From Promethearchaeota archaeon (GTDB lineage: Archaea > Asgardarchaeota > Hermodarchaeia > Hermodarchaeales > Hermodarchaeaceae), in contig JBHLPH010000001.1 of assembly GCA_048939625.1 (NCBI GenBank), positions 149,649 to 213,648 on the forward strand: a stretch of 64,000 nt of DNA, in the 5' to 3' direction. The notes under the pieces are model-generated. The model had not been told where the DNA came from and made no database searches. It saw only the letters and a list, made by a program, of their open reading frames with translations. Position 1 is the stretch's first letter. Each line of letters begins with the position of its first letter. Below are positions 1-64,000 of the stretch, piece by piece. Position numbers and translations under genes: made by a program.

Positions 1-425
1 ACGATAATGATGATGAGTGCCCCTCCTATAATGAGTGCAGCTCGAACAATAGGTGTGATGCTTTGATACCCTGTTTTTAGTGCCAGTGAGAATAACGCGG
101 CACCAATAAGAAATCCACCAAGTCCTCGGAATACAATATAGATTGGAGCTAAGATGGGAATAAGACTTGGTGTCGTGAATTGGAAATAGGTAATGAGAGC
201 TAAAATGAAAGTGGCGAGTGTAATGAAAAACAAGCCCACAATGAGAAAACGATGCTCAGAGAAGGATTTGAGCTCCCCGAATTCTTGGAGCGCATACTGT
301 TTTTCAATGAGGGTTATGAGTTCAGCTCGACTCATCGAATCAGTAACCTTGATCCCAAGTTGTTCAGCTTCTTTTTCCAGTCCCTTGCGGTCTAATGTCA
401 ATAACTTGTCACGTAAATCTGTCAC
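1..425 (-). CDS. Membrane protein with N-terminal Rho_N/SAP/HeH-like helical motif (runs off the window edge, 3' partial)
   Basis: Not in the ORF track. Manual translation from GTG at 425 (GGAGG just upstream) is open to base 1: VTDLRDKLLTLDRKGLEKEAEQLGIKVTDSMSRAELITLIEKQ..., then at least 3 hydrophobic segments. Confidence 0.7.
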   Translation of the reverse strand, partial: MTDLRDKLLTLDRKGLEKEAEQLGIKVTDSMSRAELITLIEKQYALQEFGELKSFSEHRFLIVGLFFITLATFILALITYFQFTTPSLIPILAPIYIVFRGLGGFLIGAALFSLALKTGYQSITPIVRAALIIGGALIIII

Positions 426-590
426 GTTCCAACCTCCACACTAAAGTTATGGGGTTTTCTGCTATTAATTAGCCTGGGAAGTATAGCCTTTTGCTTGCGA
501 CTAGCTTCTTATACATTTTTATCTTGGCAATATTTGCCGCTAGAGCCTATCTGCTACACGTGTTGACTAAGACGAGCTCCTTTTAGGCAT

Positions 591-833
591 TTATACAGAT
601 TTAGTTGGTGGTGGGGTGGTGTTCAAAAGTAGGAAGAGGCTGTAAATGAGGAGCCCAATGAAGATTCCTGAGGAAATGAAGAAGTAAGTAGTTTTGAACA
701 GATCTGATCCAAGAAGCGGAACCCACGCAGGCCAGAATGGCGCTGTCCAGCCAAATGCAAATATGATGGACCCAATTGTGAGTAACAATGCAGCGAGAAG
801 CCACCGACCGCGATCGGACATTTTTGATACCAT
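591..833 (-). CDS. Small two-TM hypothetical membrane protein
   Basis: ORF 591..857; likely start MVSKMSDR at 833; two hydrophobic helices; co-oriented with neighbours. Confidence 0.6.
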   Translation of the reverse strand: MVSKMSDRGRWLLAALLLTIGSIIFAFGWTAPFWPAWVPLLGSDLFKTTYFFISSGIFIGLLIYSLFLLLNTTPPPTKSV

Positions 834-892
834 ATTATGACCTACATTAAGTATCATTTCACTGGGAAAAAGGGATTCTATAGTTTTTTGTC

Positions 893-3754
893 TTAACTGT
901 TTCCCTTCCTTTGAGGTTCGTCTGTCTTCGATTCGAAGGTGGGTTCCCTTTGATGTCGTTCACGATAGCGTAGAATGAACTTGAAGACTTCCACAACTAC
1001 AAATATTGAGAAGGTGAGAAGAATGATGATGAGCCAATCTTGAAGAAGAAGAGGTTGTGTACGAAAAACAATTTGGAGTGGTGGAAAATAGATAATGAAT
1101 AATTGGAGTATAATAGAAACAGCGATTGCAAGGATCAGATACCGATTTTTGAAAAAGCCCACTTGAAAGAGAGAGAGATGCCCTGACCGAGAATTCAGAG
1201 CATGCACCATCTGAGTCATCACCAGAACCGTTAAAGCTAGTGTACCCGCTCGAAGAACAGCTTGATCAGGTGATAAGTTGAATGGTGGATTTGTAAGGCT
1301 AAACATTGTAACATAATATATCCATAAAGTGGCAAGGGCAATGGCTACACCCACCACCCATATTAGGACCCAGACCTGTCTTGTAATGATGCCTTCTTGG
1401 GGATCCCGGGGCCCCCGTTTCATCACATCAGGTTCCATGGGATCCATTCCCAATGCGAGGGCAGGTAGTCCATCAGTAACCAGGTTAATGAATAGAATCT
1501 GAATAGCTAGCAGGGGTAGTGGCCAGCGGAAGATAATCGAGAGTGTGATGCTGGCTAGAAAGATGACTAGGATTTCTCCTGCATTACAAGATAAGAGATA
1601 TGAAATAAATTTCCGGGTATTGTCTCCGATACCTCGACCTTCCTCAATGGCATTCACTATCGAGGAGTAGTTATCATCTGTTAGGATCATATCAGAGGCT
1701 TCTTTAGCTACATCCGTTCCTGTGACACCCATAGCAATTCCGATGTCAGCGTATTTGAGGGCAGGCGCATCGTTGACTCCATCACCTGTCATCGCTGTGA
1801 TGTGCCCACGGGTTTTCAAAGCTTGAACAATCCGAAGCTTATGTTCAGGTGAGACACGAGCATAGACACGAACTTGGGGAGCAGCATCCGTGAGGTCAGC
1901 ATCTGAAAGGGCATCGAGAGCACTACCAGTTAGGACTGCATCATCCTCTTCGAACATTCCGAGTTCGTTTGCAATGGCAAGCGCTGTATACTGGTTGTCG
2001 CCAGTAATCATGATAGATTTGATTCCCGCAGTCCGTGCTGTTTTAATAGCATCGTATACTTCAGGACGAGGCGGATCCATCATCCCGACAAGTCCCACGA
2101 ATACGAGATCAAATTCGATGCCTTCTGGTGAGATGTCGCAGAGATCTTCGGGACAAATCCGGTACGCCATTCCCAGAACACGGAGGGCTTTGTTAGCCAT
2201 TTTATCATTGTTGCTTAAGATTTCAGCGCGTTGTTCTTTGGTTAGGGCTTGAATTCCGTTAGCTGTAAATATGTAGGAACTTTGCTCCAGAACAACTTCA
2301 GGAGCACCCTTGATGTAAGCAGTTGTCTCCTGTTCGGGCGTATCATGGAGCGTGGACATACGTTTTCTATCAGGATCAAAGGGCAATTCGGCAATCCTAG
2401 GATATTCATTTAGTTGCGTGTCAGTGAATCCTGCTTTCTGAGCTGCAACCACCAAAGCTCCCTCAGTAGGATCACCTATTACATGCCATTTACCCTCTTC
2501 TTCCCGAATTATAGCATTACTACAAAGAACACCTATACGTAGAAGCAAGGCTAGTTGACCATTTTGTAAAGGATCAATTGGTTGACCGTCGGCTGAAAAG
2601 GAGCCCTCTGGAGAATATCCAGCGCCTGTGACATGCACAGAGTATCCGGGAACATAGAGCTCACGGACTGTCATTTCATCTTTGGTTAGAGTACCGGTTT
2701 TATCAGAGCAAATAATATCAGCAGAGCCTAGGGTTTCAACGGCGGGAAGTCGTCGGATGATGGCATTTCGTTTCACCATCCGTTGGACGCCTAAAGCCAA
2801 AGTTATTGTTACCACTGCAGGTAGACCTTCTGGTATTGCGGCAACAGCGAGTGCTACAGCAATTACGAATAAGTCGAGGAAGGTCGAAAAAGTAAGCATG
2901 GCCATAATCCAAGCAACAACTACCTGAATGGTCAGCACAATCATACAGATAATCAGAATCGCAATACCAAGTTGTCGCCCAAGTTGTCGCATGCGTTTCT
3001 GTTGAGGAGTTTCTTTTTCTCCCGCTTCTGAAATGAACCCTGCAATCCGTCCTATTTCAGTGTTCATCCCCGTTTCGGTCACAACTGCAAGACCTCGCCC
3101 AGAAGTGATTGCGGTACCTGCGTGGACCATATTGGATTGATCAGCTAGTGGGATGTTACGATCAAGAATTCTGTCTGCTTCCTTTTTAACTGGCATCGAT
3201 TCCCCTGTGAGCGATGCCTCGTCTGTATAGATATTATTGGACTCAATTAGCCTTGCATCTGCTGGGAGACGGTCACCCATTTCCAATCGTAGAATTTCAC
3301 CTGGTACTACTTCCGTTGCTGGAATATCAATCGGTTCGCCATTTCGGAGCACATGCGCTTGAGGTGCTGCCATTTTTTGGAGAGCTTCAATAGATTTCTC
3401 AGCTCGATATTCCTGAGTGAAGCCAAGAATAGCATTGAGAATTACAATTATCATGATAACAATGGCGTCAATAGGTGGTTCGGGATGCTCCGTTATGATT
3501 CCTGAGTAGACATTCACGACCAAGGAAATAATGGCTGCAAAAATCAGTATGATGACTAACGCTTCTTTGAATTGTGAAAGAAACATGGAAAGGGGACCAG
3601 GGCCCTTGGCTTCTTCAAGAGCGTTTGGACCGTATTCAGCTAATCTGCGTTGTGCCTCTTCCAGACTGAGTCCATCTTCTGTGACTTGCAGCTGTTCCAT
3701 GACTTGGGATGCATTCTGAGTATGAGGAGGAGGAATATCAGTCGTCAAGGACAC
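893..3754 (-). CDS. P-type cation-transporting ATPase, type IIA (Ca2+/SERCA-like)
   Basis: TGES, VAAIPEGL, DKTGTLT phosphorylation site, KGAPE, MITGD, GDGVNDAPALK, NLVTDGLPA motifs; ~10 TM. Confidence 0.95.
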   Translation of the reverse strand: MSLTTDIPPPHTQNASQVMEQLQVTEDGLSLEEAQRRLAEYGPNALEEAKGPGPLSMFLSQFKEALVIILIFAAIISLVVNVYSGIITEHPEPPIDAIVIMIIVILNAILGFTQEYRAEKSIEALQKMAAPQAHVLRNGEPIDIPATEVVPGEILRLEMGDRLPADARLIESNNIYTDEASLTGESMPVKKEADRILDRNIPLADQSNMVHAGTAITSGRGLAVVTETGMNTEIGRIAGFISEAGEKETPQQKRMRQLGRQLGIAILIICMIVLTIQVVVAWIMAMLTFSTFLDLFVIAVALAVAAIPEGLPAVVTITLALGVQRMVKRNAIIRRLPAVETLGSADIICSDKTGTLTKDEMTVRELYVPGYSVHVTGAGYSPEGSFSADGQPIDPLQNGQLALLLRIGVLCSNAIIREEEGKWHVIGDPTEGALVVAAQKAGFTDTQLNEYPRIAELPFDPDRKRMSTLHDTPEQETTAYIKGAPEVVLEQSSYIFTANGIQALTKEQRAEILSNNDKMANKALRVLGMAYRICPEDLCDISPEGIEFDLVFVGLVGMMDPPRPEVYDAIKTARTAGIKSIMITGDNQYTALAIANELGMFEEDDAVLTGSALDALSDADLTDAAPQVRVYARVSPEHKLRIVQALKTRGHITAMTGDGVNDAPALKYADIGIAMGVTGTDVAKEASDMILTDDNYSSIVNAIEEGRGIGDNTRKFISYLLSCNAGEILVIFLASITLSIIFRWPLPLLAIQILFINLVTDGLPALALGMDPMEPDVMKRGPRDPQEGIITRQVWVLIWVVGVAIALATLWIYYVTMFSLTNPPFNLSPDQAVLRAGTLALTVLVMTQMVHALNSRSGHLSLFQVGFFKNRYLILAIAVSIILQLFIIYFPPLQIVFRTQPLLLQDWLIIILLTFSIFVVVEVFKFILRYRERHQREPTFESKTDEPQRKGNS

Positions 3755-3861
3755 GTCCAGCGATATTTATAGGATAGTCTAATGTGAGCGTTAATATTGA
3801 GGCATTCAACGTATCTCATTTATTTAACGTTGTGTATCGTAAGCTCACTTCTGGGAAGTGA

Positions 3862-4515
3862 TTATGCACTAGGCTTTTCAACTGTCGTTTCCTTTGGAAA
3901 AAGTGTCTTGGCGATTTCGTGTCGATATTTCACTTCGACTTGTGAGAGTAAGGTCTCTATCCGATAATCCACGGTGATATTGCCTTCTTTGTTTTGAACC
4001 ATAACGCCACCAATTATGCCAAGTGCTTGTTTTCCAACGGTGACTTTGGTACTCTGATTAGTTGTTTTTGAAATTGCCGTTCCAAGACCTGTAATCTTTG
4101 AGATGACAGCGTGGTCTTCCTTTCGGGCAAGAACAATAAGATCCCCACCACCAACCTGAATTCCAGCATTGATGATGAGATTTTTCAGAAATGCCTTATA
4201 TCGCGCAGTTCCTCGTTCCTTTTCAAATTGCGTCTGAGCTTCTTGGAACGCTGTATCGATCATCTTAGCTTTGGCACTCATTATCCGCATATGCGCATCA
4301 TTTCGAGCTTTTCCTATAATTCGGTCACCTGATCGCTCAGCCATTTGCTTCCGACGGTCAGCCCAACCAGAGAGAGTGGATTGTGCGTTTTCTTGAGCAA
4401 CCTCGATTAGTTCTCGTGCTGAGACTTCAGCTTTTTGGATAATCTGTTTAGCGTCAGCTTTTGCCTCACTAATAATCATTTGTTCGATTTGATCTGAAGA
4501 CGAGATATTGCTCAT
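3862..4515 (-). CDS. atpE: A/V-type ATP synthase subunit E (peripheral stalk)
   Basis: N-terminal Ala/Glu/Lys coiled coil; C-terminal IIGGVMV...ITVDYRIETLL signature. Confidence 0.85.
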   Translation of the reverse strand: MSNISSSDQIEQMIISEAKADAKQIIQKAEVSARELIEVAQENAQSTLSGWADRRKQMAERSGDRIIGKARNDAHMRIMSAKAKMIDTAFQEAQTQFEKERGTARYKAFLKNLIINAGIQVGGGDLIVLARKEDHAVISKITGLGTAISKTTNQSTKVTVGKQALGIIGGVMVQNKEGNITVDYRIETLLSQVEVKYRHEIAKTLFPKETTVEKPSA

Positions 4516-4838
4516 TTGTTTGCACCTCCATATGAATAAACAGAAGAAACTATGAGATCAACGGTTTTCTTCAAATGCTTCTTCCCTTGTTCCTCAATAG
4601 CGGCGGCTTCTTGCTCAGCTTTGGAAAGAATAGTTTTGGATTGCGTTTGAGCCTTTTTCTCTACACCCTTTTGCTGGGTAGCAATTTGCGCCGCCAGTTC
4701 ATCCCGAACTTTCTGTTCAGTTTCGCGTGCCTGGCGTTCAGCCTCACGCTTAATTTGCTCAGCTTTTGCTTGGGCTTCTTCAATAATCTTTGCAGCCTTA
4801 GCTTCGGCACTTTGGATACCAGATAAAACCTCGCTCAT
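4512..4838 (-). CDS. atpH: A/V-type ATP synthase subunit H/G (peripheral stalk)
   Basis: 108-aa coiled coil IQSAEAKAAKIIEEA...VDLIV; overlaps the subunit E start. Confidence 0.8.
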   Translation of the reverse strand: MSEVLSGIQSAEAKAAKIIEEAQAKAEQIKREAERQARETEQKVRDELAAQIATQQKGVEKKAQTQSKTILSKAEQEAAAIEEQGKKHLKKTVDLIVSSVYSYGGANK

Positions 4839-5006
4839 CGTTTACACCGAAAGAACCTGACAATACCTTAGTCGGTAATCGCCTTTCAACAAAGACCTAT
4901 CCTAATAAGCATTATTATCCGTTAAATTTCTGAAATTGGATAATCTTCCGAAACCTTAAGAATGGGATTCCCTTTACTATCGACCCCCAAATGAGAATTT
5001 ATCTCA

Positions 5007-5255
5007 ATGGGAGCTTCGGTGACAGAGTTGAGTGATGAACCTCCAATGTCAGGTGGAAGGGTATTCCGTTATACCACGATCGCCTGCGAGATTCTCGTTT
5101 TTGCCTTTGTTGGATGGATTATTGGACCATATATCTGGGGACCAAACGGACAATATCTTGGAGCCCTTATCGGAGCATTACTCGGTACTCTTATGATGTT
5201 TTGCACGCTGTTCTACCTAGCAGGACTCTTTGGAAGAAAGGAGAAACAAGCGTAA
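5007..5255 (+). CDS. Small two-TM protein, AtpZ/AtpI-like accessory candidate
   Basis: Gly-rich two-helix pattern (VGWIIG...GALIGALLG); directly upstream of subunit C. Confidence 0.5.
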   Translation: MGASVTELSDEPPMSGGRVFRYTTIACEILVFAFVGWIIGPYIWGPNGQYLGALIGALLGTLMMFCTLFYLAGLFGRKEKQA

Positions 5256-5295
5256 GAAGAAGGCTTATCAAAAGTGAGTGAGAAGGTAGCACACA

Positions 5296-6345
5296 ATGTC
5301 CGTCGCACGATACAGTTTCATCAACGCTAAAATTAGAGGATATAAAGCCGATATGCTTACTTCTGAGCATTGGGATGCTCTTCTTGGTGCGCGAGACATG
5401 TATGCGGCCCTCCGTGTGCTCGATACAACCAGTTATGCCGATATCGTGAAGGACTTTGATGAAACTGCGACGCCACAAGAGGTTGAACAAGCTCTGCAGC
5501 TAGACTTCAACCGTGTTCTTTCAGAAATCCGGACCGATGTCCCTAAAAGCGCCCAAACACTCATGAACTGGATTACACGAAAATTCCAACGAGAAGTTGT
5601 TAAACCCATCCTCCGACTTTTCGTTACTGAGAAAGATGCGAGTTTGGCAGAACGTCTACTTGTGCCTGTGGATCCTTTCACAACAACCGTTCTGCTAGAT
5701 CTGCTTTCAGCCAAAGACCTAAATGAATTTATAGACAAAATCCCCGATCGATATTTCAGAAATATAATCAGGGATAATCTGCCGAAATACGAGGAAACTA
5801 GCAGATTGGTAATTATCGAACAAGCCATTGACGCAGATATTTTGAATAACTTATACTTGGAAGCCCAGAAACTCAAAGGTCTTGATAAAGACGTTACCTC
5901 AAAGCTTGCTGGTGTAGAAATTGATCTTGTGAACCTAATGATAACTCTTCGAACTCACTTTCTCGGAATCGAGCAAGCAGACGCTGAAGCCCTTCTTCTC
6001 GATGCGGAATATCGCCTATCTCGTAATTTATGTAAAGAGGCATTAGCTGCAAGAAGCTTTGAGGAACGCGTACGAAAACTCCAAGAAAGTGTATATGGAT
6101 CGATGATTGCCAAAAGCTGGGAAGCTTATGAATTACACCAAACGCTCTACACTTTTGAGCACACATTTCATGAACAAATCCGACGAGATAGCACCGATGC
6201 ACTCCTCGGGTATCCATTCCATCTGGGAATTGTCCTTGGCTACCTTAATCTGAAATGGTACGAAATCGTCAATTTGAAAGCCGTGATGAATGGAAAAGCT
6301 GATCAAATTGATCCAAATATAATCCGTCGCGTCCTTATCCTATAA
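5296..6345 (+). CDS. atpC: A/V-type ATP synthase subunit C (d/AC39 family)
   Basis: YSFINAKIRG N-terminus, EIDLVNL, YLNLKWYEIVNLKAV...IRRVLI C-terminus; 349 aa. Confidence 0.9.
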   Translation: MSVARYSFINAKIRGYKADMLTSEHWDALLGARDMYAALRVLDTTSYADIVKDFDETATPQEVEQALQLDFNRVLSEIRTDVPKSAQTLMNWITRKFQREVVKPILRLFVTEKDASLAERLLVPVDPFTTTVLLDLLSAKDLNEFIDKIPDRYFRNIIRDNLPKYEETSRLVIIEQAIDADILNNLYLEAQKLKGLDKDVTSKLAGVEIDLVNLMITLRTHFLGIEQADAEALLLDAEYRLSRNLCKEALAARSFEERVRKLQESVYGSMIAKSWEAYELHQTLYTFEHTFHEQIRRDSTDALLGYPFHLGIVLGYLNLKWYEIVNLKAVMNGKADQIDPNIIRRVLIL

Positions 6346-6386
6346 TCGCTCCTTAATGTGTGACTGAGTAAAAATCTGGAGGTACG

Positions 6387-6767
6387 ATGAATATGGGTTC
6401 CCATCACATTCTTTTTGATGAAAATTTGAGCACCTCCCGAAAAACGCTAGCGGGTCAACTCTATCAAATACTCCTATCGAATAACTGGGTATGCCATTCT
6501 GTTCATGATTTCCCGGATTTAATTGGTCACCCTGACGAAGAAATCATCGCATATGCAAAGAAGCAGAAGTGGTCCTTACTAACCCTTGATAAACGAATGG
6601 CCTATTTATCCGTCAAAGAAGGAGTTCAAACCTACCTGATTCTTCACGAGAAACGAAGTGATGAAGACGAAGAAATCGAAGAATATACGGTCGTTCATCT
6701 CGAACCCTTCGCTACTATCGAAGCCAGGAAAAGCTACGATGCCCGACTCACAGGACCCAGCAAATGA
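6387..6767 (+). CDS. PIN-like (DUF5615/Mut7-C type) protein
   Basis: LFDENL, DEEIIAYA, LLTLDK motifs. Confidence 0.65.
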   Translation: MNMGSHHILFDENLSTSRKTLAGQLYQILLSNNWVCHSVHDFPDLIGHPDEEIIAYAKKQKWSLLTLDKRMAYLSVKEGVQTYLILHEKRSDEDEEIEEYTVVHLEPFATIEARKSYDARLTGPSK

Positions 6768-6779
6768 GAAAAGTGCAAA

Positions 6780-7157
6780 TTAGATTAGTCGCAATTCATG
6801 GACTTTTCCAATGAACTTATCGTAATCGCCTTTACTCACCGAATAGATGTGATACTTTGAATTCCCAGAATCATCATCGTAGGTCAAATACATTAACGTG
6901 GGTCCACCAGTCCAACGTTCATAACTTTGACCAACAAGTCGATCAGAGGGAAAGGCATGTAGTCGTTTCTTTTCTTTCTTGAACGTACCCTTAACTTTAA
7001 GAAAGACGAATTCTTTTTCTGTGAGAACCAATTCGCCTTTCGTTTTCTCTAGCGTGTTAAATCCGGTTTCATCACGAATTTCATGCGTTGCTTTGATAGA
7101 AATGATTACTTTTGCACCACCGAAAGGATCAGCCTCAGTCAATACAGCCCACCTCAA
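6780..7157 (-). CDS. Hypothetical protein, PH-like fold candidate
   Basis: GELVLTEKEFVF strand motif with a C-terminal helix. Confidence 0.45.
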   Translation of the reverse strand: MRWAVLTEADPFGGAKVIISIKATHEIRDETGFNTLEKTKGELVLTEKEFVFLKVKGTFKKEKKRLHAFPSDRLVGQSYERWTGGPTLMYLTYDDDSGNSKYHIYSVSKGDYDKFIGKVHELRLI

Positions 7158-7261
7158 TACAAACGTGACTAAGAAAGATAAAAGCGTTGGGAAGACTTCA
7201 AGCGTACCTTCCCAACTAGCTTCTTCTAAGTATCAAGTCGAGAAAAGGAAAATTCATTCAA

Positions 7262-8296
7262 TTAGATTAGCGCATCGCTAACTTCACTAATGATCTGATG
7301 ATAGATTGACTCTGCTTTCTGTTGGGATTTAATTCCTCGAATTAAGATATTGCCTTCCCCAACAATACTGACTTCAATTCCTTTCGCAAACTGTATTTGC
7401 ACACCCATCGATGTTTGAGCTATAATAGGATACTTTTGTCGAAGAATAGCGGTTGCCTGTTTGATATCAATCGGAATGGCATCATATGCGTGTACCAAGA
7501 AGGTCTCCTCTGTACATAATTCTGTTATTTCAAGTCCAGCTTGAATCTTAGGTTCGGCTAGTTTAACCGCAGGTCCGCAGACTGGACAGTTCTCATGGGA
7601 TTGCAGAGGAATCTGGTCAAGTCGAAAGCGTGTGATATCAAACATGAGAAGTTCGTTCGCTAGTAACGGTGGTTTATCGAGAATTAGATGCAACACCTCT
7701 TGTACCTGCAGATTAGCAATTACTCCCAACACCGTCGGATAGATCCCGACTGTCGCACAAGTCGGTTGATCCTCCTCCAAGCCACCAAATACACATTCGA
7801 GGCAGGCAGTTTTCCCAGGAATTATAGTTGTTAAATTGCCTACCCCAGCCAATGCCCCAGCAAACACGTAAGGAATTCCCTGACGCACGCAAGCACGATT
7901 CAGGGCATATCGTGGCTTAAAACTATCTAAACCATCCACCACTACATCCATCCCTTTCACCACACGATCCGCCGTAGTTTCCGTCACCGAAAGCGCCCAT
8001 GGTTCAACCGAAACCTCCGCATTAAGTTGCTTCAATCGATTCATTGCCACCTCCACCTTCGGCTTCCCCACATCCTCAGCCGTATACAGTAACTGACGCT
8101 GCAGATTCGAAAGTTCAATAATGTCACGGTCCACAATTCGAAGCGTGCCAATCCCCAGTGAAGCCAATTGCCGAGCCGACACACTCCCTAATCCACCAAT
8201 CCCAACAACCACAACTTTCGCCTCACGGATTCGCTCTAAACCCACTTTTCCAATTCCATCAAGCACGCGGAATCGGCTATACCGATCTTCCGTCAT
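7262..8296 (-). CDS. HesA/MoeB/ThiF (E1-like) adenylyltransferase
   Basis: GIGGLG, DRDIIELSNLQRQ, CLEC and CPVC zinc motifs, PTC catalytic Cys. Confidence 0.9.
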   Translation of the reverse strand: MTEDRYSRFRVLDGIGKVGLERIREAKVVVVGIGGLGSVSARQLASLGIGTLRIVDRDIIELSNLQRQLLYTAEDVGKPKVEVAMNRLKQLNAEVSVEPWALSVTETTADRVVKGMDVVVDGLDSFKPRYALNRACVRQGIPYVFAGALAGVGNLTTIIPGKTACLECVFGGLEEDQPTCATVGIYPTVLGVIANLQVQEVLHLILDKPPLLANELLMFDITRFRLDQIPLQSHENCPVCGPAVKLAEPKIQAGLEITELCTEETFLVHAYDAIPIDIKQATAILRQKYPIIAQTSMGVQIQFAKGIEVSIVGEGNILIRGIKSQQKAESIYHQIISEVSDALI

Positions 8297-8374
8297 TTAT
8301 GGCACCACCATTTCACCGAGTACTAACTGGTACTGACAATTCTTGACCTTTTCTAAACTTCTATAGAAAGTGCC

Positions 8375-10267
8375 TTAAATCTGCATGATGAGCATGAACG
8401 CCACAAGCAGCGTATAAATAGCAAGGGCTTCCGCTAACACCACTGGCACCATGGACTTACTGAATACTTCTGGTTTATTCACCAAGGCACCTACCATGGA
8501 GGCACCAGCCCACCCAATCGCGACACCTGCGACGAGACCACCAAGGCCAACCGTCAAAGCAGCAGACAATCCCGTAAATGCTGTCGACATTGTTACTGTA
8601 TCCATCCGCATGACTAACATAAAGGCAGCTAACAAACCGTAAATGCCGAGAGCCTCTGCCAGCACAACACTGACCAGCCCTTTACTGAAGGTTTCAGGAG
8701 CAAACCGCAGACTAGCACATAACGCAGCACCACCAAGCCCAATACCAATCCCTCCACCCAAAGCGGCAAGGGAAATTGAAGATCCCGCAGATATTGCCAT
8801 AATTCCTTGCGCCATCGCTTGTGCGACATCAGGAGCAGCCGCTACCGTATCGATACGCATCACAACCATAAAGCCAATTAACAAACCGTAAATGCCGAGA
8901 GCCTCTGCCAGCACAACACTGACCAGCCCTTTACTGAAAGCTTCAGGTCGCTCAGCTATCGTTTGACTGAGTGACTCGCCAGCATAAGCAATACCAAAGC
9001 CAGCACCGATACAGGATACACCAATTGCAATACCTGCACCTATACCCATAAGTCCTTGTGCGACAGCGAAGCCGGGATCTGTGCTGAGTCCGTCGATTCG
9101 CATGATTAACATGAAACTTAATAGTAGCCCATAAATGCCGAGGGCCTCTGCTAGCACAACGCTAACAAGACTCTTTGAGAATGCATCTGGGGCCCGGACT
9201 AGACTTCGACTCAACGCACCACCAGCTTTGGAAATACCATACCCAGCCCCAATCGCGGCGAGTCCTATAGCCATGCCTGCAGCGAGACCTACTAATCCCT
9301 CCCCAAACAAAGCGACCTGCTCTATTCGCATTAGCAACATGAAACTTGCTAATAAGCCGTAAATTCCCAAGGCCTCTGCCAGCACCACGGCGACTAAGCC
9401 CTTGCTAAATATCTCCGGCTTCTCGACAAGACTATCGGAGAGGGCTTCACCTGCTGAAGCGATACCAATTCCTGCACCAAGTGCTGCTAGCCCTATAGCG
9501 AGCCCAGCAGCCAGTGCAATTGTTCCAGCAGCAAGTTGTTGTTCGAGGGCTCCAGTGATTTGTTCGATTCGCATTAGGAGCATGAAACTTGCTAATAAGC
9601 CGTAAATTCCCAAAGCCTCTGCAAGCACAACACTGACCAGCCCTTTACTGAAGGTTTCAGGAGCACGAACCAAACTCTTGCACAGAGATGAGCCAGATTT
9701 AGCAATTCCAATGCCTGCACCAACCGCAGCGATACCGATTGCAAGTCCTGCGGCAATAGCAATGAGCCCCGCTCCAGGATTCGTAGCCACAGCACCTTCA
9801 ATACGCATGAGAAGCATGAAGCTTGCTAGCAACCCGTAAATGCCAAGGGCCTCAGCTAACACAACTGAAACGAGGGCTTTACTGAAGGTTTCAGGGGCCT
9901 CCGCTAGACTGGTGCACATGCTACTCCCAGCATAGGCAATGCCAATCCCTGCCCCGATGGCTGCAATACCAATCGAGAGTCCGGCTCCGAGGGCAATCAT
10001 GCCTTGGACCATATTGGTGATTGATGGTAGACGCATGAGTATCATGAATGAAGCGAGTAAGCCGTAAATTCCCAAGGCCTCTGCGAGGACAACAGCAATC
10101 ATGCTTTTGCTGAAGGTTTCAGGTTTTTCGGCGATGGTGCCGATCATGGCGCTACCGCTGAAGCCGATGCCGATGGCGGCGCCTGCGGCGCCGAGTCCGG
10201 CAGCCAGGAGCGCGCCGAATGTGGCAAGAACCTGTCCCATGGCTTCTGGGGGTATCAGCTGCAGCAT
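8375..10267 (-). CDS. atpK: A/V-type ATP synthase rotor subunit K/c with eight fused hairpins (~630 aa)
   Basis: Eight copies of a Gly-rich helix + (K/A/R)P(E/D) loop + VVLAEALxIYxLL; likely start MLQLIPP at 10267, 5 nt after the subunit I stop. Confidence 0.93.
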   Translation of the reverse strand: MLQLIPPEAMGQVLATFGALLAAGLGAAGAAIGIGFSGSAMIGTIAEKPETFSKSMIAVVLAEALGIYGLLASFMILMRLPSITNMVQGMIALGAGLSIGIAAIGAGIGIAYAGSSMCTSLAEAPETFSKALVSVVLAEALGIYGLLASFMLLMRIEGAVATNPGAGLIAIAAGLAIGIAAVGAGIGIAKSGSSLCKSLVRAPETFSKGLVSVVLAEALGIYGLLASFMLLMRIEQITGALEQQLAAGTIALAAGLAIGLAALGAGIGIASAGEALSDSLVEKPEIFSKGLVAVVLAEALGIYGLLASFMLLMRIEQVALFGEGLVGLAAGMAIGLAAIGAGYGISKAGGALSRSLVRAPDAFSKSLVSVVLAEALGIYGLLLSFMLIMRIDGLSTDPGFAVAQGLMGIGAGIAIGVSCIGAGFGIAYAGESLSQTIAERPEAFSKGLVSVVLAEALGIYGLLIGFMVVMRIDTVAAAPDVAQAMAQGIMAISAGSSISLAALGGGIGIGLGGAALCASLRFAPETFSKGLVSVVLAEALGIYGLLAAFMLVMRMDTVTMSTAFTGLSAALTVGLGGLVAGVAIGWAGASMVGALVNKPEVFSKSMVPVVLAEALAIYTLLVAFMLIMQI

Positions 10268-10272
10268 TGCTA

Positions 10273-12219
10273 TCACTTCTTGGTGGTTGGTTCGGTGGTG
10301 GTCCATTTATCAGGGAGTTCGAGAGGCGTATACTCATACCCCGTGCCAGCATAGAATTTTAGAAATGCCTCCACCCAAAGTAAACGTAAGCTGTGTATGA
10401 AGGAAAGGAGACCTTCCATGAGGAGGACGAAGACGGAAGCGAGGACGAGCATACCGATAAGCATTACTATAAACATGGTGCCTTCTGTAGCGATTTGGGA
10501 GAGGATAGAATTGATTTCAGCTGCATTGACGCCACCGATAAAGAGGAAGGTTTTGGCGAATCCAGCGTGGGCCATGTTGAGGGCGAGGATTCGAGAGTAG
10601 CTGATAGTGTTGCTGATGCTCTCGATGAGTTTTTCGATACCTTCCATGAATCCTTCCATGAAGCCGAAAACAACGATGCCTCCGATAAACATGATGACGG
10701 CTGGTAATATGAGGAAGAGGACCATGTCGATGATGGGCCAATTCATGAAGTTGATGCCATAGTTAAAGATCATATAGGCGAGACCCCAGAGGAAAGCAAG
10801 CCAGATGATTGGACCAAAGATAGCGTGGCGATAGTCACGGTGGCGGAGTTTGTTAATGGCGCTAAAGCCTATTGCGATACTAAGGTGGATAAAGCCAATC
10901 ATGATACTGAGGACGAAAAGAATCCATGTCGGACTGGCGATATAAGTGGGAAGATGTTCAGGCATTTCGAATGCACTGAACCAGATTTGAGTTGGATGTC
11001 CAAGGGCGCCGCCAGTGACGAGCCATTCGTTATAAGGACTTTCCGCAAGGACGAACCAATTGATGCCACCTTCAAAGTCGAAAAAGCGGAACAAATTGAG
11101 CAGGACATCTCGCATTCCTGTTCCAAAGGGTGATATTTTGAGCTGCTGATACACATACACGCCACCTACTTGGAGACCCGCAATATCGATGCCAAGAAAC
11201 TCAGCGTACAAGAAACCAAAAAAGATAGACGAAATACCCAACATCATTAGGAGCCCTGAGCCCTGTATGAAATAGTTAACCATCTCGCCTGCATCGATGT
11301 TCCGGCGTTTGGCGATGAACCCTAGAGAAGAAAAAAATACAAGCAAGAGTCCATGTCCGATGTCGCCGAACATGAGGCCAAAAAACAGTGGTAGGCTGAG
11401 GAGGAGGAACCAGGTTGGGTCGATTTCGGTGTGGTGTGGGAGACCAAAGGCGTTGGTGAGAATTTGGGCGCTTCGAGCCCATCGAGAGTTTTCCTGTTTG
11501 GTTGGTGGTGCCACGGGTTCTTCGGGAGTAACTGCGCCTTCGAGGGGTCCTGTGTCCCCTGCATAATGTTCTTGTTCGGGTTTGTCAGTATGCTTTTCAA
11601 TTGTGAGGGAGACAGTGGTGTTTCCGTGTTTTTCCAGAATTTTTGTGAATTCTTTCTCTTTTTTTGCAGGAATCCAGCCATACATGACATAAGTGCGATG
11701 GGTTTTTCCGAAGAGGGTTTTAGTTTCTTCGATTTGGTGTTCCCGTTTGACGAGTTCTTCCCATCCAAGTAATTCATATCGGTGTTCTTCGGCGTAGCCT
11801 TCGATTTCTTTTTTTGTGGCCTTTTTGACTTTCTTGTTCCCAGCGGCTTCAGCAGCTTCGAATTGTTTGGTGAGGTCTGTGAAACCGTCTTCAATGGCTT
11901 TGAGTTTTTTTTCCATGGTTTCGAAGTAGGCTTGATCAGGGATGTCTGGAACTTCTAGGCGGTGTTTGGCTGATCCGCCTCGATAAACCTGCATATCAGT
12001 CATGAGAGAGGTGAGGCGAGTTAGTAGATTGGATAGGTAATAGAAACGTTCAGAAGCTTCAACTGGAGCGAGAGCTTTAAGGTGTTTTTTCTGACTTTCT
12101 TTCACGTCGGAAAAGTGGACGAGTTCGGTGCTTGCCAGGAGGCGCAATGTTGCATCCATATCAGTGTCTAGTACCACGGCTGTGAGGTTACTCATTTTCG
12201 CTGGGAGCATCGGAGCCAA
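10273..12219 (-). CDS. atpI: A/V-type ATP synthase subunit I/a
   Basis: GWIP, PPT, EIDP, FFGLMFGDIGHG, NTISYSRILAL (essential Arg), IHSLRL-WVEAFLKFY motifs. Confidence 0.95.
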   Translation of the reverse strand: MAPMLPAKMSNLTAVVLDTDMDATLRLLASTELVHFSDVKESQKKHLKALAPVEASERFYYLSNLLTRLTSLMTDMQVYRGGSAKHRLEVPDIPDQAYFETMEKKLKAIEDGFTDLTKQFEAAEAAGNKKVKKATKKEIEGYAEEHRYELLGWEELVKREHQIEETKTLFGKTHRTYVMYGWIPAKKEKEFTKILEKHGNTTVSLTIEKHTDKPEQEHYAGDTGPLEGAVTPEEPVAPPTKQENSRWARSAQILTNAFGLPHHTEIDPTWFLLLSLPLFFGLMFGDIGHGLLLVFFSSLGFIAKRRNIDAGEMVNYFIQGSGLLMMLGISSIFFGFLYAEFLGIDIAGLQVGGVYVYQQLKISPFGTGMRDVLLNLFRFFDFEGGINWFVLAESPYNEWLVTGGALGHPTQIWFSAFEMPEHLPTYIASPTWILFVLSIMIGFIHLSIAIGFSAINKLRHRDYRHAIFGPIIWLAFLWGLAYMIFNYGINFMNWPIIDMVLFLILPAVIMFIGGIVVFGFMEGFMEGIEKLIESISNTISYSRILALNMAHAGFAKTFLFIGGVNAAEINSILSQIATEGTMFIVMLIGMLVLASVFVLLMEGLLSFIHSLRLLWVEAFLKFYAGTGYEYTPLELPDKWTTTEPTTKK

Positions 12220-12493
12220 TTCTTACACCATCGGTACGGTTGATTCACTTCGGAGTAGGGCTACAGTAACGGTTAGGTAAAAAAGGCTTCCTCTAGTTTG
12301 GGCTCTTGGAATTGCCTAACCCATAACATTTATGTGCAAACTAGAAATCTATCACGCTTGGTGAATTACCATGGGGTATTTAGTTTGCCTTCATTAGCCC
12401 CGCGGTGACACCACAAACCATCTCCTTTTCTGACCAAAGTCGATTATATTCAATTAATGGAAAGAAGAGTAAAGGTATAAAGCCCAGTGGAGG

Positions 12494-14005
12494 ATGGACG
12501 TGGTGACATCGCTTTCTCGTCGTCGAATGTCGTCGGATTTGTTGATTTACAATTCGTTGACTCGAAAGAAGGAACCGTTTGTTCCACTTGAATCGGGCAA
12601 GGTTCGAATGTATACTTGCGGGTTGACCGTGAACTATCTAATGCATATTGGTCATGCCCGAACCTATATTTTCTGGGATGTGGTAGAACGATTCCTAGAA
12701 TATCTAGGGTATGATGTACGTCATGTTTCGAACATCACTGATATCAGTGTAGATGACAACATCCTGAAACGTGTTCGAGCAAGTGGTGAAGCATTTCAAC
12801 AACTTACCACACAGCATACCCAGGACTACTACCAGGATCGCTACACATTGGGAATCCGGAATCCGTATACCTATGCTATTGCGACACAGCATATCCAGGA
12901 GATGATCGAGTTGGTGCAGCAATTACTCGATCTGGGGTTTGCTTATGAAGCAGAAGATGGAGTCTATTTCCGGATTAGTAAATTTCCACAGTATGGCCAG
13001 CTAGCAGGATTAGATCCTGCGAGCTTGAAAGTAGGAGCGAGTGGACGGGTCGATAAGGACCAATATAACAAAGAGCATGCCGGGGATTTTGCCCTCTGGA
13101 AAAGAGCGAAACCTGGTGAACCATTTTGGTATAGCCCTTGGGGACCCGGTCGACCAGGCTGGCACATTGAATGCAGCGCTATGTCCATGAAGTATTTGGG
13201 GACAACGTTGGATATCTCAGGTGGCGGAGAAGACAATCTGTTCCCCCATCATGAAAACTCTATCGCCCAGAGCCAGGCAGCTACTGGCAAGCCGTACGTG
13301 CGGTACTGGATGCATGTCCGGCACCTCAATGTGGGTAGAGCAAAAATGTCAAAGTCCACTGGGAACTTCCTGACGGTTCGTGAAGCTGTAGAAGCCCACG
13401 GAGCAGCGACGTTACGACTCTTCCTATTAGCAACACATTACCGTAAACCAATTACTTTTGATCAAAAGGAGGTGGAGCGCAAAGCGCAAAAACTGGATCG
13501 GCTTCGCCAATTGTTAACTCGGTTAAGGAGTCTGACTATGACTCCTTCCAATATCACTGAGGATAAATCCAAAGAAGCTCGCGTCGTATCGAAGAGTCGT
13601 GAAAGGTTTATTGCAGCCTTATTAGATGATTTCAATACAGGGCGAGCGGTTAATCACTTCTTTGGCCTGGTAAATCAGGTCTACGGTCAACTTGAAACGG
13701 ACCCCGATTTCAATATCGCAACAGCTCATGCATTACTCAACTTCTTCGGTGAAGCAGGCCGTATTTTGCTTGGTGACCTCTACATCCGAGAAATCCTACC
13801 CAAGGCGGATCCGATAATCAAATCCTTGGTCGAGTTATTGTTGAGTGAACGGGCACGGTTACGGAATCAGAAACACTATCAAGAAGCTGATGCCATCCGG
13901 GTAAAGCTTCAAGAAGTTGGATTCAAGGTAACCGATACAAAAGATCGAACACTTTGGTGGAAGAAGTCAGTGAATCAAAAGGAAAAATCTAGAGACGCCC
14001 ACTGA
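12494..14005 (+). CDS. cysS: Cysteinyl-tRNA synthetase (divergent active-site residues)
   Basis: MYTCG, HIGH, DFALWK, GRPGWHIECSAM, KMSKS, DDFNT, C-terminal ADAIR anticodon domain; true start may be ~12527. Confidence 0.85.
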   Translation: MDVVTSLSRRRMSSDLLIYNSLTRKKEPFVPLESGKVRMYTCGLTVNYLMHIGHARTYIFWDVVERFLEYLGYDVRHVSNITDISVDDNILKRVRASGEAFQQLTTQHTQDYYQDRYTLGIRNPYTYAIATQHIQEMIELVQQLLDLGFAYEAEDGVYFRISKFPQYGQLAGLDPASLKVGASGRVDKDQYNKEHAGDFALWKRAKPGEPFWYSPWGPGRPGWHIECSAMSMKYLGTTLDISGGGEDNLFPHHENSIAQSQAATGKPYVRYWMHVRHLNVGRAKMSKSTGNFLTVREAVEAHGAATLRLFLLATHYRKPITFDQKEVERKAQKLDRLRQLLTRLRSLTMTPSNITEDKSKEARVVSKSRERFIAALLDDFNTGRAVNHFFGLVNQVYGQLETDPDFNIATAHALLNFFGEAGRILLGDLYIREILPKADPIIKSLVELLLSERARLRNQKHYQEADAIRVKLQEVGFKVTDTKDRTLWWKKSVNQKEKSRDAH

Positions 14006-14024
14006 AGGTGGGCGTTAAAGTTAC

Positions 14025-15644
14025 TTAGGCTGTTGGAATGGGTGGTAGCGGAAGAGCTCCAGCGGCTTGTAATGCAAAGTCGACAAAGACACCGGGGAAG
14101 AGGCCAAAGAGGATGATGAAAATCATTAGCACTCCTATGACGAAGAGAAAGAGCCAGTGAGGGCGTTTCGCTGTAGCGGCTTCGGGGCTAGGTTCTGAGA
14201 AGACAAGGAATTGAATCATTCGCAAGTAATAGACGACACTGAAGGCACTCATCAGAACCATGATGATGGTGGCAAGGTAAGCGCTTGCGACGATTGAGCC
14301 CCAGATGATGTAGAATTTACTATAGAAGCCAACTAGTGGTGGGACACCCGCAAGGGAAAGAGCAGCAATGGTGAAGCAGAACATCACGAATGGCATGCGG
14401 CGACCGACACCTTGCAGTTTATCCAAATCGCGAGTCCCTATTTGGTGCAAGAAAATTCCGGCAATTAAAAAGAGCATACCCTTGGCGAGCATGTGGCTGA
14501 AGATATGGAGTAGGCTTCCGGTCACCGAGTATGTGAGAGCTTCTTGGGGAACCCATGGGGCATGGGGCATCATGGCGACGCTGAAACCAAAGATGATGAA
14601 GCCAACGTTTACTATTGTCGAGTAGGCGAGAAGACGTTTCAGATCCTTTTGGGTTAGCGCCATGAGGTTACCATAAATCATCGTGAAGAGGGCAAACCAG
14701 CTGATGACAGCACCGTAGTAGACGAACAGATATGGGTCGAAGAAGAGGACCAAGAGCCGAATAATCGCATAAGCACCGGTCATGATGACGACCCCACTAA
14801 GCATGGCGCTGATGCCACTGGGAGCAGCTGGATGGGCATCAGGTAACCAAGTAGAGAGTGGGGCGATGGCAGCTTTGACACCGAAACCAATTATCAGACC
14901 AACAATAGCGAAGATAAGAACACCATAAATCGCGGAGGTGGCTGCTGGTGGTCCAACGAGGAGGGCAGCGAGCGCGGGACCAATTTGATAGAGGTTGAGT
15001 GTGCCTGTCAGTCCATAAAGAATGGACATTGTGAATAGGATTAAGGTTGAACCAACAGCACTGAGAAGCAAATATTTGATACCAGCTTCGAGAGGTTCCG
15101 CTTCCTCTCGGCGGAAGGCAACCAGGACATAGCTGCTGATGGACATAGTTTCCCAGAGAATGAAAAGGGTGAAGAAATCACCTGCGAAAACCACTCCAAT
15201 CATGCCACCGACTAGTGTGAGAAGGAGGGCATAATAGAGTGGGAGGCGTGTGTCGTGCTCCATGTATTTAATTGAGTAGAGGGAGACGAGGATTGCAAGG
15301 GTTAGGAAGATAACGGACATATACACGGTTAGCATGTCAATGCGGAAGAAGGTGGCACCGGTTGAGGCATCAAAGGCACCCAAGGGCCAATACCAGATTT
15401 CGATCGGTCCGCTAGTGAGTACCTGCCAGTAAAGCCCTAAAGTTGACCCTCCCCAGAGAGTGGTAATTGAAAGAGGCCAAAATATGATTAGTAGACCTAA
15501 TATGAAGAACAGGGCAGCAAGTACGCCTAAACTTGTCTTGCGTCGGTCCTGCCAGAATTTACCTAGTAACCCAAGGATGAGGGCACCGACGAAAGGTAAC
15601 CAGAGGGGTATGAGTTGAATCCATTCTGTGGGTCCAATTGCCAT
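14025..15644 (-). CDS. Antiporter-like membrane subunit, NuoN/MbhH/MrpD family
   Basis: WETMSISSY, EAGIKY, WLPDAHPAAP, KRLLAYST, GVPPLVGFYSK. Confidence 0.88.
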   Translation of the reverse strand: MAIGPTEWIQLIPLWLPFVGALILGLLGKFWQDRRKTSLGVLAALFFILGLLIIFWPLSITTLWGGSTLGLYWQVLTSGPIEIWYWPLGAFDASTGATFFRIDMLTVYMSVIFLTLAILVSLYSIKYMEHDTRLPLYYALLLTLVGGMIGVVFAGDFFTLFILWETMSISSYVLVAFRREEAEPLEAGIKYLLLSAVGSTLILFTMSILYGLTGTLNLYQIGPALAALLVGPPAATSAIYGVLIFAIVGLIIGFGVKAAIAPLSTWLPDAHPAAPSGISAMLSGVVIMTGAYAIIRLLVLFFDPYLFVYYGAVISWFALFTMIYGNLMALTQKDLKRLLAYSTIVNVGFIIFGFSVAMMPHAPWVPQEALTYSVTGSLLHIFSHMLAKGMLFLIAGIFLHQIGTRDLDKLQGVGRRMPFVMFCFTIAALSLAGVPPLVGFYSKFYIIWGSIVASAYLATIIMVLMSAFSVVYYLRMIQFLVFSEPSPEAATAKRPHWLFLFVIGVLMIFIILFGLFPGVFVDFALQAAGALPLPPIPTA

Positions 15645-15660
15645 CTTTTTTCAGCCTCCA

Positions 15661-17232
15661 TTATGGGGGAACTAAGGGGAACCCTGGTGGGAACCAGGGG
15701 AGTTGTTGTGTGAATGCTGTGAAAAGCGGGTTCACCACGATCATTGGCCAAATTCCAATGATAATGATAAGCGCCGCTAGTAGGAGCATGGAAAGTCGCA
15801 TGATCCATGGACTCTCAGTGATATTTTCCAAGTCCGCAGGTGTCTCGCCGAAGAAGACGCGTTTCACAAACCAGAGGACATAGGCAGCGGTTAGGGCTGA
15901 TCCGGCAACCGCGAAGATGAGGAGCCAGATTGTGTACGCAAAAGCAGCTCCGCCGAAGATAAAGAATTCGGAGAAGAATCCTGCTAAGGGAGGAGTGCCA
16001 GCAAGACTCAAGCCTGCAATCAGTGCAATGGTGGCAGTCCAAGGCATTTTCCTCCCCAAACCACCCAATGCGTCGATGTCTCGACCTCGTTGATGACCCA
16101 CCTGAACGATGAGGACACCTGCAACCATAAACAAGAGCCCTTTGCCAAGGGCGTGGGTGAAGATGTGGAAGGCAGCCCCTGTCACGCCAAGAAGGACAGC
16201 GGTTCCGAGTCCGAAGAAGATGTAACCCATCTGAGATATAGATGAGTATGCAAAGAGCCGTTTCGTGTCCTTTTGAGCCAGCGCCATTGCTCCACCGTAG
16301 AACATGGTAACGATGCCAAAGATCATAATTACCATCACGAAGGCGCCAAAGGCAGGAAGCATATAGCCCATTAAAATCCTGATAATCGCATACGCTGCGG
16401 TGGCAATCATTACACCAGACAAGATTGCACTAATTGGAGTGGGAGCTTCAGCGTGAGCATCGGGTAACCACGAGTGAATCGGGAAGACCGCCATCTTGAC
16501 CGCAAATCCAATGGTAAAGAGGACCACCAATATCTTAGCAAGTTCGAAGAACCCTGCATAGATTGTTGGGACAGGAACCCCAGCAGCCCATATCCAGCTT
16601 AGGTCAATCACTTGGCTGGGTCCACCTACACTTGAGAAGTCAACTAAGCTGAGGGTGGCAACACCATTGATAGCAGATAACGTATACATACCCGCAATGC
16701 CCACGATGATAAGTACTGCACCAACGTGTGTGTAGATGAAGTATTTCAGGGCGATTTTGGTGGATTGAGGTTTGGTGCCCCATTCAGCGATGAGGAAGTA
16801 GCTGGGGATCAGCATCAGTTCCCAGAGGACGTAAAATTGGAAGAGGTTGGTAGCAATCACTACTCCAAAAATGCCCGCATTGTAGAGTAGAAGCAGGGCA
16901 TAGTATTTGCCGTGTCCATGTTCCTTCTGCATGTACACTAATGAATAGATAGTTGCGGCCATGGTGAGTATAATGATGATTCCAGCTACTGTGATACTGA
17001 GTCCATCAAGGAGCCAACCAAAGACGAAGGGTCCCCAAACGAACCATTCGAGGTAGACGCCTGTAAGCGTTGCTTCCCACCATGCGAGGGCATAGGTAAC
17101 AAGACTAACGAGCATAATCACAACTGCAAAGATTCCGGAATAGCGTCCATTACGCCGTCCAATGATGTAAGCAATCAGCGATCCGAATATCATGAGTAAC
17201 ATGGTAATTGAGAGCCAGGGTACGAGCGCCAT
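15661..17232 (-). CDS. nuoM: Antiporter-like membrane subunit, NuoM family
   Basis: WELMLIPSY, KMAVFPIHSWLPDAHAEAP, GTPPLAGFFSEF. Confidence 0.88.
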   Translation of the reverse strand: MALVPWLSITMLLMIFGSLIAYIIGRRNGRYSGIFAVVIMLVSLVTYALAWWEATLTGVYLEWFVWGPFVFGWLLDGLSITVAGIIIILTMAATIYSLVYMQKEHGHGKYYALLLLYNAGIFGVVIATNLFQFYVLWELMLIPSYFLIAEWGTKPQSTKIALKYFIYTHVGAVLIIVGIAGMYTLSAINGVATLSLVDFSSVGGPSQVIDLSWIWAAGVPVPTIYAGFFELAKILVVLFTIGFAVKMAVFPIHSWLPDAHAEAPTPISAILSGVMIATAAYAIIRILMGYMLPAFGAFVMVIMIFGIVTMFYGGAMALAQKDTKRLFAYSSISQMGYIFFGLGTAVLLGVTGAAFHIFTHALGKGLLFMVAGVLIVQVGHQRGRDIDALGGLGRKMPWTATIALIAGLSLAGTPPLAGFFSEFFIFGGAAFAYTIWLLIFAVAGSALTAAYVLWFVKRVFFGETPADLENITESPWIMRLSMLLLAALIIIIGIWPMIVVNPLFTAFTQQLPWFPPGFPLVPP

Positions 17233-17243
17233 CTTGTATCACC

Positions 17244-19409
17244 TCATGGTAGGAAGGGAATAGGTATCATAAGTACGCCTCCTATTAGCTGAAATAGCAG
17301 TAGGAGGAGGATGAAGACGAGGGCACCGATAAGCAGCAGAATCATGTTCCAACTGTGGATACCGGTTTGAATTCGACGCCACCGATGGCTCAACCCAGTT
17401 GCGCCATCAGCGATTAAGTAATTGGCACCATCAACGACTTTGACTTCGACCTTATTATAGAGTCCTCGAGCGAACCAGAGACCGCCATCAACGAAGACTT
17501 TGTACATTAGAGCATTCCAGTACCAGCGTTTGTAGAAGAACTTGTACAAGCCACGCAGGGGGCCTCGACCCACGAAGTCAGGACTCCAGCTGCGTCGGAT
17601 ATAGAACATGTACCCAAGGAGTCCGCCAACGAGGACGATGAGAAGTGAGAGATAGAAGGTAGGAGATGCAATCAAGTGCTGGAACATGTGAATATATTCT
17701 TCGATTAATGTTCCTAGATGGGGTGGACTCGGAATCAGGCTATATTGAACATCCCAGAACGCATAGAAGAATTGCTTGAAGATTGGTTCTAGGAATCCAA
17801 CTACAATCGCTGCTGTGGCGAGAATAGCTAGGGGAACCCACATCACTGCAGGTGGATCATGAGCAGGTTTGCCTTCTTTTTCGAGGTGTTGGACATTCTT
17901 ACTCGGTTCGCCGTGGAATGTAAGTCCGAACATTCGGAAGGCATAGAAGATTGTCATCACAGCGGTGAGTGCGCCAAAGAAGAGGAAGATCCATCCCCAA
18001 ATGCTGCCGGTCATTCCGAGTTCATAAGCCGAAGTTAAGATTAGTTCCTTACTCCAGAAAGCTCCAACGAATGGGAAGCCTCCAAGGGAGAGTACACCGA
18101 TGAGCATCACTATCCATGTGATAGGCATGAGTTTACGGAGCCCACCCATGTCGGTCATATACTTACTATGAACGGCGTGAAGGACTGCACCAGCCGAAAG
18201 AAAGAGAAGGGCTTTGAAGACTGCGTGAGCCGCCAGGTGGAAGACCCCTGCCGTGTATCCTAACACGCCATCGGCAGTAAAAGCAAATATGCCTAAGGCC
18301 ATGAACATATAGCCCAGTTGACTAATCGTACTAAAGGCGAGGACTTTTTTCAGTTCATTAGAGGTCAGTGCCATAGTTGCAGTCATAAAGGCTGTGAACG
18401 TGCCGATAATTGCGATGATGAGGAAAAAGTTGGTTAACACTACAGCGGCGATTGTCGAACTTGCGGCAAAGAAACCAGAGACGAGAATCGGAGCCATTCG
18501 AGCGACCAGATAAACTCCAGCTTTAACCATTGCAGCAGCGTGAATTAAGGCAGAAACAGTTGTGGGTCCTGCCATGGCTTCAGGAAGCCAGAACTGCAGT
18601 GGGAACTGAGCGCTTTTACCGATGGGACCAAGGAAGAATAGCAGAAATACCCCAAACAGAAGAAGCCCGTTCAAAATGGCAGCCATGTTGAAGAGCCAGG
18701 TGAAATCGTAGAGTAGGATCTGATAGTTTAGAGTTGGAATACCTGCAGATACGGTGAAGAAGAAAATAAAGATGATAGAGATGAGTAAACCAACATCGCC
18801 CACCCGGGTGACGATGAACGCTTTCATCCCACAATGTGAATTGTATTTGCCTTCAGTGAGGTCACCCAGTTGATCATCATGAATCATGTTAGACCGGTTA
18901 TACCAGAAGCCGATCAATGCATATGAACAGAGACCAACAATTTCCCACCCGATGAATGTGACAAACAAAGTATTTGCCATTACTAATAGCGTCATGCCTC
19001 CGATGAATAATTGCATGAAGAACCAATAGCGGGTGAGCGAAGTGTCACCTTCCATATAGCCTAAGCTGTATAGAAGAATGAGGAAACCAAGGCCTGTGGC
19101 GATGCAAGCCATGAATACTGAGAGGGGATCAACGAGCATCCCAAACTGAATCGTGCCTATGACTGGAATGGTCAACCAGTTAATGGATGTCTCATACCAG
19201 AGTAACCAAGGTTCGGCTACTGTTCCACCAATCCAAGTTAATCCAGACCAAATGAATGGAAGCATGGATAAGGCCATGATCATGCCTAAGGCTCCGAAGA
19301 TGACAGCTCCAATGTCACGAAGACGTGGATGAATTTTCGCAAAGATAGGTGTCAGGAGAGCCCCAATGATTGGGAACAACCAACAAAGCCAAGCAGCGTA
19401 AGGAAGCAT
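17244..19409 (-). CDS. nuoL: Antiporter-like membrane subunit, NuoL family
   Basis: [58 protein letters not shown]; C-terminal lateral helix and QTG motif. Confidence 0.92.
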   Translation of the reverse strand: [721 protein letters not shown]

Positions 19410-19428
19410 TTTTCTTTTTCACCTCAGG

Positions 19429-19764
19429 TTAATGACGCAGTTTGTTGAGTTTTCGGATATCAAGGGTTCCGAATTTATTGTAAGCGCGAATGAAGAACGA
19501 CAAAGCAATTGCAATGACTCCACCGCCGATACAGATGCTGACAATGACAATCGCCTGAGCCATTAAGTCAATGTAAAAGCCTGACCACGCCGTAGCAAAT
19601 ACGATGAAGTTCAAGTGGGCGCCATCAAGTAGTAATTCCAAGGCAATAAGGAATTTAATCATATTCCGTTTAGTCGCCATGCCATAGATACCAACCGCAT
19701 ATAGGAAAACCGCTAAGATGAGAAACGCCACAATGGGGACGCCTAAAATTTCAAGATACGACAT
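19429..19764 (-). CDS. nuoK: NuoK/MnhC-like three-TM subunit
   Basis: GIYGM-KRNMIKFLIALELLL, GTLDI C-terminus. Confidence 0.85.
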   Translation of the reverse strand: MSYLEILGVPIVAFLILAVFLYAVGIYGMATKRNMIKFLIALELLLDGAHLNFIVFATAWSGFYIDLMAQAIVIVSICIGGGVIAIALSFFIRAYNKFGTLDIRKLNKLRH

Positions 19765-19770
19765 GGTGTT

Positions 19771-20082
19771 TTACTCCTTCTCCTCTGTTTCAGTAGGTTT
19801 CTTCGTGATCTCGTAGAAGAACGCAGAACTGGCCAAAGCCGCTGCCAACAAAAACACACCTAACAAGACCATATCAAGACCCCGATAATGCCAGAGCATG
19901 TTACTCAAAGTTTGAATCATTGCATACACGTTATCTGGTGATGTAACAAATCGCATGGCCCAAGTAGCGGGATCAATCACAACACCGGGATCGAGGTAAA
20001 AGTTGAATGCCATACCAATCACATAAGCGACAACGACACCAAACATCACAGTGAGGATAAAACCAACGACTTTGATTCTCAT
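19771..20082 (-). CDS. MbhE/NuoJ-C-terminal-like small membrane subunit
   Basis: True start MRIKVVG at 20082 (TGATG overlap with upstream gene); LWHYRGLD resembles the YRGxD motif of MbhE/MnhB. Confidence 0.7.
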   Translation of the reverse strand: MRIKVVGFILTVMFGVVVAYVIGMAFNFYLDPGVVIDPATWAMRFVTSPDNVYAMIQTLSNMLWHYRGLDMVLLGVFLLAAALASSAFFYEITKKPTETEEKE

Positions 20083-20471
20083 CAGACGTCCTCCTCTGTA
20101 ACTTCCCCAGTCCCACGACGCGTCGTTAGCGAAATGCCGGAGATGATAAGCACTGAAACAGCACCCGCATATACTGCCAGTTGGAAGAAGGCTACCCAAA
20201 TAGCGAATAGCACTAGGTAGAGAAGGGCTAAGGTGACCGCTGAGCCTGCTAGGTAGAGGGCAGCGTGGAGTAGGTCTTTATCTTCGATGGCTAGGATAGC
20301 AAAGATAGCGGTCATAATGATGAGGATGTATACGGCATACATGCTCAGATGCAGCCCTGCGATGAAAAAGTCGAGGGCAAAAAGTAACAGCATAATTACA
20401 CTTAGAAGTATCAGGCCTAATAGGCCAACGACAACGGTCCGTGATAATGACATCGTTGGACTCTCCGTCAC
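20082..20471 (-). CDS. MbhD/NuoJ-N-terminal-like membrane subunit
   Basis: KDLLHAALYL...VAFFQLAVYAGAV motif of NuoJ/DUF4040. Confidence 0.78.
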   Translation of the reverse strand: MTESPTMSLSRTVVVGLLGLILLSVIMLLLFALDFFIAGLHLSMYAVYILIIMTAIFAILAIEDKDLLHAALYLAGSAVTLALLYLVLFAIWVAFFQLAVYAGAVSVLIISGISLTTRRGTGEVTEEDV

Positions 20472-20643
20472 GGTGACTGAGGTACTTAGACCCGCTTTTT
20501 GCTGTGTTCTGCTTAAAAGTGTGACTACAAGTTTGAACTTTTATTGGGCTAAGTCGTTTCTAGTCCTTTGCACTCTAATTTAATGAAAAAAATTATACGA
20601 GTGGAGGGTCCCATCTATCTTCTGAAGCCCACCTCAGGGAGGA

Positions 20644-21201
20644 TTGCTAACCGTTTCATTACCTCCAACCATTTCCATATTTGGTTACAAAGATTCAGGT
20701 AAAACCACTGTAACCACAAGCATCATTAGCCATCTTGTGGCGCAGGGGCGCCGAGTGTTCAGCGCGAAACATGTTGGCGAACCTGACTTTTCTTTGGATT
20801 CACCGGGAACTGACTCGCATCGCCATCTTGAGGCAGGAGCTGTGGCAACCGTTCTTCATAGTGAAGCATCCACAGCCCTCCTACTTCAACAGCCAATCAC
20901 TAATCTCAATCAATTGTTAGGTTATGGTCAAACAGCGATCCCGTCAGATGTTATTGTTCTGGAAGGCTTTCGGTTTTGGACCCAGAAAAGTCCCGATGTT
21001 GCTAAAGTTATCTGTGTTCGAAGTCTTGAAGAGATTGCGGAATTCCAAGCAGAAACTGTTAGTCCGATTCTTGGACAGTGCAGCTTGGACCCAGAGCTTT
21101 CTTCGGTGATTCGTATCCCTGAGGAATTCCCCTTCCTGTTGGAAGCAATTGATAAGTGGCTTCTCACTAATCCAACAACACCAATAGGTGACGATGAATG
21201 A
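20644..21201 (+). CDS. mobB: Molybdopterin-guanine dinucleotide biosynthesis protein B
   Basis: GYKDSGKTT P-loop, KH, GTDSHRHLEAGA, VLEGF. Confidence 0.85.
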   Translation: MLTVSLPPTISIFGYKDSGKTTVTTSIISHLVAQGRRVFSAKHVGEPDFSLDSPGTDSHRHLEAGAVATVLHSEASTALLLQQPITNLNQLLGYGQTAIPSDVIVLEGFRFWTQKSPDVAKVICVRSLEEIAEFQAETVSPILGQCSLDPELSSVIRIPEEFPFLLEAIDKWLLTNPTTPIGDDE

Positions 21202-21365
21202 CTCCAGATGAAAGAAAAACTACCCTCATTGTATTTGGTCGTGAAATTGGAATGAATGAGTATGTTGACAAGCTCTTCCAGAGTGTGATTCTTGCAATTC
21301 TCTCAACCTTAAGAGCCCCCAAACCAAAGGGCACTGAAAAAGTTCGAATTGAAATTAGTGACTAG
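21198..21365 (+). CDS. 55-aa protein resembling the C-terminal domain of archaeal MobB
   Basis: Not in the ORF track; ATGA overlap with the mobB stop, GGTGA upstream; MTPDERKTTLIVFGREIGMNEYVDKLFQSVILAILSTLRAPKPKGTEKVRIEISD. Confidence 0.65.
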   Translation: MTPDERKTTLIVFGREIGMNEYVDKLFQSVILAILSTLRAPKPKGTEKVRIEISD

Positions 21366-21552
21366 TCGGCTTACGAAAGAGGGTTAAATTAGTTTTTGCC
21401 TTCTTTAGCTGAGTTGAACATTAACTAGATTTCTCACTTTCGTGAAGTACTGATTATCTGAGGAAAGAAAAAGTTCCTGCGGGAGCAAGCCTTTTATACA
21501 AAGCCCAACCCTTGAAACTGCAAACGAGCCATAGAACCTGTGGTGAACCCAA

Positions 21553-21900
21553 ATGATGCAGGTTGATCCGTATTTCAGCTGGCTAAATAACATCAGTAAT
21601 GTTGGCTGGTTTCTAGCCGCATTCGGCGTCATTCTAATCATTATCCTTCTCCTTTATTGGATAGGCAAACGTATTGCCCCCCATAATCCCACGAAGGAAA
21701 AGTTGACCACGTACGCGTGTGGTGAGGATCTCGCGCCGTCGAAGGCTCAATTTCACACCCAGCTTCTTCGTTATGCCGTCTATTTCACGATCTTTGATAT
21801 CGTGGCATTTGTGCTAGCGACAGCAATGGGCGTTCTCGGATGGGTTCCAATCATGTTTCTGGGAGTCGCATTCCTCGCGATTCTTATTCTGCGAAAATAA
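21553..21900 (+). CDS. nuoA: NuoA-like three-TM subunit
   Basis: KLTTYACGE loop, YAVYFTIFD. Confidence 0.85.
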   Translation: MMQVDPYFSWLNNISNVGWFLAAFGVILIIILLLYWIGKRIAPHNPTKEKLTTYACGEDLAPSKAQFHTQLLRYAVYFTIFDIVAFVLATAMGVLGWVPIMFLGVAFLAILILRK

Positions 21901-21919
21901 CTGAAATGAGGTAAACACA

Positions 21920-22354
21920 ATGGGTATCGTTGACAAAATTGTAACATGGGCACGCATCAAGTCGCCCTGGGTGCTTCACCTAAACAGTGGCGGATGCAAT
22001 GGCTGCGATATTGAAATCCTTGATGCGCTGACTCCTCGGTACGACTTGGAAAGATTTGGCGTCCTACTTAAAGGAAGTCCTCGACATGCTGATGTACTTC
22101 TTTGTAGTGGCCCAATCACCAAGCAAGTAGCCCAACGGTTTCTAAGAATCTATAATCAAACTCCAGATCCCAAATTTGTTGTCGGTATTGGTGCCTGCAC
22201 GATGTCAGGCGGTGTTTTTCGACAGTGTTACAACGTTTCTGGTGGGTTAGAGGATGTCATCCCAGTGGATGCATGGATACCCGGATGCCCACCAAAACCA
22301 GAAGCAATCATCTATGGCGTCGCGGCGTTACTTGGGAAATTAGCTGGCTCATGA
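21920..22354 (+). CDS. Group 4 [NiFe]-hydrogenase-type small subunit (NuoB/MbhJ/EchC family)
   Basis: SGGCNGCDIE (CxxC, not the tandem CC of NuoB), SPRHAD, GACTMSGG, IPGCPPKPE. Confidence 0.9.
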   Translation: MGIVDKIVTWARIKSPWVLHLNSGGCNGCDIEILDALTPRYDLERFGVLLKGSPRHADVLLCSGPITKQVAQRFLRIYNQTPDPKFVVGIGACTMSGGVFRQCYNVSGGLEDVIPVDAWIPGCPPKPEAIIYGVAALLGKLAGS

Positions 22355-22386
22355 GATTTTTACTAAATTAATGGAGGAAACGAGTT

Positions 22387-22884
22387 ATGGCACAAGAAGA
22401 GAAACCCCCGAAAAAGCCCACTAAAAAAGAAGCTGAAATGATGAAAGAAATCGAGAAAGCCATGGGCGATGATTTCATTTCAACCGAGTTCTTACGTGAA
22501 CATAGTATCTATGTCACCGTGAAAGCTGAAGCCGTTAGAAAAGCCGTTGAATTCATGAAACAGGAATGGGGGTTATACCATCTTTCCACAATCACAGGCA
22601 TGGATCTGCGCGGAGAACTTGCAGTGATCTATCATTTCGAAGTCAAATCTGTTTCAGTAAGTTTACATATCCAAGTCCCCACCTCACATCCCGAAGTTGA
22701 CTCCATTACGCCCCTTATTCCCGGAGCAACTTTGTATGAACGCGAAGTACACGATCTTTTGGGCATCAAATTCAAAGGACACCCGAATCTGAAACGCCTA
22801 ATCCTTCCCGAGGATTGGCCAAAGGATGTTTATCCACTTCGAAAGGATTGGGAATCCCCCCGGCTAGATAAGCCCAAGGAATAG
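22387..22884 (+). CDS. NuoC/MbhK/EchD-like subunit
   Basis: LSTITGMD, YEREVHDLLGIKFKGHP, YPLRKDW. Confidence 0.88.
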   Translation: MAQEEKPPKKPTKKEAEMMKEIEKAMGDDFISTEFLREHSIYVTVKAEAVRKAVEFMKQEWGLYHLSTITGMDLRGELAVIYHFEVKSVSVSLHIQVPTSHPEVDSITPLIPGATLYEREVHDLLGIKFKGHPNLKRLILPEDWPKDVYPLRKDWESPRLDKPKE

Positions 22885-22951
22885 GCGTCTGCCTATCCCG
22901 AGTCATTTGCTTTTATCTCCAAATTGGCAGTGAAACTAAGGACTTTACAGG

Positions 22952-23797
22952 TCAACTAGATTTCGCTGGTTTGATACCGAGTTTCGTGAGGGTTCCTATT
23001 GATCCATCATTGAAGTGAGGGGAGCGGTAGAGAGTGTCGCCATATTTTTCGATTTCACGGGCCTCATCTGCTAAACGCGCTGCAGTCCGCATCATTTCGT
23101 GGGCACTGGCAACAGTAGGAATGTATTTTTCGTGTTCTTTTTGTTTGAAGCAGCCTTTGACATTGATTGCAGCAACCGCTTCGGCGATTTCGTACGCAGC
23201 TCGTGCTTTCACCTTAGCATAGGGATTGGTGAACTGGCCAGCACTAACAGCTTTTGCGGCATTCACGACCAAGGCAGGGAGCTTAGGAGTTTTTCCATTG
23301 GCAATACTAGCAATAACCTCATCCAAAGCGAGTTGAACTCGCCGTAGTGCCCCTGTTGCAGCAAGTACTCGAATGACATCTACATTGAAGAGCACCATCT
23401 CAGTGGGATCTAAGAATTCCCTGCGTGCCCCAATCATAGAGTCAGCAGGAAGTAGAATGTAGCCAAATCCAGCTTCAGTAAGTGACTCCCGTTGATCTTT
23501 TGGTAACAGATCCGAGAGAAGGATAACCGGGATTCCAGCTTCTTTGACGAGTTCACGAGCCTTCGCAGGACCTTTAAGCGCAGCATTTGGACTGGGAATA
23601 AGTACCAGGTGCGGTTTTTGTTCAATGAGCAGTTTTGCGCTTCGTTCTGCAGCAGCTTCGTCCATCTTGGCTCCAGAGCCAATTAAAACAACCGCAAAGT
23701 CTTCACGCTCTGCTCTTTCATCAAAGAGGAGTTCTAGCAAGGGCGATGTTCCGATATTACCCAGTTTCAACACACCAAGGAGGAATGGAGAACTCAT
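22952..23797 (-). CDS. mtd: F420-dependent methylene-H4MPT dehydrogenase
   Basis: KLGNIG, DERAERED, GSGAKM, SPNAALKGP, MIGARREFLDPTEM, AHEMMR, RSPH. Confidence 0.93.
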   Translation of the reverse strand: MSSPFLLGVLKLGNIGTSPLLELLFDERAEREDFAVVLIGSGAKMDEAAAERSAKLLIEQKPHLVLIPSPNAALKGPAKARELVKEAGIPVILLSDLLPKDQRESLTEAGFGYILLPADSMIGARREFLDPTEMVLFNVDVIRVLAATGALRRVQLALDEVIASIANGKTPKLPALVVNAAKAVSAGQFTNPYAKVKARAAYEIAEAVAAINVKGCFKQKEHEKYIPTVASAHEMMRTAARLADEAREIEKYGDTLYRSPHFNDGSIGTLTKLGIKPAKSS

Positions 23798-23908
23798 TGT
23801 TTAACCACCAACCATTTCATTATTAGTAGGAAAACTAGAAGTTTGTGGTGTGCTCTAGTGTCAAAAGTGTTTACTTTTAGAGAAAATACGCTAACCTTAG
23901 GTAGAGTT

Positions 23909-24952
23909 CTAAGATTTGATTTTAGGAGCAGCAATCTTACGAAGACGTTCTAGCCCATCTTCGGATAACTCCTCATGCAGGAATATTCCAGCAGAAATCA
24001 TTTCGTCAATAACAGCTTGTCCTCTCTCACTGCGAGCAAGAACTGAGGACCATTTCCCTGGTGTACCTGCCCCACCAACGGAAATATCTGCAAATTCAGA
24101 GGCGAAGTCTTTGCACTCGTGACATCCGGGATCAATCCACTCCCGGGCTTCGCTCAACGGAATCGTAAGGGATTCTTTTGCCCCGCGGGGAAAAACTAGG
24201 AGTTTGCCCTTAATATCGAGTTTCCGAAGATTCTCCAACGGTACACCAAGTTCACTCGCAATCTTGTCTTCCATTAGTTCTTTGAACTTGAAGGTCTCAC
24301 TACAAAAGAGACCAATTGTCATCACGACCGACCGATCCACTTTCTTCAAGGGTGCCAACCGCATTCGTTGGATGGCCTGAATGTGACAAGGAGTTCCAAC
24401 GACAGCAATCTGTTTGAGCTTCCGTTCTTTCAATGCTTCTTTTAGTGCAACTAGATTCGGGGACCGTGTATACCTGGATTTGGTGGCGGAGATAATTTCG
24501 TCATGTGTGGTCGCTACCATCGGTTTTGGCTTCCAGGGTTCATTCGAATCGATACCTGAGATGACAGCACCTTCAATCACTCCTGCGTCTAGTAGATGCA
24601 GTAAAATTGCGGTAACTACTCCACCGTCCTGTGCACGTTTTCGAACCGATTCATCAGCGTTTCGAAGAGCATAGGCTTGGCGATACACACCAAGAGCTGG
24701 ATCACGCTTGACATCTTCACCAAAGACTTGGGGATAAAGTGGAGCGTAATCATCAATCATCCGTGGACAGGACTTCCAGCAAAACTCACATTTAGTACAA
24801 TCCTTTACAAGCGTAGGTCGTAGGTCCTGAAGTTCAATCGCACCGATTGGACAAGCTGCTTCACAGCCACCACAACTACAGCATTTTCCAGCATCTATCA
24901 CATTCGTTCTTAAATGCTCAAATCCAAGTTTTTCCTTGCTCAATTGAATCAT
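23909..24952 (-). CDS. F420-binding FrhB/FpoF-like subunit with N-terminal ferredoxin domain
   Basis: CCSCGGCEAACP and CTKCEFCWKSCP; QDGGVVT, VGTPC, IGLFCSETF, CHECKDF, ADISVG; start re-set to 24952 (alternative TTG 24943). Confidence 0.88.
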   Translation of the reverse strand: MIQLSKEKLGFEHLRTNVIDAGKCCSCGGCEAACPIGAIELQDLRPTLVKDCTKCEFCWKSCPRMIDDYAPLYPQVFGEDVKRDPALGVYRQAYALRNADESVRKRAQDGGVVTAILLHLLDAGVIEGAVISGIDSNEPWKPKPMVATTHDEIISATKSRYTRSPNLVALKEALKERKLKQIAVVGTPCHIQAIQRMRLAPLKKVDRSVVMTIGLFCSETFKFKELMEDKIASELGVPLENLRKLDIKGKLLVFPRGAKESLTIPLSEAREWIDPGCHECKDFASEFADISVGGAGTPGKWSSVLARSERGQAVIDEMISAGIFLHEELSEDGLERLRKIAAPKIKS

Positions 24953-25037
24953 CCATCTTCGAATACCCGGTTTGTAATCAAAAATGGATGTCCGCCTACT
25001 TAAACTTGCCAGGCAATACGTACCAAGGGGTAGTAAA

Positions 25038-25490
25038 TTATTCATCAAGCTGGATAATGTTCGGTTCAAGATGAACTTCACACGCAATGGAACGGGTGAT
25101 ATGACAGTACTTTTCGGTTAGGGAAACAGCACGTTTAACTTGATTAAGCACTGCCTCTTTGGGTACGGTAATCTTCATAGAGATGTAAATGTCGGAGAAT
25201 TGCCAACCCCCTTCTGGGTGCTTCTGGAGGACCCCTCGGCCCGAAACCTGATGAGCCTGGAGGGGCTGCTTCATTCGTTGCATCATACTGGCAAAAGTGG
25301 TGATGTAACAACCTGTTACTGCACACATGAAGAGATCATGGGGGGAATAGGCGTCGGGTTCTCCTTCCCAATAAATAGGTGAAGAAAGCGGGAGATCAGA
25401 TTTTCCCTCCAATGAAATGGTTCCTTCTTTTCCTCCAGTCCATACGACCTCTGCGTTAAATTCATAGGATTCAGGTTTTTTGTCACTCAA
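25038..25490 (-). CDS. OsmC/Ohr family protein
   Basis: SPHDLF..AVTGCY and EKYCHITRS two-Cys pattern. Confidence 0.85.
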   Translation of the reverse strand: MSDKKPESYEFNAEVVWTGGKEGTISLEGKSDLPLSSPIYWEGEPDAYSPHDLFMCAVTGCYITTFASMMQRMKQPLQAHQVSGRGVLQKHPEGGWQFSDIYISMKITVPKEAVLNQVKRAVSLTEKYCHITRSIACEVHLEPNIIQLDE

Positions 25491-25625
25491 GATGATTCAC
25501 TTCTCGGCATTGAATCACGAGAAGCTTTTAGCTGTTCGGGAAATTCAACCTCTCAATGAAGATGCAACTGCGAAAAAGGTATATGGCATCCCAGCTGAAT
25601 GTCTACCCTCGAGAAATAACCTTGT

Positions 25626-26762
25626 TTGGAGGACTCTTTGATGGTCGGAAGCTTTGCAAATATGGACCCCTTAGAATTACAGAAAGGCTTTCGTGATCCC
25701 GAACTTGCCATGAAAGCCGCTCAAAAAATCAAAGAACTGACGAAGAACCGCACCTTCAAGTTCATGCACCTTTGTGGCACCCATGAATACACCATCACCC
25801 ATTCTGGCTTACGGGATTTGCTTCCAAAAAATGTGGAACTCATCGCAGGTCCGGGGTGTCCAGTTTGTGTCTGTCCTCCAGAAGATGTAGCACTGGCCAT
25901 AGCAGTCGCTAAGCAACCAAATGCGTTGTTAACCACTTTTGGCGATATGATGCGAGTTCCAGCAGGTGACCTAGGTTCCTTGAATGCAGCACGAGGAAAA
26001 GGGGCCAACGTACAAGTTGTTTACAGTATGATGGATGCGATTATCGCCGCAAAGGAGCATCCAGAAAAAGAGGTGGTACACTTTGCGATTGGTTTTGAAA
26101 CGACTACCCCACCCACTGCTGCTGAAATTTTAGGAGATGCCCCTAGCAATTTCAGTGTCTTAGTAAGTCATCGTCTCATTCCTCCAGCTGAAGAATTTCT
26201 TCTGGACCAAGGCGAGGTTGGGTTACATGGATTTCTGCTTCCGGGTCACGTTTCAGTGATAATCGGTGTTCAAGGATATGAACATATCTCCAAAAAATGG
26301 AAGGTGCCTCAAGTTATTGCAGGGTTTGAACCCTTAGATGTGCTCTTGGGGATAGTGATGCTCCTTCAACAGCTAGAAGATGGTCGAAGTGAAGTGGAAA
26401 ACGAATACACCCGTGCTGTGACCTACGAAGGAAATGTTCGAGCCCGTGAAATGATCGAAAAGGTGTTTGTCCCTGTAGATGCGCGTTGGCGGGGAATTGG
26501 GATAATTCCCGAATCCGGGCTAGCTTTACGAGAAAAATACATGTCATTTGATGTCCGAACGCGCTTTGAAATCGAGTTGGAACCCCAAAAATATGAGATG
26601 CCTCCGGGGTGCAAATGTGGAGAAGTCTTGCGTGGGATTTTGCGACCAGAAGAATGCCCTCTCTTTGGAAAGAAATGTGTACCTCAAAATCCAATTGGTC
26701 CCTGTATGGTCTCTGCGGAGGGGACATGCAGTGTAGTTTATGGAGCGAAGATGATTCCCTAG
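25626..26762 (+). CDS. hypD: [NiFe]-hydrogenase maturation protein HypD
   Basis: CGTHE, GPGCPVC, GFETT, PGHVS, C-terminal Cys cluster with GPCMVSAEGTC. Confidence 0.96.
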   Translation: MEDSLMVGSFANMDPLELQKGFRDPELAMKAAQKIKELTKNRTFKFMHLCGTHEYTITHSGLRDLLPKNVELIAGPGCPVCVCPPEDVALAIAVAKQPNALLTTFGDMMRVPAGDLGSLNAARGKGANVQVVYSMMDAIIAAKEHPEKEVVHFAIGFETTTPPTAAEILGDAPSNFSVLVSHRLIPPAEEFLLDQGEVGLHGFLLPGHVSVIIGVQGYEHISKKWKVPQVIAGFEPLDVLLGIVMLLQQLEDGRSEVENEYTRAVTYEGNVRAREMIEKVFVPVDARWRGIGIIPESGLALREKYMSFDVRTRFEIELEPQKYEMPPGCKCGEVLRGILRPEECPLFGKKCVPQNPIGPCMVSAEGTCSVVYGAKMIP

Positions 26763-26801
26763 ATAACTGAGATACGGTCTACTTTCATTAAAAGACAGGT
26801 T

Positions 26802-27293
26802 CTACCGACTTGACTCTTTTTTAAGTAAACTGATGGCTTGGGCTAATGCTTCTGCTCTATTAGTTCCAATCAAGAGTCGTTTCCCGTTTATTAGCTCCAG
26901 TTGAACACCATAATGGCCACTAATATTGTAAGCCATCCCATTGAATCCAAATCTTATACCATACCCTCCAAATTCACTGAGAGGATCATATGTTCGTGCT
27001 TGCCAATCTGCGATTTCAGTGGGTACAATTTTCCGAGACGAACGATAAAAAGGGAAGAATCGGATGAAAAGTCCATTTTTTCTTATTTCAACAGTTAGAT
27101 TTGCTGAATAAAAAAAGATTAGAAGTACAATTGCACCACCAATCATTAGGATTCCAACAACTATCGCCAATGGCATAGGTAATGGCTCAAATACCATTCC
27201 AAAAAGATAGATCGCAACAAGGTGAAACGAACTTAGGAAAGCGATTAACAAACTCCAAAAGCCTCTAAATTTCTGAACCTCACGAAATAACAA
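26802..27293 (-). CDS. Two-TM protein with PH-like domain (DUF6141-like)
   Basis: FREVQKF N-terminus; Y-PLSEFGGYGIR, AYNISG..GVQL, LLIGT. Confidence 0.7.
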   Translation of the reverse strand: MLFREVQKFRGFWSLLIAFLSSFHLVAIYLFGMVFEPLPMPLAIVVGILMIGGAIVLLIFFYSANLTVEIRKNGLFIRFFPFYRSSRKIVPTEIADWQARTYDPLSEFGGYGIRFGFNGMAYNISGHYGVQLELINGKRLLIGTNRAEALAQAISLLKKESSR

Positions 27294-27464
27294 ATCGGAC
27301 TGGGGAACTGTTAGATTTGATGGTTGAAATTGTAATCTTCACTCTCCTTGCTAGAATCTAGGAATTTCAACGCTAAAAGAATTTTGAAATAATTTTATTT
27401 GATTTTTCATGATGAATACGAAAGTTACCAAGATCGATACAAGTCATCTAATGCAGATTGAACT

Positions 27465-27812
27465 TCATTCATCCAGAGATTTCTCCGATTGTTTTTGGAG
27501 TATCGTCTCATGGAATGCAGTGCTGTGAACCCATTCTGTAGCTAATGTTTCAACCTCTGTAACCTTTTCTCGAAGATATCGATCAATCACAATTTCTCGT
27601 TGAATATCTGTAAGACCATGAGAAGCCCAGAATGCTTCACGAGCCTCCTGTGGAATTGTTGATAGAAGTTGTTCTTTTGTAGTTTCGAGTATATGGCGGG
27701 CGAGTTGAGCTGCTAGTTGTTTTGAATCTGTATAAAGGATCCGTCCTCGTATCCAGAAGCGACACTTTGAACGTCCCTGGCAAGGACCACCTGCAACTGG
27801 ACAAAATACCAC
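27465..27812 (-). CDS. Hypothetical protein with N-terminal Cys cluster
   Basis: FCPVAGGPCQGRSKCRFW; GGTGA upstream. Confidence 0.55.
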   Translation of the reverse strand: MVFCPVAGGPCQGRSKCRFWIRGRILYTDSKQLAAQLARHILETTKEQLLSTIPQEAREAFWASHGLTDIQREIVIDRYLREKVTEVETLATEWVHSTAFHETILQKQSEKSLDE

Positions 27813-27886
27813 GATTCTTCACCCAAGCGCACTCGTCGCACATAGCACTATAGCATAAGCCTTTTGGAGTTTCTGCAATCTTCAAA

Positions 27887-28804
27887 TTAACCGATTGGCC
27901 AGTAAATATCCTCAGAAGCTGTAGTCGCTACAGCTAAATCTCGCATTAGCATCATCAAGGTAAATATATCGTAGTTGATGCCCTCACCGATGGTTACAAA
28001 CCGCTGGGATTCACTGACAAATGCTCTTTCTGGCAACCAATCAGATGGCCAGGAGGGAACCGTTTCAATTTGAATCAGAGTTTTCTTGAGTCCATCAGCA
28101 TAAGTGACGATGAGTGGCACAGTAGGGAGATGGAGTAGATAAATTTCGGGTCGAAGTATATCATCAATCCCGCTTCTTACAACTTGTAAGGGAGGAAAGA
28201 ATCGTTTACCAACCTCTCTTTCAATTGGGAAAGGAAGTAGTTGTTCGAGTGTGGCTACATCACGTTTACTTATCGATCTAGTTTCTAGGGATTCCCGCAG
28301 AAGTACAGCAGCAGTAATTAGATTGTTCGGTTTGGTGACATTAGCAGGTAGAGTGGGGGCAGGTCCTCGGAATGCATTGAACGCATCTTTGGGATTGAAG
28401 CCTTCAGGTGTGATTCCGGGATGGTGTGGATTCAGGGTTAGCCACAATGCAAACGGGAGAATTGGTGGTTGCTCGGTGAAAATTGTGAGTTTGAGTTTAT
28501 TGGAAAATGGTCGTGTCAGATAAAGGGTATCAAAAGGATTCGTTGAAGAGAGAGGAACCACTAGAGTATATCCACCGAAATCAATAAGTTCGGGGGTTTT
28601 TCCGCGCATTTCCAAATCCACTGAAGCCTCTGAGTGCGTCTTGATCCGTTCGAAGGCATTGGGCATGAGTAAGAGATGTGGCTTTCCCTTTGCGTAGGGT
28701 TTAAGCTGCTTAAGAAGCGAGGAGAGAAGTTGGATATGTTGATCAGTAGCAAACTGGTCTAAGAGGGCGAATAATTCTGGCTCCTGACTCCGTAAGCTTT
28801 CCAT
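27887..28804 (-). CDS. Hypothetical protein
   Basis: 305-aa ORF co-oriented downstream of AOR; no recognised motif. Confidence 0.6.
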   Translation of the reverse strand: MESLRSQEPELFALLDQFATDQHIQLLSSLLKQLKPYAKGKPHLLLMPNAFERIKTHSEASVDLEMRGKTPELIDFGGYTLVVPLSSTNPFDTLYLTRPFSNKLKLTIFTEQPPILPFALWLTLNPHHPGITPEGFNPKDAFNAFRGPAPTLPANVTKPNNLITAAVLLRESLETRSISKRDVATLEQLLPFPIEREVGKRFFPPLQVVRSGIDDILRPEIYLLHLPTVPLIVTYADGLKKTLIQIETVPSWPSDWLPERAFVSESQRFVTIGEGINYDIFTLMMLMRDLAVATTASEDIYWPIG

Positions 28805-28842
28805 GGTTGTTTCCTACTTGGATTCGCTGGAATCCTTTGTTC

Positions 28843-30678
28843 TTATAAATCAGCGAGTCCAACAGCTTTAAGGGCAGCGGATGATGGGCGACCCGTTTTT
28901 CGATCCCAGTCTCGATATGCATAGTAATCATCAAGTTGCTTCTCAAGATTGGGCACCATACCTCTAGTGCCTCCATCGGGGAGAGGTTGAAGTAGCAGTT
29001 TTGGAAGGCAATCATCCTCAGGTTTGAATCCAAGGTTCAGATTAATGAGGCGTTTAAGGGTGATAATACGATCTCCAATATGAAGCAGCTCTTGGGGAGT
29101 TGTTTCTCGATCCACTACCAAACTATAGAATTGAGCTATTTCATCGACCGTAAAAGTGGGGAATTGGCAGATAATCAAGGAGTTGGAGACTTGACGCCAG
29201 CTCTGAGATTTTGCCGCAATTTCACCCATACCTTCATCTGTTTGAGGATCATCTGCGTCGATATCGAGCTCTAATTGCACTTGGCCTTGCAGGACCATGT
29301 ACATATCGCCATCCAAGTGAGTTCCACCCCGTGGACTTGTTGCATAACTGGTAGCCATGCCGAAGAGCGCTCGTGGGTCCCAACAGGACACTTCTAATCC
29401 TTTCACATGGACAGCGAGATCTGCAGCATCGTAGCGTTCACCCATTGAACGGACTCCCTCTGCAAGGATATCACCAAACCCTTCTCGATGAGCAATTTGC
29501 TTGATTAATTCGATAACAGGTTCTGGATTTCCCCATTCAAGTAACATACCTACTTCTTTAGGGGTGAGTTTGTCTAGCTCCATGAGATAATGGGCAAACC
29601 CGATGCAATTTCCAGTACTAATGGTGTCTAATCCCAGATCGTCACAGAGATGACTCGCCATAAGTAGAGCATCTAGGTCATCGATGAGAATCATCGACCC
29701 CAAGGCACCAAGTGTTTCATATTCAGGACCTGAGACTCTGGGTAGCTGATATTTGCCTCTAGGTACTTCGACGACGCGACCACATTGAATGGGACACCGG
29801 TGACACCCATCCCGACCAACTAGCCGCGTTTCAGATATCGTTGCCCCGCTGATGTTATCATGCGTAGGGAATTCCCCTTGGGTGAAATACTTGTTCGGCA
29901 TGGAACCAATTTCCTGTGATGGTCCAACTGCGGTAGCTGTACCCATCAGTCGGTAGCAGTCAGGCATGAAATCTTCTATCATCACCTTATTTGCGGACCT
30001 GGCAAGTTCTATAATAGCATCATGATTAGCCACAGGAACGGGTTGATTTCCTACCACTGCCAGGGCTTTGAGATGTTTACTCCCCATTACGGCTCCTAGT
30101 CCCATTCGACCTGCAGCGCGACCTCCCTCGGACATGATATTAGCGTATTTTACCATGTTTTCGCCAGCGGGACCAATACTGAGTGTGAAAAATCGTTTTT
30201 CGTTGATGTCCTTGCGTAAGAGTTGTTGGGTGGAGGAAATGGTATGGGACCAAAGATGGTCTGCTGGTTTGAGTTCAGCTACGCCATAGAGTATTGAGAG
30301 ATAGGTGGGTTTCTCTGCACGTCCTTGGATAAGTATTCCATCGTAACCTGCTTGTCGCATTTCAGCACCGAAATAACCACCGATATCTGCTTCGCCCCAA
30401 AGACGTGTGAGTGGTGAACGAGCGCAGATGGCCATTCGTCCAGAGCTGGGTACGGCTGTGCCCCCAAATGGACCTGCCATGAGAAGTAATGGATTTTCAT
30501 GTCCTAGTGGGTCTGTATCAAGTGATAGGAGTGGATATAGAATTCTTGCAGCTAGTCCTGCGCCCCCGATAAAATCGTGAGTCCAGTCCAAAGGCGTTGG
30601 CATGTCTGATGTTGCACCTTTTGACAAGTCTACCTTTAGCATCTTACCTGTGAACCCGAACCCCTTTGTAATTATCAA
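28843..30678 (-). CDS. aor: Tungsten-type aldehyde:ferredoxin oxidoreductase
   Basis: ARSPLT, IGPAGEN, RAAGRMGLGAVMGSK, CHRCPIQC, GPEYET, DDLGLDTIS, YYAYRDWD. Confidence 0.93.
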   Translation of the reverse strand: MIITKGFGFTGKMLKVDLSKGATSDMPTPLDWTHDFIGGAGLAARILYPLLSLDTDPLGHENPLLLMAGPFGGTAVPSSGRMAICARSPLTRLWGEADIGGYFGAEMRQAGYDGILIQGRAEKPTYLSILYGVAELKPADHLWSHTISSTQQLLRKDINEKRFFTLSIGPAGENMVKYANIMSEGGRAAGRMGLGAVMGSKHLKALAVVGNQPVPVANHDAIIELARSANKVMIEDFMPDCYRLMGTATAVGPSQEIGSMPNKYFTQGEFPTHDNISGATISETRLVGRDGCHRCPIQCGRVVEVPRGKYQLPRVSGPEYETLGALGSMILIDDLDALLMASHLCDDLGLDTISTGNCIGFAHYLMELDKLTPKEVGMLLEWGNPEPVIELIKQIAHREGFGDILAEGVRSMGERYDAADLAVHVKGLEVSCWDPRALFGMATSYATSPRGGTHLDGDMYMVLQGQVQLELDIDADDPQTDEGMGEIAAKSQSWRQVSNSLIICQFPTFTVDEIAQFYSLVVDRETTPQELLHIGDRIITLKRLINLNLGFKPEDDCLPKLLLQPLPDGGTRGMVPNLEKQLDDYYAYRDWDRKTGRPSSAALKAVGLADL

Positions 30679-30719
30679 TTTCTTTCCTCCATTACAGTGG
30701 ATTCTGGCTAGTTTATTCC

Positions 30720-31889
30720 TTAGAAGTCAATTGGTTTGCCTTCAAAGAGATGGTGCCAGAACCGTTCAATGTCTTCATTTGTAGGCTCGCGACAATTGAA
30801 GATATTGACTGCTGATTCCTGTGTGAAGCGAACTAAATCGTCATAGTTATTTTCGAATTTCTCTTTTGAGATTCCATACTCTTTCAGGCTAAGGGGGGCT
30901 TCCAGTTCTTTCATCAGTTTCAAAACAGCATCTCGAAGCTTGATAGTTGCAGTTTTATCGTCATCAGTTTGGCTTGCGGTTCCTATTGCGCGGGACAATT
31001 CACCATACAGATCTGCGCTGGTTTTCATAGCGTATTCGATGGAATAGGGGAGAACCATTCCGACTGTTATGCCGTGGGGAATTTTGAAGACTGCACCCAT
31101 TGCATGACCAAAGGAGTGAGTGATTCCGAGGAACGAATTACTCCAAGCGAGCCCGCAAATAGAAGCAGCATTATGTAATTTCTCACGAGCCTCAGAGTCA
31201 TCAGGATTTTCATATGCCTTCGGAAGATACTCGAAAATCATACGCACCGCATGAATACACAAACCATTACTGAAATCGTTTCGCCATTGCACCGTATATC
31301 CATCAATGGCTTGAGCTAAAGCATCCATACCCGAAGAAGCGGTGACTTTTGGCGGCATGGATTTGGTCAGGCTAGGATCTAAGATTGAAATATAGGGCAT
31401 TAATTCGGGATGAGTGAGTTCCATTTTATTTCGATCTTTTGTATCAGTGATAACCGCAGCCCAGGTTGCATCAGAACCAGTCCCAGAGGTTGTGGGAATA
31501 GCAATTAATGTCGTTTTACTCACAGATATGGTGGTGAGCGGGGTAATATCGATAATTGGGTGATCTGGATGTTCATTAAGAATCCGAGACACTTTGGCGA
31601 CATCGATTACGGATCCACCTCCTAATCCGATTATCAAATCTGGATTAAATTCACGTACTTGTTTCGCACAAGCTTGTGCAACGTCATCGGGAGGTTCGGG
31701 AGTTACTCCATCAAAGAAAGCGACTTCTTTTCCACTCTCTTTTAACTTCTGCAAAACTGTATCTAAGAATCCCAATTTAACAATAGTTTTGTCTGTGACG
31801 ACAAAGGCGCGCTTTCCTTCAATTTCCTTCAGGTGGTCCAGCGCATCTTCACCAAAGACAATAAGGCGAGGACAACGGAAATACCACAT
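30720..31889 (-). CDS. Iron-containing alcohol dehydrogenase
   Basis: GLGGGSVIDVAK, PTTSGTGS, GITHSFGH, PHG; start MWYF at 31889 with GAGG upstream. Confidence 0.92.
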   Translation of the reverse strand: MWYFRCPRLIVFGEDALDHLKEIEGKRAFVVTDKTIVKLGFLDTVLQKLKESGKEVAFFDGVTPEPPDDVAQACAKQVREFNPDLIIGLGGGSVIDVAKVSRILNEHPDHPIIDITPLTTISVSKTTLIAIPTTSGTGSDATWAAVITDTKDRNKMELTHPELMPYISILDPSLTKSMPPKVTASSGMDALAQAIDGYTVQWRNDFSNGLCIHAVRMIFEYLPKAYENPDDSEAREKLHNAASICGLAWSNSFLGITHSFGHAMGAVFKIPHGITVGMVLPYSIEYAMKTSADLYGELSRAIGTASQTDDDKTATIKLRDAVLKLMKELEAPLSLKEYGISKEKFENNYDDLVRFTQESAVNIFNCREPTNEDIERFWHHLFEGKPIDF

Positions 31890-32017
31890 ATCAACAACCT
31901 CTATGGATTCATGCACGAGTCTAACGTGCACTCTACGCAAATCTATATCACATATTCAATTCCAGTAGAAAAGTGGATAGGATAGGGAACCTTTTTCCAA
32001 TGTTTACAGACCGAAAT

Positions 32018-32425
32018 TTAAAATTCAGTTTTAATCATCTGCGCGGTTCGAACCAGTTCTTTGGCTGCACGTGTTGCCCGCATAACTTTGGCTCGATCAC
32101 CGGTTAGTTTCATTTTACGAGTAAGAAGAGCTTTGATAGGATCAAGTCGACCTTCAATAATGTGCTGCCAATTTGCCAATTCACCCTCGTAAATGAAGGC
32201 GGTATCTTTGGTGTCACGGTTTGGTAGCAAAGCATGCTCACGGCATTTACCATGCCATAAATCCATCCACATCACAATTTCTTCATCAATTCCAGCGTCC
32301 TTGCTAGGCCACACAATAAACAGAAAATCGCCTTCCCAAGTTTCAGCTGCTTCTGCATATGCTTGATTGTCATTCAAGGTCTTTACAAACTGTTCAATCC
32401 ATTCGGGCGTACCAAATTGCACCAT
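32018..32425 (-). CDS. SCP2 sterol/lipid-binding domain protein
   Basis: F-TPEW...WEGDF...DLWHGKC...LDPIKALLTRKMKLTGD pattern. Confidence 0.8.
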   Translation of the reverse strand: MVQFGTPEWIEQFVKTLNDNQAYAEAAETWEGDFLFIVWPSKDAGIDEEIVMWMDLWHGKCREHALLPNRDTKDTAFIYEGELANWQHIIEGRLDPIKALLTRKMKLTGDRAKVMRATRAAKELVRTAQMIKTEF

Positions 32426-32568
32426 TATCGTTCACCAGGTTCAGCAAGAGTATAGAGGAGATAGATGAAGACGTCTTTATATTCTGTCTTTTCGTTCAAA
32501 GAATTTCGCCCAAATGGCTTAAATCCAAGTTTCAAAGAAGTTGCCCTGCAATTGAGTGTGAAATTACA

Positions 32569-33342
32569 ATGCCAAAATATACACTAGTTCAAATTTCAGA
32601 TTTACATATTGGTGAAGCCGGATATCGCAAAGACATGATTGTAACCGCAATTGACGAAATCAATAAATTGAAACCCAACCTGGTCATGGTATGTGGCGAC
32701 CTTACATGGAATGGTGTCCGCGAACAATTCTTAGAAGCGCGAGATATCTTACAGAATCTTGATTCGCCAGTGATCTATACCATGGGAAATCATGATGCTT
32801 CGAATGTTGGTTACTTGACCTTTGAAGAACTGTTTGGTCCTCGTTTTTCTGAATACCATGACGATACTGTCTTTCTCATGGCTGCAGACAGTTCAGAACC
32901 GGATTTAGATACTGGTCATATCGGCAGAGAAGGCCGGAACTTCATTGACAAGGCCTTTTCTGATGTGGAAGATGGATTACTAAAAATCCTGGCTTTGCAT
33001 CACCATTTGGTTCCCGTTCCTCGGTCAGGTCGAGAGCGCGACAGCATGGTTGATGCGGGAGATATGCTCGAATTGCTAATGCATAAAGGAGTAAGTCTAG
33101 TTCTCAGTGGACACCGACATTACCCCTGGGTTTGGCGGCTTGAAAACATGGTTTTAGTCTATTCAGGAACCTGCGGGAGCTTGCGTGTACGTGGGAGCCC
33201 GGGCCAGAATTACAACATCATTAATATCGGTAAAAACACAATTGACATCTCCACCAAGCTTATAGGTGGCCCAGGACGTCGACGGGGACGCTACCGTTGG
33301 GGCAAACGTGGAATAATCTCACGGAGTAATCACTCACCCTAA
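32569..33342 (+). CDS. Calcineurin-like metallophosphoesterase (CpdA-like)
   Basis: ISDLH, GDLT, GNHD, HHH, GHRH; start MPKY at 32569. Confidence 0.9.
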   Translation: MPKYTLVQISDLHIGEAGYRKDMIVTAIDEINKLKPNLVMVCGDLTWNGVREQFLEARDILQNLDSPVIYTMGNHDASNVGYLTFEELFGPRFSEYHDDTVFLMAADSSEPDLDTGHIGREGRNFIDKAFSDVEDGLLKILALHHHLVPVPRSGRERDSMVDAGDMLELLMHKGVSLVLSGHRHYPWVWRLENMVLVYSGTCGSLRVRGSPGQNYNIINIGKNTIDISTKLIGGPGRRRGRYRWGKRGIISRSNHSP

Positions 33343-33356
33343 AGGGTGGGAGGCAT

Positions 33357-33734
33357 ATGGTGGATTTTTCCAATATTTCGGGAGTAGTCTTGTATACATC
33401 GGATATGAATCGAGCCCTAAATTTTTACACTAAAGTTTTGGGATTTGAAGTAGTTAAAATAGAATCAGGGTTTGTTACCCTTCAATTACAGAATATGAAG
33501 CTCTACTTACATCATGCTGAGAATCCTCCGGGGGAAAAAGGAGCATCGCTGAAAATCCCGCAAGTTTCATTCAAAGTTGATGATATTAATGCTGCGTTTC
33601 AACACTTACAACAAGCTGAGGTCAAGATAACCCGTGGGATTGTTAAATACAATCCAACCACGTATGTGTTCAATTTTCTTGATCCTGACGGAAATTCGCT
33701 AGCGTGTGAAAGTAACACACGCAAAATGGGATAA
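33357..33734 (+). CDS. VOC/glyoxalase family protein
   Basis: DMNRALNFYTKVLGF, FKVDDI, FLDPDGN. Confidence 0.88.
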   Translation: MVDFSNISGVVLYTSDMNRALNFYTKVLGFEVVKIESGFVTLQLQNMKLYLHHAENPPGEKGASLKIPQVSFKVDDINAAFQHLQQAEVKITRGIVKYNPTTYVFNFLDPDGNSLACESNTRKMG

Positions 33735-33748
33735 GTACTAATCTGCCC

Positions 33749-34735
33749 TTAGTGAGCTTTGATTTCAGCGAGTAAAGCGGGATCAAGGTTCATTCCACTA
33801 GCGATAACCGCGATTGTGTCCTCTTTCTGGATGGGTACGCGTCTTTCTAATAAAGCAGCAATGCCCACAACACCCGCTGGTTCGAGGATTTGTTGTTCAT
33901 GGTCGAGGGTCCATCGAATTGCCTGTCGTAGCCCCTGTTCTTTAACAAGAACCACATCATCGATATGCTTCAGACCAATATCAAGATTCAATTGAGCTGT
34001 ATTTCCCGCCAAACCATCGGCAATTGTGGATTCCACAGGAACATGGAATAATCGTCTTTTATGGAAATTCTCATAAAATGCGCGAGTAGCGGTGGTTTGA
34101 ACCCCAATGACTCGAATCGTTGGATCAACAGTTTTAACCCAAAGTGAGATACCTGAGATTAGTCCACCTCCACCGATAGGAACAATAACAAGACTGGTTG
34201 CAGGAAGGTCTTCTAATAATTCGTAACCCACAGTGCCTTGGCCCGCAATGACAAGTGGATCAGCATATGCGTGAATGAGTGTAAGTTCTTTCGACTCAGC
34301 GTACTCAACACTGAAAGCAGCAGCTTCATCATAGTTGGTTCCATGTTCCAGAATGGTTGCTCCATACTCTTTGCATTTCGCCAATTTCAGTGGGGAGGCA
34401 CCTTGCGGTACAACAACAGATGCGGGGATATTCAATTGCTGGGCGGCAAAAGCGACCGCTAGTGCGTGGTTACCAGTAGAGGCAGTAACAACGCCTTTTT
34501 TTGCAAAAACTGATGGAAGAGCAGCAATCTTGTTATAGGCTCCACGCAGCTTAAAGACTCCAGTAAGTTGTTGGCTTTCCCATTTAATAAACACGGACGT
34601 ATTCGCAATTTTACTGAGAGCTGGTGAAGATTTAACAGGTGTGCGTTTCGTGATGCCAGCCAAACGCTTGCGAGCCTGGAGAATCATCTTAGGTGTTACT
34701 GAAAGAGTGGAAGCAGAAGGAGAAGTCAAATTCAT
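33749..34735 (-). CDS. PLP-dependent threonine/serine ammonia-lyase
   Basis: FKLRGA, ASTGNHA, AGQGT, PIGGGGLISG, TIADG, SGMN. Confidence 0.9.
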   Translation of the reverse strand: MNLTSPSASTLSVTPKMILQARKRLAGITKRTPVKSSPALSKIANTSVFIKWESQQLTGVFKLRGAYNKIAALPSVFAKKGVVTASTGNHALAVAFAAQQLNIPASVVVPQGASPLKLAKCKEYGATILEHGTNYDEAAAFSVEYAESKELTLIHAYADPLVIAGQGTVGYELLEDLPATSLVIVPIGGGGLISGISLWVKTVDPTIRVIGVQTTATRAFYENFHKRRLFHVPVESTIADGLAGNTAQLNLDIGLKHIDDVVLVKEQGLRQAIRWTLDHEQQILEPAGVVGIAALLERRVPIQKEDTIAVIASGMNLDPALLAEIKAH

Positions 34736-34854
34736 TTCACCTATCGATAAGGAAGACCCCTTCGTGAAGATAACGATTTCTTAGCAAGGATTTTATGTTT
34801 CTGCTCGGGTACGATTGTTTATAAGTCTGCATTTTCGTTATTGGAACGCAGAGC

Positions 34855-35340
34855 GTGACCCCTATGTCCCGAGATGAAATTCAACAGAAACTCCATTGTC
34901 GACGGTGTGGTCGTCCACGAATTGTGAACCGCGTGAGTAAACCCGCATCCAATAAAGTGAAACTCTACATGTCGTGCCCCGTTCACACTAGTCAGGTATC
35001 CTATTCTATGCCCCTTAGCCAATATGAAGAAGTAAGTGACCTCGTCCGAGAACACGTGTTCTTATGTAAAAAGTGCGGACAACCTGTTGAGATTGTCGGT
35101 CAACGCGCGGGGAAGCTTACAACGAAGCTCAGTATTCAGTGCCCTGAACACGGTAGTGGTGAGCGTAAAGTCAATAACTCGCTTCTCGATCCCATCCTTT
35201 CGGCTGTACCAGCATCATCCACTAGCAAAGCAACACCAGCTACGTCCTCTACCACAGCGAAATTCTGCCCAAGTTGTGGCTCACCAGTTCCCACCGCAGA
35301 AGCTAGATTTTGTCATCACTGTGGAGCTTCCCTAGAATAA
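34855..35340 (+). CDS. Multi-zinc-finger protein (2x CxxC...CPxH plus C-terminal zinc ribbon)
   Basis: CRRC..CPVH, CKKC..CPEH, Ser/Thr/Ala linker, CPSCG..CHHCG. Confidence 0.75.
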   Translation: MTPMSRDEIQQKLHCRRCGRPRIVNRVSKPASNKVKLYMSCPVHTSQVSYSMPLSQYEEVSDLVREHVFLCKKCGQPVEIVGQRAGKLTTKLSIQCPEHGSGERKVNNSLLDPILSAVPASSTSKATPATSSTTAKFCPSCGSPVPTAEARFCHHCGASLE

Positions 35341-35396
35341 CTCTGAAAAATCAGATCCTAGCGCCGGGGATAAGAGAATATGATAGAAGTCCGTCG

Positions 35397-36185
35397 CTAG
35401 GTTTGACTTCTTTTTGGTGGAAAGATCTTTCTCGCTGAGGTTACATACCCTGTATGTCCAATCATCCGGGTAGCAGGACGGGTTTTTCCAGGGCGCACAA
35501 GAATTTCACGTTCAATAAGTTCACGGGTCATGATTTCTGTGAAATGAGACTCGTACAAAGCATCAACCGTACGCTGAGTCTGCTCAATGGTCGGAGAGAA
35601 GGACACCAGAACACCTCCACCTTGAAGCGCTGTATATGCGAGTGGAACGACATCCCAGGGTACAGCCATATCCAACACAACTGCATTAACCTCAGTTTCC
35701 TCAATTCCCTCAAGGATATCTCGCTGCTGAATCGTGATTACCTTGGTCAAGCCCGCTTTCCCAATATTCTTCTGTGCTTCTTTGGCAAAATCATCGCGGA
35801 CCTCATAAGAGAAGATATGACCATTGGGTGCCACATGAAACCCGAGAATCGAAGTCAGCGCACCGCTGCCTGTACCCGCTTCTACAACCCTGGAGCCAGG
35901 TCCGATACCAGCTAGAAGCAGAATCAAGCCAGCATCCTTGGGATAAACAATATTGGTTTGGCGACCCATTTTGATCGCCTGATCCCGTGGCAAGGGAGGA
36001 AGCGCCGCGATATATGTGCCAAGGCTGGTTGAAATAAGACTGCCATAAGGTTGCCCAATTACTTGGTTAAAGTCTAAGATACCACGGTGGAGGTGAAACG
36101 ACTTACCTGCCTCCACACGGAGGAGCCAATGGCGACGCGCATCAAGGTAGAAGAGAACTTGATTACCATCTTGAATATTCGTCAA
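35397..36185 (-). CDS. trmI: tRNA (adenine-N1)-methyltransferase
   Basis: IVYPKD, EAGTGSGALT, LDMAVPW, SPTIEQ, TRP...GHTGY. Confidence 0.93.
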   Translation of the reverse strand: MTNIQDGNQVLFYLDARRHWLLRVEAGKSFHLHRGILDFNQVIGQPYGSLISTSLGTYIAALPPLPRDQAIKMGRQTNIVYPKDAGLILLLAGIGPGSRVVEAGTGSGALTSILGFHVAPNGHIFSYEVRDDFAKEAQKNIGKAGLTKVITIQQRDILEGIEETEVNAVVLDMAVPWDVVPLAYTALQGGGVLVSFSPTIEQTQRTVDALYESHFTEIMTRELIEREILVRPGKTRPATRMIGHTGYVTSARKIFPPKRSQT

Positions 36186-36333
36186 GGGTATCCACCAACG
36201 TGCCTTACACTCCTTTCCTTTTCAGCCTTCTGCCCTTGTAATTCAAGTTGCCGTAGAAAAATCAAAGTTTGAGAAAATGATAGGAAACTGTTAAAGGCGT
36301 TCTTCCGTATGTCTGAAGACAGGAGGAAGCAAT

Positions 36334-37323
36334 GTGGCAGCACAGCCAATTGAAACCATGACTGCGCTTAAGTGCCAATCCTGTAACGCCCCCCTCACAG
36401 TAAGTCCTGATGATGTGATCATCGTTTGTGCATACTGTGGTTTTACTTCGACAATCGAGGGAGAAAAGGTCGAAAATCATTTCGTCCTAGAACCCACGAT
36501 GAATGCAGGTGAAATCCGTGATACAGTCACCAAGTGGGTCGGGCGAGGTGGCAAAGCCCGTGTGACAGAGTCACATCTGCGATTCGTCCCCTTCTGGGTA
36601 GAATCAATGCATGCGTTTACCTCATATCAGGGGTATAAGAAGCACACCGAAACGGAGTACTACACCGATTCGCAGGGTAAACGGCGTTCACGAACGAAAA
36701 TCGAATATGAACCCATCCAAGGGCAATTCAACGAAAATCGTTCCGTGAATGTTTTATGTCGACGAGGTGCCACCTTCTATAGTCTAGGTGAACTGGATAA
36801 GGCACTGCATGTGACTAAGAGGGGAATCCAGCCCTTTGATTATAATGCTATCACGGCTGTTGAATCAAAACCTCTCTTTTTGAACAGCGAACTAACCGAC
36901 GCCGATGCCTATGAGATAGCCGAAACTTTTATCGCCCAAGATCACCGCAGCCGTGCGGATGCTAGGGCAACAGAAATCTGGGACTGTCATAGCCGGATTA
37001 ACAAAACTGGTGCATATCTGCTGCATGTCCCTCATTGGCTAGTACGCTATCGATTTGGCAGCGAAACCTATCGTGTCGGTATTGACGGTCACACTAAAAA
37101 AATCTTGAAAGGGGAAGTTCCCATTTCAGGCAGCTTTCGGGGAGCGATGTTCTTCTTGAGTATCATTGCAGTACTCTTGGGAACTATAGGCACCTATTTT
37201 GTCGCTCAAATCCTCGGCTCTGAATATGCACTATTCTCGCTAGCGTTAGTCGTTGTCGGTTTAGCGCTTGGTGTCGTTGGAACCCAACAAAGCTTCAAAA
37301 TGAGTGCTGAGAAACGAGGGTAA
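36334..37323 (+). CDS. Zinc-ribbon membrane protein (paralogue 1)
   Basis: CQSC..CAYC, FVPFW, HVPHW..Y, IDGHT..GEVP, two C-terminal TM helices. Confidence 0.8.
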   Translation: MAAQPIETMTALKCQSCNAPLTVSPDDVIIVCAYCGFTSTIEGEKVENHFVLEPTMNAGEIRDTVTKWVGRGGKARVTESHLRFVPFWVESMHAFTSYQGYKKHTETEYYTDSQGKRRSRTKIEYEPIQGQFNENRSVNVLCRRGATFYSLGELDKALHVTKRGIQPFDYNAITAVESKPLFLNSELTDADAYEIAETFIAQDHRSRADARATEIWDCHSRINKTGAYLLHVPHWLVRYRFGSETYRVGIDGHTKKILKGEVPISGSFRGAMFFLSIIAVLLGTIGTYFVAQILGSEYALFSLALVVVGLALGVVGTQQSFKMSAEKRG

Positions 37324-37345
37324 TCAAAGAAAAAAGGTGAAAAAA

Positions 37346-38338
37346 ATGCCAACAAAACACTGCCCGAATTGCGGGGGAGGAATGAACGTCCACCCCACGG
37401 ACACTATTTACACCTGCCCTTATTGCGGAACCAGCTTTACCCCTGAAGGTTCCCAGATGAAAGAGCATTATGCTTTATCGGTCAACTACACTCAAAGTGA
37501 TGCTCTGGATACACTCAAAGCATACTTAGTGAAGGTTCCCGGAGTCGCAGATGATCTCGCAGAACAAATCCAGCTAAAAGATCTCTCGATGACGTTTTAC
37601 CCCTATTGGACCGTTACAGTTCAAGGTGATGTTTCCTATAAAGGAATTGATAAGAAGGCTTCGTTTCGTGGTCAATCAGGTGGTCGATATTCAAGCATCC
37701 ACTGGGAATGGGTTGCAGAATCAGGGCACCAAGAACAAACCCGTCAAATTCGTTTATACGCGGGTCCTAAAACGCGTCCAGAAATAACGAATTACCCAAT
37801 TGCAACCCGGTCACGTCGTTACTTCAACCTTGAAGAAGTAAAGCAATATACCGGTAGCGTCTTATTCTCCAAAGTCTCTGAGGAGACAGCTAAGGAACAA
37901 GCCATTACAGCAACACGCAACATGATTTACTCTCGTATAAAACGAGAAACCGAAAAAATTGATGATGCCCGAGAAACCTTCCAAGTGACAGATCAAGCGT
38001 ACATCCACGTTCCAATCTACCACATCAAATTTTCTGTGGGCGGCGGAAAAACCTACGAAGCAGCCCTCGATGCTTCCAATGGACGAGTTATCTACTCTCA
38101 GATTCCCACCACAACTGGCTTTAAAGTTCAAACCATTGGAATGTCCTTACTATGGTTCTTACTCACCATCGGTGGCGCTGCTGTGACATATCTAGCTTAT
38201 AGCGGTATTCCACTACTCGGACTCACACCCGAATACCTCTTATACGCTGGAATTGGACTCACAATCATTCCACTTGTCTTAGCGTTAATGACCATTTATT
38301 ATGCAAGGCGAAAAACCGCCGCTGAGCGTGCACAATAA
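37346..38338 (+). CDS. Zinc-ribbon membrane protein (paralogue 2)
   Basis: CPNC..CPYC, FYPYW, HVPIY, LDASNG..IP, two C-terminal TM; start at 37346 after AGGTGA. Confidence 0.8.
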   Translation: MPTKHCPNCGGGMNVHPTDTIYTCPYCGTSFTPEGSQMKEHYALSVNYTQSDALDTLKAYLVKVPGVADDLAEQIQLKDLSMTFYPYWTVTVQGDVSYKGIDKKASFRGQSGGRYSSIHWEWVAESGHQEQTRQIRLYAGPKTRPEITNYPIATRSRRYFNLEEVKQYTGSVLFSKVSEETAKEQAITATRNMIYSRIKRETEKIDDARETFQVTDQAYIHVPIYHIKFSVGGGKTYEAALDASNGRVIYSQIPTTTGFKVQTIGMSLLWFLLTIGGAAVTYLAYSGIPLLGLTPEYLLYAGIGLTIIPLVLALMTIYYARRKTAAERAQ

Positions 38339-38487
38339 TTCACATATACCGCACTTGTAGTCGCTAATGCTCAATAAGCAGTGGATACCATCCGCAGTTA
38401 TGTCTCAATCAAACCCAACAAGCAAATCGATTCCTCTGGCGAGATTTTATAAGGTCTCAACCCAATGCCTAGATAGCGACCATCGAG

Positions 38488-39042
38488 GTGATCTCCTTGG
38501 GAGACGATGAAAAACCATCCATTATGGAAAAAGTCGATGACGAACGCACCCTGACCCAAAAAATCATGAAATTAATACCTGGATGGCGGGGATACCGCAT
38601 CAAGGAAGAACGTCGCAACGCCGACCGTATTCTACGTGACCAAATCATAACCCGGCTCCGACAAAGTGCCGATAAAATCCAAGACATCCGCTCTGCAATA
38701 GTCGAAGAAGAAATCGAAGACGCCTACCGAACCGTCGACTCACTCATGAGCCGAACTGAAAAACTCATCAGCCAGATAGAACATGCCGATTATGGCTATC
38801 GCCCTTTCTTCGATGCCATCAAAATCAAAGAAGACGACCTAGAGAACATGTTGCGCTATGATAGCTGGTTTGTTGAACAGGTGCAAGAGTTCGACCAACG
38901 CTGTGATGATGTCTTAACATTGATAGAAGATGATCCGGATGAGGCAACAGGCCACATCAAGGATCTCCGGAAAATGATTTCCCGTATGAACCGCAAGTGG
39001 AAGGAACGAGAACAAGTCATCATGGGTATTGAGGTTGTGTAA
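38488..39042 (+). CDS. Conserved helical/coiled-coil hypothetical protein
   Basis: IPGWRGY..KEERRNAD..LR and ADYGY-PFFD motifs; acidic, all-helical. Confidence 0.75.
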   Translation: MISLGDDEKPSIMEKVDDERTLTQKIMKLIPGWRGYRIKEERRNADRILRDQIITRLRQSADKIQDIRSAIVEEEIEDAYRTVDSLMSRTEKLISQIEHADYGYRPFFDAIKIKEDDLENMLRYDSWFVEQVQEFDQRCDDVLTLIEDDPDEATGHIKDLRKMISRMNRKWKEREQVIMGIEVV

Positions 39043-39285
39043 CCGAAGGATTACACACTTTAATCCTATTTTGAGCCCTTCCCTTTTTTCTCTTTTTTTA
39101 TAATTATAAGAGGGGGTAGGCTAATTTCTTTCTTCTTTGCGGCATTTGTCTCGAACTTTGTCCACGAATTCAGGTGTGTTATCGATGATGCCTTCTTGAT
39201 TTACGCTAAATTTTTTGAATCTTAATGAATTTATAAAAGCAATAAGGCATCTTCACTAGTTATCAAGTTCAATAGGTACAATAGG

Positions 39286-40569
39286 ATGGCTTTCACTGTA
39301 ACCATTGATGAAAACCTTGCTCGAGGACGACGAGCCATAAAAAGAGCGTCAATTGTTGTTTTAGCCTTAGCCATTACATGGTTTCTCATAGCATTCCTAT
39401 CGGGCAGCCTGGGCCTTTTTGCCAAAGGAATTGACTCAATCTCAGACTTGATTGCAGTTATCACGGTTTTCCTTGGTTTATGGTTGGCTCAACGTGACCC
39501 CAACGAAAAATACCCTTATGGCTATTTCAAAGCTGAATCACTAGCCGCTCTGATCGTCGCAGTCTTTATTTTTATAACGGGCATGGGTGTACTTTGGCAA
39601 GCAATCCAACGCATACTATTTCCAACAGAATTAAGTTTCATCAGTCTGGCCCTAGCAATTTCAATTGCATCAATTCCAATCATCTTCGTCATGTCCTGGT
39701 ATCTGAAAAAAATTGGTCAAGAAACTGGAAGTAATGCTGTCTATAACAAGGGTCAAGAATTCCAAATGGATATTCTCGCCTCCATAGCGGTCATTTTAGG
39801 ATTGATTTTTGCGTTCTTCGGGCTACCATGGGTTGAATCCATTGTGGGATTTGTAATTGGCCTTTTGATTTTAAGAAGTAGCTTTCAGTTAGCCTACGAG
39901 TCCATACTTGTCTTAATGGATGCCGGACAAGATCCAGAGAAGATTAATGCAATCGAACAACTTGCTTCACCTATCCTTGGTGTCCTTGGTGTTCACGCCA
40001 TTAAATTGCGGAGAGCAGGACCGATTTGCTTTGGGGAAATGCATCTAGAAGTAGCTGGAAAAACAACAGTGCTACAATCGCATCTCCTCGCTGAAGAAAT
40101 ATCCACACGCGTAAAGGAGGCCTACCCAGATATACTTTCATTTCTTGTCCATGTTGAGCCCGTTCTTCCTGTTACTTTCCGAGTTGCGTTTCCAGTAAAT
40201 CAGAAAGATATAACCCCAGATTTAAAGCCCAGCACACACTTTGGTTCAGTACCTTACTTTTTAATCATGGATGTTGACCAACGAAAAATCGTGCTCTGGG
40301 AAGTCATGCCAAATCCAGCAGCAAAAGAAAGTAAACAACGAGGGAAAAACACAGCACATCTCCTAATTGATGCAAAAGTGGAAGTTGTGTTTGCCGAGAA
40401 AATGGGTGAAACACCACTCAGCATCTTACGAAACCATCTAATTCAAGTCTTTCACCAAAATTCGAAGATCAGCTGCCGTAAGAACCTTGAAGCGTTCCTT
40501 GAAAACGAGCTGCCACATCTCAAGGCAAAGGAATCAACCTATTCACCTAAACAAAACAATCTTAGTTGA
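39286..40569 (+). CDS. Cation diffusion facilitator fused to a NifB/NifX-like domain
   Basis: DSISD, YPYGYFKAE, dimerisation domain HVEP; C-terminal RVAFP..HFG-VPYF..NP. Confidence 0.85.
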   Translation: MAFTVTIDENLARGRRAIKRASIVVLALAITWFLIAFLSGSLGLFAKGIDSISDLIAVITVFLGLWLAQRDPNEKYPYGYFKAESLAALIVAVFIFITGMGVLWQAIQRILFPTELSFISLALAISIASIPIIFVMSWYLKKIGQETGSNAVYNKGQEFQMDILASIAVILGLIFAFFGLPWVESIVGFVIGLLILRSSFQLAYESILVLMDAGQDPEKINAIEQLASPILGVLGVHAIKLRRAGPICFGEMHLEVAGKTTVLQSHLLAEEISTRVKEAYPDILSFLVHVEPVLPVTFRVAFPVNQKDITPDLKPSTHFGSVPYFLIMDVDQRKIVLWEVMPNPAAKESKQRGKNTAHLLIDAKVEVVFAEKMGETPLSILRNHLIQVFHQNSKISCRKNLEAFLENELPHLKAKESTYSPKQNNLS

Positions 40570-40688
40570 TATCCTAAATGGAAATTTGGTTATTCGATGC
40601 AAAGTCGTAAAGTTGAAAAGGCTTGGCACGAATGGCAACCCAGACCTTCTGTACCTTCCAAACTGGATTTCCAGAGGGAGAACGAACC

Positions 40689-41678
40689 ATGCCCGAAATA
40701 ATCGAATGGAAAAGCATGCGAAAGAACGATATTGTCTACCGATGGCCCAATGACCTCGTGAAATGGGGCAGCCAATGCCTCGTCCGCGAAAACCAAGCCG
40801 CCGTCTTCTACCGTGACGGAAAAGCCCTTGACGTCATGGGCGTCGGTCGTCACACACTCACCACCGCCAATGTTCCGATTCTTACGGGGATTCTCCGACG
40901 CATAGCAGGCTTCGACAAATCCCCTTTCACCGCCGAAGTCGTCTTTCTAAACATGACCAAATTCCAAGGAAAATTTGGAGGCAAAGGTCAAACCCGAGAC
41001 CTTGCCCCCCTCATGTTCCACGGCGAATTCTGGTTTGAAATCGACGACCCCCAAATCTTCGTTAACGAAGTCGTAGCAGGAGAAAACTATACCACCCAAG
41101 ATGTGACCAACTTCATCCGGTCAAAATTCGTCGAACTCGCCATGGATGAACTTGCTGGTTATAACCTTCAAGATGCGATGACCCGCCTTGACGAAACCAG
41201 CATGAAAACAAAAACCATCCTTGCCGACAAATTCGAAGAATATGGCCTCAAACTCTTGGATATGGCCTTTGCCGGAATGGACACCTCCCCCGAATACCGG
41301 GAGCGCCTCTTCTTTGCAGTGCAGGGTGTCAGTGGTCGAGAAGTCCTCACCGCTGAAACCATGCGCCGCAGCGCCGAAGCTCTCGGTCAAGGTGGTGGAT
41401 CCGCTAGTGCAGGCGCAGGAATCGTCCTCATCCCACAACTCGCCGAGATGATGCGACAATCCCAGAAACCCCAAGAACAAGGCATCACCCACGTTGCCTG
41501 CCCACACTGCGGCGCAGCCATGCCCCTCAAAGGCAACAAACCACCAAAATTCTGCGCGGAGTGTGGAAAACCAATCCGCAAACAAGTCGATGAACGGCGC
41601 AAAGCCAAGCAATTCTGTCCAAACTGCGGAGCCCCCGCAAAAGGCAAATTCTGCGCTGAATGTGGCGAGAAGCTATAG
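40689..41678 (+). CDS. SPFH/Band-7 domain protein with C-terminal double zinc ribbon
   Basis: GSQCLVRENQAAVFYRDGK..GRHTLTTANVP..PFTAEVVF; CPHC, CAEC, CPNC, CAEC; start 40689. Confidence 0.88.
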   Translation: MPEIIEWKSMRKNDIVYRWPNDLVKWGSQCLVRENQAAVFYRDGKALDVMGVGRHTLTTANVPILTGILRRIAGFDKSPFTAEVVFLNMTKFQGKFGGKGQTRDLAPLMFHGEFWFEIDDPQIFVNEVVAGENYTTQDVTNFIRSKFVELAMDELAGYNLQDAMTRLDETSMKTKTILADKFEEYGLKLLDMAFAGMDTSPEYRERLFFAVQGVSGREVLTAETMRRSAEALGQGGGSASAGAGIVLIPQLAEMMRQSQKPQEQGITHVACPHCGAAMPLKGNKPPKFCAECGKPIRKQVDERRKAKQFCPNCGAPAKGKFCAECGEKL

Positions 41679-41691
41679 TTTTCATAACTTA

Positions 41692-41724
41692 GAGGGCGTT
41701 CCGCCCTCGTTTCTCTTCTTTTTC
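41692..41724 (+). terminator. Hairpin plus pyrimidine-tract terminator
   Basis: GAGGGCG-ttc-CGCCCTC followed by tttctcttcttttt after the SPFH gene. Confidence 0.55.
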
Positions 41725-41814
41725 AACACCCGTTACATGTTTCACTTTGTGTTCATTGTAGCATAAAGACTTTTTACATACGTGTGAGCTTTAGAGTACT
41801 AACGCCTTGGAGGT

Positions 41815-44421
41815 TTGGTTATGAGGCGACTCCTCGTTAACTTAATGTTTGTTTCATTATTGGTGTTGCCATCTTTAGCATTTCTGAATATCGATTTGGC
41901 GCAGTTACCGGCGCCGAAGTCGGGTGAGAACTTTTCCCAGTTTGAGTCTGAGATGGATTCGAATACGGTACCTGCCCCAGGTCCTGATTTGGGGCTTGTG
42001 AATTGGACGATGAATCGTATAGCTAATCCTGATTTTGAAGAGTGGAACACACAACTTGATGCTGATGAGTGGGGTGAGTACGCGCCCGGTTCTCAGTACT
42101 GGTGGTTTGAGGATGGTAGCTCGAATCCGGCTTATGTCTATGAGGGTGCCTATTCAGGAGGCATCTCAGCTTATGCGCCGAATGGTCGGTCAGCCAGTTC
42201 TTATTGGGTTCAACGCAGTCTTGGAGCAGATGCAGATAATCTATCTATAAGCTTCTATTGGCGACTAAATCAGAACTTAGACCCAATTAACGACTATTTA
42301 CGGACCCGCGTGAATTTTAATGATGGACGTTATCTGAACTACTTTTTGAATGGAACACAATCGTATTCGAACTCAACCAATTCGGGAACATTTTTCTTAG
42401 ATTACCCATTAAACCAGTGGAACTTCTTTAGTCGCAACATCACAGCAGATTACCTTGCGATTCCCTTGTGGCCCGGCACGATTGATCCCTCACTTACTGT
42501 CGAGAACATTTTCATCGACCTATACGCCGATGGTTACATTGCGAACAACATGGTTGGATTTTTAGATGATTTTCAACTGATTAACGAAACCAATGGATAT
42601 GTTTGGGTTGGTGGAACCACTCGTAATGGAAATCTGAATGATCCAGTAGCTACTGGGTGGGGTGGAAACTCAGGGCGGTATGATGCTGCAATCATCGAGC
42701 AAAACAGTGCAGCATATCGCGGTTTATGGAGCATGAATCTTACTTCACCATCGAAAGGCAACACAAGCTTGGCATTTTGTTACCAGACGATTGAAACTCA
42801 GATTAGTTCGGAGAATCATGGTGTTCTTCGATTTTGGTGGTTCCTCAACTTCGAATCACTGGATACTTATGAATTTGCAGACGTGTACTTCTACTGTCTT
42901 GCACCCTCGAGTTCGTTTTATCTACATTATATTCTTGGTCATGCAGGAGTGAGCTTTATCTATCCAAATTCCACATGGGACACCTACTTCTTTGCACCGG
43001 CGATGAATACAACAGGAAGTTGGGTCTTCTTTGAACGAGACGTATGGGCAGATATGCATGCCGCACGTGGATTTGATAGTGTGGTAATAAATTCAATAAC
43101 ATGCTTTGTCCAAGCCAGAAATTCTGGGGGAAAGACGTCGCTTCTTATTGATTCCATGAATTTGGAAGCGAGCGCTATTAACGGCGGGAACCATGAGGAC
43201 CAACCGCCTATCGGTCAGCACATACAAGGATGGGGGTCCCTAAACCATTCACAGTTGACTGTGACGGGTACCGCGTATTCGGGTTCGAAGGCCGCAAACA
43301 TCACACTGAGTCCTTTCAGTGGACTGACAGTCATGCAAAACATACGTGGACGCCCCTTGAATGGGTCCCGAGAAACTTATCTTGACCTCATGTGGCGGAT
43401 AGAGGACTTCTCAGCACTATCGGGCAATTTCATCGACATTGACATTCAACTCGAAAATGGAAAGCATCTGTCCTATTATTTTGCAACTGTGAGTATGGAA
43501 CTTCCACCGAACTCGACATTATATGCGAATTTCAATGTCACAAATGTTGGATCACAAGGTTCATGGCTCCAGCTCCATCGCGACTTGAATCATGACTATG
43601 AAGCAGTATTTGGAAGTCTGCCTGATACAAAAATTGTGATGGCGTATATTGATGCAGTGACATCGGGTGGAGGACGAGTAGAATTCCTTTTTGATGATCT
43701 CTATCTCTACGATGATCCAGCACCACGGATATCCAACGTGGTCCAGAACCCACCGAGTCCAATCCATAACGACCCCGTCCAGATTTCTGCTGAAATCGAA
43801 GACCAGGACCTAGACGCAGATGCGCTCCTTCTCCATTATCGAATAAATGCAGGAGGTTGGCAAACCCAAACCTTACTCCATCAAACTGGTGTCACTTTTA
43901 CTGCGAATATTCCAAGCCAAGTGTATGCCACGAATGTTGAATACTACCTTTCAGCGAATGACACCTGGGGTCTGCGCACGATAGCTTTAGATGGCGGAAG
44001 CTATTGGAGCTACACGGTTACAGAGGTTGAAGACCCCGTGGTTTCAATCACTCAACCCACCAGCGGAGCAGAACTTAATGACACTATCATGATATCCGTA
44101 GACGCTAGTGATACCATCAGTGGTATCGCCCACGTTGAAATCTTCATTGATGGAACCTCGGTAGCCGATGATACAACTGCCCCCTATACATACAGCTGGG
44201 ATACCACGAGCACAACCGATGGCAGCCATACAATTCTTGCAACCGCCTATGATACCGCTGGCAATTCTGCGTCTGATAGTATCACAGTGACAGTGACCAA
44301 CCAACCAACAACCACGCCACCACCGCCCCCGATTCCAGGCTTCCCCATTGAAGCCATTCTCTTTTCAGTAATTGCAGGAATCACCTTTGGATTACTCCGA
44401 CGACGGCGTAAAATTCACTAA
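41815..44421 (+). CDS. Large secreted surface glycoprotein: three repeated beta-sandwich-like domains, Ig-like domains, IPGFP sorting tail
   Basis: Signal peptide; WNFFSRNITADY / WVFFERDVWADM / WLQLHRDLNHDY repeats; DTTAPYTYSWDT Ig motif; PPPIPGFP + TM + RRRRK. Confidence 0.85.
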   Translation: MVMRRLLVNLMFVSLLVLPSLAFLNIDLAQLPAPKSGENFSQFESEMDSNTVPAPGPDLGLVNWTMNRIANPDFEEWNTQLDADEWGEYAPGSQYWWFEDGSSNPAYVYEGAYSGGISAYAPNGRSASSYWVQRSLGADADNLSISFYWRLNQNLDPINDYLRTRVNFNDGRYLNYFLNGTQSYSNSTNSGTFFLDYPLNQWNFFSRNITADYLAIPLWPGTIDPSLTVENIFIDLYADGYIANNMVGFLDDFQLINETNGYVWVGGTTRNGNLNDPVATGWGGNSGRYDAAIIEQNSAAYRGLWSMNLTSPSKGNTSLAFCYQTIETQISSENHGVLRFWWFLNFESLDTYEFADVYFYCLAPSSSFYLHYILGHAGVSFIYPNSTWDTYFFAPAMNTTGSWVFFERDVWADMHAARGFDSVVINSITCFVQARNSGGKTSLLIDSMNLEASAINGGNHEDQPPIGQHIQGWGSLNHSQLTVTGTAYSGSKAANITLSPFSGLTVMQNIRGRPLNGSRETYLDLMWRIEDFSALSGNFIDIDIQLENGKHLSYYFATVSMELPPNSTLYANFNVTNVGSQGSWLQLHRDLNHDYEAVFGSLPDTKIVMAYIDAVTSGGGRVEFLFDDLYLYDDPAPRISNVVQNPPSPIHNDPVQISAEIEDQDLDADALLLHYRINAGGWQTQTLLHQTGVTFTANIPSQVYATNVEYYLSANDTWGLRTIALDGGSYWSYTVTEVEDPVVSITQPTSGAELNDTIMISVDASDTISGIAHVEIFIDGTSVADDTTAPYTYSWDTTSTTDGSHTILATAYDTAGNSASDSITVTVTNQPTTTPPPPPIPGFPIEAILFSVIAGITFGLLRRRRKIH

Positions 44422-44427
44422 TACAAA

Positions 44428-44456
44428 TGCCCAGCAATGCTGGGCACTCTTTTCTT
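44428..44456 (+). terminator. Hairpin plus pyrimidine-tract terminator
   Basis: TGCCCAGCA-a-TGCTGGGCA then ctcttttctt. Confidence 0.55.
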
Positions 44457-44598
44457 CATATATCGAACTCAAAATACGGGATGTTCAGAAATTTGAACAG
44501 ACTAACCAAGTACTGTTGTCTAGGAGAAAAACTATACTTTTCAGTTTGCTTATATAGAGTAGTTGAGAAGCTACTAGAGAATTCGGCTGACATGATAA

Positions 44599-46005
44599 GT
44601 GGTTCTTGCGTTGAAAGGGTATGCTAAGTGGCTGTCATTAGTGTTATTCGGATTTTGTCTACTCTTTTTCATATCACCTGCTCAAGTTGGAGCACAACCT
44701 CCTCAGCACTGGGTGCCGGGATTGGAACAGCATCTGTTTGGACACACCTTCGCGGAATCTAGCTGGACCAATGATTCCATTGTATTTGAGTCAGAGAATA
44801 ATGATACAGTGCAGTTCATTGCCAGCTACTTGAATTACGTTGAGGGGCAGCAATCGTTTCAAGCCATGCTTATTGCACTCGGTGTGATTGAAAACGAGAA
44901 TGGGACCCAATCCACCCTTCCCTATCAACTCTTTGGTCTGCATTTCAAAACGAGAGGTGGACGGGACATCTTTGCGGGATCGCTGTTAACCTTTTTATTC
45001 GGATTTAATGATACCGACCATAACGGTGTTCCAAGTCCGGGAGAGAACCGTTTCTTCATTATTCCATATGGCTATAATGAGGGAAATGCGACAGAACCAG
45101 TGACTATCGAAGCGATTCCCATAACCACATTGAGTGATACTCATTATCAGTTTGGGATTCGCTATCGGAATTTATATGGTCGCTTAGTTTCTGCAAATAG
45201 TCCTGAAGAATTTGTATGGTCTCTGCTGCTGCCTCTCTTTGAAATCACCTTCAGTGAGTTAACCGTAATTTATGATATACAAATCGATTCAGAAACTGGA
45301 AAAATTACTACAGAGACATACTACACGATTGGCCAAGCTAACGAGTTCCGGTTTCTTGGAATCCCAATTCCTAATTTCCACGATGCCCTCCAAGACGTAG
45401 GTATTGGCGTAGCGCATCTTGGAATTGTTCTTACAACCCAATACTATACACGCACCGCTGGATCAATTCCAGAAGGAGGTGTAGACCAGAATTTAGTCAA
45501 CATCTCTACGGATGCTCAGGGGCGCGACCGAGTATTGGCCCTTAGCACTCGTGGAACCTATGATGTGCTCAATGAGAGCACGGATCCTTTTTCAACAATT
45601 CAAACTGGGCTTCCTGCATATAGTTGGGTCTTATCCCCTGAACCAATCGACCTCATTCTCCTTCTTTGGCAACTACCTATTTCAGCGAATATCTTTAGCG
45701 TGTTCGCTTATGCCATGAGCGATTATCTTCAACGTATCTTTGATGGACCACTTGATGTGTATAACCATGCGGAGAATGTTTTCAATACGGCAGCGTTTTG
45801 GTATGGCGTGACGTTTCCTGAATCGAACGGTTACCGTGTTGAGCACGACCCGGTGTATATCGCTTTCTCCAATATCGGTCAGGCTGCAGGAGTTATCGGA
45901 GTAATTGCAATTGGAACCGTGGTGTTAATCGCTCTAATTATCGTTGTGCTACGGGTTATTCGTTCCAATGGTCGTAAGAAAGATGCCTTTGATGAGGGGG
46001 CATAA
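44599..46005 (+). CDS. Secreted membrane-anchored protein of unknown function (paralogue A)
   Basis: Signal peptide, C-terminal TM; motifs shared with 47035..48432. Confidence 0.8.
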   Translation: MVLALKGYAKWLSLVLFGFCLLFFISPAQVGAQPPQHWVPGLEQHLFGHTFAESSWTNDSIVFESENNDTVQFIASYLNYVEGQQSFQAMLIALGVIENENGTQSTLPYQLFGLHFKTRGGRDIFAGSLLTFLFGFNDTDHNGVPSPGENRFFIIPYGYNEGNATEPVTIEAIPITTLSDTHYQFGIRYRNLYGRLVSANSPEEFVWSLLLPLFEITFSELTVIYDIQIDSETGKITTETYYTIGQANEFRFLGIPIPNFHDALQDVGIGVAHLGIVLTTQYYTRTAGSIPEGGVDQNLVNISTDAQGRDRVLALSTRGTYDVLNESTDPFSTIQTGLPAYSWVLSPEPIDLILLLWQLPISANIFSVFAYAMSDYLQRIFDGPLDVYNHAENVFNTAAFWYGVTFPESNGYRVEHDPVYIAFSNIGQAAGVIGVIAIGTVVLIALIIVVLRVIRSNGRKKDAFDEGA

Positions 46006-46129
46006 ACTTTGGTCGATACGTATAAAGGCGCAATTTCCTCAGTCAATAGAGAACGTGGCGACACTTGCATTGTTGATGCCAGTTATGGACAACGGATTCA
46101 AAATGAATAGCCGGGGATGAAACCAGCCA

Positions 46130-46876
46130 ATGACGGACTTGGACGATTTTCTGACGGCCATTGGACACCCATTACGCCGCCAAATACTTGAAACCGTCTA
46201 TGAAGCTCCCGGCATCTCCTATTCCCAAATTCTAACCCGCGTAAATATTTCCAGTGGGAAACTTAATTTTCACCTGCAAAAGTTGGAACCCTTCCTTGCC
46301 CAAGTCAATGGACAATACCAGATTTCAAATGAGGGGCTGAAACTCTATCGCACATGGAAAATGCTCGAAGGACGAGTAAGTGGAACTGAAGTCACAAAAA
46401 CCGAAGTTCCGGGGAAATTTATTGGGCGTAGAACTTTGGCATTTATTATTGATGTAATCTTGATTTTATCACTACTTTTTATTGCTGCAGATTTTACCTC
46501 TGCATTTACCTTGATTCCCGCCTGGTGGTTGGGTGGGATTCCTGTTCCCCTATTTGTTAATCGAATCATTGACATGTTTCTTGTGTATCCAGATTTGACT
46601 GTTGTTCTGATTCGAGCATTTATCTTAGCCATTTTGTGGATGTACTTCACGCTATTAGAGGGGTACCGAGGGCAAACCTTGGGTAAAATGATCCTGGGCA
46701 TTCGGATTGTTGATGTTAGCGGAGCACGAATTGCACAACATCCAGCGGCGGTTCGTGCTCTGACAAAGGTTCTCATCCTACCAATTGATATCCTTGTCGG
46801 GCTAATCAAGTCGCGAAAAGCTGGATTCCTCCGCTTTTTTGGTCAATACACTCGGAGCTGGGTTGTTCGGAACTAG
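46130..46876 (+). CDS. ArsR-type winged HTH fused to an RDD membrane domain
   Basis: HPLRRQIL..SSGKLNFHL; RTLAFIID, EGYRGQTLGKMILGIRIV. Confidence 0.85.
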   Translation: MTDLDDFLTAIGHPLRRQILETVYEAPGISYSQILTRVNISSGKLNFHLQKLEPFLAQVNGQYQISNEGLKLYRTWKMLEGRVSGTEVTKTEVPGKFIGRRTLAFIIDVILILSLLFIAADFTSAFTLIPAWWLGGIPVPLFVNRIIDMFLVYPDLTVVLIRAFILAILWMYFTLLEGYRGQTLGKMILGIRIVDVSGARIAQHPAAVRALTKVLILPIDILVGLIKSRKAGFLRFFGQYTRSWVVRN

Positions 46877-47034
46877 CCTGAAGCAATCTAGGGGTGTTTC
46901 TTTGAGATAATCTTAGTTAAACGCAGTTTTCTAGATGGAAAACTAAACTTATCAGCTTCTTTAAATTCGTCATTTGAGAGGGGAAGCTAACGAGCAAACA
47001 CTTGCCGAAAATGGTAAAGGTGTGCTTTACATTG

Positions 47035-48432
47035 ATGAATAAAATGAAAATCCTTCCAATAGTGGCTCTAGCGCTTGCATTTGCGGTTATTTTCGCACCA
47101 ATGACAACAATGGCTCTTCCACCCGAAACATACGTGCCAGGTAGTGAAGCAGCAATCTTCGACCACACGTTTGCAGAAGTGGGTGGCTGGACCAAAGAAG
47201 TCAACATAACCGACGATGATACAGGTAATCATGTGGAGCTCATTATGCACCACATTAACTATGACGGAACGGGGGCTTTTGAAGCAGCCCTACTCGCCGT
47301 TGGCGATGTGTATCTTGCTGAAAATGATACCCATTCCACATTTCCATACCAGCTTTTTGGTATGCACTTTACAACTCCAACAGGCCATGAAATCTTCACA
47401 GGTGCTGTGTTCGCCTTCATGTTCGCTTTCAACGATACGGGCGCAGGTGATCACCATAGTAACAATGTCCGTGATGCTGATGAAGACTTTTGGTTCGTTG
47501 TCCCCTATGGTTGGGATGGCGGAAATCGAACTGCAACACCCGAAGTTTCTGCGATAACTATGGACGACAGTACACCTGGTGAATACCGGTTTGGTGTCAC
47601 CTACGAGAACCTCTATGCACGAATCGTTGATCGAGGAAGCCTACTTGGATTCATTGTTACCCTTGGACTTCCACTCTTTGAAGTACAAATTAGTGAACTA
47701 ACCTTTGAATACGTGGTCACCGTTGATGAAGACACCGGTGAAATCACTGCTGAAACCTATTATACTATTGGACAAGTTCAAGCCCTATATGCACTCGGAC
47801 AATCCATTCCTATAGCCGATGTACACGAGGCATTTGAAAACGTCACCGTTGGTGCAGCCCACTTTGTAAGTGCGTGGGGTTCGAACTACTACACTGACAC
47901 TGGCTCAACAACCCCAACTCCAGCAGCAGACTGGCAATATGCAAATATCACCACAGACGCAGCAGGTAACCAACGTGCATTCGCTGTTGGGGTCCGTGGA
48001 ACCTATGATCTTCTCAACGAATCCGATGGTAATGCAGTGATTAGCTCAGATAACCCAGCCTATAGCTGGGTTATGACACCTATCCTCGCTGACTTACTTC
48101 TAGTAGCCTGGCAATTTCCATTCTCTGCCGACTTTCTCTCGATTTGGGCCTATGCTGTCGCTAGTCCTACGCTACAAGGACTTTATGATGGCCCACGTGA
48201 CCTCTACAACCATGCAGATACGGCATTCAACAACATCGCATTCTGGTATGCAATTACCTTCCCCAAGTTTGGTGGTTATCGTATAGTCCACGATCCCGTA
48301 TACACTGCTTATTCCAATATTGGTCAAGCAGCACCACCTGGAATTCCTGGATTCCCATGGGAAGCCGTACTTATTGGGGTCGTCACCTGTTTGGTGGCTG
48401 TCTTTGTAGTCCGTCGTCGCAAGAAAGCATAA
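47035..48432 (+). CDS. Secreted protein of unknown function (paralogue B) with IPGFP sorting tail
   Basis: Signal peptide MNKMKILPIVALALAF; PPGIPGFPWE + TM + RRRKK. Confidence 0.85.
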   Translation: MNKMKILPIVALALAFAVIFAPMTTMALPPETYVPGSEAAIFDHTFAEVGGWTKEVNITDDDTGNHVELIMHHINYDGTGAFEAALLAVGDVYLAENDTHSTFPYQLFGMHFTTPTGHEIFTGAVFAFMFAFNDTGAGDHHSNNVRDADEDFWFVVPYGWDGGNRTATPEVSAITMDDSTPGEYRFGVTYENLYARIVDRGSLLGFIVTLGLPLFEVQISELTFEYVVTVDEDTGEITAETYYTIGQVQALYALGQSIPIADVHEAFENVTVGAAHFVSAWGSNYYTDTGSTTPTPAADWQYANITTDAAGNQRAFAVGVRGTYDLLNESDGNAVISSDNPAYSWVMTPILADLLLVAWQFPFSADFLSIWAYAVASPTLQGLYDGPRDLYNHADTAFNNIAFWYAITFPKFGGYRIVHDPVYTAYSNIGQAAPPGIPGFPWEAVLIGVVTCLVAVFVVRRRKKA

Positions 48433-48460
48433 CTTCCTATTAGGAGACCCATCGTTCCTG

Positions 48461-48510
48461 AATCCGCTCGTCTCATGTAGTCGGGCGGATTTTCTCTCCT
48501 TTTTTATTTC
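48461..48510 (+). terminator. Hairpin plus T-tract terminator
   Basis: AATCCGCTCG...CGGGCGGATT then ttctctccttttttattt. Confidence 0.55.
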
Positions 48511-48578
48511 ATCTGAATGAGAGGCGATGATAGTTACCGAGTGTATTGGGAAGACGGAATGGGTTAAAAGCTCTTTAA

Positions 48579-48593
48579 GTTAACAGTGTTAAC
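48579..48593. promoter_or_regulatory. Palindromic site GTTAAC-agt-GTTAAC abutting the start codon
   Basis: Inverted repeat immediately before ATG 48594; same TTAAC-N3-GTTAA core as 52324. Confidence 0.4.
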
Positions 48594-49292
48594 ATGCCAG
48601 TACGTGAGATTATTGAAATCGACGAAGAGAAATGCACCGGCTGTGGTGAATGTATTCCCAACTGTGCTGAAGGAGCACTCCAAATTGTTGATGGGAAAGC
48701 CAAACTCATCCGGGACGATTTATGTGATGGACTCGGTGCCTGTTTAGGTCACTGCCCTGAAGGTGCACTCACAATTATCCACCGAGAAGCGCCCGAGTTT
48801 GATGAAGAGGCTGTAGAAGAACATTTGGGAAAAACTGGTGCACCTGAATGCCTCTCCTGTGATGTGAAAGTTGACGGTTCTAGTGTGGAAACACCGTACC
48901 AGATTAGTGGCGAGGTGGTTCCGATAGGGCAACGGCAGTGGCCAATTGCCTTACAGCTGGTTTCAATAAATGCCCCCTTTTTCAAGAATGCAGATCTGTT
49001 AGTGGTTGCAGATTGTGTACCATTTTCGTATCCACAATTTCAACAGGAGTTTCTACAGGATAGAGTGTTGGTATATGGATGTCCGAAATTCGATAATGCC
49101 CAATTCTATGTGGACAAACTCACAGAAATTTTCCGTACAAACTCAATAAAGAGCATCGCAATGCTGAAAATGGAAGTTCCCTGTTGTTCAGGGTTGCAAC
49201 GCATCGTCGAAAGTGCTGTGAGTCAATCGGGAAAGAATATCCCAGTTGAAAATATCACAATTGCACTGCAAGGCAACAAAAAGTCTCCGTAG
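48594..49292 (+). CDS. 2x[4Fe-4S] ferredoxin-domain protein with a Cys-rich C-terminal domain
   Basis: CTGCGECIPNC, CDGLGACLGHCP; QWPIAL, ADC, GCPKFD, MEVPCC. Confidence 0.88.
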   Translation: MPVREIIEIDEEKCTGCGECIPNCAEGALQIVDGKAKLIRDDLCDGLGACLGHCPEGALTIIHREAPEFDEEAVEEHLGKTGAPECLSCDVKVDGSSVETPYQISGEVVPIGQRQWPIALQLVSINAPFFKNADLLVVADCVPFSYPQFQQEFLQDRVLVYGCPKFDNAQFYVDKLTEIFRTNSIKSIAMLKMEVPCCSGLQRIVESAVSQSGKNIPVENITIALQGNKKSP

Positions 49293-49299
49293 AGAGATA

Positions 49300-49797
49300 T
49301 TAGCTCGTAGATTGGGTCCGTCCGATATCATCGATGGCGTGCTGGATTTCCGCATACGGAGGTTCGATGGCCGGATTGTCGGTGATCCACTTCCAACGAA
49401 TGAACCCTTCCGGGCTAATCACAAACACCGCCCGCTTCGCTGCTTTATAGTCCTTCAGTTCGCCTAAGCCCTCTTGAACAACATCATAGGCTTTGATGAC
49501 AATCCGGTTGTAATCGCTAAGGATTGGAAACATGAGGCGATTTTGTTCAGCGAAGGCTTTGTTCGTGAAAGGGTCATTCACACTTATAGCAAGCACTTGA
49601 GCGTTAACAGATTCGAAATTAGCGAGCGTATCACGAAAATGGCACAACTCCCTGGTGCATACAGCAGTAAATGCACCTGGGAAGAAGGCAAGGACAACGA
49701 TTTGCCCTTTGAATTCTTTTAGGGTGCGAAGTTTGAGTTCAGTGTCATAGAGTTTGATTGGTGGCGCTGATTGACCGATTTGTAATCGTGAAGACAA
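49300..49797 (-). CDS. Peroxiredoxin (BCP/AhpE-like)
   Basis: FFPGAFTAVCTRELC, LSDYNR, KRAVFVI. Confidence 0.9.
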   Translation of the reverse strand: MSSRLQIGQSAPPIKLYDTELKLRTLKEFKGQIVVLAFFPGAFTAVCTRELCHFRDTLANFESVNAQVLAISVNDPFTNKAFAEQNRLMFPILSDYNRIVIKAYDVVQEGLGELKDYKAAKRAVFVISPEGFIRWKWITDNPAIEPPYAEIQHAIDDIGRTQSTS

Positions 49798-49866
49798 GAT
49801 AGATTCCTCACATCGATTAATGAATGTGTTTTATGAAAAGCCTTTGCCTAATGTGAGTAAATAGTG

Positions 49867-50178
49867 TCATTTACTCATTTGGGTGCGGAGCTCTCGGTGA
49901 TACCGCATACCTGCAGAGGTTAGACGGTAAGCAGAGAAAGTTGTGTTTGGACCAACTGAATGGATGCGGCTACTAGGACAAGCGAAGCGGGAGCTGCAGC
50001 TCAGGCAATCTTTACCATGTTTGGTGATAACGGTAACATAACCTAGTTGAATAAGTGGAGATAACATGGAATGGAGTTCGTCTTGAGAAAGGTTAAGGCT
50101 AGACGCTAGTTGATATTCATCTATGACTCCAGCTTGTCGAATTACTTCCAACGTCTTCAATTCCATGATTATTTTCAC
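49867..50178 (-). CDS. FeoC-like winged-helix protein with Cys cluster
   Basis: LASSLNLSQDEL..ML..L-QLGYV HTH; CLSCSSRFACP wing. Confidence 0.65.
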   Translation of the reverse strand: MKIIMELKTLEVIRQAGVIDEYQLASSLNLSQDELHSMLSPLIQLGYVTVITKHGKDCLSCSSRFACPSSRIHSVGPNTTFSAYRLTSAGMRYHRELRTQMSK

Positions 50179-50270
50179 CTTGAGCGAGTGTAATTCAATA
50201 TGCTAGACAACTCGCGTTGAAAACCCTTCCTAAAGCCTTATAGTATTCCAATCCTGCTTTAAGTGAGAAC

Positions 50271-51674
50271 TTGGAGGTCAATGGTATGCCAGCACCTAAA
50301 CTTGGACTCGCGAACCCCAATGAACTAGCCCTCTTCCTAGATTATTACGAACTCACTAGCACCAAAACAGATTTTGATCATCAAAACGATGCCATAGTAA
50401 CCCAAGAATATTTTGTGCGATCCCTGCCTTTTGGAAGTTATTTGATTAGCGCGGGATTAGAGCAGGTCATCGCTTACATCTTAAAGCTGCGATTCGAAGA
50501 GAAGGACCTGGGATGGTTAGAAGCAACTTCAGGACCCGACTTTCGCAACGGTTTCTTAGATTTTCTTATGAATTTCAAATTCAGTGGAGACATTTATGCA
50601 GTTCCAGAAGGAACCATCGTGTTTCCTAATGAACCAATTATCAATGTAACAGGCCCCACCATTGAAGTCCAACTCATCGAAACATACCTGTTGAATGTCA
50701 TGAATTTTCAGTCGCTGGTCGCGACAAAGACGGCGCGAATGGTGGATGTCGCTGGGGAACGTACGATAGTGGATTTTGGTGCTCGTCGTGCCCACGGTCG
50801 TGATGCAGCAGTATTGGCAGCACGAGCCGCTTTTCTTGCAGGAGCAACGGGCACATCCCTAGTGTTAGCTGGTAAGATATGGGATATCCCTTACATCGGA
50901 ACTATGCCTCATGCTTTTATTCAGAACCGTCCCAACGAGTTGCAAGCCTTTCGTGAATATTCGGCTTCCTTTCCCTATAATACAATCCTATTAGTCGACA
51001 CCTATGATACACTCGAGGGAGTTCGGAATGCCATTATTATTGGGAAAGAATTGCACGAACAAGGATATCGTCTCACCGGTATTCGTTTAGATAGTGGTGA
51101 TCTCGCCAATCTCAGCATTCAAGCCCGGCAACTCTTAGATGAAGCTGGTTTAACAACCGCAAAAATCTTTGTGAGTAGTGATCTCGATGAATACCGAATC
51201 GAAGAACTAATTCGTGCAGATGCCCCCATCGATGGATTTGGTGTAGGAACCAGACTCGTTACTGGCGCAAACTTCAACCCGATTACACGTGAAGGAGGAG
51301 TCTCCGCCCTTCCTGGAGTGTATAAACTCGTTGAACGCACCGGAAAAGACGGGCAAGCCATTCCAAAAACCAAACTAAGTCCTGACAAAGTGCTACTACC
51401 CTATCGTAAACAAATCCATCGTCAATTCGATGAAAACGGATTATTCCATCGTGACACAATCTCTCGATGGGAAGAAGAAATTCCCGATTCTAAGCCCCTC
51501 TTAATTCCGATTATCCAAAACGGGACTCTCACCTATAACTTTCCAATGCTTGAAGAAAGCAGACAGTATTGTAAAATCCAACTTAGCTTATTATCCAAAC
51601 CCTATCGGTTGCTCAGTGAAGCACCGATTTTTCCTGTCAAATTAAGCCCAGAGCTTGAGAAGGTCACAAGCTAG
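50271..51674 (+). CDS. pncB: Nicotinate phosphoribosyltransferase
   Basis: DYYELT, DFGARRAH, GTMPH, LVDTYD, IRLDSGD, GFGVGT, VYKLV. Confidence 0.93.
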   Translation: MEVNGMPAPKLGLANPNELALFLDYYELTSTKTDFDHQNDAIVTQEYFVRSLPFGSYLISAGLEQVIAYILKLRFEEKDLGWLEATSGPDFRNGFLDFLMNFKFSGDIYAVPEGTIVFPNEPIINVTGPTIEVQLIETYLLNVMNFQSLVATKTARMVDVAGERTIVDFGARRAHGRDAAVLAARAAFLAGATGTSLVLAGKIWDIPYIGTMPHAFIQNRPNELQAFREYSASFPYNTILLVDTYDTLEGVRNAIIIGKELHEQGYRLTGIRLDSGDLANLSIQARQLLDEAGLTTAKIFVSSDLDEYRIEELIRADAPIDGFGVGTRLVTGANFNPITREGGVSALPGVYKLVERTGKDGQAIPKTKLSPDKVLLPYRKQIHRQFDENGLFHRDTISRWEEEIPDSKPLLIPIIQNGTLTYNFPMLEESRQYCKIQLSLLSKPYRLLSEAPIFPVKLSPELEKVTS

Positions 51675-51711
51675 AGTATATAGTAGTGATCTAAACCCAA
51701 GACATGCATTC

Positions 51712-52260
51712 CTATTTCTTCAGACCGTTCAGGATTGATTTCGCATCAGTGATATTAGCGCCATAATATTCCTTCAAATAGGCAAGTCCCGATTCATGGT
51801 CCTCTGCAGTAAAGGAATCGACACCATCTTCTGGCACTAAAATTTTATACCCGCGGAAAAAAGCGTCAGCAGCTGTATGTCGAACACAAAGGTGGGTATG
51901 GAGTCCGGTGAGAACCACGGTATCGACTTTCCGACTTCGAAGGATGGAATCTAATGGTGTTTCATAGAAGCTGCTATACACGTGTTTCCCAATGACAATA
52001 TCCTCATCAGTGGGTGTCAGTTCGGGGATGACTTCGGCACCTTTAGTGCCTTCAATGGCGTGAGCACCCCAACGATCCATTTCAAAATCGGTGTCAAGGT
52101 GACTATCATTCGCAAAAATTACTGGGAGTTTGTTTTTATGAAACCCATCCATGAGTTCCCGAATGTGAGGAATAATGCGCTGGGCTCGGTCACATTTGAG
52201 AGAGCCCGTGACGAAATCATTTAGCATATCAACGACGATTAGTGCCTTCATTGTACTCAA
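51712..52260 (-). CDS. pncA: Nicotinamidase/isochorismatase-family cysteine hydrolase
   Basis: VDMLNDF, DSH, WGAHA, K..YSSF, LCVRHTA; convergent with pncB. Confidence 0.8.
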   Translation of the reverse strand: MSTMKALIVVDMLNDFVTGSLKCDRAQRIIPHIRELMDGFHKNKLPVIFANDSHLDTDFEMDRWGAHAIEGTKGAEVIPELTPTDEDIVIGKHVYSSFYETPLDSILRSRKVDTVVLTGLHTHLCVRHTAADAFFRGYKILVPEDGVDSFTAEDHESGLAYLKEYYGANITDAKSILNGLKK

Positions 52261-52323
52261 CAGTGTAAAGATTCTATCTCGTTAAAAGAGTATTGAACTG
52301 GCGAAGAGCAGAACGACACATTA

Positions 52324-52342
52324 TTCTTAACTATGTTAAGAA
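52324..52342. promoter_or_regulatory. 19-bp palindrome TTCTTAAC-tat-GTTAAGAA upstream of the ferritin TATA box
   Basis: Perfect 8-bp inverted repeat; AAATATAAA follows at ~52352. Confidence 0.5.
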
Positions 52343-52410
52343 GTTCACTACAAATATAAAGAGGAACTTGCTACGCTTCCAACAACTCTTATGTATGGAA
52401 GTGTTGATGC

Positions 52411-52905
52411 ATGGAAATTAGCAAAGAACTTCAAGATGCAATAAACGATCAAATAAATTTCGAACTCTATTCTGCTTACATCTATCTTTCTATGGCAGCC
52501 TATTTTGAATCCGTTAACCTGAATGGCATGGCACATTGGATGAAACACCAAGCTGGTGAAGAATACGAACACGCCATGCGATTTTGGACCCATATCTCTG
52601 ATCGTGGAGGTCGAGTCACTCTTGCTGAGATTAAAGGACCTGCCACTGACTGGGATTCACCTCTAGCTGCTTGGGAAAACGCCTATGAACATGAAAAAAT
52701 TGTTACTGAGCGAATCTTCAAAATCGGAAAACTAGCCGAAAAGATGGGAGATAAATCAGCAATCCCCATGCTCAACTGGTTCTATGAAGAACAGGTTGAA
52801 GAAGAGGAACAGACCCAAAACGTCGCCATTTTACTCAAAGAGATAGGAGATTCAAAAGGCGCACTATTCATGCTCGATAACCGCTTGGGTCAGCGAGGCA
52901 AGTAA
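52411..52905 (+). CDS. ftnA: Non-haem ferritin
   Basis: INDQINFELYSAYIY, QAGEEYEHA, HEKIVT, LNWFYEEQVEEE. Confidence 0.95.
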   Translation: MEISKELQDAINDQINFELYSAYIYLSMAAYFESVNLNGMAHWMKHQAGEEYEHAMRFWTHISDRGGRVTLAEIKGPATDWDSPLAAWENAYEHEKIVTERIFKIGKLAEKMGDKSAIPMLNWFYEEQVEEEEQTQNVAILLKEIGDSKGALFMLDNRLGQRGK

Positions 52906-52945
52906 GCAGGTTTGCCATAAGTTTTAGTTTCTCTAGAAAATACCT

Positions 52946-52990
52946 TGCAGGTGGGTGATATCTTCTATCCATCTGCATTTCATTTTTCTT
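52946..52990 (+). terminator. Hairpin plus T-tract downstream of ferritin
   Basis: TGCAGGTGGGT...ATCCATCTGCA (with G-U pairs) then tttcatttttctt. Confidence 0.45.
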
Positions 52991-53085
52991 ACCTTTACTA
53001 AGCATTTCGAGTGTTTCTAGAAAAAAATATGAATAAGGGCACTAAAGATTCATTTGGTTTTCACAATTGGAATGGTGGATTCTTT

Positions 53086-53217
53086 ATGGCCAGAGTTCAA
53101 AACATAGGCGAAAAGTATAGATGTGAGTGGTGTGGGAATGAAATCGAAGTCACAGCAGCCGGTGGTGGAGAGCTTCGATGTTGTGGATATCCCATGAAAC
53201 GATTAGGACGATACTAG
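53086..53217 (+). CDS. Stand-alone desulforedoxin-type Fe(Cys)4 protein
   Basis: YRCEWCGN..GGGELRCCGYPM; start at 53086. Confidence 0.85.
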   Translation: MARVQNIGEKYRCEWCGNEIEVTAAGGGELRCCGYPMKRLGRY

Positions 53218-53286
53218 CTAATTATAAGTCACGCCACCTCATGCACTAATGCCAAATTCCCTTCTGAAGCGATAGGAGGTAATAAA

Positions 53287-53787
53287 ATGGGAACAAAAGG
53301 TCGTGAAATCGTCCAATATGACCTCAAAGAACTAGTCGAATTATTGAACAAAGCCCTTGCAGATGAATGGTTTGCATACTATCAATATTGGATCGGTGCA
53401 AAAATCGTCGTTGGCCCTATGCGTGAAACTGTTATTAGCGAACTCGAAGAACATGCTAATGAGGAACTCGAACATGCAGGAATGCTTGTGGAACGCATTA
53501 TTCAACTAGGTGGGACGCCAATTCTAAGCCCCTCAGAGTGGCAGTCGAAGACCAATTGTGGATATGAAGCGCCTACAGATCCATTCGTTGTTCCGATTTT
53601 GAAACAGAACATCAAAGGCGAGCAGTGTGCAATCGACACTTATACAAAAATTATAGACAAAATCAAAGGCAAAGACCCAATAACGACCCATATCATCTAC
53701 AAAATCTTGGCTGATGAAGTTGAACACGAAGAGGACCTAGAAGCCGTCATGGAAGATATGGAAGCCGCGAAGAAATTCTTCAAATAG
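53287..53787 (+). CDS. DPS-like/bacterioferritin-related ferritin-like protein
   Basis: LNKALADEWFAYYQY, EELEHA, RIIQLGG, GEQCAI, DEVEHE; GGAGG RBS. Confidence 0.88.
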   Translation: MGTKGREIVQYDLKELVELLNKALADEWFAYYQYWIGAKIVVGPMRETVISELEEHANEELEHAGMLVERIIQLGGTPILSPSEWQSKTNCGYEAPTDPFVVPILKQNIKGEQCAIDTYTKIIDKIKGKDPITTHIIYKILADEVEHEEDLEAVMEDMEAAKKFFK

Positions 53788-53857
53788 CTAAGGTCTATAT
53801 TAGTTGTGTTTGCGAGTCAGTGGATTCACTTCACTTGGTTCGCAGCTTTTTTTCTTT

Positions 53858-54784
53858 TTAAAATCCTAAGACCACTAGCCATACTCCACTAATAGAGAGA
53901 ATGGTGCCTAGAAGAATGAGAGGTGTGACTTTTTCTTTCAGGTAAATGATGGTAAAGGGGAGTGCAAATAGAGGAGCAGTCGCAGCGATGACAGATGTTA
54001 CTGCAGCACCCGTGAAAAAAACAGCATTCACATAAAGAATTGAACCGATACCCATACCAAAGAATGCTGCGATAAGAACAAGTTTGGTTGCCTGTTTGGT
54101 TGGAAGAGGCATGCCCCGCTTTCGGGCAAAAAGGAAGACGGGAAGTAAAAAAAGTGATCCAATTATAATTCGAATAAGATTGGAGTCGATTGGATCAGCG
54201 CCAACTAGCCCAAGCTGTAGGATGACTGTTGCTGTTGACCAGAAAAGTGCTGCCCCAATCGCGAGTGAGATGCCAATCTTATCCCATTTAGAAACAGATT
54301 GATTCACACCCAGTAGAATAGCGTCCTGTTCTTGTAAAGTCTGTTCTCGAGTGATTATACTAATCCCAAGAATTGCGAGAACCACACCAATTAAGCGAGT
54401 AAGGAACAGGGGTTCTTGCAGGAAGAAAATAGACATGAAATAGGTGATGAATGGGAAAGTCATTGCAATTGGAAACGCCCGAGAAACTCCGATGCGTGAT
54501 TGACTCGTTAAATACAGAAGGTCACCGATTCCTGCGCCAAAGATAACCGATAAAGCCAGGAACGGGATTGATGCAAGAGGTACATTGAAGCCTGTCAGAG
54601 GAAGCAAAAGGAGGACGGCAAAGACAATAATTGGCAAGGCAATCCACATCTTAAATGCATTAATGGCAACAGGTTGGATGCCAGCACTTTGGGATTTGTA
54701 GACGACGTTTGACATTCCAAAAAGAGCAGCACCTAGAATTCCCATGAAGACGCCAGCGAGAAAGAGCTCAGGAGAAGTTACCAT
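53858..54784 (-). CDS. DMT/EamA family transporter
   Basis: Ten hydrophobic segments in two repeats; IGVSRAFPI, LKEKVT. Confidence 0.88.
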   Translation of the reverse strand: MVTSPELFLAGVFMGILGAALFGMSNVVYKSQSAGIQPVAINAFKMWIALPIIVFAVLLLLPLTGFNVPLASIPFLALSVIFGAGIGDLLYLTSQSRIGVSRAFPIAMTFPFITYFMSIFFLQEPLFLTRLIGVVLAILGISIITREQTLQEQDAILLGVNQSVSKWDKIGISLAIGAALFWSTATVILQLGLVGADPIDSNLIRIIIGSLFLLPVFLFARKRGMPLPTKQATKLVLIAAFFGMGIGSILYVNAVFFTGAAVTSVIAATAPLFALPFTIIYLKEKVTPLILLGTILSISGVWLVVLGF

Positions 54785-54915
54785 TCCAAATCGCCATGAA
54801 TTGTTCTTTAGAGGCTTCGAAGTGGGGTTTTAATCTAAAAACATTGCAGAGAGGCAAGTTTTTTCAAGAGGATATGAACAAGGGGGGTACACTTTGGACG
54901 CGGAGGTCGACTCCC

Positions 54916-55473
54916 ATGTACCCAATTGACACGTTACTTGATGAACATAAATTGGTTGATAGAGTTTTTGCAATCATTGAGAAGGTTCGTGATAAGCTAG
55001 AAGATGAAGAAGAAATTCCTGCCCCTATTTTTTGGAAATTAGTTGAGTTCATTCGCGGTTATGCTGATGTCATTCATCATTCAAAAGAAGAAGACATCCT
55101 CTTTGAACAGATGCGTGAGCATGATACTGATCTACCAAAAGAAGTTGATCGGAATATAGCTGTGCTAATCGAAGAACACATCGAAGCTTTAGATCTTGCG
55201 AATGAAATGCACAAAGGTATTCGAGCCTATCAACGAGGTTCATCGGAGGGACGTAAGAACATCCTAAAAGCCGTGAATGAGTATCTCAACATTATGCAGC
55301 CTCACTTCAAGATGGAAGAGGACGAAGTCTTTCCAGCCATGGTGAAAGTGCTCAGTCAAGAAGAAAAAGACAAGATGAAAGCTGATTTCGAACGATTTGA
55401 TGAGATACTTGGTGGCAAAGATGTCCATAAACGGTATGAACAGATTGTGGATGAACTAGAAAGAACATTCTAG
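54916..55473 (+). CDS. Hemerythrin-like (HHE) domain protein
   Basis: LLDEH, HHSKEEDILF, EEH, HFKMEEDEVFP; start 54916 after GGAGG. Confidence 0.88.
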   Translation: MYPIDTLLDEHKLVDRVFAIIEKVRDKLEDEEEIPAPIFWKLVEFIRGYADVIHHSKEEDILFEQMREHDTDLPKEVDRNIAVLIEEHIEALDLANEMHKGIRAYQRGSSEGRKNILKAVNEYLNIMQPHFKMEEDEVFPAMVKVLSQEEKDKMKADFERFDEILGGKDVHKRYEQIVDELERTF

Positions 55474-55566
55474 GTTTAAGTAAATTCCCCTCGAACTCTT
55501 CACCGATAAAAAAGCAAATCTTTTTCGACTAAACCACTGTAAATACTGGATTAACCCTTCAACGAA

Positions 55567-56190
55567 GTGGTAGACATGACTCCATCTAATGAAGAAAAAC
55601 GTTCAATAAATTGGGACCGTATTTTTGGAGGAATTGCCTCAGTCACCTTCGGTTTACAGCTCCTGGCATTCCTGGTTGTCCTCGGAGCAGGCATCGTCTT
55701 CGTGTTAATGCTTAGTGGCATTTGGGGAATACTCGTCGCAAATGAAGATGTCTTCATTTTTGTCCTCCTTTTAGGCGGCGGCTTTGCATTTCTACTATTT
55801 GTTTGGCTCCTTGGAATATTTCTGAGGTTTCACCGAGGAGTACGACGTTTCATTGTAGGTCCAGGCGTGGGGCATATCGATGCCGATGATTCGGCAACTA
55901 AGACAGTTCTTACCCTCTTTGCTATTTCGACGCTTTTTGTACTCGTTGCAGGTATCTATGGATACTATTTACTATGGAAGTACATACTACAACCGTGGGG
56001 CACCGCGTGGCTCGCATCAATGGGATTAACAGGAATTCTATTTTATGAAATCGGTTTACTCATCGTGTTTATTGCCCTTGGAGTTATCATCATTACATTG
56101 ATTATGCAAGCCCTTACCCTGTTAATCAACCGTTATACGGGTCATCTCGTCACATCAATTGATGAATTCACCGAAGAATCTGAATCCTAA
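55567..56190 (+). CDS. Four-TM hypothetical membrane protein
   Basis: Four hydrophobic helices. Confidence 0.7.
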   Translation: MVDMTPSNEEKRSINWDRIFGGIASVTFGLQLLAFLVVLGAGIVFVLMLSGIWGILVANEDVFIFVLLLGGGFAFLLFVWLLGIFLRFHRGVRRFIVGPGVGHIDADDSATKTVLTLFAISTLFVLVAGIYGYYLLWKYILQPWGTAWLASMGLTGILFYEIGLLIVFIALGVIIITLIMQALTLLINRYTGHLVTSIDEFTEESES

Positions 56191-56240
56191 ATAGATCAAA
56201 GACGTCACAGTCTAATACTGCCTGTCATACACAAAGAAGC

Positions 56241-57008
56241 ATGCGCGAACATCTCCTTAATCAGTGGCAGGCAAATGCCAAAGTATACTCCGAGTTAATC
56301 AAGGGGAAAGGCACCCCACACCACCAATATATTCTAAACCCATGTGTAGAGAAGCTAATGGGCGATGTCCATGGTCTTCGAATCCTCGATGCAGGTTGCG
56401 GAGAAGGATACCTCTCACGGTTCTATGCGCAAAAAGGCGCTGATGTTGTAGGAGTAGATTTTTCCCAATCTCTCGTTGATCGTAGTAAGAAGCTCTCGGC
56501 TAGGTTACCAATCGAGTATGTTCAGGCTGATCTTTGCGAATTAAAAGAGTTTGCCGCTGAGGAATTTGATGCCGTGCTATGCAATCTTGTACTCCTCAAT
56601 CTTGACTGTTTAGAAAAAAGCTTGTCTGAATTTCATCGAGTTCTCCAACAGAATGGCTTTCTTGTCTTTTCGGTTGTTCATCCAGCCTTCAATGTGTATG
56701 GTCCAGGTCACTGGCAACTAGGCAAGAAGAACGTTAAAACGGGTCGCCGCGAAGGACAGTTCTTCATCACTGAGGATTATTTTTTGGAGAATGAGTATCA
56801 AGCACGTTGGAAGACCAGGGCCGGGGAAGATTTCCCACAAGCATTCAGTTTCTTCCATCGAACGATTGGAACCTATGTCAATACCCTGTTGCGAATTGGA
56901 TTCTCTCTAACAGCTTTTGAAGAACCCCGTCCAGTAAGTGACGAGGCGTTTTTTGATCGTGAACATCGTATTCCCTTCTTCCTAGTAATTCGAGCTGAGA
57001 AAAGATAG
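56241..57008 (+). CDS. Class I SAM-dependent methyltransferase
   Basis: ILDAGCGEG, GVDFS, FDAV, RVL..NG.LVFS..HP, FHRTI. Confidence 0.9.
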   Translation: MREHLLNQWQANAKVYSELIKGKGTPHHQYILNPCVEKLMGDVHGLRILDAGCGEGYLSRFYAQKGADVVGVDFSQSLVDRSKKLSARLPIEYVQADLCELKEFAAEEFDAVLCNLVLLNLDCLEKSLSEFHRVLQQNGFLVFSVVHPAFNVYGPGHWQLGKKNVKTGRREGQFFITEDYFLENEYQARWKTRAGEDFPQAFSFFHRTIGTYVNTLLRIGFSLTAFEEPRPVSDEAFFDREHRIPFFLVIRAEKR

Positions 57009-57016
57009 AATCAGTT

Positions 57017-57556
57017 TTACCTTGTGGCGGAATAGTTTCGGGGAAGCAGGAGTGACACCTCTTCAAAGGCTTCTGGGCGTTTGAGAAGCCGCGAAATGAA
57101 TCTAGTGAACAGTCTAGCGTCTTCTGCACATGCAGCAGTGAAACCTACAGGGGATAAGCCAACAAGAGGGAATCGTTTGCCCGGACCTAGAATTGCACCC
57201 ATCTCTTCAGCAGCCAGCTCTGGTGCTTTCTCGGGTTGGAGAGCAATCTCTTCAATGAGGAAGAGGGCGCCAGCAGAGAGCCCACGCGGATAACTCTTAG
57301 TCAATATCGCAAATAATGGAATTCCTTGAGGAAGTTTCTCTTCTTGTGGCGTCCTTACTTCTTCAATCACTGTTTTAATGACCCATTTTTCACGAGACTG
57401 AATCAGTTCCAGAAATTGACCAATAAAAGCATCACCGACGATGAAATTACGAGGACCCAGTAGAGGTTCGACGTTCTGGAAATCAAGAGCCACTCGAACA
57501 TCCTGACCTTCTGCTTCCCCACGAATTATCACTATCCAAACATCGGTTGCTTCCAC
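57017..57556 (-). CDS. Hypothetical protein
   Basis: 179-aa ORF with GGTGA upstream; no recognised motif. Confidence 0.55.
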   Translation of the reverse strand: MEATDVWIVIIRGEAEGQDVRVALDFQNVEPLLGPRNFIVGDAFIGQFLELIQSREKWVIKTVIEEVRTPQEEKLPQGIPLFAILTKSYPRGLSAGALFLIEEIALQPEKAPELAAEEMGAILGPGKRFPLVGLSPVGFTAACAEDARLFTRFISRLLKRPEAFEEVSLLLPRNYSATR

Positions 57557-57667
57557 AAAAAGTCACCAACTTATCTGCAAATTCTCGTGGGAAGAAAAAA
57601 CTCTTTGGACCATACTGCAGAAGGGATAATTAGCACCAAATTCTCTGTCGTTTAACGTGAGATATGG

Positions 57668-58453
57668 ATGACTGAGTCAGATCTAGCCACTGTGCAGTTG
57701 TATGAACACAAAGAAGGTCAAGGTCCCCCTCTCGTTTTCATTCACGGTTGGGCGGCATCCCATCGATTCTGGAAATACCAAGTTCCCTTCTTTGCCCAGA
57801 GCAACCAAGTAATCGCCTATGACTTACGAGGGCATGGAGATTCTGAGAAACCAACAAGTGGTTATTCCATCAGGAACCACTTAGAGGATCTTGAATCAAT
57901 TCTAGCAAAGCACCAGATATCGAAGCCTATTCTGATTGGTCACTCTTTAGGTGGGATGATTGCCCTTCAATTCGCGTTAGATGGATTGGGAGATCCTCGT
58001 GGATTAGTGCTTGTTGGTACGAGCCCCCATCCAGTTGCTACTCGAAAACGAAGCTTTGAGTTCAGTCTACTCCGGTTTCTCATTCGTATATCCCGAAAAC
58101 GTGCCTCAAAGTTCACTGAAAAAGCCCTCTTTGCGCCAGATGTAAATCAGGAACTTGTCGAATGGGTGAATGTGGAATCAGAGCGTACACCCACGTCTGT
58201 TATTCTTGAAATTTTACAAAATGTGAAAGCGTTCAATGTAGTTTCAAGGCTTTCCGAAATTCAAGTGCCTACCCTTATCATTACTGGTGAATTTGAATCA
58301 GCGGTTAATTCAGAGCTCCTCGATCGAATGGTGGAATTGATTCCAAATGCCAAATCTGAGGTTATTTCGGATGCGGGGCATAACTGTATGCTCGAAAAAC
58401 CTTCGGCGTTCAATTCTGTTGTGAACGCATTTCTACACGAGTTGCATGAATAG
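57668..58453 (+). CDS. Alpha/beta hydrolase
   Basis: FIHGW, DLRGHG, GHSLGG nucleophile elbow, AGH. Confidence 0.92.
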   Translation: MTESDLATVQLYEHKEGQGPPLVFIHGWAASHRFWKYQVPFFAQSNQVIAYDLRGHGDSEKPTSGYSIRNHLEDLESILAKHQISKPILIGHSLGGMIALQFALDGLGDPRGLVLVGTSPHPVATRKRSFEFSLLRFLIRISRKRASKFTEKALFAPDVNQELVEWVNVESERTPTSVILEILQNVKAFNVVSRLSEIQVPTLIITGEFESAVNSELLDRMVELIPNAKSEVISDAGHNCMLEKPSAFNSVVNAFLHELHE

Positions 58454-58468
58454 TCCTGCAGTAGCTGG

Positions 58469-60520
58469 TTAATTTGTGAAACCGTGTGGGGTTCTTCGAA
58501 GGAACCATACAGCCCCAATTATAGTTAAGCCTACTACAAAGATGCCGCCACCGAGCCAGATGAGGAAGGAATAGTCGATGAAAATTGGCAACTCACGGGA
58601 GCCTGGAATGCAATAATGATACTCAGGGAAATAGCGGAGGTAGATAAGCCCGGCTTCAGGGCGTTTATCGAACATGAAAGGACCTGTGCCAACGGGTCGG
58701 GGATTATCGAAGGAAGCTGGTCGAAGTATTCCTTCCCAGAGATGCTGGGGTAGGATAACGAACTCGGAAAGGTCGAAGATAGCAAAGTAGCCATTGAGTG
58801 GTGTGGTAATTGCTATTGTGACGTTATTGATGACTTCGATGCTTGAAATTGGTATGTAAGGTTTGGGTCGAAGTAGAGGCCAAGGACCTGGTAGGTCGTT
58901 AGTATAATTGTAGGTGAATGCTACATCGTCGGCGGTGAAAGGCTCTCCGTCATGCCAAGAGGCGTTATTTTGGAGATTGAATACGAAGCGTAACTCAGTT
59001 CCAACTGGTTCAATCGTCCAGCTTTGTGCTAAATCTGGAAGCGGTTCCCCAGTTAGTGGATTCATTCGGACTAATCGACTGTATATTGAATCTAAGATCA
59101 GCCATGTGTCAGGGAGCGTAGCAAGGATGGGATTTAATGTTGCGGGCATATCATTAAGACCAATTTCCATGGTTCCTCCAACATCAGTGATTGGATGCTT
59201 CTCAGGTTGCCCTGTTCTTAATCGAGATTGCAATAGACTCCATTGATTCGCTGTGCCAACTCTAGGTTGATTAAACCATCGTTCGTAGCGATCCGTTCGT
59301 TGTGCAGTATATTGATACCGTGTACACAGAGGAATAAGGGGTTGATTCTGCGCTACAGCGATTTGGAGTTCCGATAAGAGCGCTTGAAAATCGTCGTAAT
59401 CAGTGGTTGTATTCATTGTTTCAATGAGAGTATCAATTGTTGTATTATGAAAGTTCATAATATTCGATGAGTAAAGAAGGGTTTCATCAGATGGTGAATC
59501 AACCACCGGAATCGTAAATGAGTAGAAGAGATTTTGTATAAATTCGGGAGCCCGATTATAAATTTCAAGCGGGATTAAAGCCATCTGATAGGCACGGTAG
59601 CCAATGTGAGTATACGCCCACAAGGTTTGTTCAGAAACAGGATAAAGATTAATCCGAAAACCAAGGGCTTCCATGGTTACCTGAATTGTCTGAGCTATAA
59701 GCGTGGTATTAGTAGCAATTTTTGAATGCTGAGTATACTTCGACGCTAATTCTGTTGGTGTATAGTATAAACTCAAGGTAACCTCTGTTGCATTCGGTGC
59801 ATCACGATACCCATCCAGGTTGAAGTCAATGAAACCTGCAGCCTCAAGGACTTCAATAGCATGCTGGATGTCCCCATCTCGGTAATCCATCCCAAGATCC
59901 GGTTCATGCCATGCGGCATAAGAAGCCGGAATGATATGGTCAAGAGCGACGCCACTTTCACCGAAAGACGTTTGGGCAATAGCATATTTATCCAGAGCAA
60001 TGGCAACCGCTCGGCGAAGACTAACATAATTGAAGGGAAATCCATTGAAGCCAGGGGGCCCTTCAACTTCCTCAACAAAGAAAGGATCAAAATGTGTGCT
60101 GCAGGCGATGCCCCAGAATTGATTGACTTCCCATTCATTAAATTCGATATCAGCTCGTTCATCAAGGGTAAGAGGTGCATTCCCCACATCAATTAAACCA
60201 TCGACAAGAGCCGCCCACTGGGAATCGGAACCATGATAAACTCCAAAGATTGCTTCGTTTATGTATGGTCCATTCTTTTCGAAGGTTTCTAAAAATGGCT
60301 GTAATGGCGCTGCGGAACTCATGGAAGTTGAATAACTCCCCACCAGAAAGAAACCGATAAGAACTGTGCACAGCATTAGGGACAAGATTGTGTGCAGTGT
60401 GCGGTTTTTCGAGTTAACGAGGGCGGTGACTTTTGTAATCATACTCAGAGACACCTGCGAAGGCGAATGACCTACCGCCGCCTTTGGTAACTTTGGATAT
60501 AAGATTGCCGAAGATGGCAA
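58469..60520 (-). CDS. Family-5 (peptide/nickel) ABC solute-binding protein, circularly permuted, C-terminally anchored
   Basis: LRRAVAIALDK and LEAAGF precede GGTMEIG..TLNP, WHDGEPFTADDV, PVGTGPF; start uncertain. Confidence 0.85.
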   Translation of the reverse strand: MPSSAILYPKLPKAAVGHSPSQVSLSMITKVTALVNSKNRTLHTILSLMLCTVLIGFFLVGSYSTSMSSAAPLQPFLETFEKNGPYINEAIFGVYHGSDSQWAALVDGLIDVGNAPLTLDERADIEFNEWEVNQFWGIACSTHFDPFFVEEVEGPPGFNGFPFNYVSLRRAVAIALDKYAIAQTSFGESGVALDHIIPASYAAWHEPDLGMDYRDGDIQHAIEVLEAAGFIDFNLDGYRDAPNATEVTLSLYYTPTELASKYTQHSKIATNTTLIAQTIQVTMEALGFRINLYPVSEQTLWAYTHIGYRAYQMALIPLEIYNRAPEFIQNLFYSFTIPVVDSPSDETLLYSSNIMNFHNTTIDTLIETMNTTTDYDDFQALLSELQIAVAQNQPLIPLCTRYQYTAQRTDRYERWFNQPRVGTANQWSLLQSRLRTGQPEKHPITDVGGTMEIGLNDMPATLNPILATLPDTWLILDSIYSRLVRMNPLTGEPLPDLAQSWTIEPVGTELRFVFNLQNNASWHDGEPFTADDVAFTYNYTNDLPGPWPLLRPKPYIPISSIEVINNVTIAITTPLNGYFAIFDLSEFVILPQHLWEGILRPASFDNPRPVGTGPFMFDKRPEAGLIYLRYFPEYHYCIPGSRELPIFIDYSFLIWLGGGIFVVGLTIIGAVWFLRRTPHGFTN

Positions 60521-60534
60521 ATTCCTTTCAACGC

Positions 60535-60945
60535 TTATGCAGTGATGAAAGGCCAGCCCCGCGCAAACACGGTGACCATACCATCCAAATCACCAATGCA
60601 GGTTATGAAGATTGTGTACGATCCCGAAGCATCAAGCCACGGTGTTTCGATTGTATATGTGGAGGTTGAAATTCCAGCTTGACCATGAACATAGTTATTC
60701 GAAGCATCTCGTATTTCAAAGCCCCAGATTGCTGTGGCCGAAGTTAGAGTAATAATTAACTTCATTTGTGCATTGGGCCAGGTGATAACAACGGAAATTT
60801 CTGTTTGCGATAGAATCCCTGTAAGAGAGACGGATTGACTGAGTACAGGAAAGGGATATGCGAGCCCAAAATAGATTCCGGCACTAATCACCACGATGAG
60901 GACTATAGCGATTGCTACATTACGTTTTCTAACCAATTGAATCAA
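60535..60945 (-). CDS. Small membrane-anchored beta-rich hypothetical protein
   Basis: N-terminal TM followed by a beta-strand-rich domain. Confidence 0.6.
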   Translation of the reverse strand: MIQLVRKRNVAIAIVLIVVISAGIYFGLAYPFPVLSQSVSLTGILSQTEISVVITWPNAQMKLIITLTSATAIWGFEIRDASNNYVHGQAGISTSTYTIETPWLDASGSYTIFITCIGDLDGMVTVFARGWPFITA

Positions 60946-61080
60946 ACCACCTTTCTGGCACTTTTTCCTTATGTCTAAGATGTATATAGCCTTAATCAGC
61001 GGAGGGTTAGAACAGATTCATGTTTTTTCCAAAATGCTAAACACAGATAATAATGTGCAATCTATTCCAGGGTAAGATCC

Positions 61081-62658
61081 TTGCTAGGAGTGCTGGATAT
61101 TGTGCCTGCTCAAATTGATCTCGTCATTATGAATGCCAATATCCGAACAATGGATACTGCAGTTCCTCATGCGGAAGCCATGGTGATAAACAATGAGCGA
61201 ATTCTTACCATTGGTAGCAGAGACGAGATTGACATGTTTCTTGATATTGCGACTCAGACTATTGACATGGAAGGTCGTACCATTTTACCTGGTTTCATTG
61301 ACACCCATGCGCATTTGGTGGGGTTAGGGCGTAAGATTCTCCACCTTAATTTAGGGAGCACCACCTCAGTTGAAGAAGTCCTCCAATTGGTGAAAGAACA
61401 GGCAGAAGCCCTTCCAAAAGCCAGGCTGATTTTAGGTTATAACTGGGATGAAAGTAACTGGAAAACCCCACGATATATCACAAAAACAGACCTTGACCCT
61501 CTAACTCCGGATAATCCTGTTATTTTGATTCGTGTTTGTGGTCATCTCATCAGCGTTAACTCGATTACCTTACAAGAATTGGATTTTAATTTAGACGATC
61601 CGGGTGTGGACCGAAATTCTTCCGGAGAGATGACAGGAGTTCTCCGCGATATCCCCGTTGACACAAGTAAGTTCCAAACAGGAGAGGAAGACCTTACTCA
61701 AGTAATTCTTGAAGGTTGCCGATATGCCAATAGTGTAGGTATCACATCACTTCATGAAAACCTATACAGACGACAGCTTTCCTTTCTTGGGGCATATGTT
61801 AGACTACGACAGGAAGACGAATTGACGGTTCGAGTGTATGTGAATTTAGAACGCACATTGTTTGATCTATTAGCTGGGCTCGGAATTCCTTCTGGATTGG
61901 GAGATGCCTACTTTCGGTTGGGTGGAGTGAAGGTCTTCACTGACGGTTCATTTGGAGCCCAAACCGCGGCCCTTTCACAGCCCTACAAGGACAAACCGGA
62001 TTCGGATGGTCTGATGCTCATGGATGAAGAAGATTACCGATTTCTGATTACAGCAGCGAATGAGCTAGGATTACAAGTGAGCACCCATGCGATTGGAGAT
62101 CGGGCTATTGAAATGGTGATTCGAGTCCATGAAAATACGAGTCGTCAGGATTTAGTCAGCACACATCGCCATAATATCATTCATGCCGAACTACTTACAC
62201 AACCATTGATTGAGCGAGTAAAGAAGCTGGATATGTTGCTCCTTCAACAACCGAATTTTGTTCACCGTTGGGGACTTCCCAATGGCATGTATGATGTACG
62301 ATTAGGCCCTGAACGCGCAAAACAGCTCAACAACTTTCGCCGTATCCTGGATGCAGGAATTAAAGTTGCCTTTGGTTCTGATTGTATGCCCATGGATCCC
62401 ATATACGGTATTTATTCTGCCATAACACATCCTTACCCTTCAATCCGAATCACAACAGAAGAAGCCATTAGATTGTACACTATTGATGCAGCATATGCGA
62501 GTTTTGAGGAAAATGAGAAAGGGTCATTATCCCAAGGGAAACTCGCAGATTTTATAGTCCTCTCTGAGGATCCCTTTGAAATTAGTCCTAATCAGTTGAA
62601 GGATATCAAAGTACTAGCTACCTATGTGGGAGGAAAATGCGTCTTTTCATGCCTCTAA
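61081..62658 (+). CDS. YtcJ-like metal-dependent amidohydrolase
   Basis: PGFIDTHAH, KVFTDGSFG, HAIGDRA, GSD, GKLADF. Confidence 0.92.
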   Translation: MLGVLDIVPAQIDLVIMNANIRTMDTAVPHAEAMVINNERILTIGSRDEIDMFLDIATQTIDMEGRTILPGFIDTHAHLVGLGRKILHLNLGSTTSVEEVLQLVKEQAEALPKARLILGYNWDESNWKTPRYITKTDLDPLTPDNPVILIRVCGHLISVNSITLQELDFNLDDPGVDRNSSGEMTGVLRDIPVDTSKFQTGEEDLTQVILEGCRYANSVGITSLHENLYRRQLSFLGAYVRLRQEDELTVRVYVNLERTLFDLLAGLGIPSGLGDAYFRLGGVKVFTDGSFGAQTAALSQPYKDKPDSDGLMLMDEEDYRFLITAANELGLQVSTHAIGDRAIEMVIRVHENTSRQDLVSTHRHNIIHAELLTQPLIERVKKLDMLLLQQPNFVHRWGLPNGMYDVRLGPERAKQLNNFRRILDAGIKVAFGSDCMPMDPIYGIYSAITHPYPSIRITTEEAIRLYTIDAAYASFEENEKGSLSQGKLADFIVLSEDPFEISPNQLKDIKVLATYVGGKCVFSCL

Positions 62659-63639
62659 GGGGCGATTCCGCATTAAGAACGCAGAAGTTTCCTGCAATGT
62701 TGGGAATAGTGTCTGATTGGACCGGCGTGAAACACGAAGGGCCGCAACAGCGTTCGCAAAAACTGCAGCCCGTTTCATTGTAGCTCCAGAAAGCATGCTC
62801 GCGGCAAACCCCGCGTCAAAGGCATCTCCCGCAGCTGTGGTGTCTATCACGGTCACTTCAAAGCCGGGAATTAAATGTTGATCTTTTTTCGTTGCCAATA
62901 AGCACCCTTTTGCTCCCAACTTCACAACCAATGTCGGAGCTCCAGAATCTAATAAATTCGAAGCCCCTTTTTTGGGGTTATCTTCGCCTGTTAGAGCTTT
63001 CATTTCATCGGCGTTGGGAAAGAAAACATCAACATGGCTTAAAAGATCCAAAATCGCTTCTGTAGTTTTATTAGACCAATTATCAGGATCCCAGCCAGTA
63101 TCCAGAGAGGTGGTTGCTCCACGCGACTGGGCGAGTTTGAGTAATTTTTTGGAAGGTTTTCCACGAAGTGAATTGAGAAGGTTATAACCAGCCAAATGGA
63201 CCCAGCGAGGAGGAGTGTCAGTTTGCAAACAGGCCTCTAGAGCTTTGGTTTCTAATTCTGCAATGGTTCCCTGATAAGTGACAAATCCCCGTTCTCCATC
63301 CTGTCGAATCATTGCAGCTGTGACCCCCGTTATAGAATCTTCCACTAATTGTAGACACCGAGTATCGACATCTGCATCGCGAAAAGCTTTCAGGACAACT
63401 TCTCCAAAGGAATCAACCGCAAGGCGTCCAGCGAAGCCAGTTTTGACCCCGAGGTTTGCACTACAAAGTGCAAAATTCGCTGCAGAACCTGCTGCACGAA
63501 AATGAAGGTCAGAGACAACGACTTCTTGCCCAAACTGGGGCATCTTTTCTAATGGTGAAAATACTAATTCAACGTTGGCATCACCAATCGAGACAAGTTG
63601 GACAACTGTTGGTTCTAAGGTTCCCATACGGTGTTCCAT
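62647..63639 (-). CDS. PfkB-family carbohydrate kinase
   Basis: GSAANFA, PNADE, VKLGAKG, DTTAAGDAFDAG. Confidence 0.92.
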   Translation of the reverse strand: MEHRMGTLEPTVVQLVSIGDANVELVFSPLEKMPQFGQEVVVSDLHFRAAGSAANFALCSANLGVKTGFAGRLAVDSFGEVVLKAFRDADVDTRCLQLVEDSITGVTAAMIRQDGERGFVTYQGTIAELETKALEACLQTDTPPRWVHLAGYNLLNSLRGKPSKKLLKLAQSRGATTSLDTGWDPDNWSNKTTEAILDLLSHVDVFFPNADEMKALTGEDNPKKGASNLLDSGAPTLVVKLGAKGCLLATKKDQHLIPGFEVTVIDTTAAGDAFDAGFAASMLSGATMKRAAVFANAVAALRVSRRSNQTLFPTLQETSAFLMRNRPLEA

Positions 63640-63717
63640 TTACTTTCCACTCATTTCAAGAAAACTGTGACTTGTACTTATAACATAGGGGGTGAAAAGC
63701 ATATCCTCTATATGGGT

Positions 63718-63781
63718 CCGGCAAAAAGAAAGGAGAGTTGAACGCTCAGCTATAAAGCAGCAGGGCGTTCTTGTCTGCCGG
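63718..63781 (-). terminator. Extended stem-loop with pyrimidine tract downstream of alba
   Basis: CCGGCA/TGCCGG outer and GAACGCTC/GGGCGTTC inner stems; ctcctttcttttt on the minus strand. Confidence 0.4.
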
Positions 63782-63844
63782 AATGGCATGCCAAGCAAAC
63801 TGTGATTGCTTGCGTCGTCCGTGGTTCAAAGGTAGTTGGCGGTG

Positions 63845-64000
63845 TTACTTTGCTCCGCGAACCAAGGTGATTTCCATTGCTGAAACGTTTGCTACGTTGC
63901 CTTCAGCGGTTTTGACTTGTTCGGTGGAAATATCGATTTGTCGCACTATGAGATCTGGCATGAACCGGTTTCGGAGTACTTCAGCCACATCGACGGCGCG
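63845..64000 (-). CDS. albA: DNA/RNA-binding protein Alba (5' partial)
   Basis: Not in the ORF track; [51 protein letters not shown]. Confidence 0.9.

What the first reader, a model, noticed from the sequence alone, without database searches (positions are those of the whole stretch)
8375..10267. Single-chain eight-hairpin ATP synthase rotor: a possible one-gene c8 ring
Seen: one ORF with eight c-subunit hairpins. Glu codons lie at ~10080, 9852, 9618, 9375, 9147, 8904, 8655 and 8430 (spacing 225-249 nt, all in frame), and every copy keeps the ion-binding Glu (LAEAL). Known: c/K genes usually encode 1-3 hairpins, fused ones often lose a carboxylate, and Methanopyrus kandleri has a 13-hairpin gene. 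Eight is the smallest known ring size (mammalian mitochondrial c8). Inference: one polypeptide could close into a full ring with a genetically fixed 8 ions per 3 ATP (~2.7), or two copies could form a 16-hairpin ring. The motif is E-A with no upstream Gln, unlike the Q..E(S/T) Na+ signature, suggesting H+ coupling.
Basis: partly seen in the sequence, partly recalled or inferred. Interest (0 to 1): 0.92.

Follow-up and report, generated by a model that had tools for sequence, protein, structure and literature searches.

The report
Eight-hairpin ATP synthase rotor gene
An Asgard archaeon (Hermodarchaeota) encodes the proton-carrying rotor subunit of its only rotary ATP synthase as one protein of eight fused, all-active hairpins; sister species carry a 15-hairpin version at the same locus, so two copies most likely build a 16-site ring, not the eight-site ring first proposed.

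Summary
Window 8375-10267/10306 (-) is one ORF of 630/643 aa with eight PF00137 hairpins. The repeats are old (52-71% DNA identity). At least 12 independent assemblies show the same eight-unit gene, and it is the only c/K gene found in this 88%-complete MAG. It follows subunit I by 5 nt; C and E lie nearby, and A, B, D and F are on other contigs.

The new context is in the relatives. In the same genus the same locus (CysRS | I | K | ThiF) holds either this 8-hairpin gene or a 15-hairpin gene. The two share an almost identical hairpin consensus, including every Gly/Ala packing position. The socket subunit C aligns without a gap across both types. One 15-hairpin species has 98.9% identical RpoB.

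Solved V/A-type rings found here have 12-20 hairpins. Other archaea have 6-hairpin genes and a 12-hairpin gene patterned as 6+6.

I therefore favour two copies forming a 16-site ring, about 5.3 H+/ATP (~0.55). A one-chain c8 ring is ~0.18. H+ coupling is supported: the site reads E-A-L, not E-T-Q. Ring size is inferred, not shown.

This scan had already followed up the 15-hairpin form in other genomes. The 8-hairpin form had been noted but not followed up.

The parts
8375..10267 (-). Proteolipid (subunit K/c) gene of an A/V-type ATP synthase: eight fused hairpins, 630 aa from ATG 10267. An upstream in-frame ATG at 10306 would give 643 aa and overlap subunit I.
   Evidence: orthologues of 630-631 aa start at the equivalent of 10267
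10031..10255 (-). Hairpin 1 (aa 18-92 of the 643-aa frame), Glu codon 10079-10081. It is the distinct 'first' hairpin, orthologous to hairpin 1 of the 15-hairpin and 7-hairpin genes.
9803..10027 (-). Hairpin 2, Glu codon 9851-9853
9569..9793 (-). Hairpin 3, Glu codon 9617-9619
9326..9550 (-). Hairpin 4, Glu codon 9374-9376
9098..9322 (-). Hairpin 5, Glu codon 9146-9148
8855..9079 (-). Hairpin 6, Glu codon 8903-8905
8606..8830 (-). Hairpin 7, Glu codon 8654-8656. A 105-nt stretch (8594-8698) is 90% identical to 8843-8947 in hairpin 6.
8381..8605 (-). Hairpin 8, Glu codon 8429-8431 (GAA). It is the most divergent 'last' hairpin, orthologous to hairpin 15 of the 15-hairpin gene.
10273..12219 (-). 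Subunit I (a), the stator and ion channel partner of the ring, immediately upstream. It is the only copy found in the genome.
   Evidence: PF01496, E 3.9e-50; single copy
5296..6345 (+). Subunit C (d/AC39), the socket that couples the central shaft to the ring
   Evidence: PF01992, E 1.1e-53; 349 aa, gapless alignment with ten relatives
3862..4515 (-). Subunit E (peripheral stalk)
   Evidence: PF01991, E 7e-27
4512..4838 (-). Small ORF directly upstream of E, possibly subunit H. This is inferred from position only.
   Evidence: no Pfam family above cut-off

Best explanation
This is the sole proteolipid (K/c) gene of the single A/V-type rotary ATP synthase of a Hermodarchaeota (Asgard) archaeon. 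It is translated as one ~62-kDa membrane protein of 16 helices, that is eight covalently linked hairpins. Each hairpin carries a protonatable Glu in a V-ATPase-like, H+-type site (VVLAEALGIYG). Shown: the gene, its eight intact sites, its place next to subunit I, the rest of the enzyme in the genome, and the absence of any other c gene in what is assembled. Inferred: two copies pack head to tail (hairpin 8 of one against hairpin 1 of the other) into a 16-hairpin, 16-site ring that turns against subunit I. That gives about 16 H+ per 3 ATP (5.3). It would be functionally equivalent to the 15-hairpin single-chain ring (5.0) encoded at the same locus in sister species. A high ratio of this kind lets ATP be made at a low proton-motive force: about 100 mV at 50 kJ/mol, against about 195 mV for an 8-site ring (my arithmetic). 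That suits an anaerobic sediment organism.
For: Gene and sites. Sole c gene in G000, G010 and G012. Enzyme parts: I; C and E; F, A and B; D. Same locus, 8 or 15 hairpins: the order CysRS | I | K | ThiF is kept in both types, with 15-hairpin ORFs of 1148-1149 aa in six full genomes of the genus and a seventh cut by a contig end. Same building block: the consensus hairpins of the 8- and 15-hairpin genes agree at 70 of 72 positions, including G20, G25, A26, G27, G29, G34 and the whole outer helix. The packing angle, and so the natural ring size, should therefore be alike. Same socket: 11 C subunits from both types align over 349 aa with no gap column, and an 8-type (G010) and a 15-type (G011) C are sisters. 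Shaft subunit D is 87-97% identical across both types. G000 (8) and G003 (15) have 98.9% identical RpoB, so a two-fold change of gearing between them is unlikely. Solved V/A rings found by sequence have 12 hairpins (Thermus K, 12 chains per entry) or 20 (E. hirae K10; eukaryotic c-rings of 10 double-hairpin subunits), and none has fewer. Precedent for part-ring genes: 6-hairpin K genes in cultured Methanomicrobiales, and a 12-hairpin protein whose site pattern is an exact 6+6 repeat. AlphaFold2 with 14 sequences gives pLDDT 93 and pTM 0.91. Hairpins 1-2 of that model fit eukaryotic V-ATPase c subunits (20-hairpin rings) at 1.5-2.0 A over 149-153 residues (Z 20-22). They fit the two-hairpin c1 of the smaller A. 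woodii F-type ring less well, at 3.2 A (Z 14.7). H+ type: E-A-L in all eight, against E-T-Q in Na+-type multi-hairpin proteins (PMC2359735). The best PDB sequence matches are H+-pumping eukaryotic c'' and c.
Against: No tool here returned model coordinates, so neither ring closure nor the angle per hairpin was measured, and the stoichiometry is inferred only. Between G000 and its nearest relative G003, subunits C (60%) and I (75%) have changed together with K, while the genes lying between them are 88-93% identical. That could mean the 8-type ring needs its own socket and stator, which a real change of diameter would explain better than 16 against 15. Every 8-hairpin genome seen has a clade-A subunit C. 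A sister genus has a 7-hairpin gene plus a 3-hairpin gene, so ring sizes in the family may truly vary. F-type a-subunits are known to serve rings of 8 to 17 (my knowledge), so a conserved stator says little about ring size. The fit to V-type c subunits covers only two hairpins and is also affected by sequence distance.
Confidence: 0.55

Rival explanations
1. One chain closes on itself into an eight-hairpin, eight-site ring (about 2.7 H+/ATP). This would be the smallest A/V-type rotor, with size fixed by the gene. The 8- and 15-hairpin cassettes would then be alternative 'gears' exchanged among species.
For: Eight-membered c-rings exist in F-type enzymes (bovine entries hold 8 chains each). All eight sites are intact and the first and last hairpins are specialised. 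C and I co-vary with K between the near-identical species G000 and G003, and 8-hairpin genes occur only with clade-A C. The AlphaFold model is very confident as a single chain (pTM 0.91).
Against: The hairpin consensus, including the inner-helix Gly/Ala positions, is the same as in the 15-hairpin protein. Subunit C has no indel, and clade-A C also serves a 15-hairpin gene. No solved V/A ring found here has fewer than 12 hairpins. Hairpins 1-2 of the model fit 20-hairpin-ring geometry at 1.5 A. An 8-site ring needs roughly 195 mV to make ATP at 50 kJ/mol (my arithmetic).
Confidence: 0.18
2. The polypeptide is not the working unit. It is either cut at the short linkers or translated from internal starts into smaller pieces, and the ring size is then set by hairpin packing alone.
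For: Every hairpin is a complete PF00137 unit. Each ends in a conserved M-R-I-(E/D)-like boundary. A gene caller did pick an internal start in a 15-hairpin orthologue.
Against: Exactly 8 collinear units are kept across two genera, at 73-81% identity per hairpin. The first and last hairpins are specialised, which is what selection on the whole chain would produce. Linkers are only 0-8 residues long. An engineered single-chain c10 ring works uncleaved (PMC8809890).
Confidence: 0.07
3. Another stoichiometry applies: three copies (24 hairpins) or a variable number of chains per ring.
For: V-type rings of 20 hairpins exist, and nothing measured here fixes the copy number.
Against: The 15-hairpin orthologue sets the expected size near 15-16.
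Confidence: 0.08
4. Assembly artefact: a 15-hairpin gene collapsed to 8 units.
For: Repeats do break assemblies in this clade. The gene is split or truncated at contig ends in G005, G007 and G008, and Logan contigs break at each conserved segment.
Against: The units share only 52-71% DNA identity. The same 8-unit gene appears in at least 12 independent protein clusters and is collinear 1:1 with an 8-hairpin gene in another genus. Depth over the unique parts is flat and no skipping joints were seen. The contig is over 200 kb.
Confidence: 0.02

Closest known systems
Methanopyrus kandleri A-ATP synthase subunit K (1021 aa, 13 hairpins, deduced monomeric rotor; cited in PMC2359735 and in preprint 10.64898/2026.10.01.756066)
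   Same: Many proteolipid hairpins are fused in one gene and every hairpin keeps its carboxylate. A Methanopyrus protein of 1021 aa with 13 hairpins was recovered here.
   Different: Only 31% identical. It has 13 hairpins against 8. Its sites are E-T-Q (full Na+ ligand set), while these are E-A-L. Thirteen lies within the range of known ring sizes and eight does not, so the 'one chain = one ring' deduction does not carry over.
15-hairpin K gene of sister Hermodarchaeota species
   Same: Same locus and neighbours and a nearly identical consensus hairpin. Hairpins 1-3 and the last hairpin are orthologous. All sites are E-A-L.
   Different: It has seven more internal hairpins and a very regular 76-aa period, and presumably forms a full ring as one chain. 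The 8-hairpin form has linkers of uneven length.
Six-hairpin K subunits of Methanomicrobiales and Thermoplasmata, and 12-hairpin proteins patterned as 6+6
   Same: They are multi-hairpin genes too short to be a whole ring, so several copies must assemble. One 12-hairpin protein repeats the 6-unit site pattern exactly.
   Different: They have Na+-type E-T-Q sites. The first hairpin has Gln in place of Glu and the last lacks the Gln ligand, so one site is missing per chain. Here all eight sites are intact.
Engineered single-chain c10 ring of Bacillus PS3 F-ATP synthase (Mitome et al. 2004, as described in PMC8809890)
   Same: Covalently fused hairpins work as a rotor in ATP synthesis and proton pumping.
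   Different: It is artificial, F-type, and has added Gly-Ser-Ala-Gly linkers. From memory, only fusions that divide the natural ring size (2, 5, 10) were active; the original paper could not be opened here.
Eukaryotic V-ATPase proteolipids c and c''
   Same: They are the best sequence matches in the PDB (E about 4e-14) and the best structural matches (Z 20-22, 1.5-2.0 A). They share the E-A/V..IYG proton site.
   Different: They have two hairpins with one carboxylate per subunit, and ten subunits per ring.
Bovine mitochondrial c8 ring
   Same: The number eight.
   Different: It is F-type, built of eight separate single-hairpin subunits, with a different central stalk. Nothing here shows an eight-membered ring.

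Membership tests
A/V-type ATP synthase proteolipid (subunit K/c, PF00137) | Two-helix hairpin matching PF00137 above the gathering score | tested here: met
   8 stretches, whole-protein E 6.1e-128 and 417.6 bits against a cut-off of 24; each unit scores 48-68 bits
A/V-type ATP synthase proteolipid (subunit K/c, PF00137) | Ion-binding carboxylate in the middle of the second helix | tested here: met
   Glu in LAEAL in all 8 hairpins, and 100% conserved in 32 hairpins of 8-type and 90 hairpins of 15-type genes
A/V-type ATP synthase proteolipid (subunit K/c, PF00137) | Encoded with subunit I/a, with the other A1AO subunits present in the genome | tested here: met
   I ends 5 nt upstream; C and E are in the window; F, A and B on contig C36; D on C63
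A/V-type ATP synthase proteolipid (subunit K/c, PF00137) | Assembles into a ring that rotates against subunit I | not testable with these tools
   Needs the purified enzyme or models with coordinates
Monomeric (one-chain) rotor of the M. kandleri kind | The single chain holds as many hairpins as a whole V/A-type ring | tested here: not met
   8 hairpins here; solved V/A rings found have 12 or 20, and presumed one-chain rotors have 12-15
Monomeric (one-chain) rotor of the M. kandleri kind | The last hairpin packs against the first hairpin of the same chain (ring closure) | tested here: inconclusive
   The AlphaFold2 model is confident (pLDDT 93, pTM 0.91) but no coordinates are returned. The local geometry of hairpins 1-2 matches large rings.
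Monomeric (one-chain) rotor of the M. kandleri kind | No other proteolipid gene in the genome | tested here: met
   Only these 8 matches in G000 (87.6% complete), and likewise 8 each in G010 and G012
Na+-binding c/K subunit | Gln/Glu in helix 1 plus Ser/Thr next to the carboxylate (E-T-Q in V-type); ligand set from PMC2359735 | tested here: not met
   E+1 is Ala and E+2 is Leu in all 8. The helix-1 position reads F, Y, K, S, K, Y, L, W. Methanopyrus-type proteins show T and Q at the same columns.

The most novel reading that the evidence does not exclude
The chain really closes into an eight-site ring. It would be the first A/V-type rotor smaller than 12 hairpins, with 2.7 H+/ATP fixed by the gene. 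In that case sister Hermodarchaeota species with near-identical housekeeping genes swap 8- and 15-site rotor cassettes, together with matching subunits C and I, as alternative gear ratios for energy-rich and energy-poor conditions.
Probability: 0.17. Interest if true: 0.92.

Novelty: new variant of a known kind. Interest (0 to 1): 0.68.

Why it matters
The number of ion sites in the rotor sets the H+/ATP ratio, a basic parameter of cell energetics. It is normally fixed only indirectly, by how separate subunits pack. Here the number is written into a gene, and one genus of Asgard archaea, the closest known relatives of eukaryotes, carries two forms (8 and 15 hairpins) at the same locus. Even species with 98.9% identical RpoB differ in this. 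That is a natural experiment on how ring size is set and tolerated.

If two chains make a 16-site ring, it would have more sites than the 13 deduced for the M. kandleri rotor, the largest A-type figure in the papers I read, and would fit life at very low driving force. If one chain makes an 8-site ring, it would overturn what is assumed about the geometry of V/A-type rotors.

In both cases each hairpin of the ring is individually addressable by mutation, as in engineered single-chain rings. In the papers searched, M. kandleri (13 hairpins) is still cited as the extreme, and none mentions these genes.

Tried and rejected
- **Tandem Repeats Finder** on the gene found only a 12-nt trifle, because the units are too diverged.
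- **AlphaFold2 without an alignment** gave a poor model (pLDDT 59). Searching it against the ESM Atlas matched only a two-hairpin V-type proteolipid.
- **Ring closure.** The good model could not be checked for closure, because no coordinates are returned.
- **Complex prediction was not used.** Two copies (1260 residues) exceed its limit, and any cut pair (hairpin 8 with hairpin 1, or K with C) would pass or fail equally under both ring models.
- **An apparent 11-hairpin relative (P0011)** is a mis-called start inside a 15-hairpin gene.
- **G017 seems to hold both an 8- and a 15-hairpin gene.** The subunit I next to the 15-hairpin gene on its 8.7-kb contig is virtually identical to that of G002, so I treat that contig as probably mis-binned.
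- **Direction of change (8 to 15 or 15 to 8) could not be settled.**
  - The subunit I tree nests the 8-type clade among 15-type lineages.
  - Yet the 8-hairpin gene is collinear across two genera.
  - The RpoB, C, I and D trees disagree with one another.
  - The 15-hairpin gene shows no clear 8+8-1 self-similarity.
- **Expression.** No RNA holder was listed among the sequencing runs, so expression was not examined.
- **Read support.** The runs laid are Logan contigs that break at each conserved segment, so no single record spans the gene.
- **Mitome et al. 2004** could not be opened.
- **Literature.** Searches for Thorarchaeota, Hermodarchaeota or Asgard together with c-ring or proteolipid terms found no paper describing these genes.
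Full report
**1. What is there**

The minus strand of window 8375-10306 is one open frame of 643 aa. Pfam finds a single family, PF00137 (ATP synthase subunit c), at E 6.1e-128 in eight stretches. A six-frame scan of the whole genome finds the same eight units, each above the curated cut-off, and nothing else. The motif LAEAL occurs eight times.

The likely start is ATG 10267. It lies 5 nt after the stop of the upstream gene, follows a GAAGTGA stretch, and is where the 630-631-aa orthologues begin.

**2. Is it real?**

- The eight units share 39-76% protein identity and 52-71% DNA identity. Tandem Repeats Finder does not see them.
- Only one 105-nt stretch is 90% alike between units 6 and 7.
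- Orthologues with exactly eight hairpins occur in at least 12 protein clusters from NCBI, JGI, ENA and Logan assemblies, at 62-97% identity.
- Contigs of public runs from three studies tile all unique parts without mismatch, at flat depth and with no skipping joints. They break at the conserved segment of each unit, so none spans the gene.
- An 8-hairpin gene in a sister genus is collinear unit by unit, 73-81% on the diagonal.

A collapsed assembly is therefore very unlikely.

**3. Organism and enzyme**

Records of close relatives are titled Candidatus Hermodarchaeota; some are labelled Thor-, Odin- or Promethearchaeota. This is an Asgard archaeon. The genome is a MAG of 2.3 Mb in 83 contigs, 87.6% complete.

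The upstream gene (10273-12219, -) is subunit I/a, the only copy found. Subunit C (5296-6345, +) and subunit E (3862-4515, -) are in the window. F, A and B lie on contig C36 and D on C63. So this is one A/V-type enzyme with scattered genes, and this ORF is its only proteolipid gene in what is assembled.

**4. Relatives change the picture**

Most genomes from the other families sampled in the phylum have one ordinary c hairpin match; a few have two to seven. In this genus and its sister genus the gene is always multi-hairpin:

| Form | Genomes |
|---|---|
| 8 hairpins | G000, G010, G012, and G017 in the sister genus |
| 15 hairpins (1148-1149 aa) | G001, G002, G003, G006, G011, G014; G007 is cut at a contig end |
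| 7-hairpin gene plus a second gene with a ~320-aa extracellular domain and 3 hairpins | G015, G018 |

The neighbours CysRS | I | K | ThiF are the same around the 8- and 15-hairpin genes. Hairpins 1, 2, 3 and the last hairpin are orthologous between the two forms. The 15-hairpin form has seven more internal units.

An apparent 11-hairpin protein is a mis-called start. The 15-hairpin contig binned with G017 carries a subunit I virtually identical to that of G002, so it is probably mis-binned.

**5. One ring from one chain, or from two?**

This cannot be measured with the tools at hand, but several lines point the same way.

- (a) **Same building block.** The consensus hairpins of the two forms agree at 70 of 72 positions. 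This includes every small residue of the inner helix and the entire outer helix. Ring size in c-rings is set by how hairpins pack (established knowledge). The same hairpin should therefore give about the same curvature: 24 degrees per unit in a 15-ring and 22.5 in a 16-ring, not 45.
- (b) **Same socket and shaft.** Subunit C, which plugs the shaft into the ring, aligns over 349 aa without a single gap column in 11 genomes of both types. The C of an 8-type genome (G010) is sister to that of a 15-type genome (G011). Shaft subunit D is 87-97% identical throughout.
- (c) **Near-identical species differ.** G000 (8) and G003 (15) have 98.9% identical RpoB. A jump from 5.0 to 2.7 H+/ATP between such close relatives is hard to credit; 5.0 to 5.3 is not.
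- (d) **Known V/A rings are larger.** Solved V/A-type rings recovered by sequence have 12 hairpins (Thermus, 12 chains per entry) or 20 (E. hirae K10; eukaryotic rings). Eight occurs only in F-type mitochondrial rings.
- (e) **Part-ring genes exist elsewhere.** Cultured Methanomicrobiales have 6-hairpin K genes. One 12-hairpin protein repeats the 6-unit pattern of sites exactly, which marks it as a fused dimer.
- (f) **Model geometry.** With a 14-sequence alignment AlphaFold2 gives pLDDT 93 and pTM 0.91. Hairpins 1-2 of the model superimpose on eukaryotic V-ATPase c subunits (20-hairpin rings) at 1.5-2.0 A over about 150 residues. They superimpose on the two-hairpin c1 of the smaller A. woodii F-type ring at 3.2 A. 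This is weak, because it covers two hairpins only and sequence distance differs between the targets.
- (g) **Energetics (my arithmetic).** At 50 kJ/mol, an 8-site ring needs about 195 mV and a 16-site ring about 97 mV.

**6. What speaks the other way**

Between G000 and its nearest relative G003, subunits C (60%) and I (75%) have changed along with K. The genes lying between them are 88-93% identical. G000's C and I go instead with the 8-type genome G012, at 85% and 93%. All three 8-type genomes of the genus have clade-A C.

So ring, socket and stator move as a set, which would be expected if the 8-type ring were physically different. The sister genus's 7+3 arrangement also hints that ring size may vary in this family. 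I therefore keep a real c8 ring at about 0.18.

**7. Coupling ion**

The Na+ ligand set is Gln/Glu in helix 1, the carboxylate, and Ser/Thr next to it (PMC2359735). At the aligned columns, Methanopyrus-type and other multi-hairpin proteins read E-T-Q. This protein and all its Hermodarchaeota relatives read E-A-L, with a variable helix-1 residue. The nearest solved proteins by sequence are proton-pumping eukaryotic c'' and c. H+ coupling is the reasonable inference, though untested.

**8. Novelty**

In the papers searched, M. kandleri (13 hairpins) is still cited as the extreme, including in an October 2026 preprint. No paper in the held library links Asgard, Thor- or Hermodarchaeota with multi-hairpin proteolipids.

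Earlier agents of this scan had already followed up the 15-hairpin form in other genomes, and first readers had noted the 8-hairpin form elsewhere. I found the 15-hairpin genes independently before reading those notes.

- the 8/15 dimorphism at one locus,
- the shared hairpin consensus,
- the mosaic exchange of C, K and I,
- the resulting case for a (K8)2 ring.

**9. Verdict**

This is a new variant of a known kind, a fused multi-hairpin proteolipid. Its most likely working form is a 16-site proton ring built from two chains (0.55). Ring size should be settled by modelling with coordinates or by native mass and cryo-EM.

Noticed in passing
window 3862-12219, compared with G003 (L025, L087) and G012 (L033, L046): Mosaic divergence. 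Against G003, RpoB is 98.9%, D 97%, and orf125/ThiF/PIN 88-93% identical, but C is 60% and I 75%. Against G012, I is 93% and C 85%. Rotor and stator alleles (C, K, I) seem to be exchanged among species of the genus independently of the genes lying between them.
   Followed up: partly
L034:1523-3166 (-) and L035:1343-2986 (-) (G015, G018, sister genus): A second proteolipid gene sits next to a 7-hairpin gene. It has an N-terminal hydrophobic segment, a ~320-aa domain rich in N-x-S/T sequons (probably extracellular), and then 3 hairpins with intact Glu. This would put a large extracellular domain on a rotor subunit.
   Followed up: no
proteins P0071, P0076, P0084, P0065, P0028: In six-hairpin K subunits of Methanomicrobiales and Thermoplasmata (some with PKD domains), the first hairpin has Gln for Glu and the last lacks the Gln ligand, giving 5 sites per 6 hairpins. 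The 12-hairpin protein P0028 repeats this pattern twice (6+6).
   Followed up: partly
proteins P0052, P0093, P0118: Candidate-phyla-radiation bacteria (Vampirococcus, Gracilibacteria) have c subunits of 10-12 fused hairpins with E-S-A sites.
   Followed up: no
L042:5801-10637 (G000 contig C36): The A1 genes are separated from the membrane genes. A 358-aa ORF with a MazE/AbrB-like domain lies between subunits A and B, and an HTH protein precedes F.
   Followed up: no
window 8594-8698 and 8843-8947: A 105-nt stretch is 90% identical between hairpins 7 and 6, against 52-71% for the units overall. This may be a gene-conversion patch over the conserved PE(T/A)FSK..VVLAEAL segment.
   Followed up: partly
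L030 (G017 contig C282, 8.7 kb): This contig carries a 15-hairpin gene and a subunit I virtually identical to that of G002. The same bin has its own 8-hairpin gene on C318, so C282 is probably a mis-binned contig.
   Followed up: partly
window 893-3754 (-) and 14025-19764 (-): A P-type cation ATPase (953 aa) and three Mrp/Nuo antiporter-like subunits plus a NuoK-like gene flank the ATP synthase genes. These are the likely generators or users of the ion gradient.
   Followed up: no
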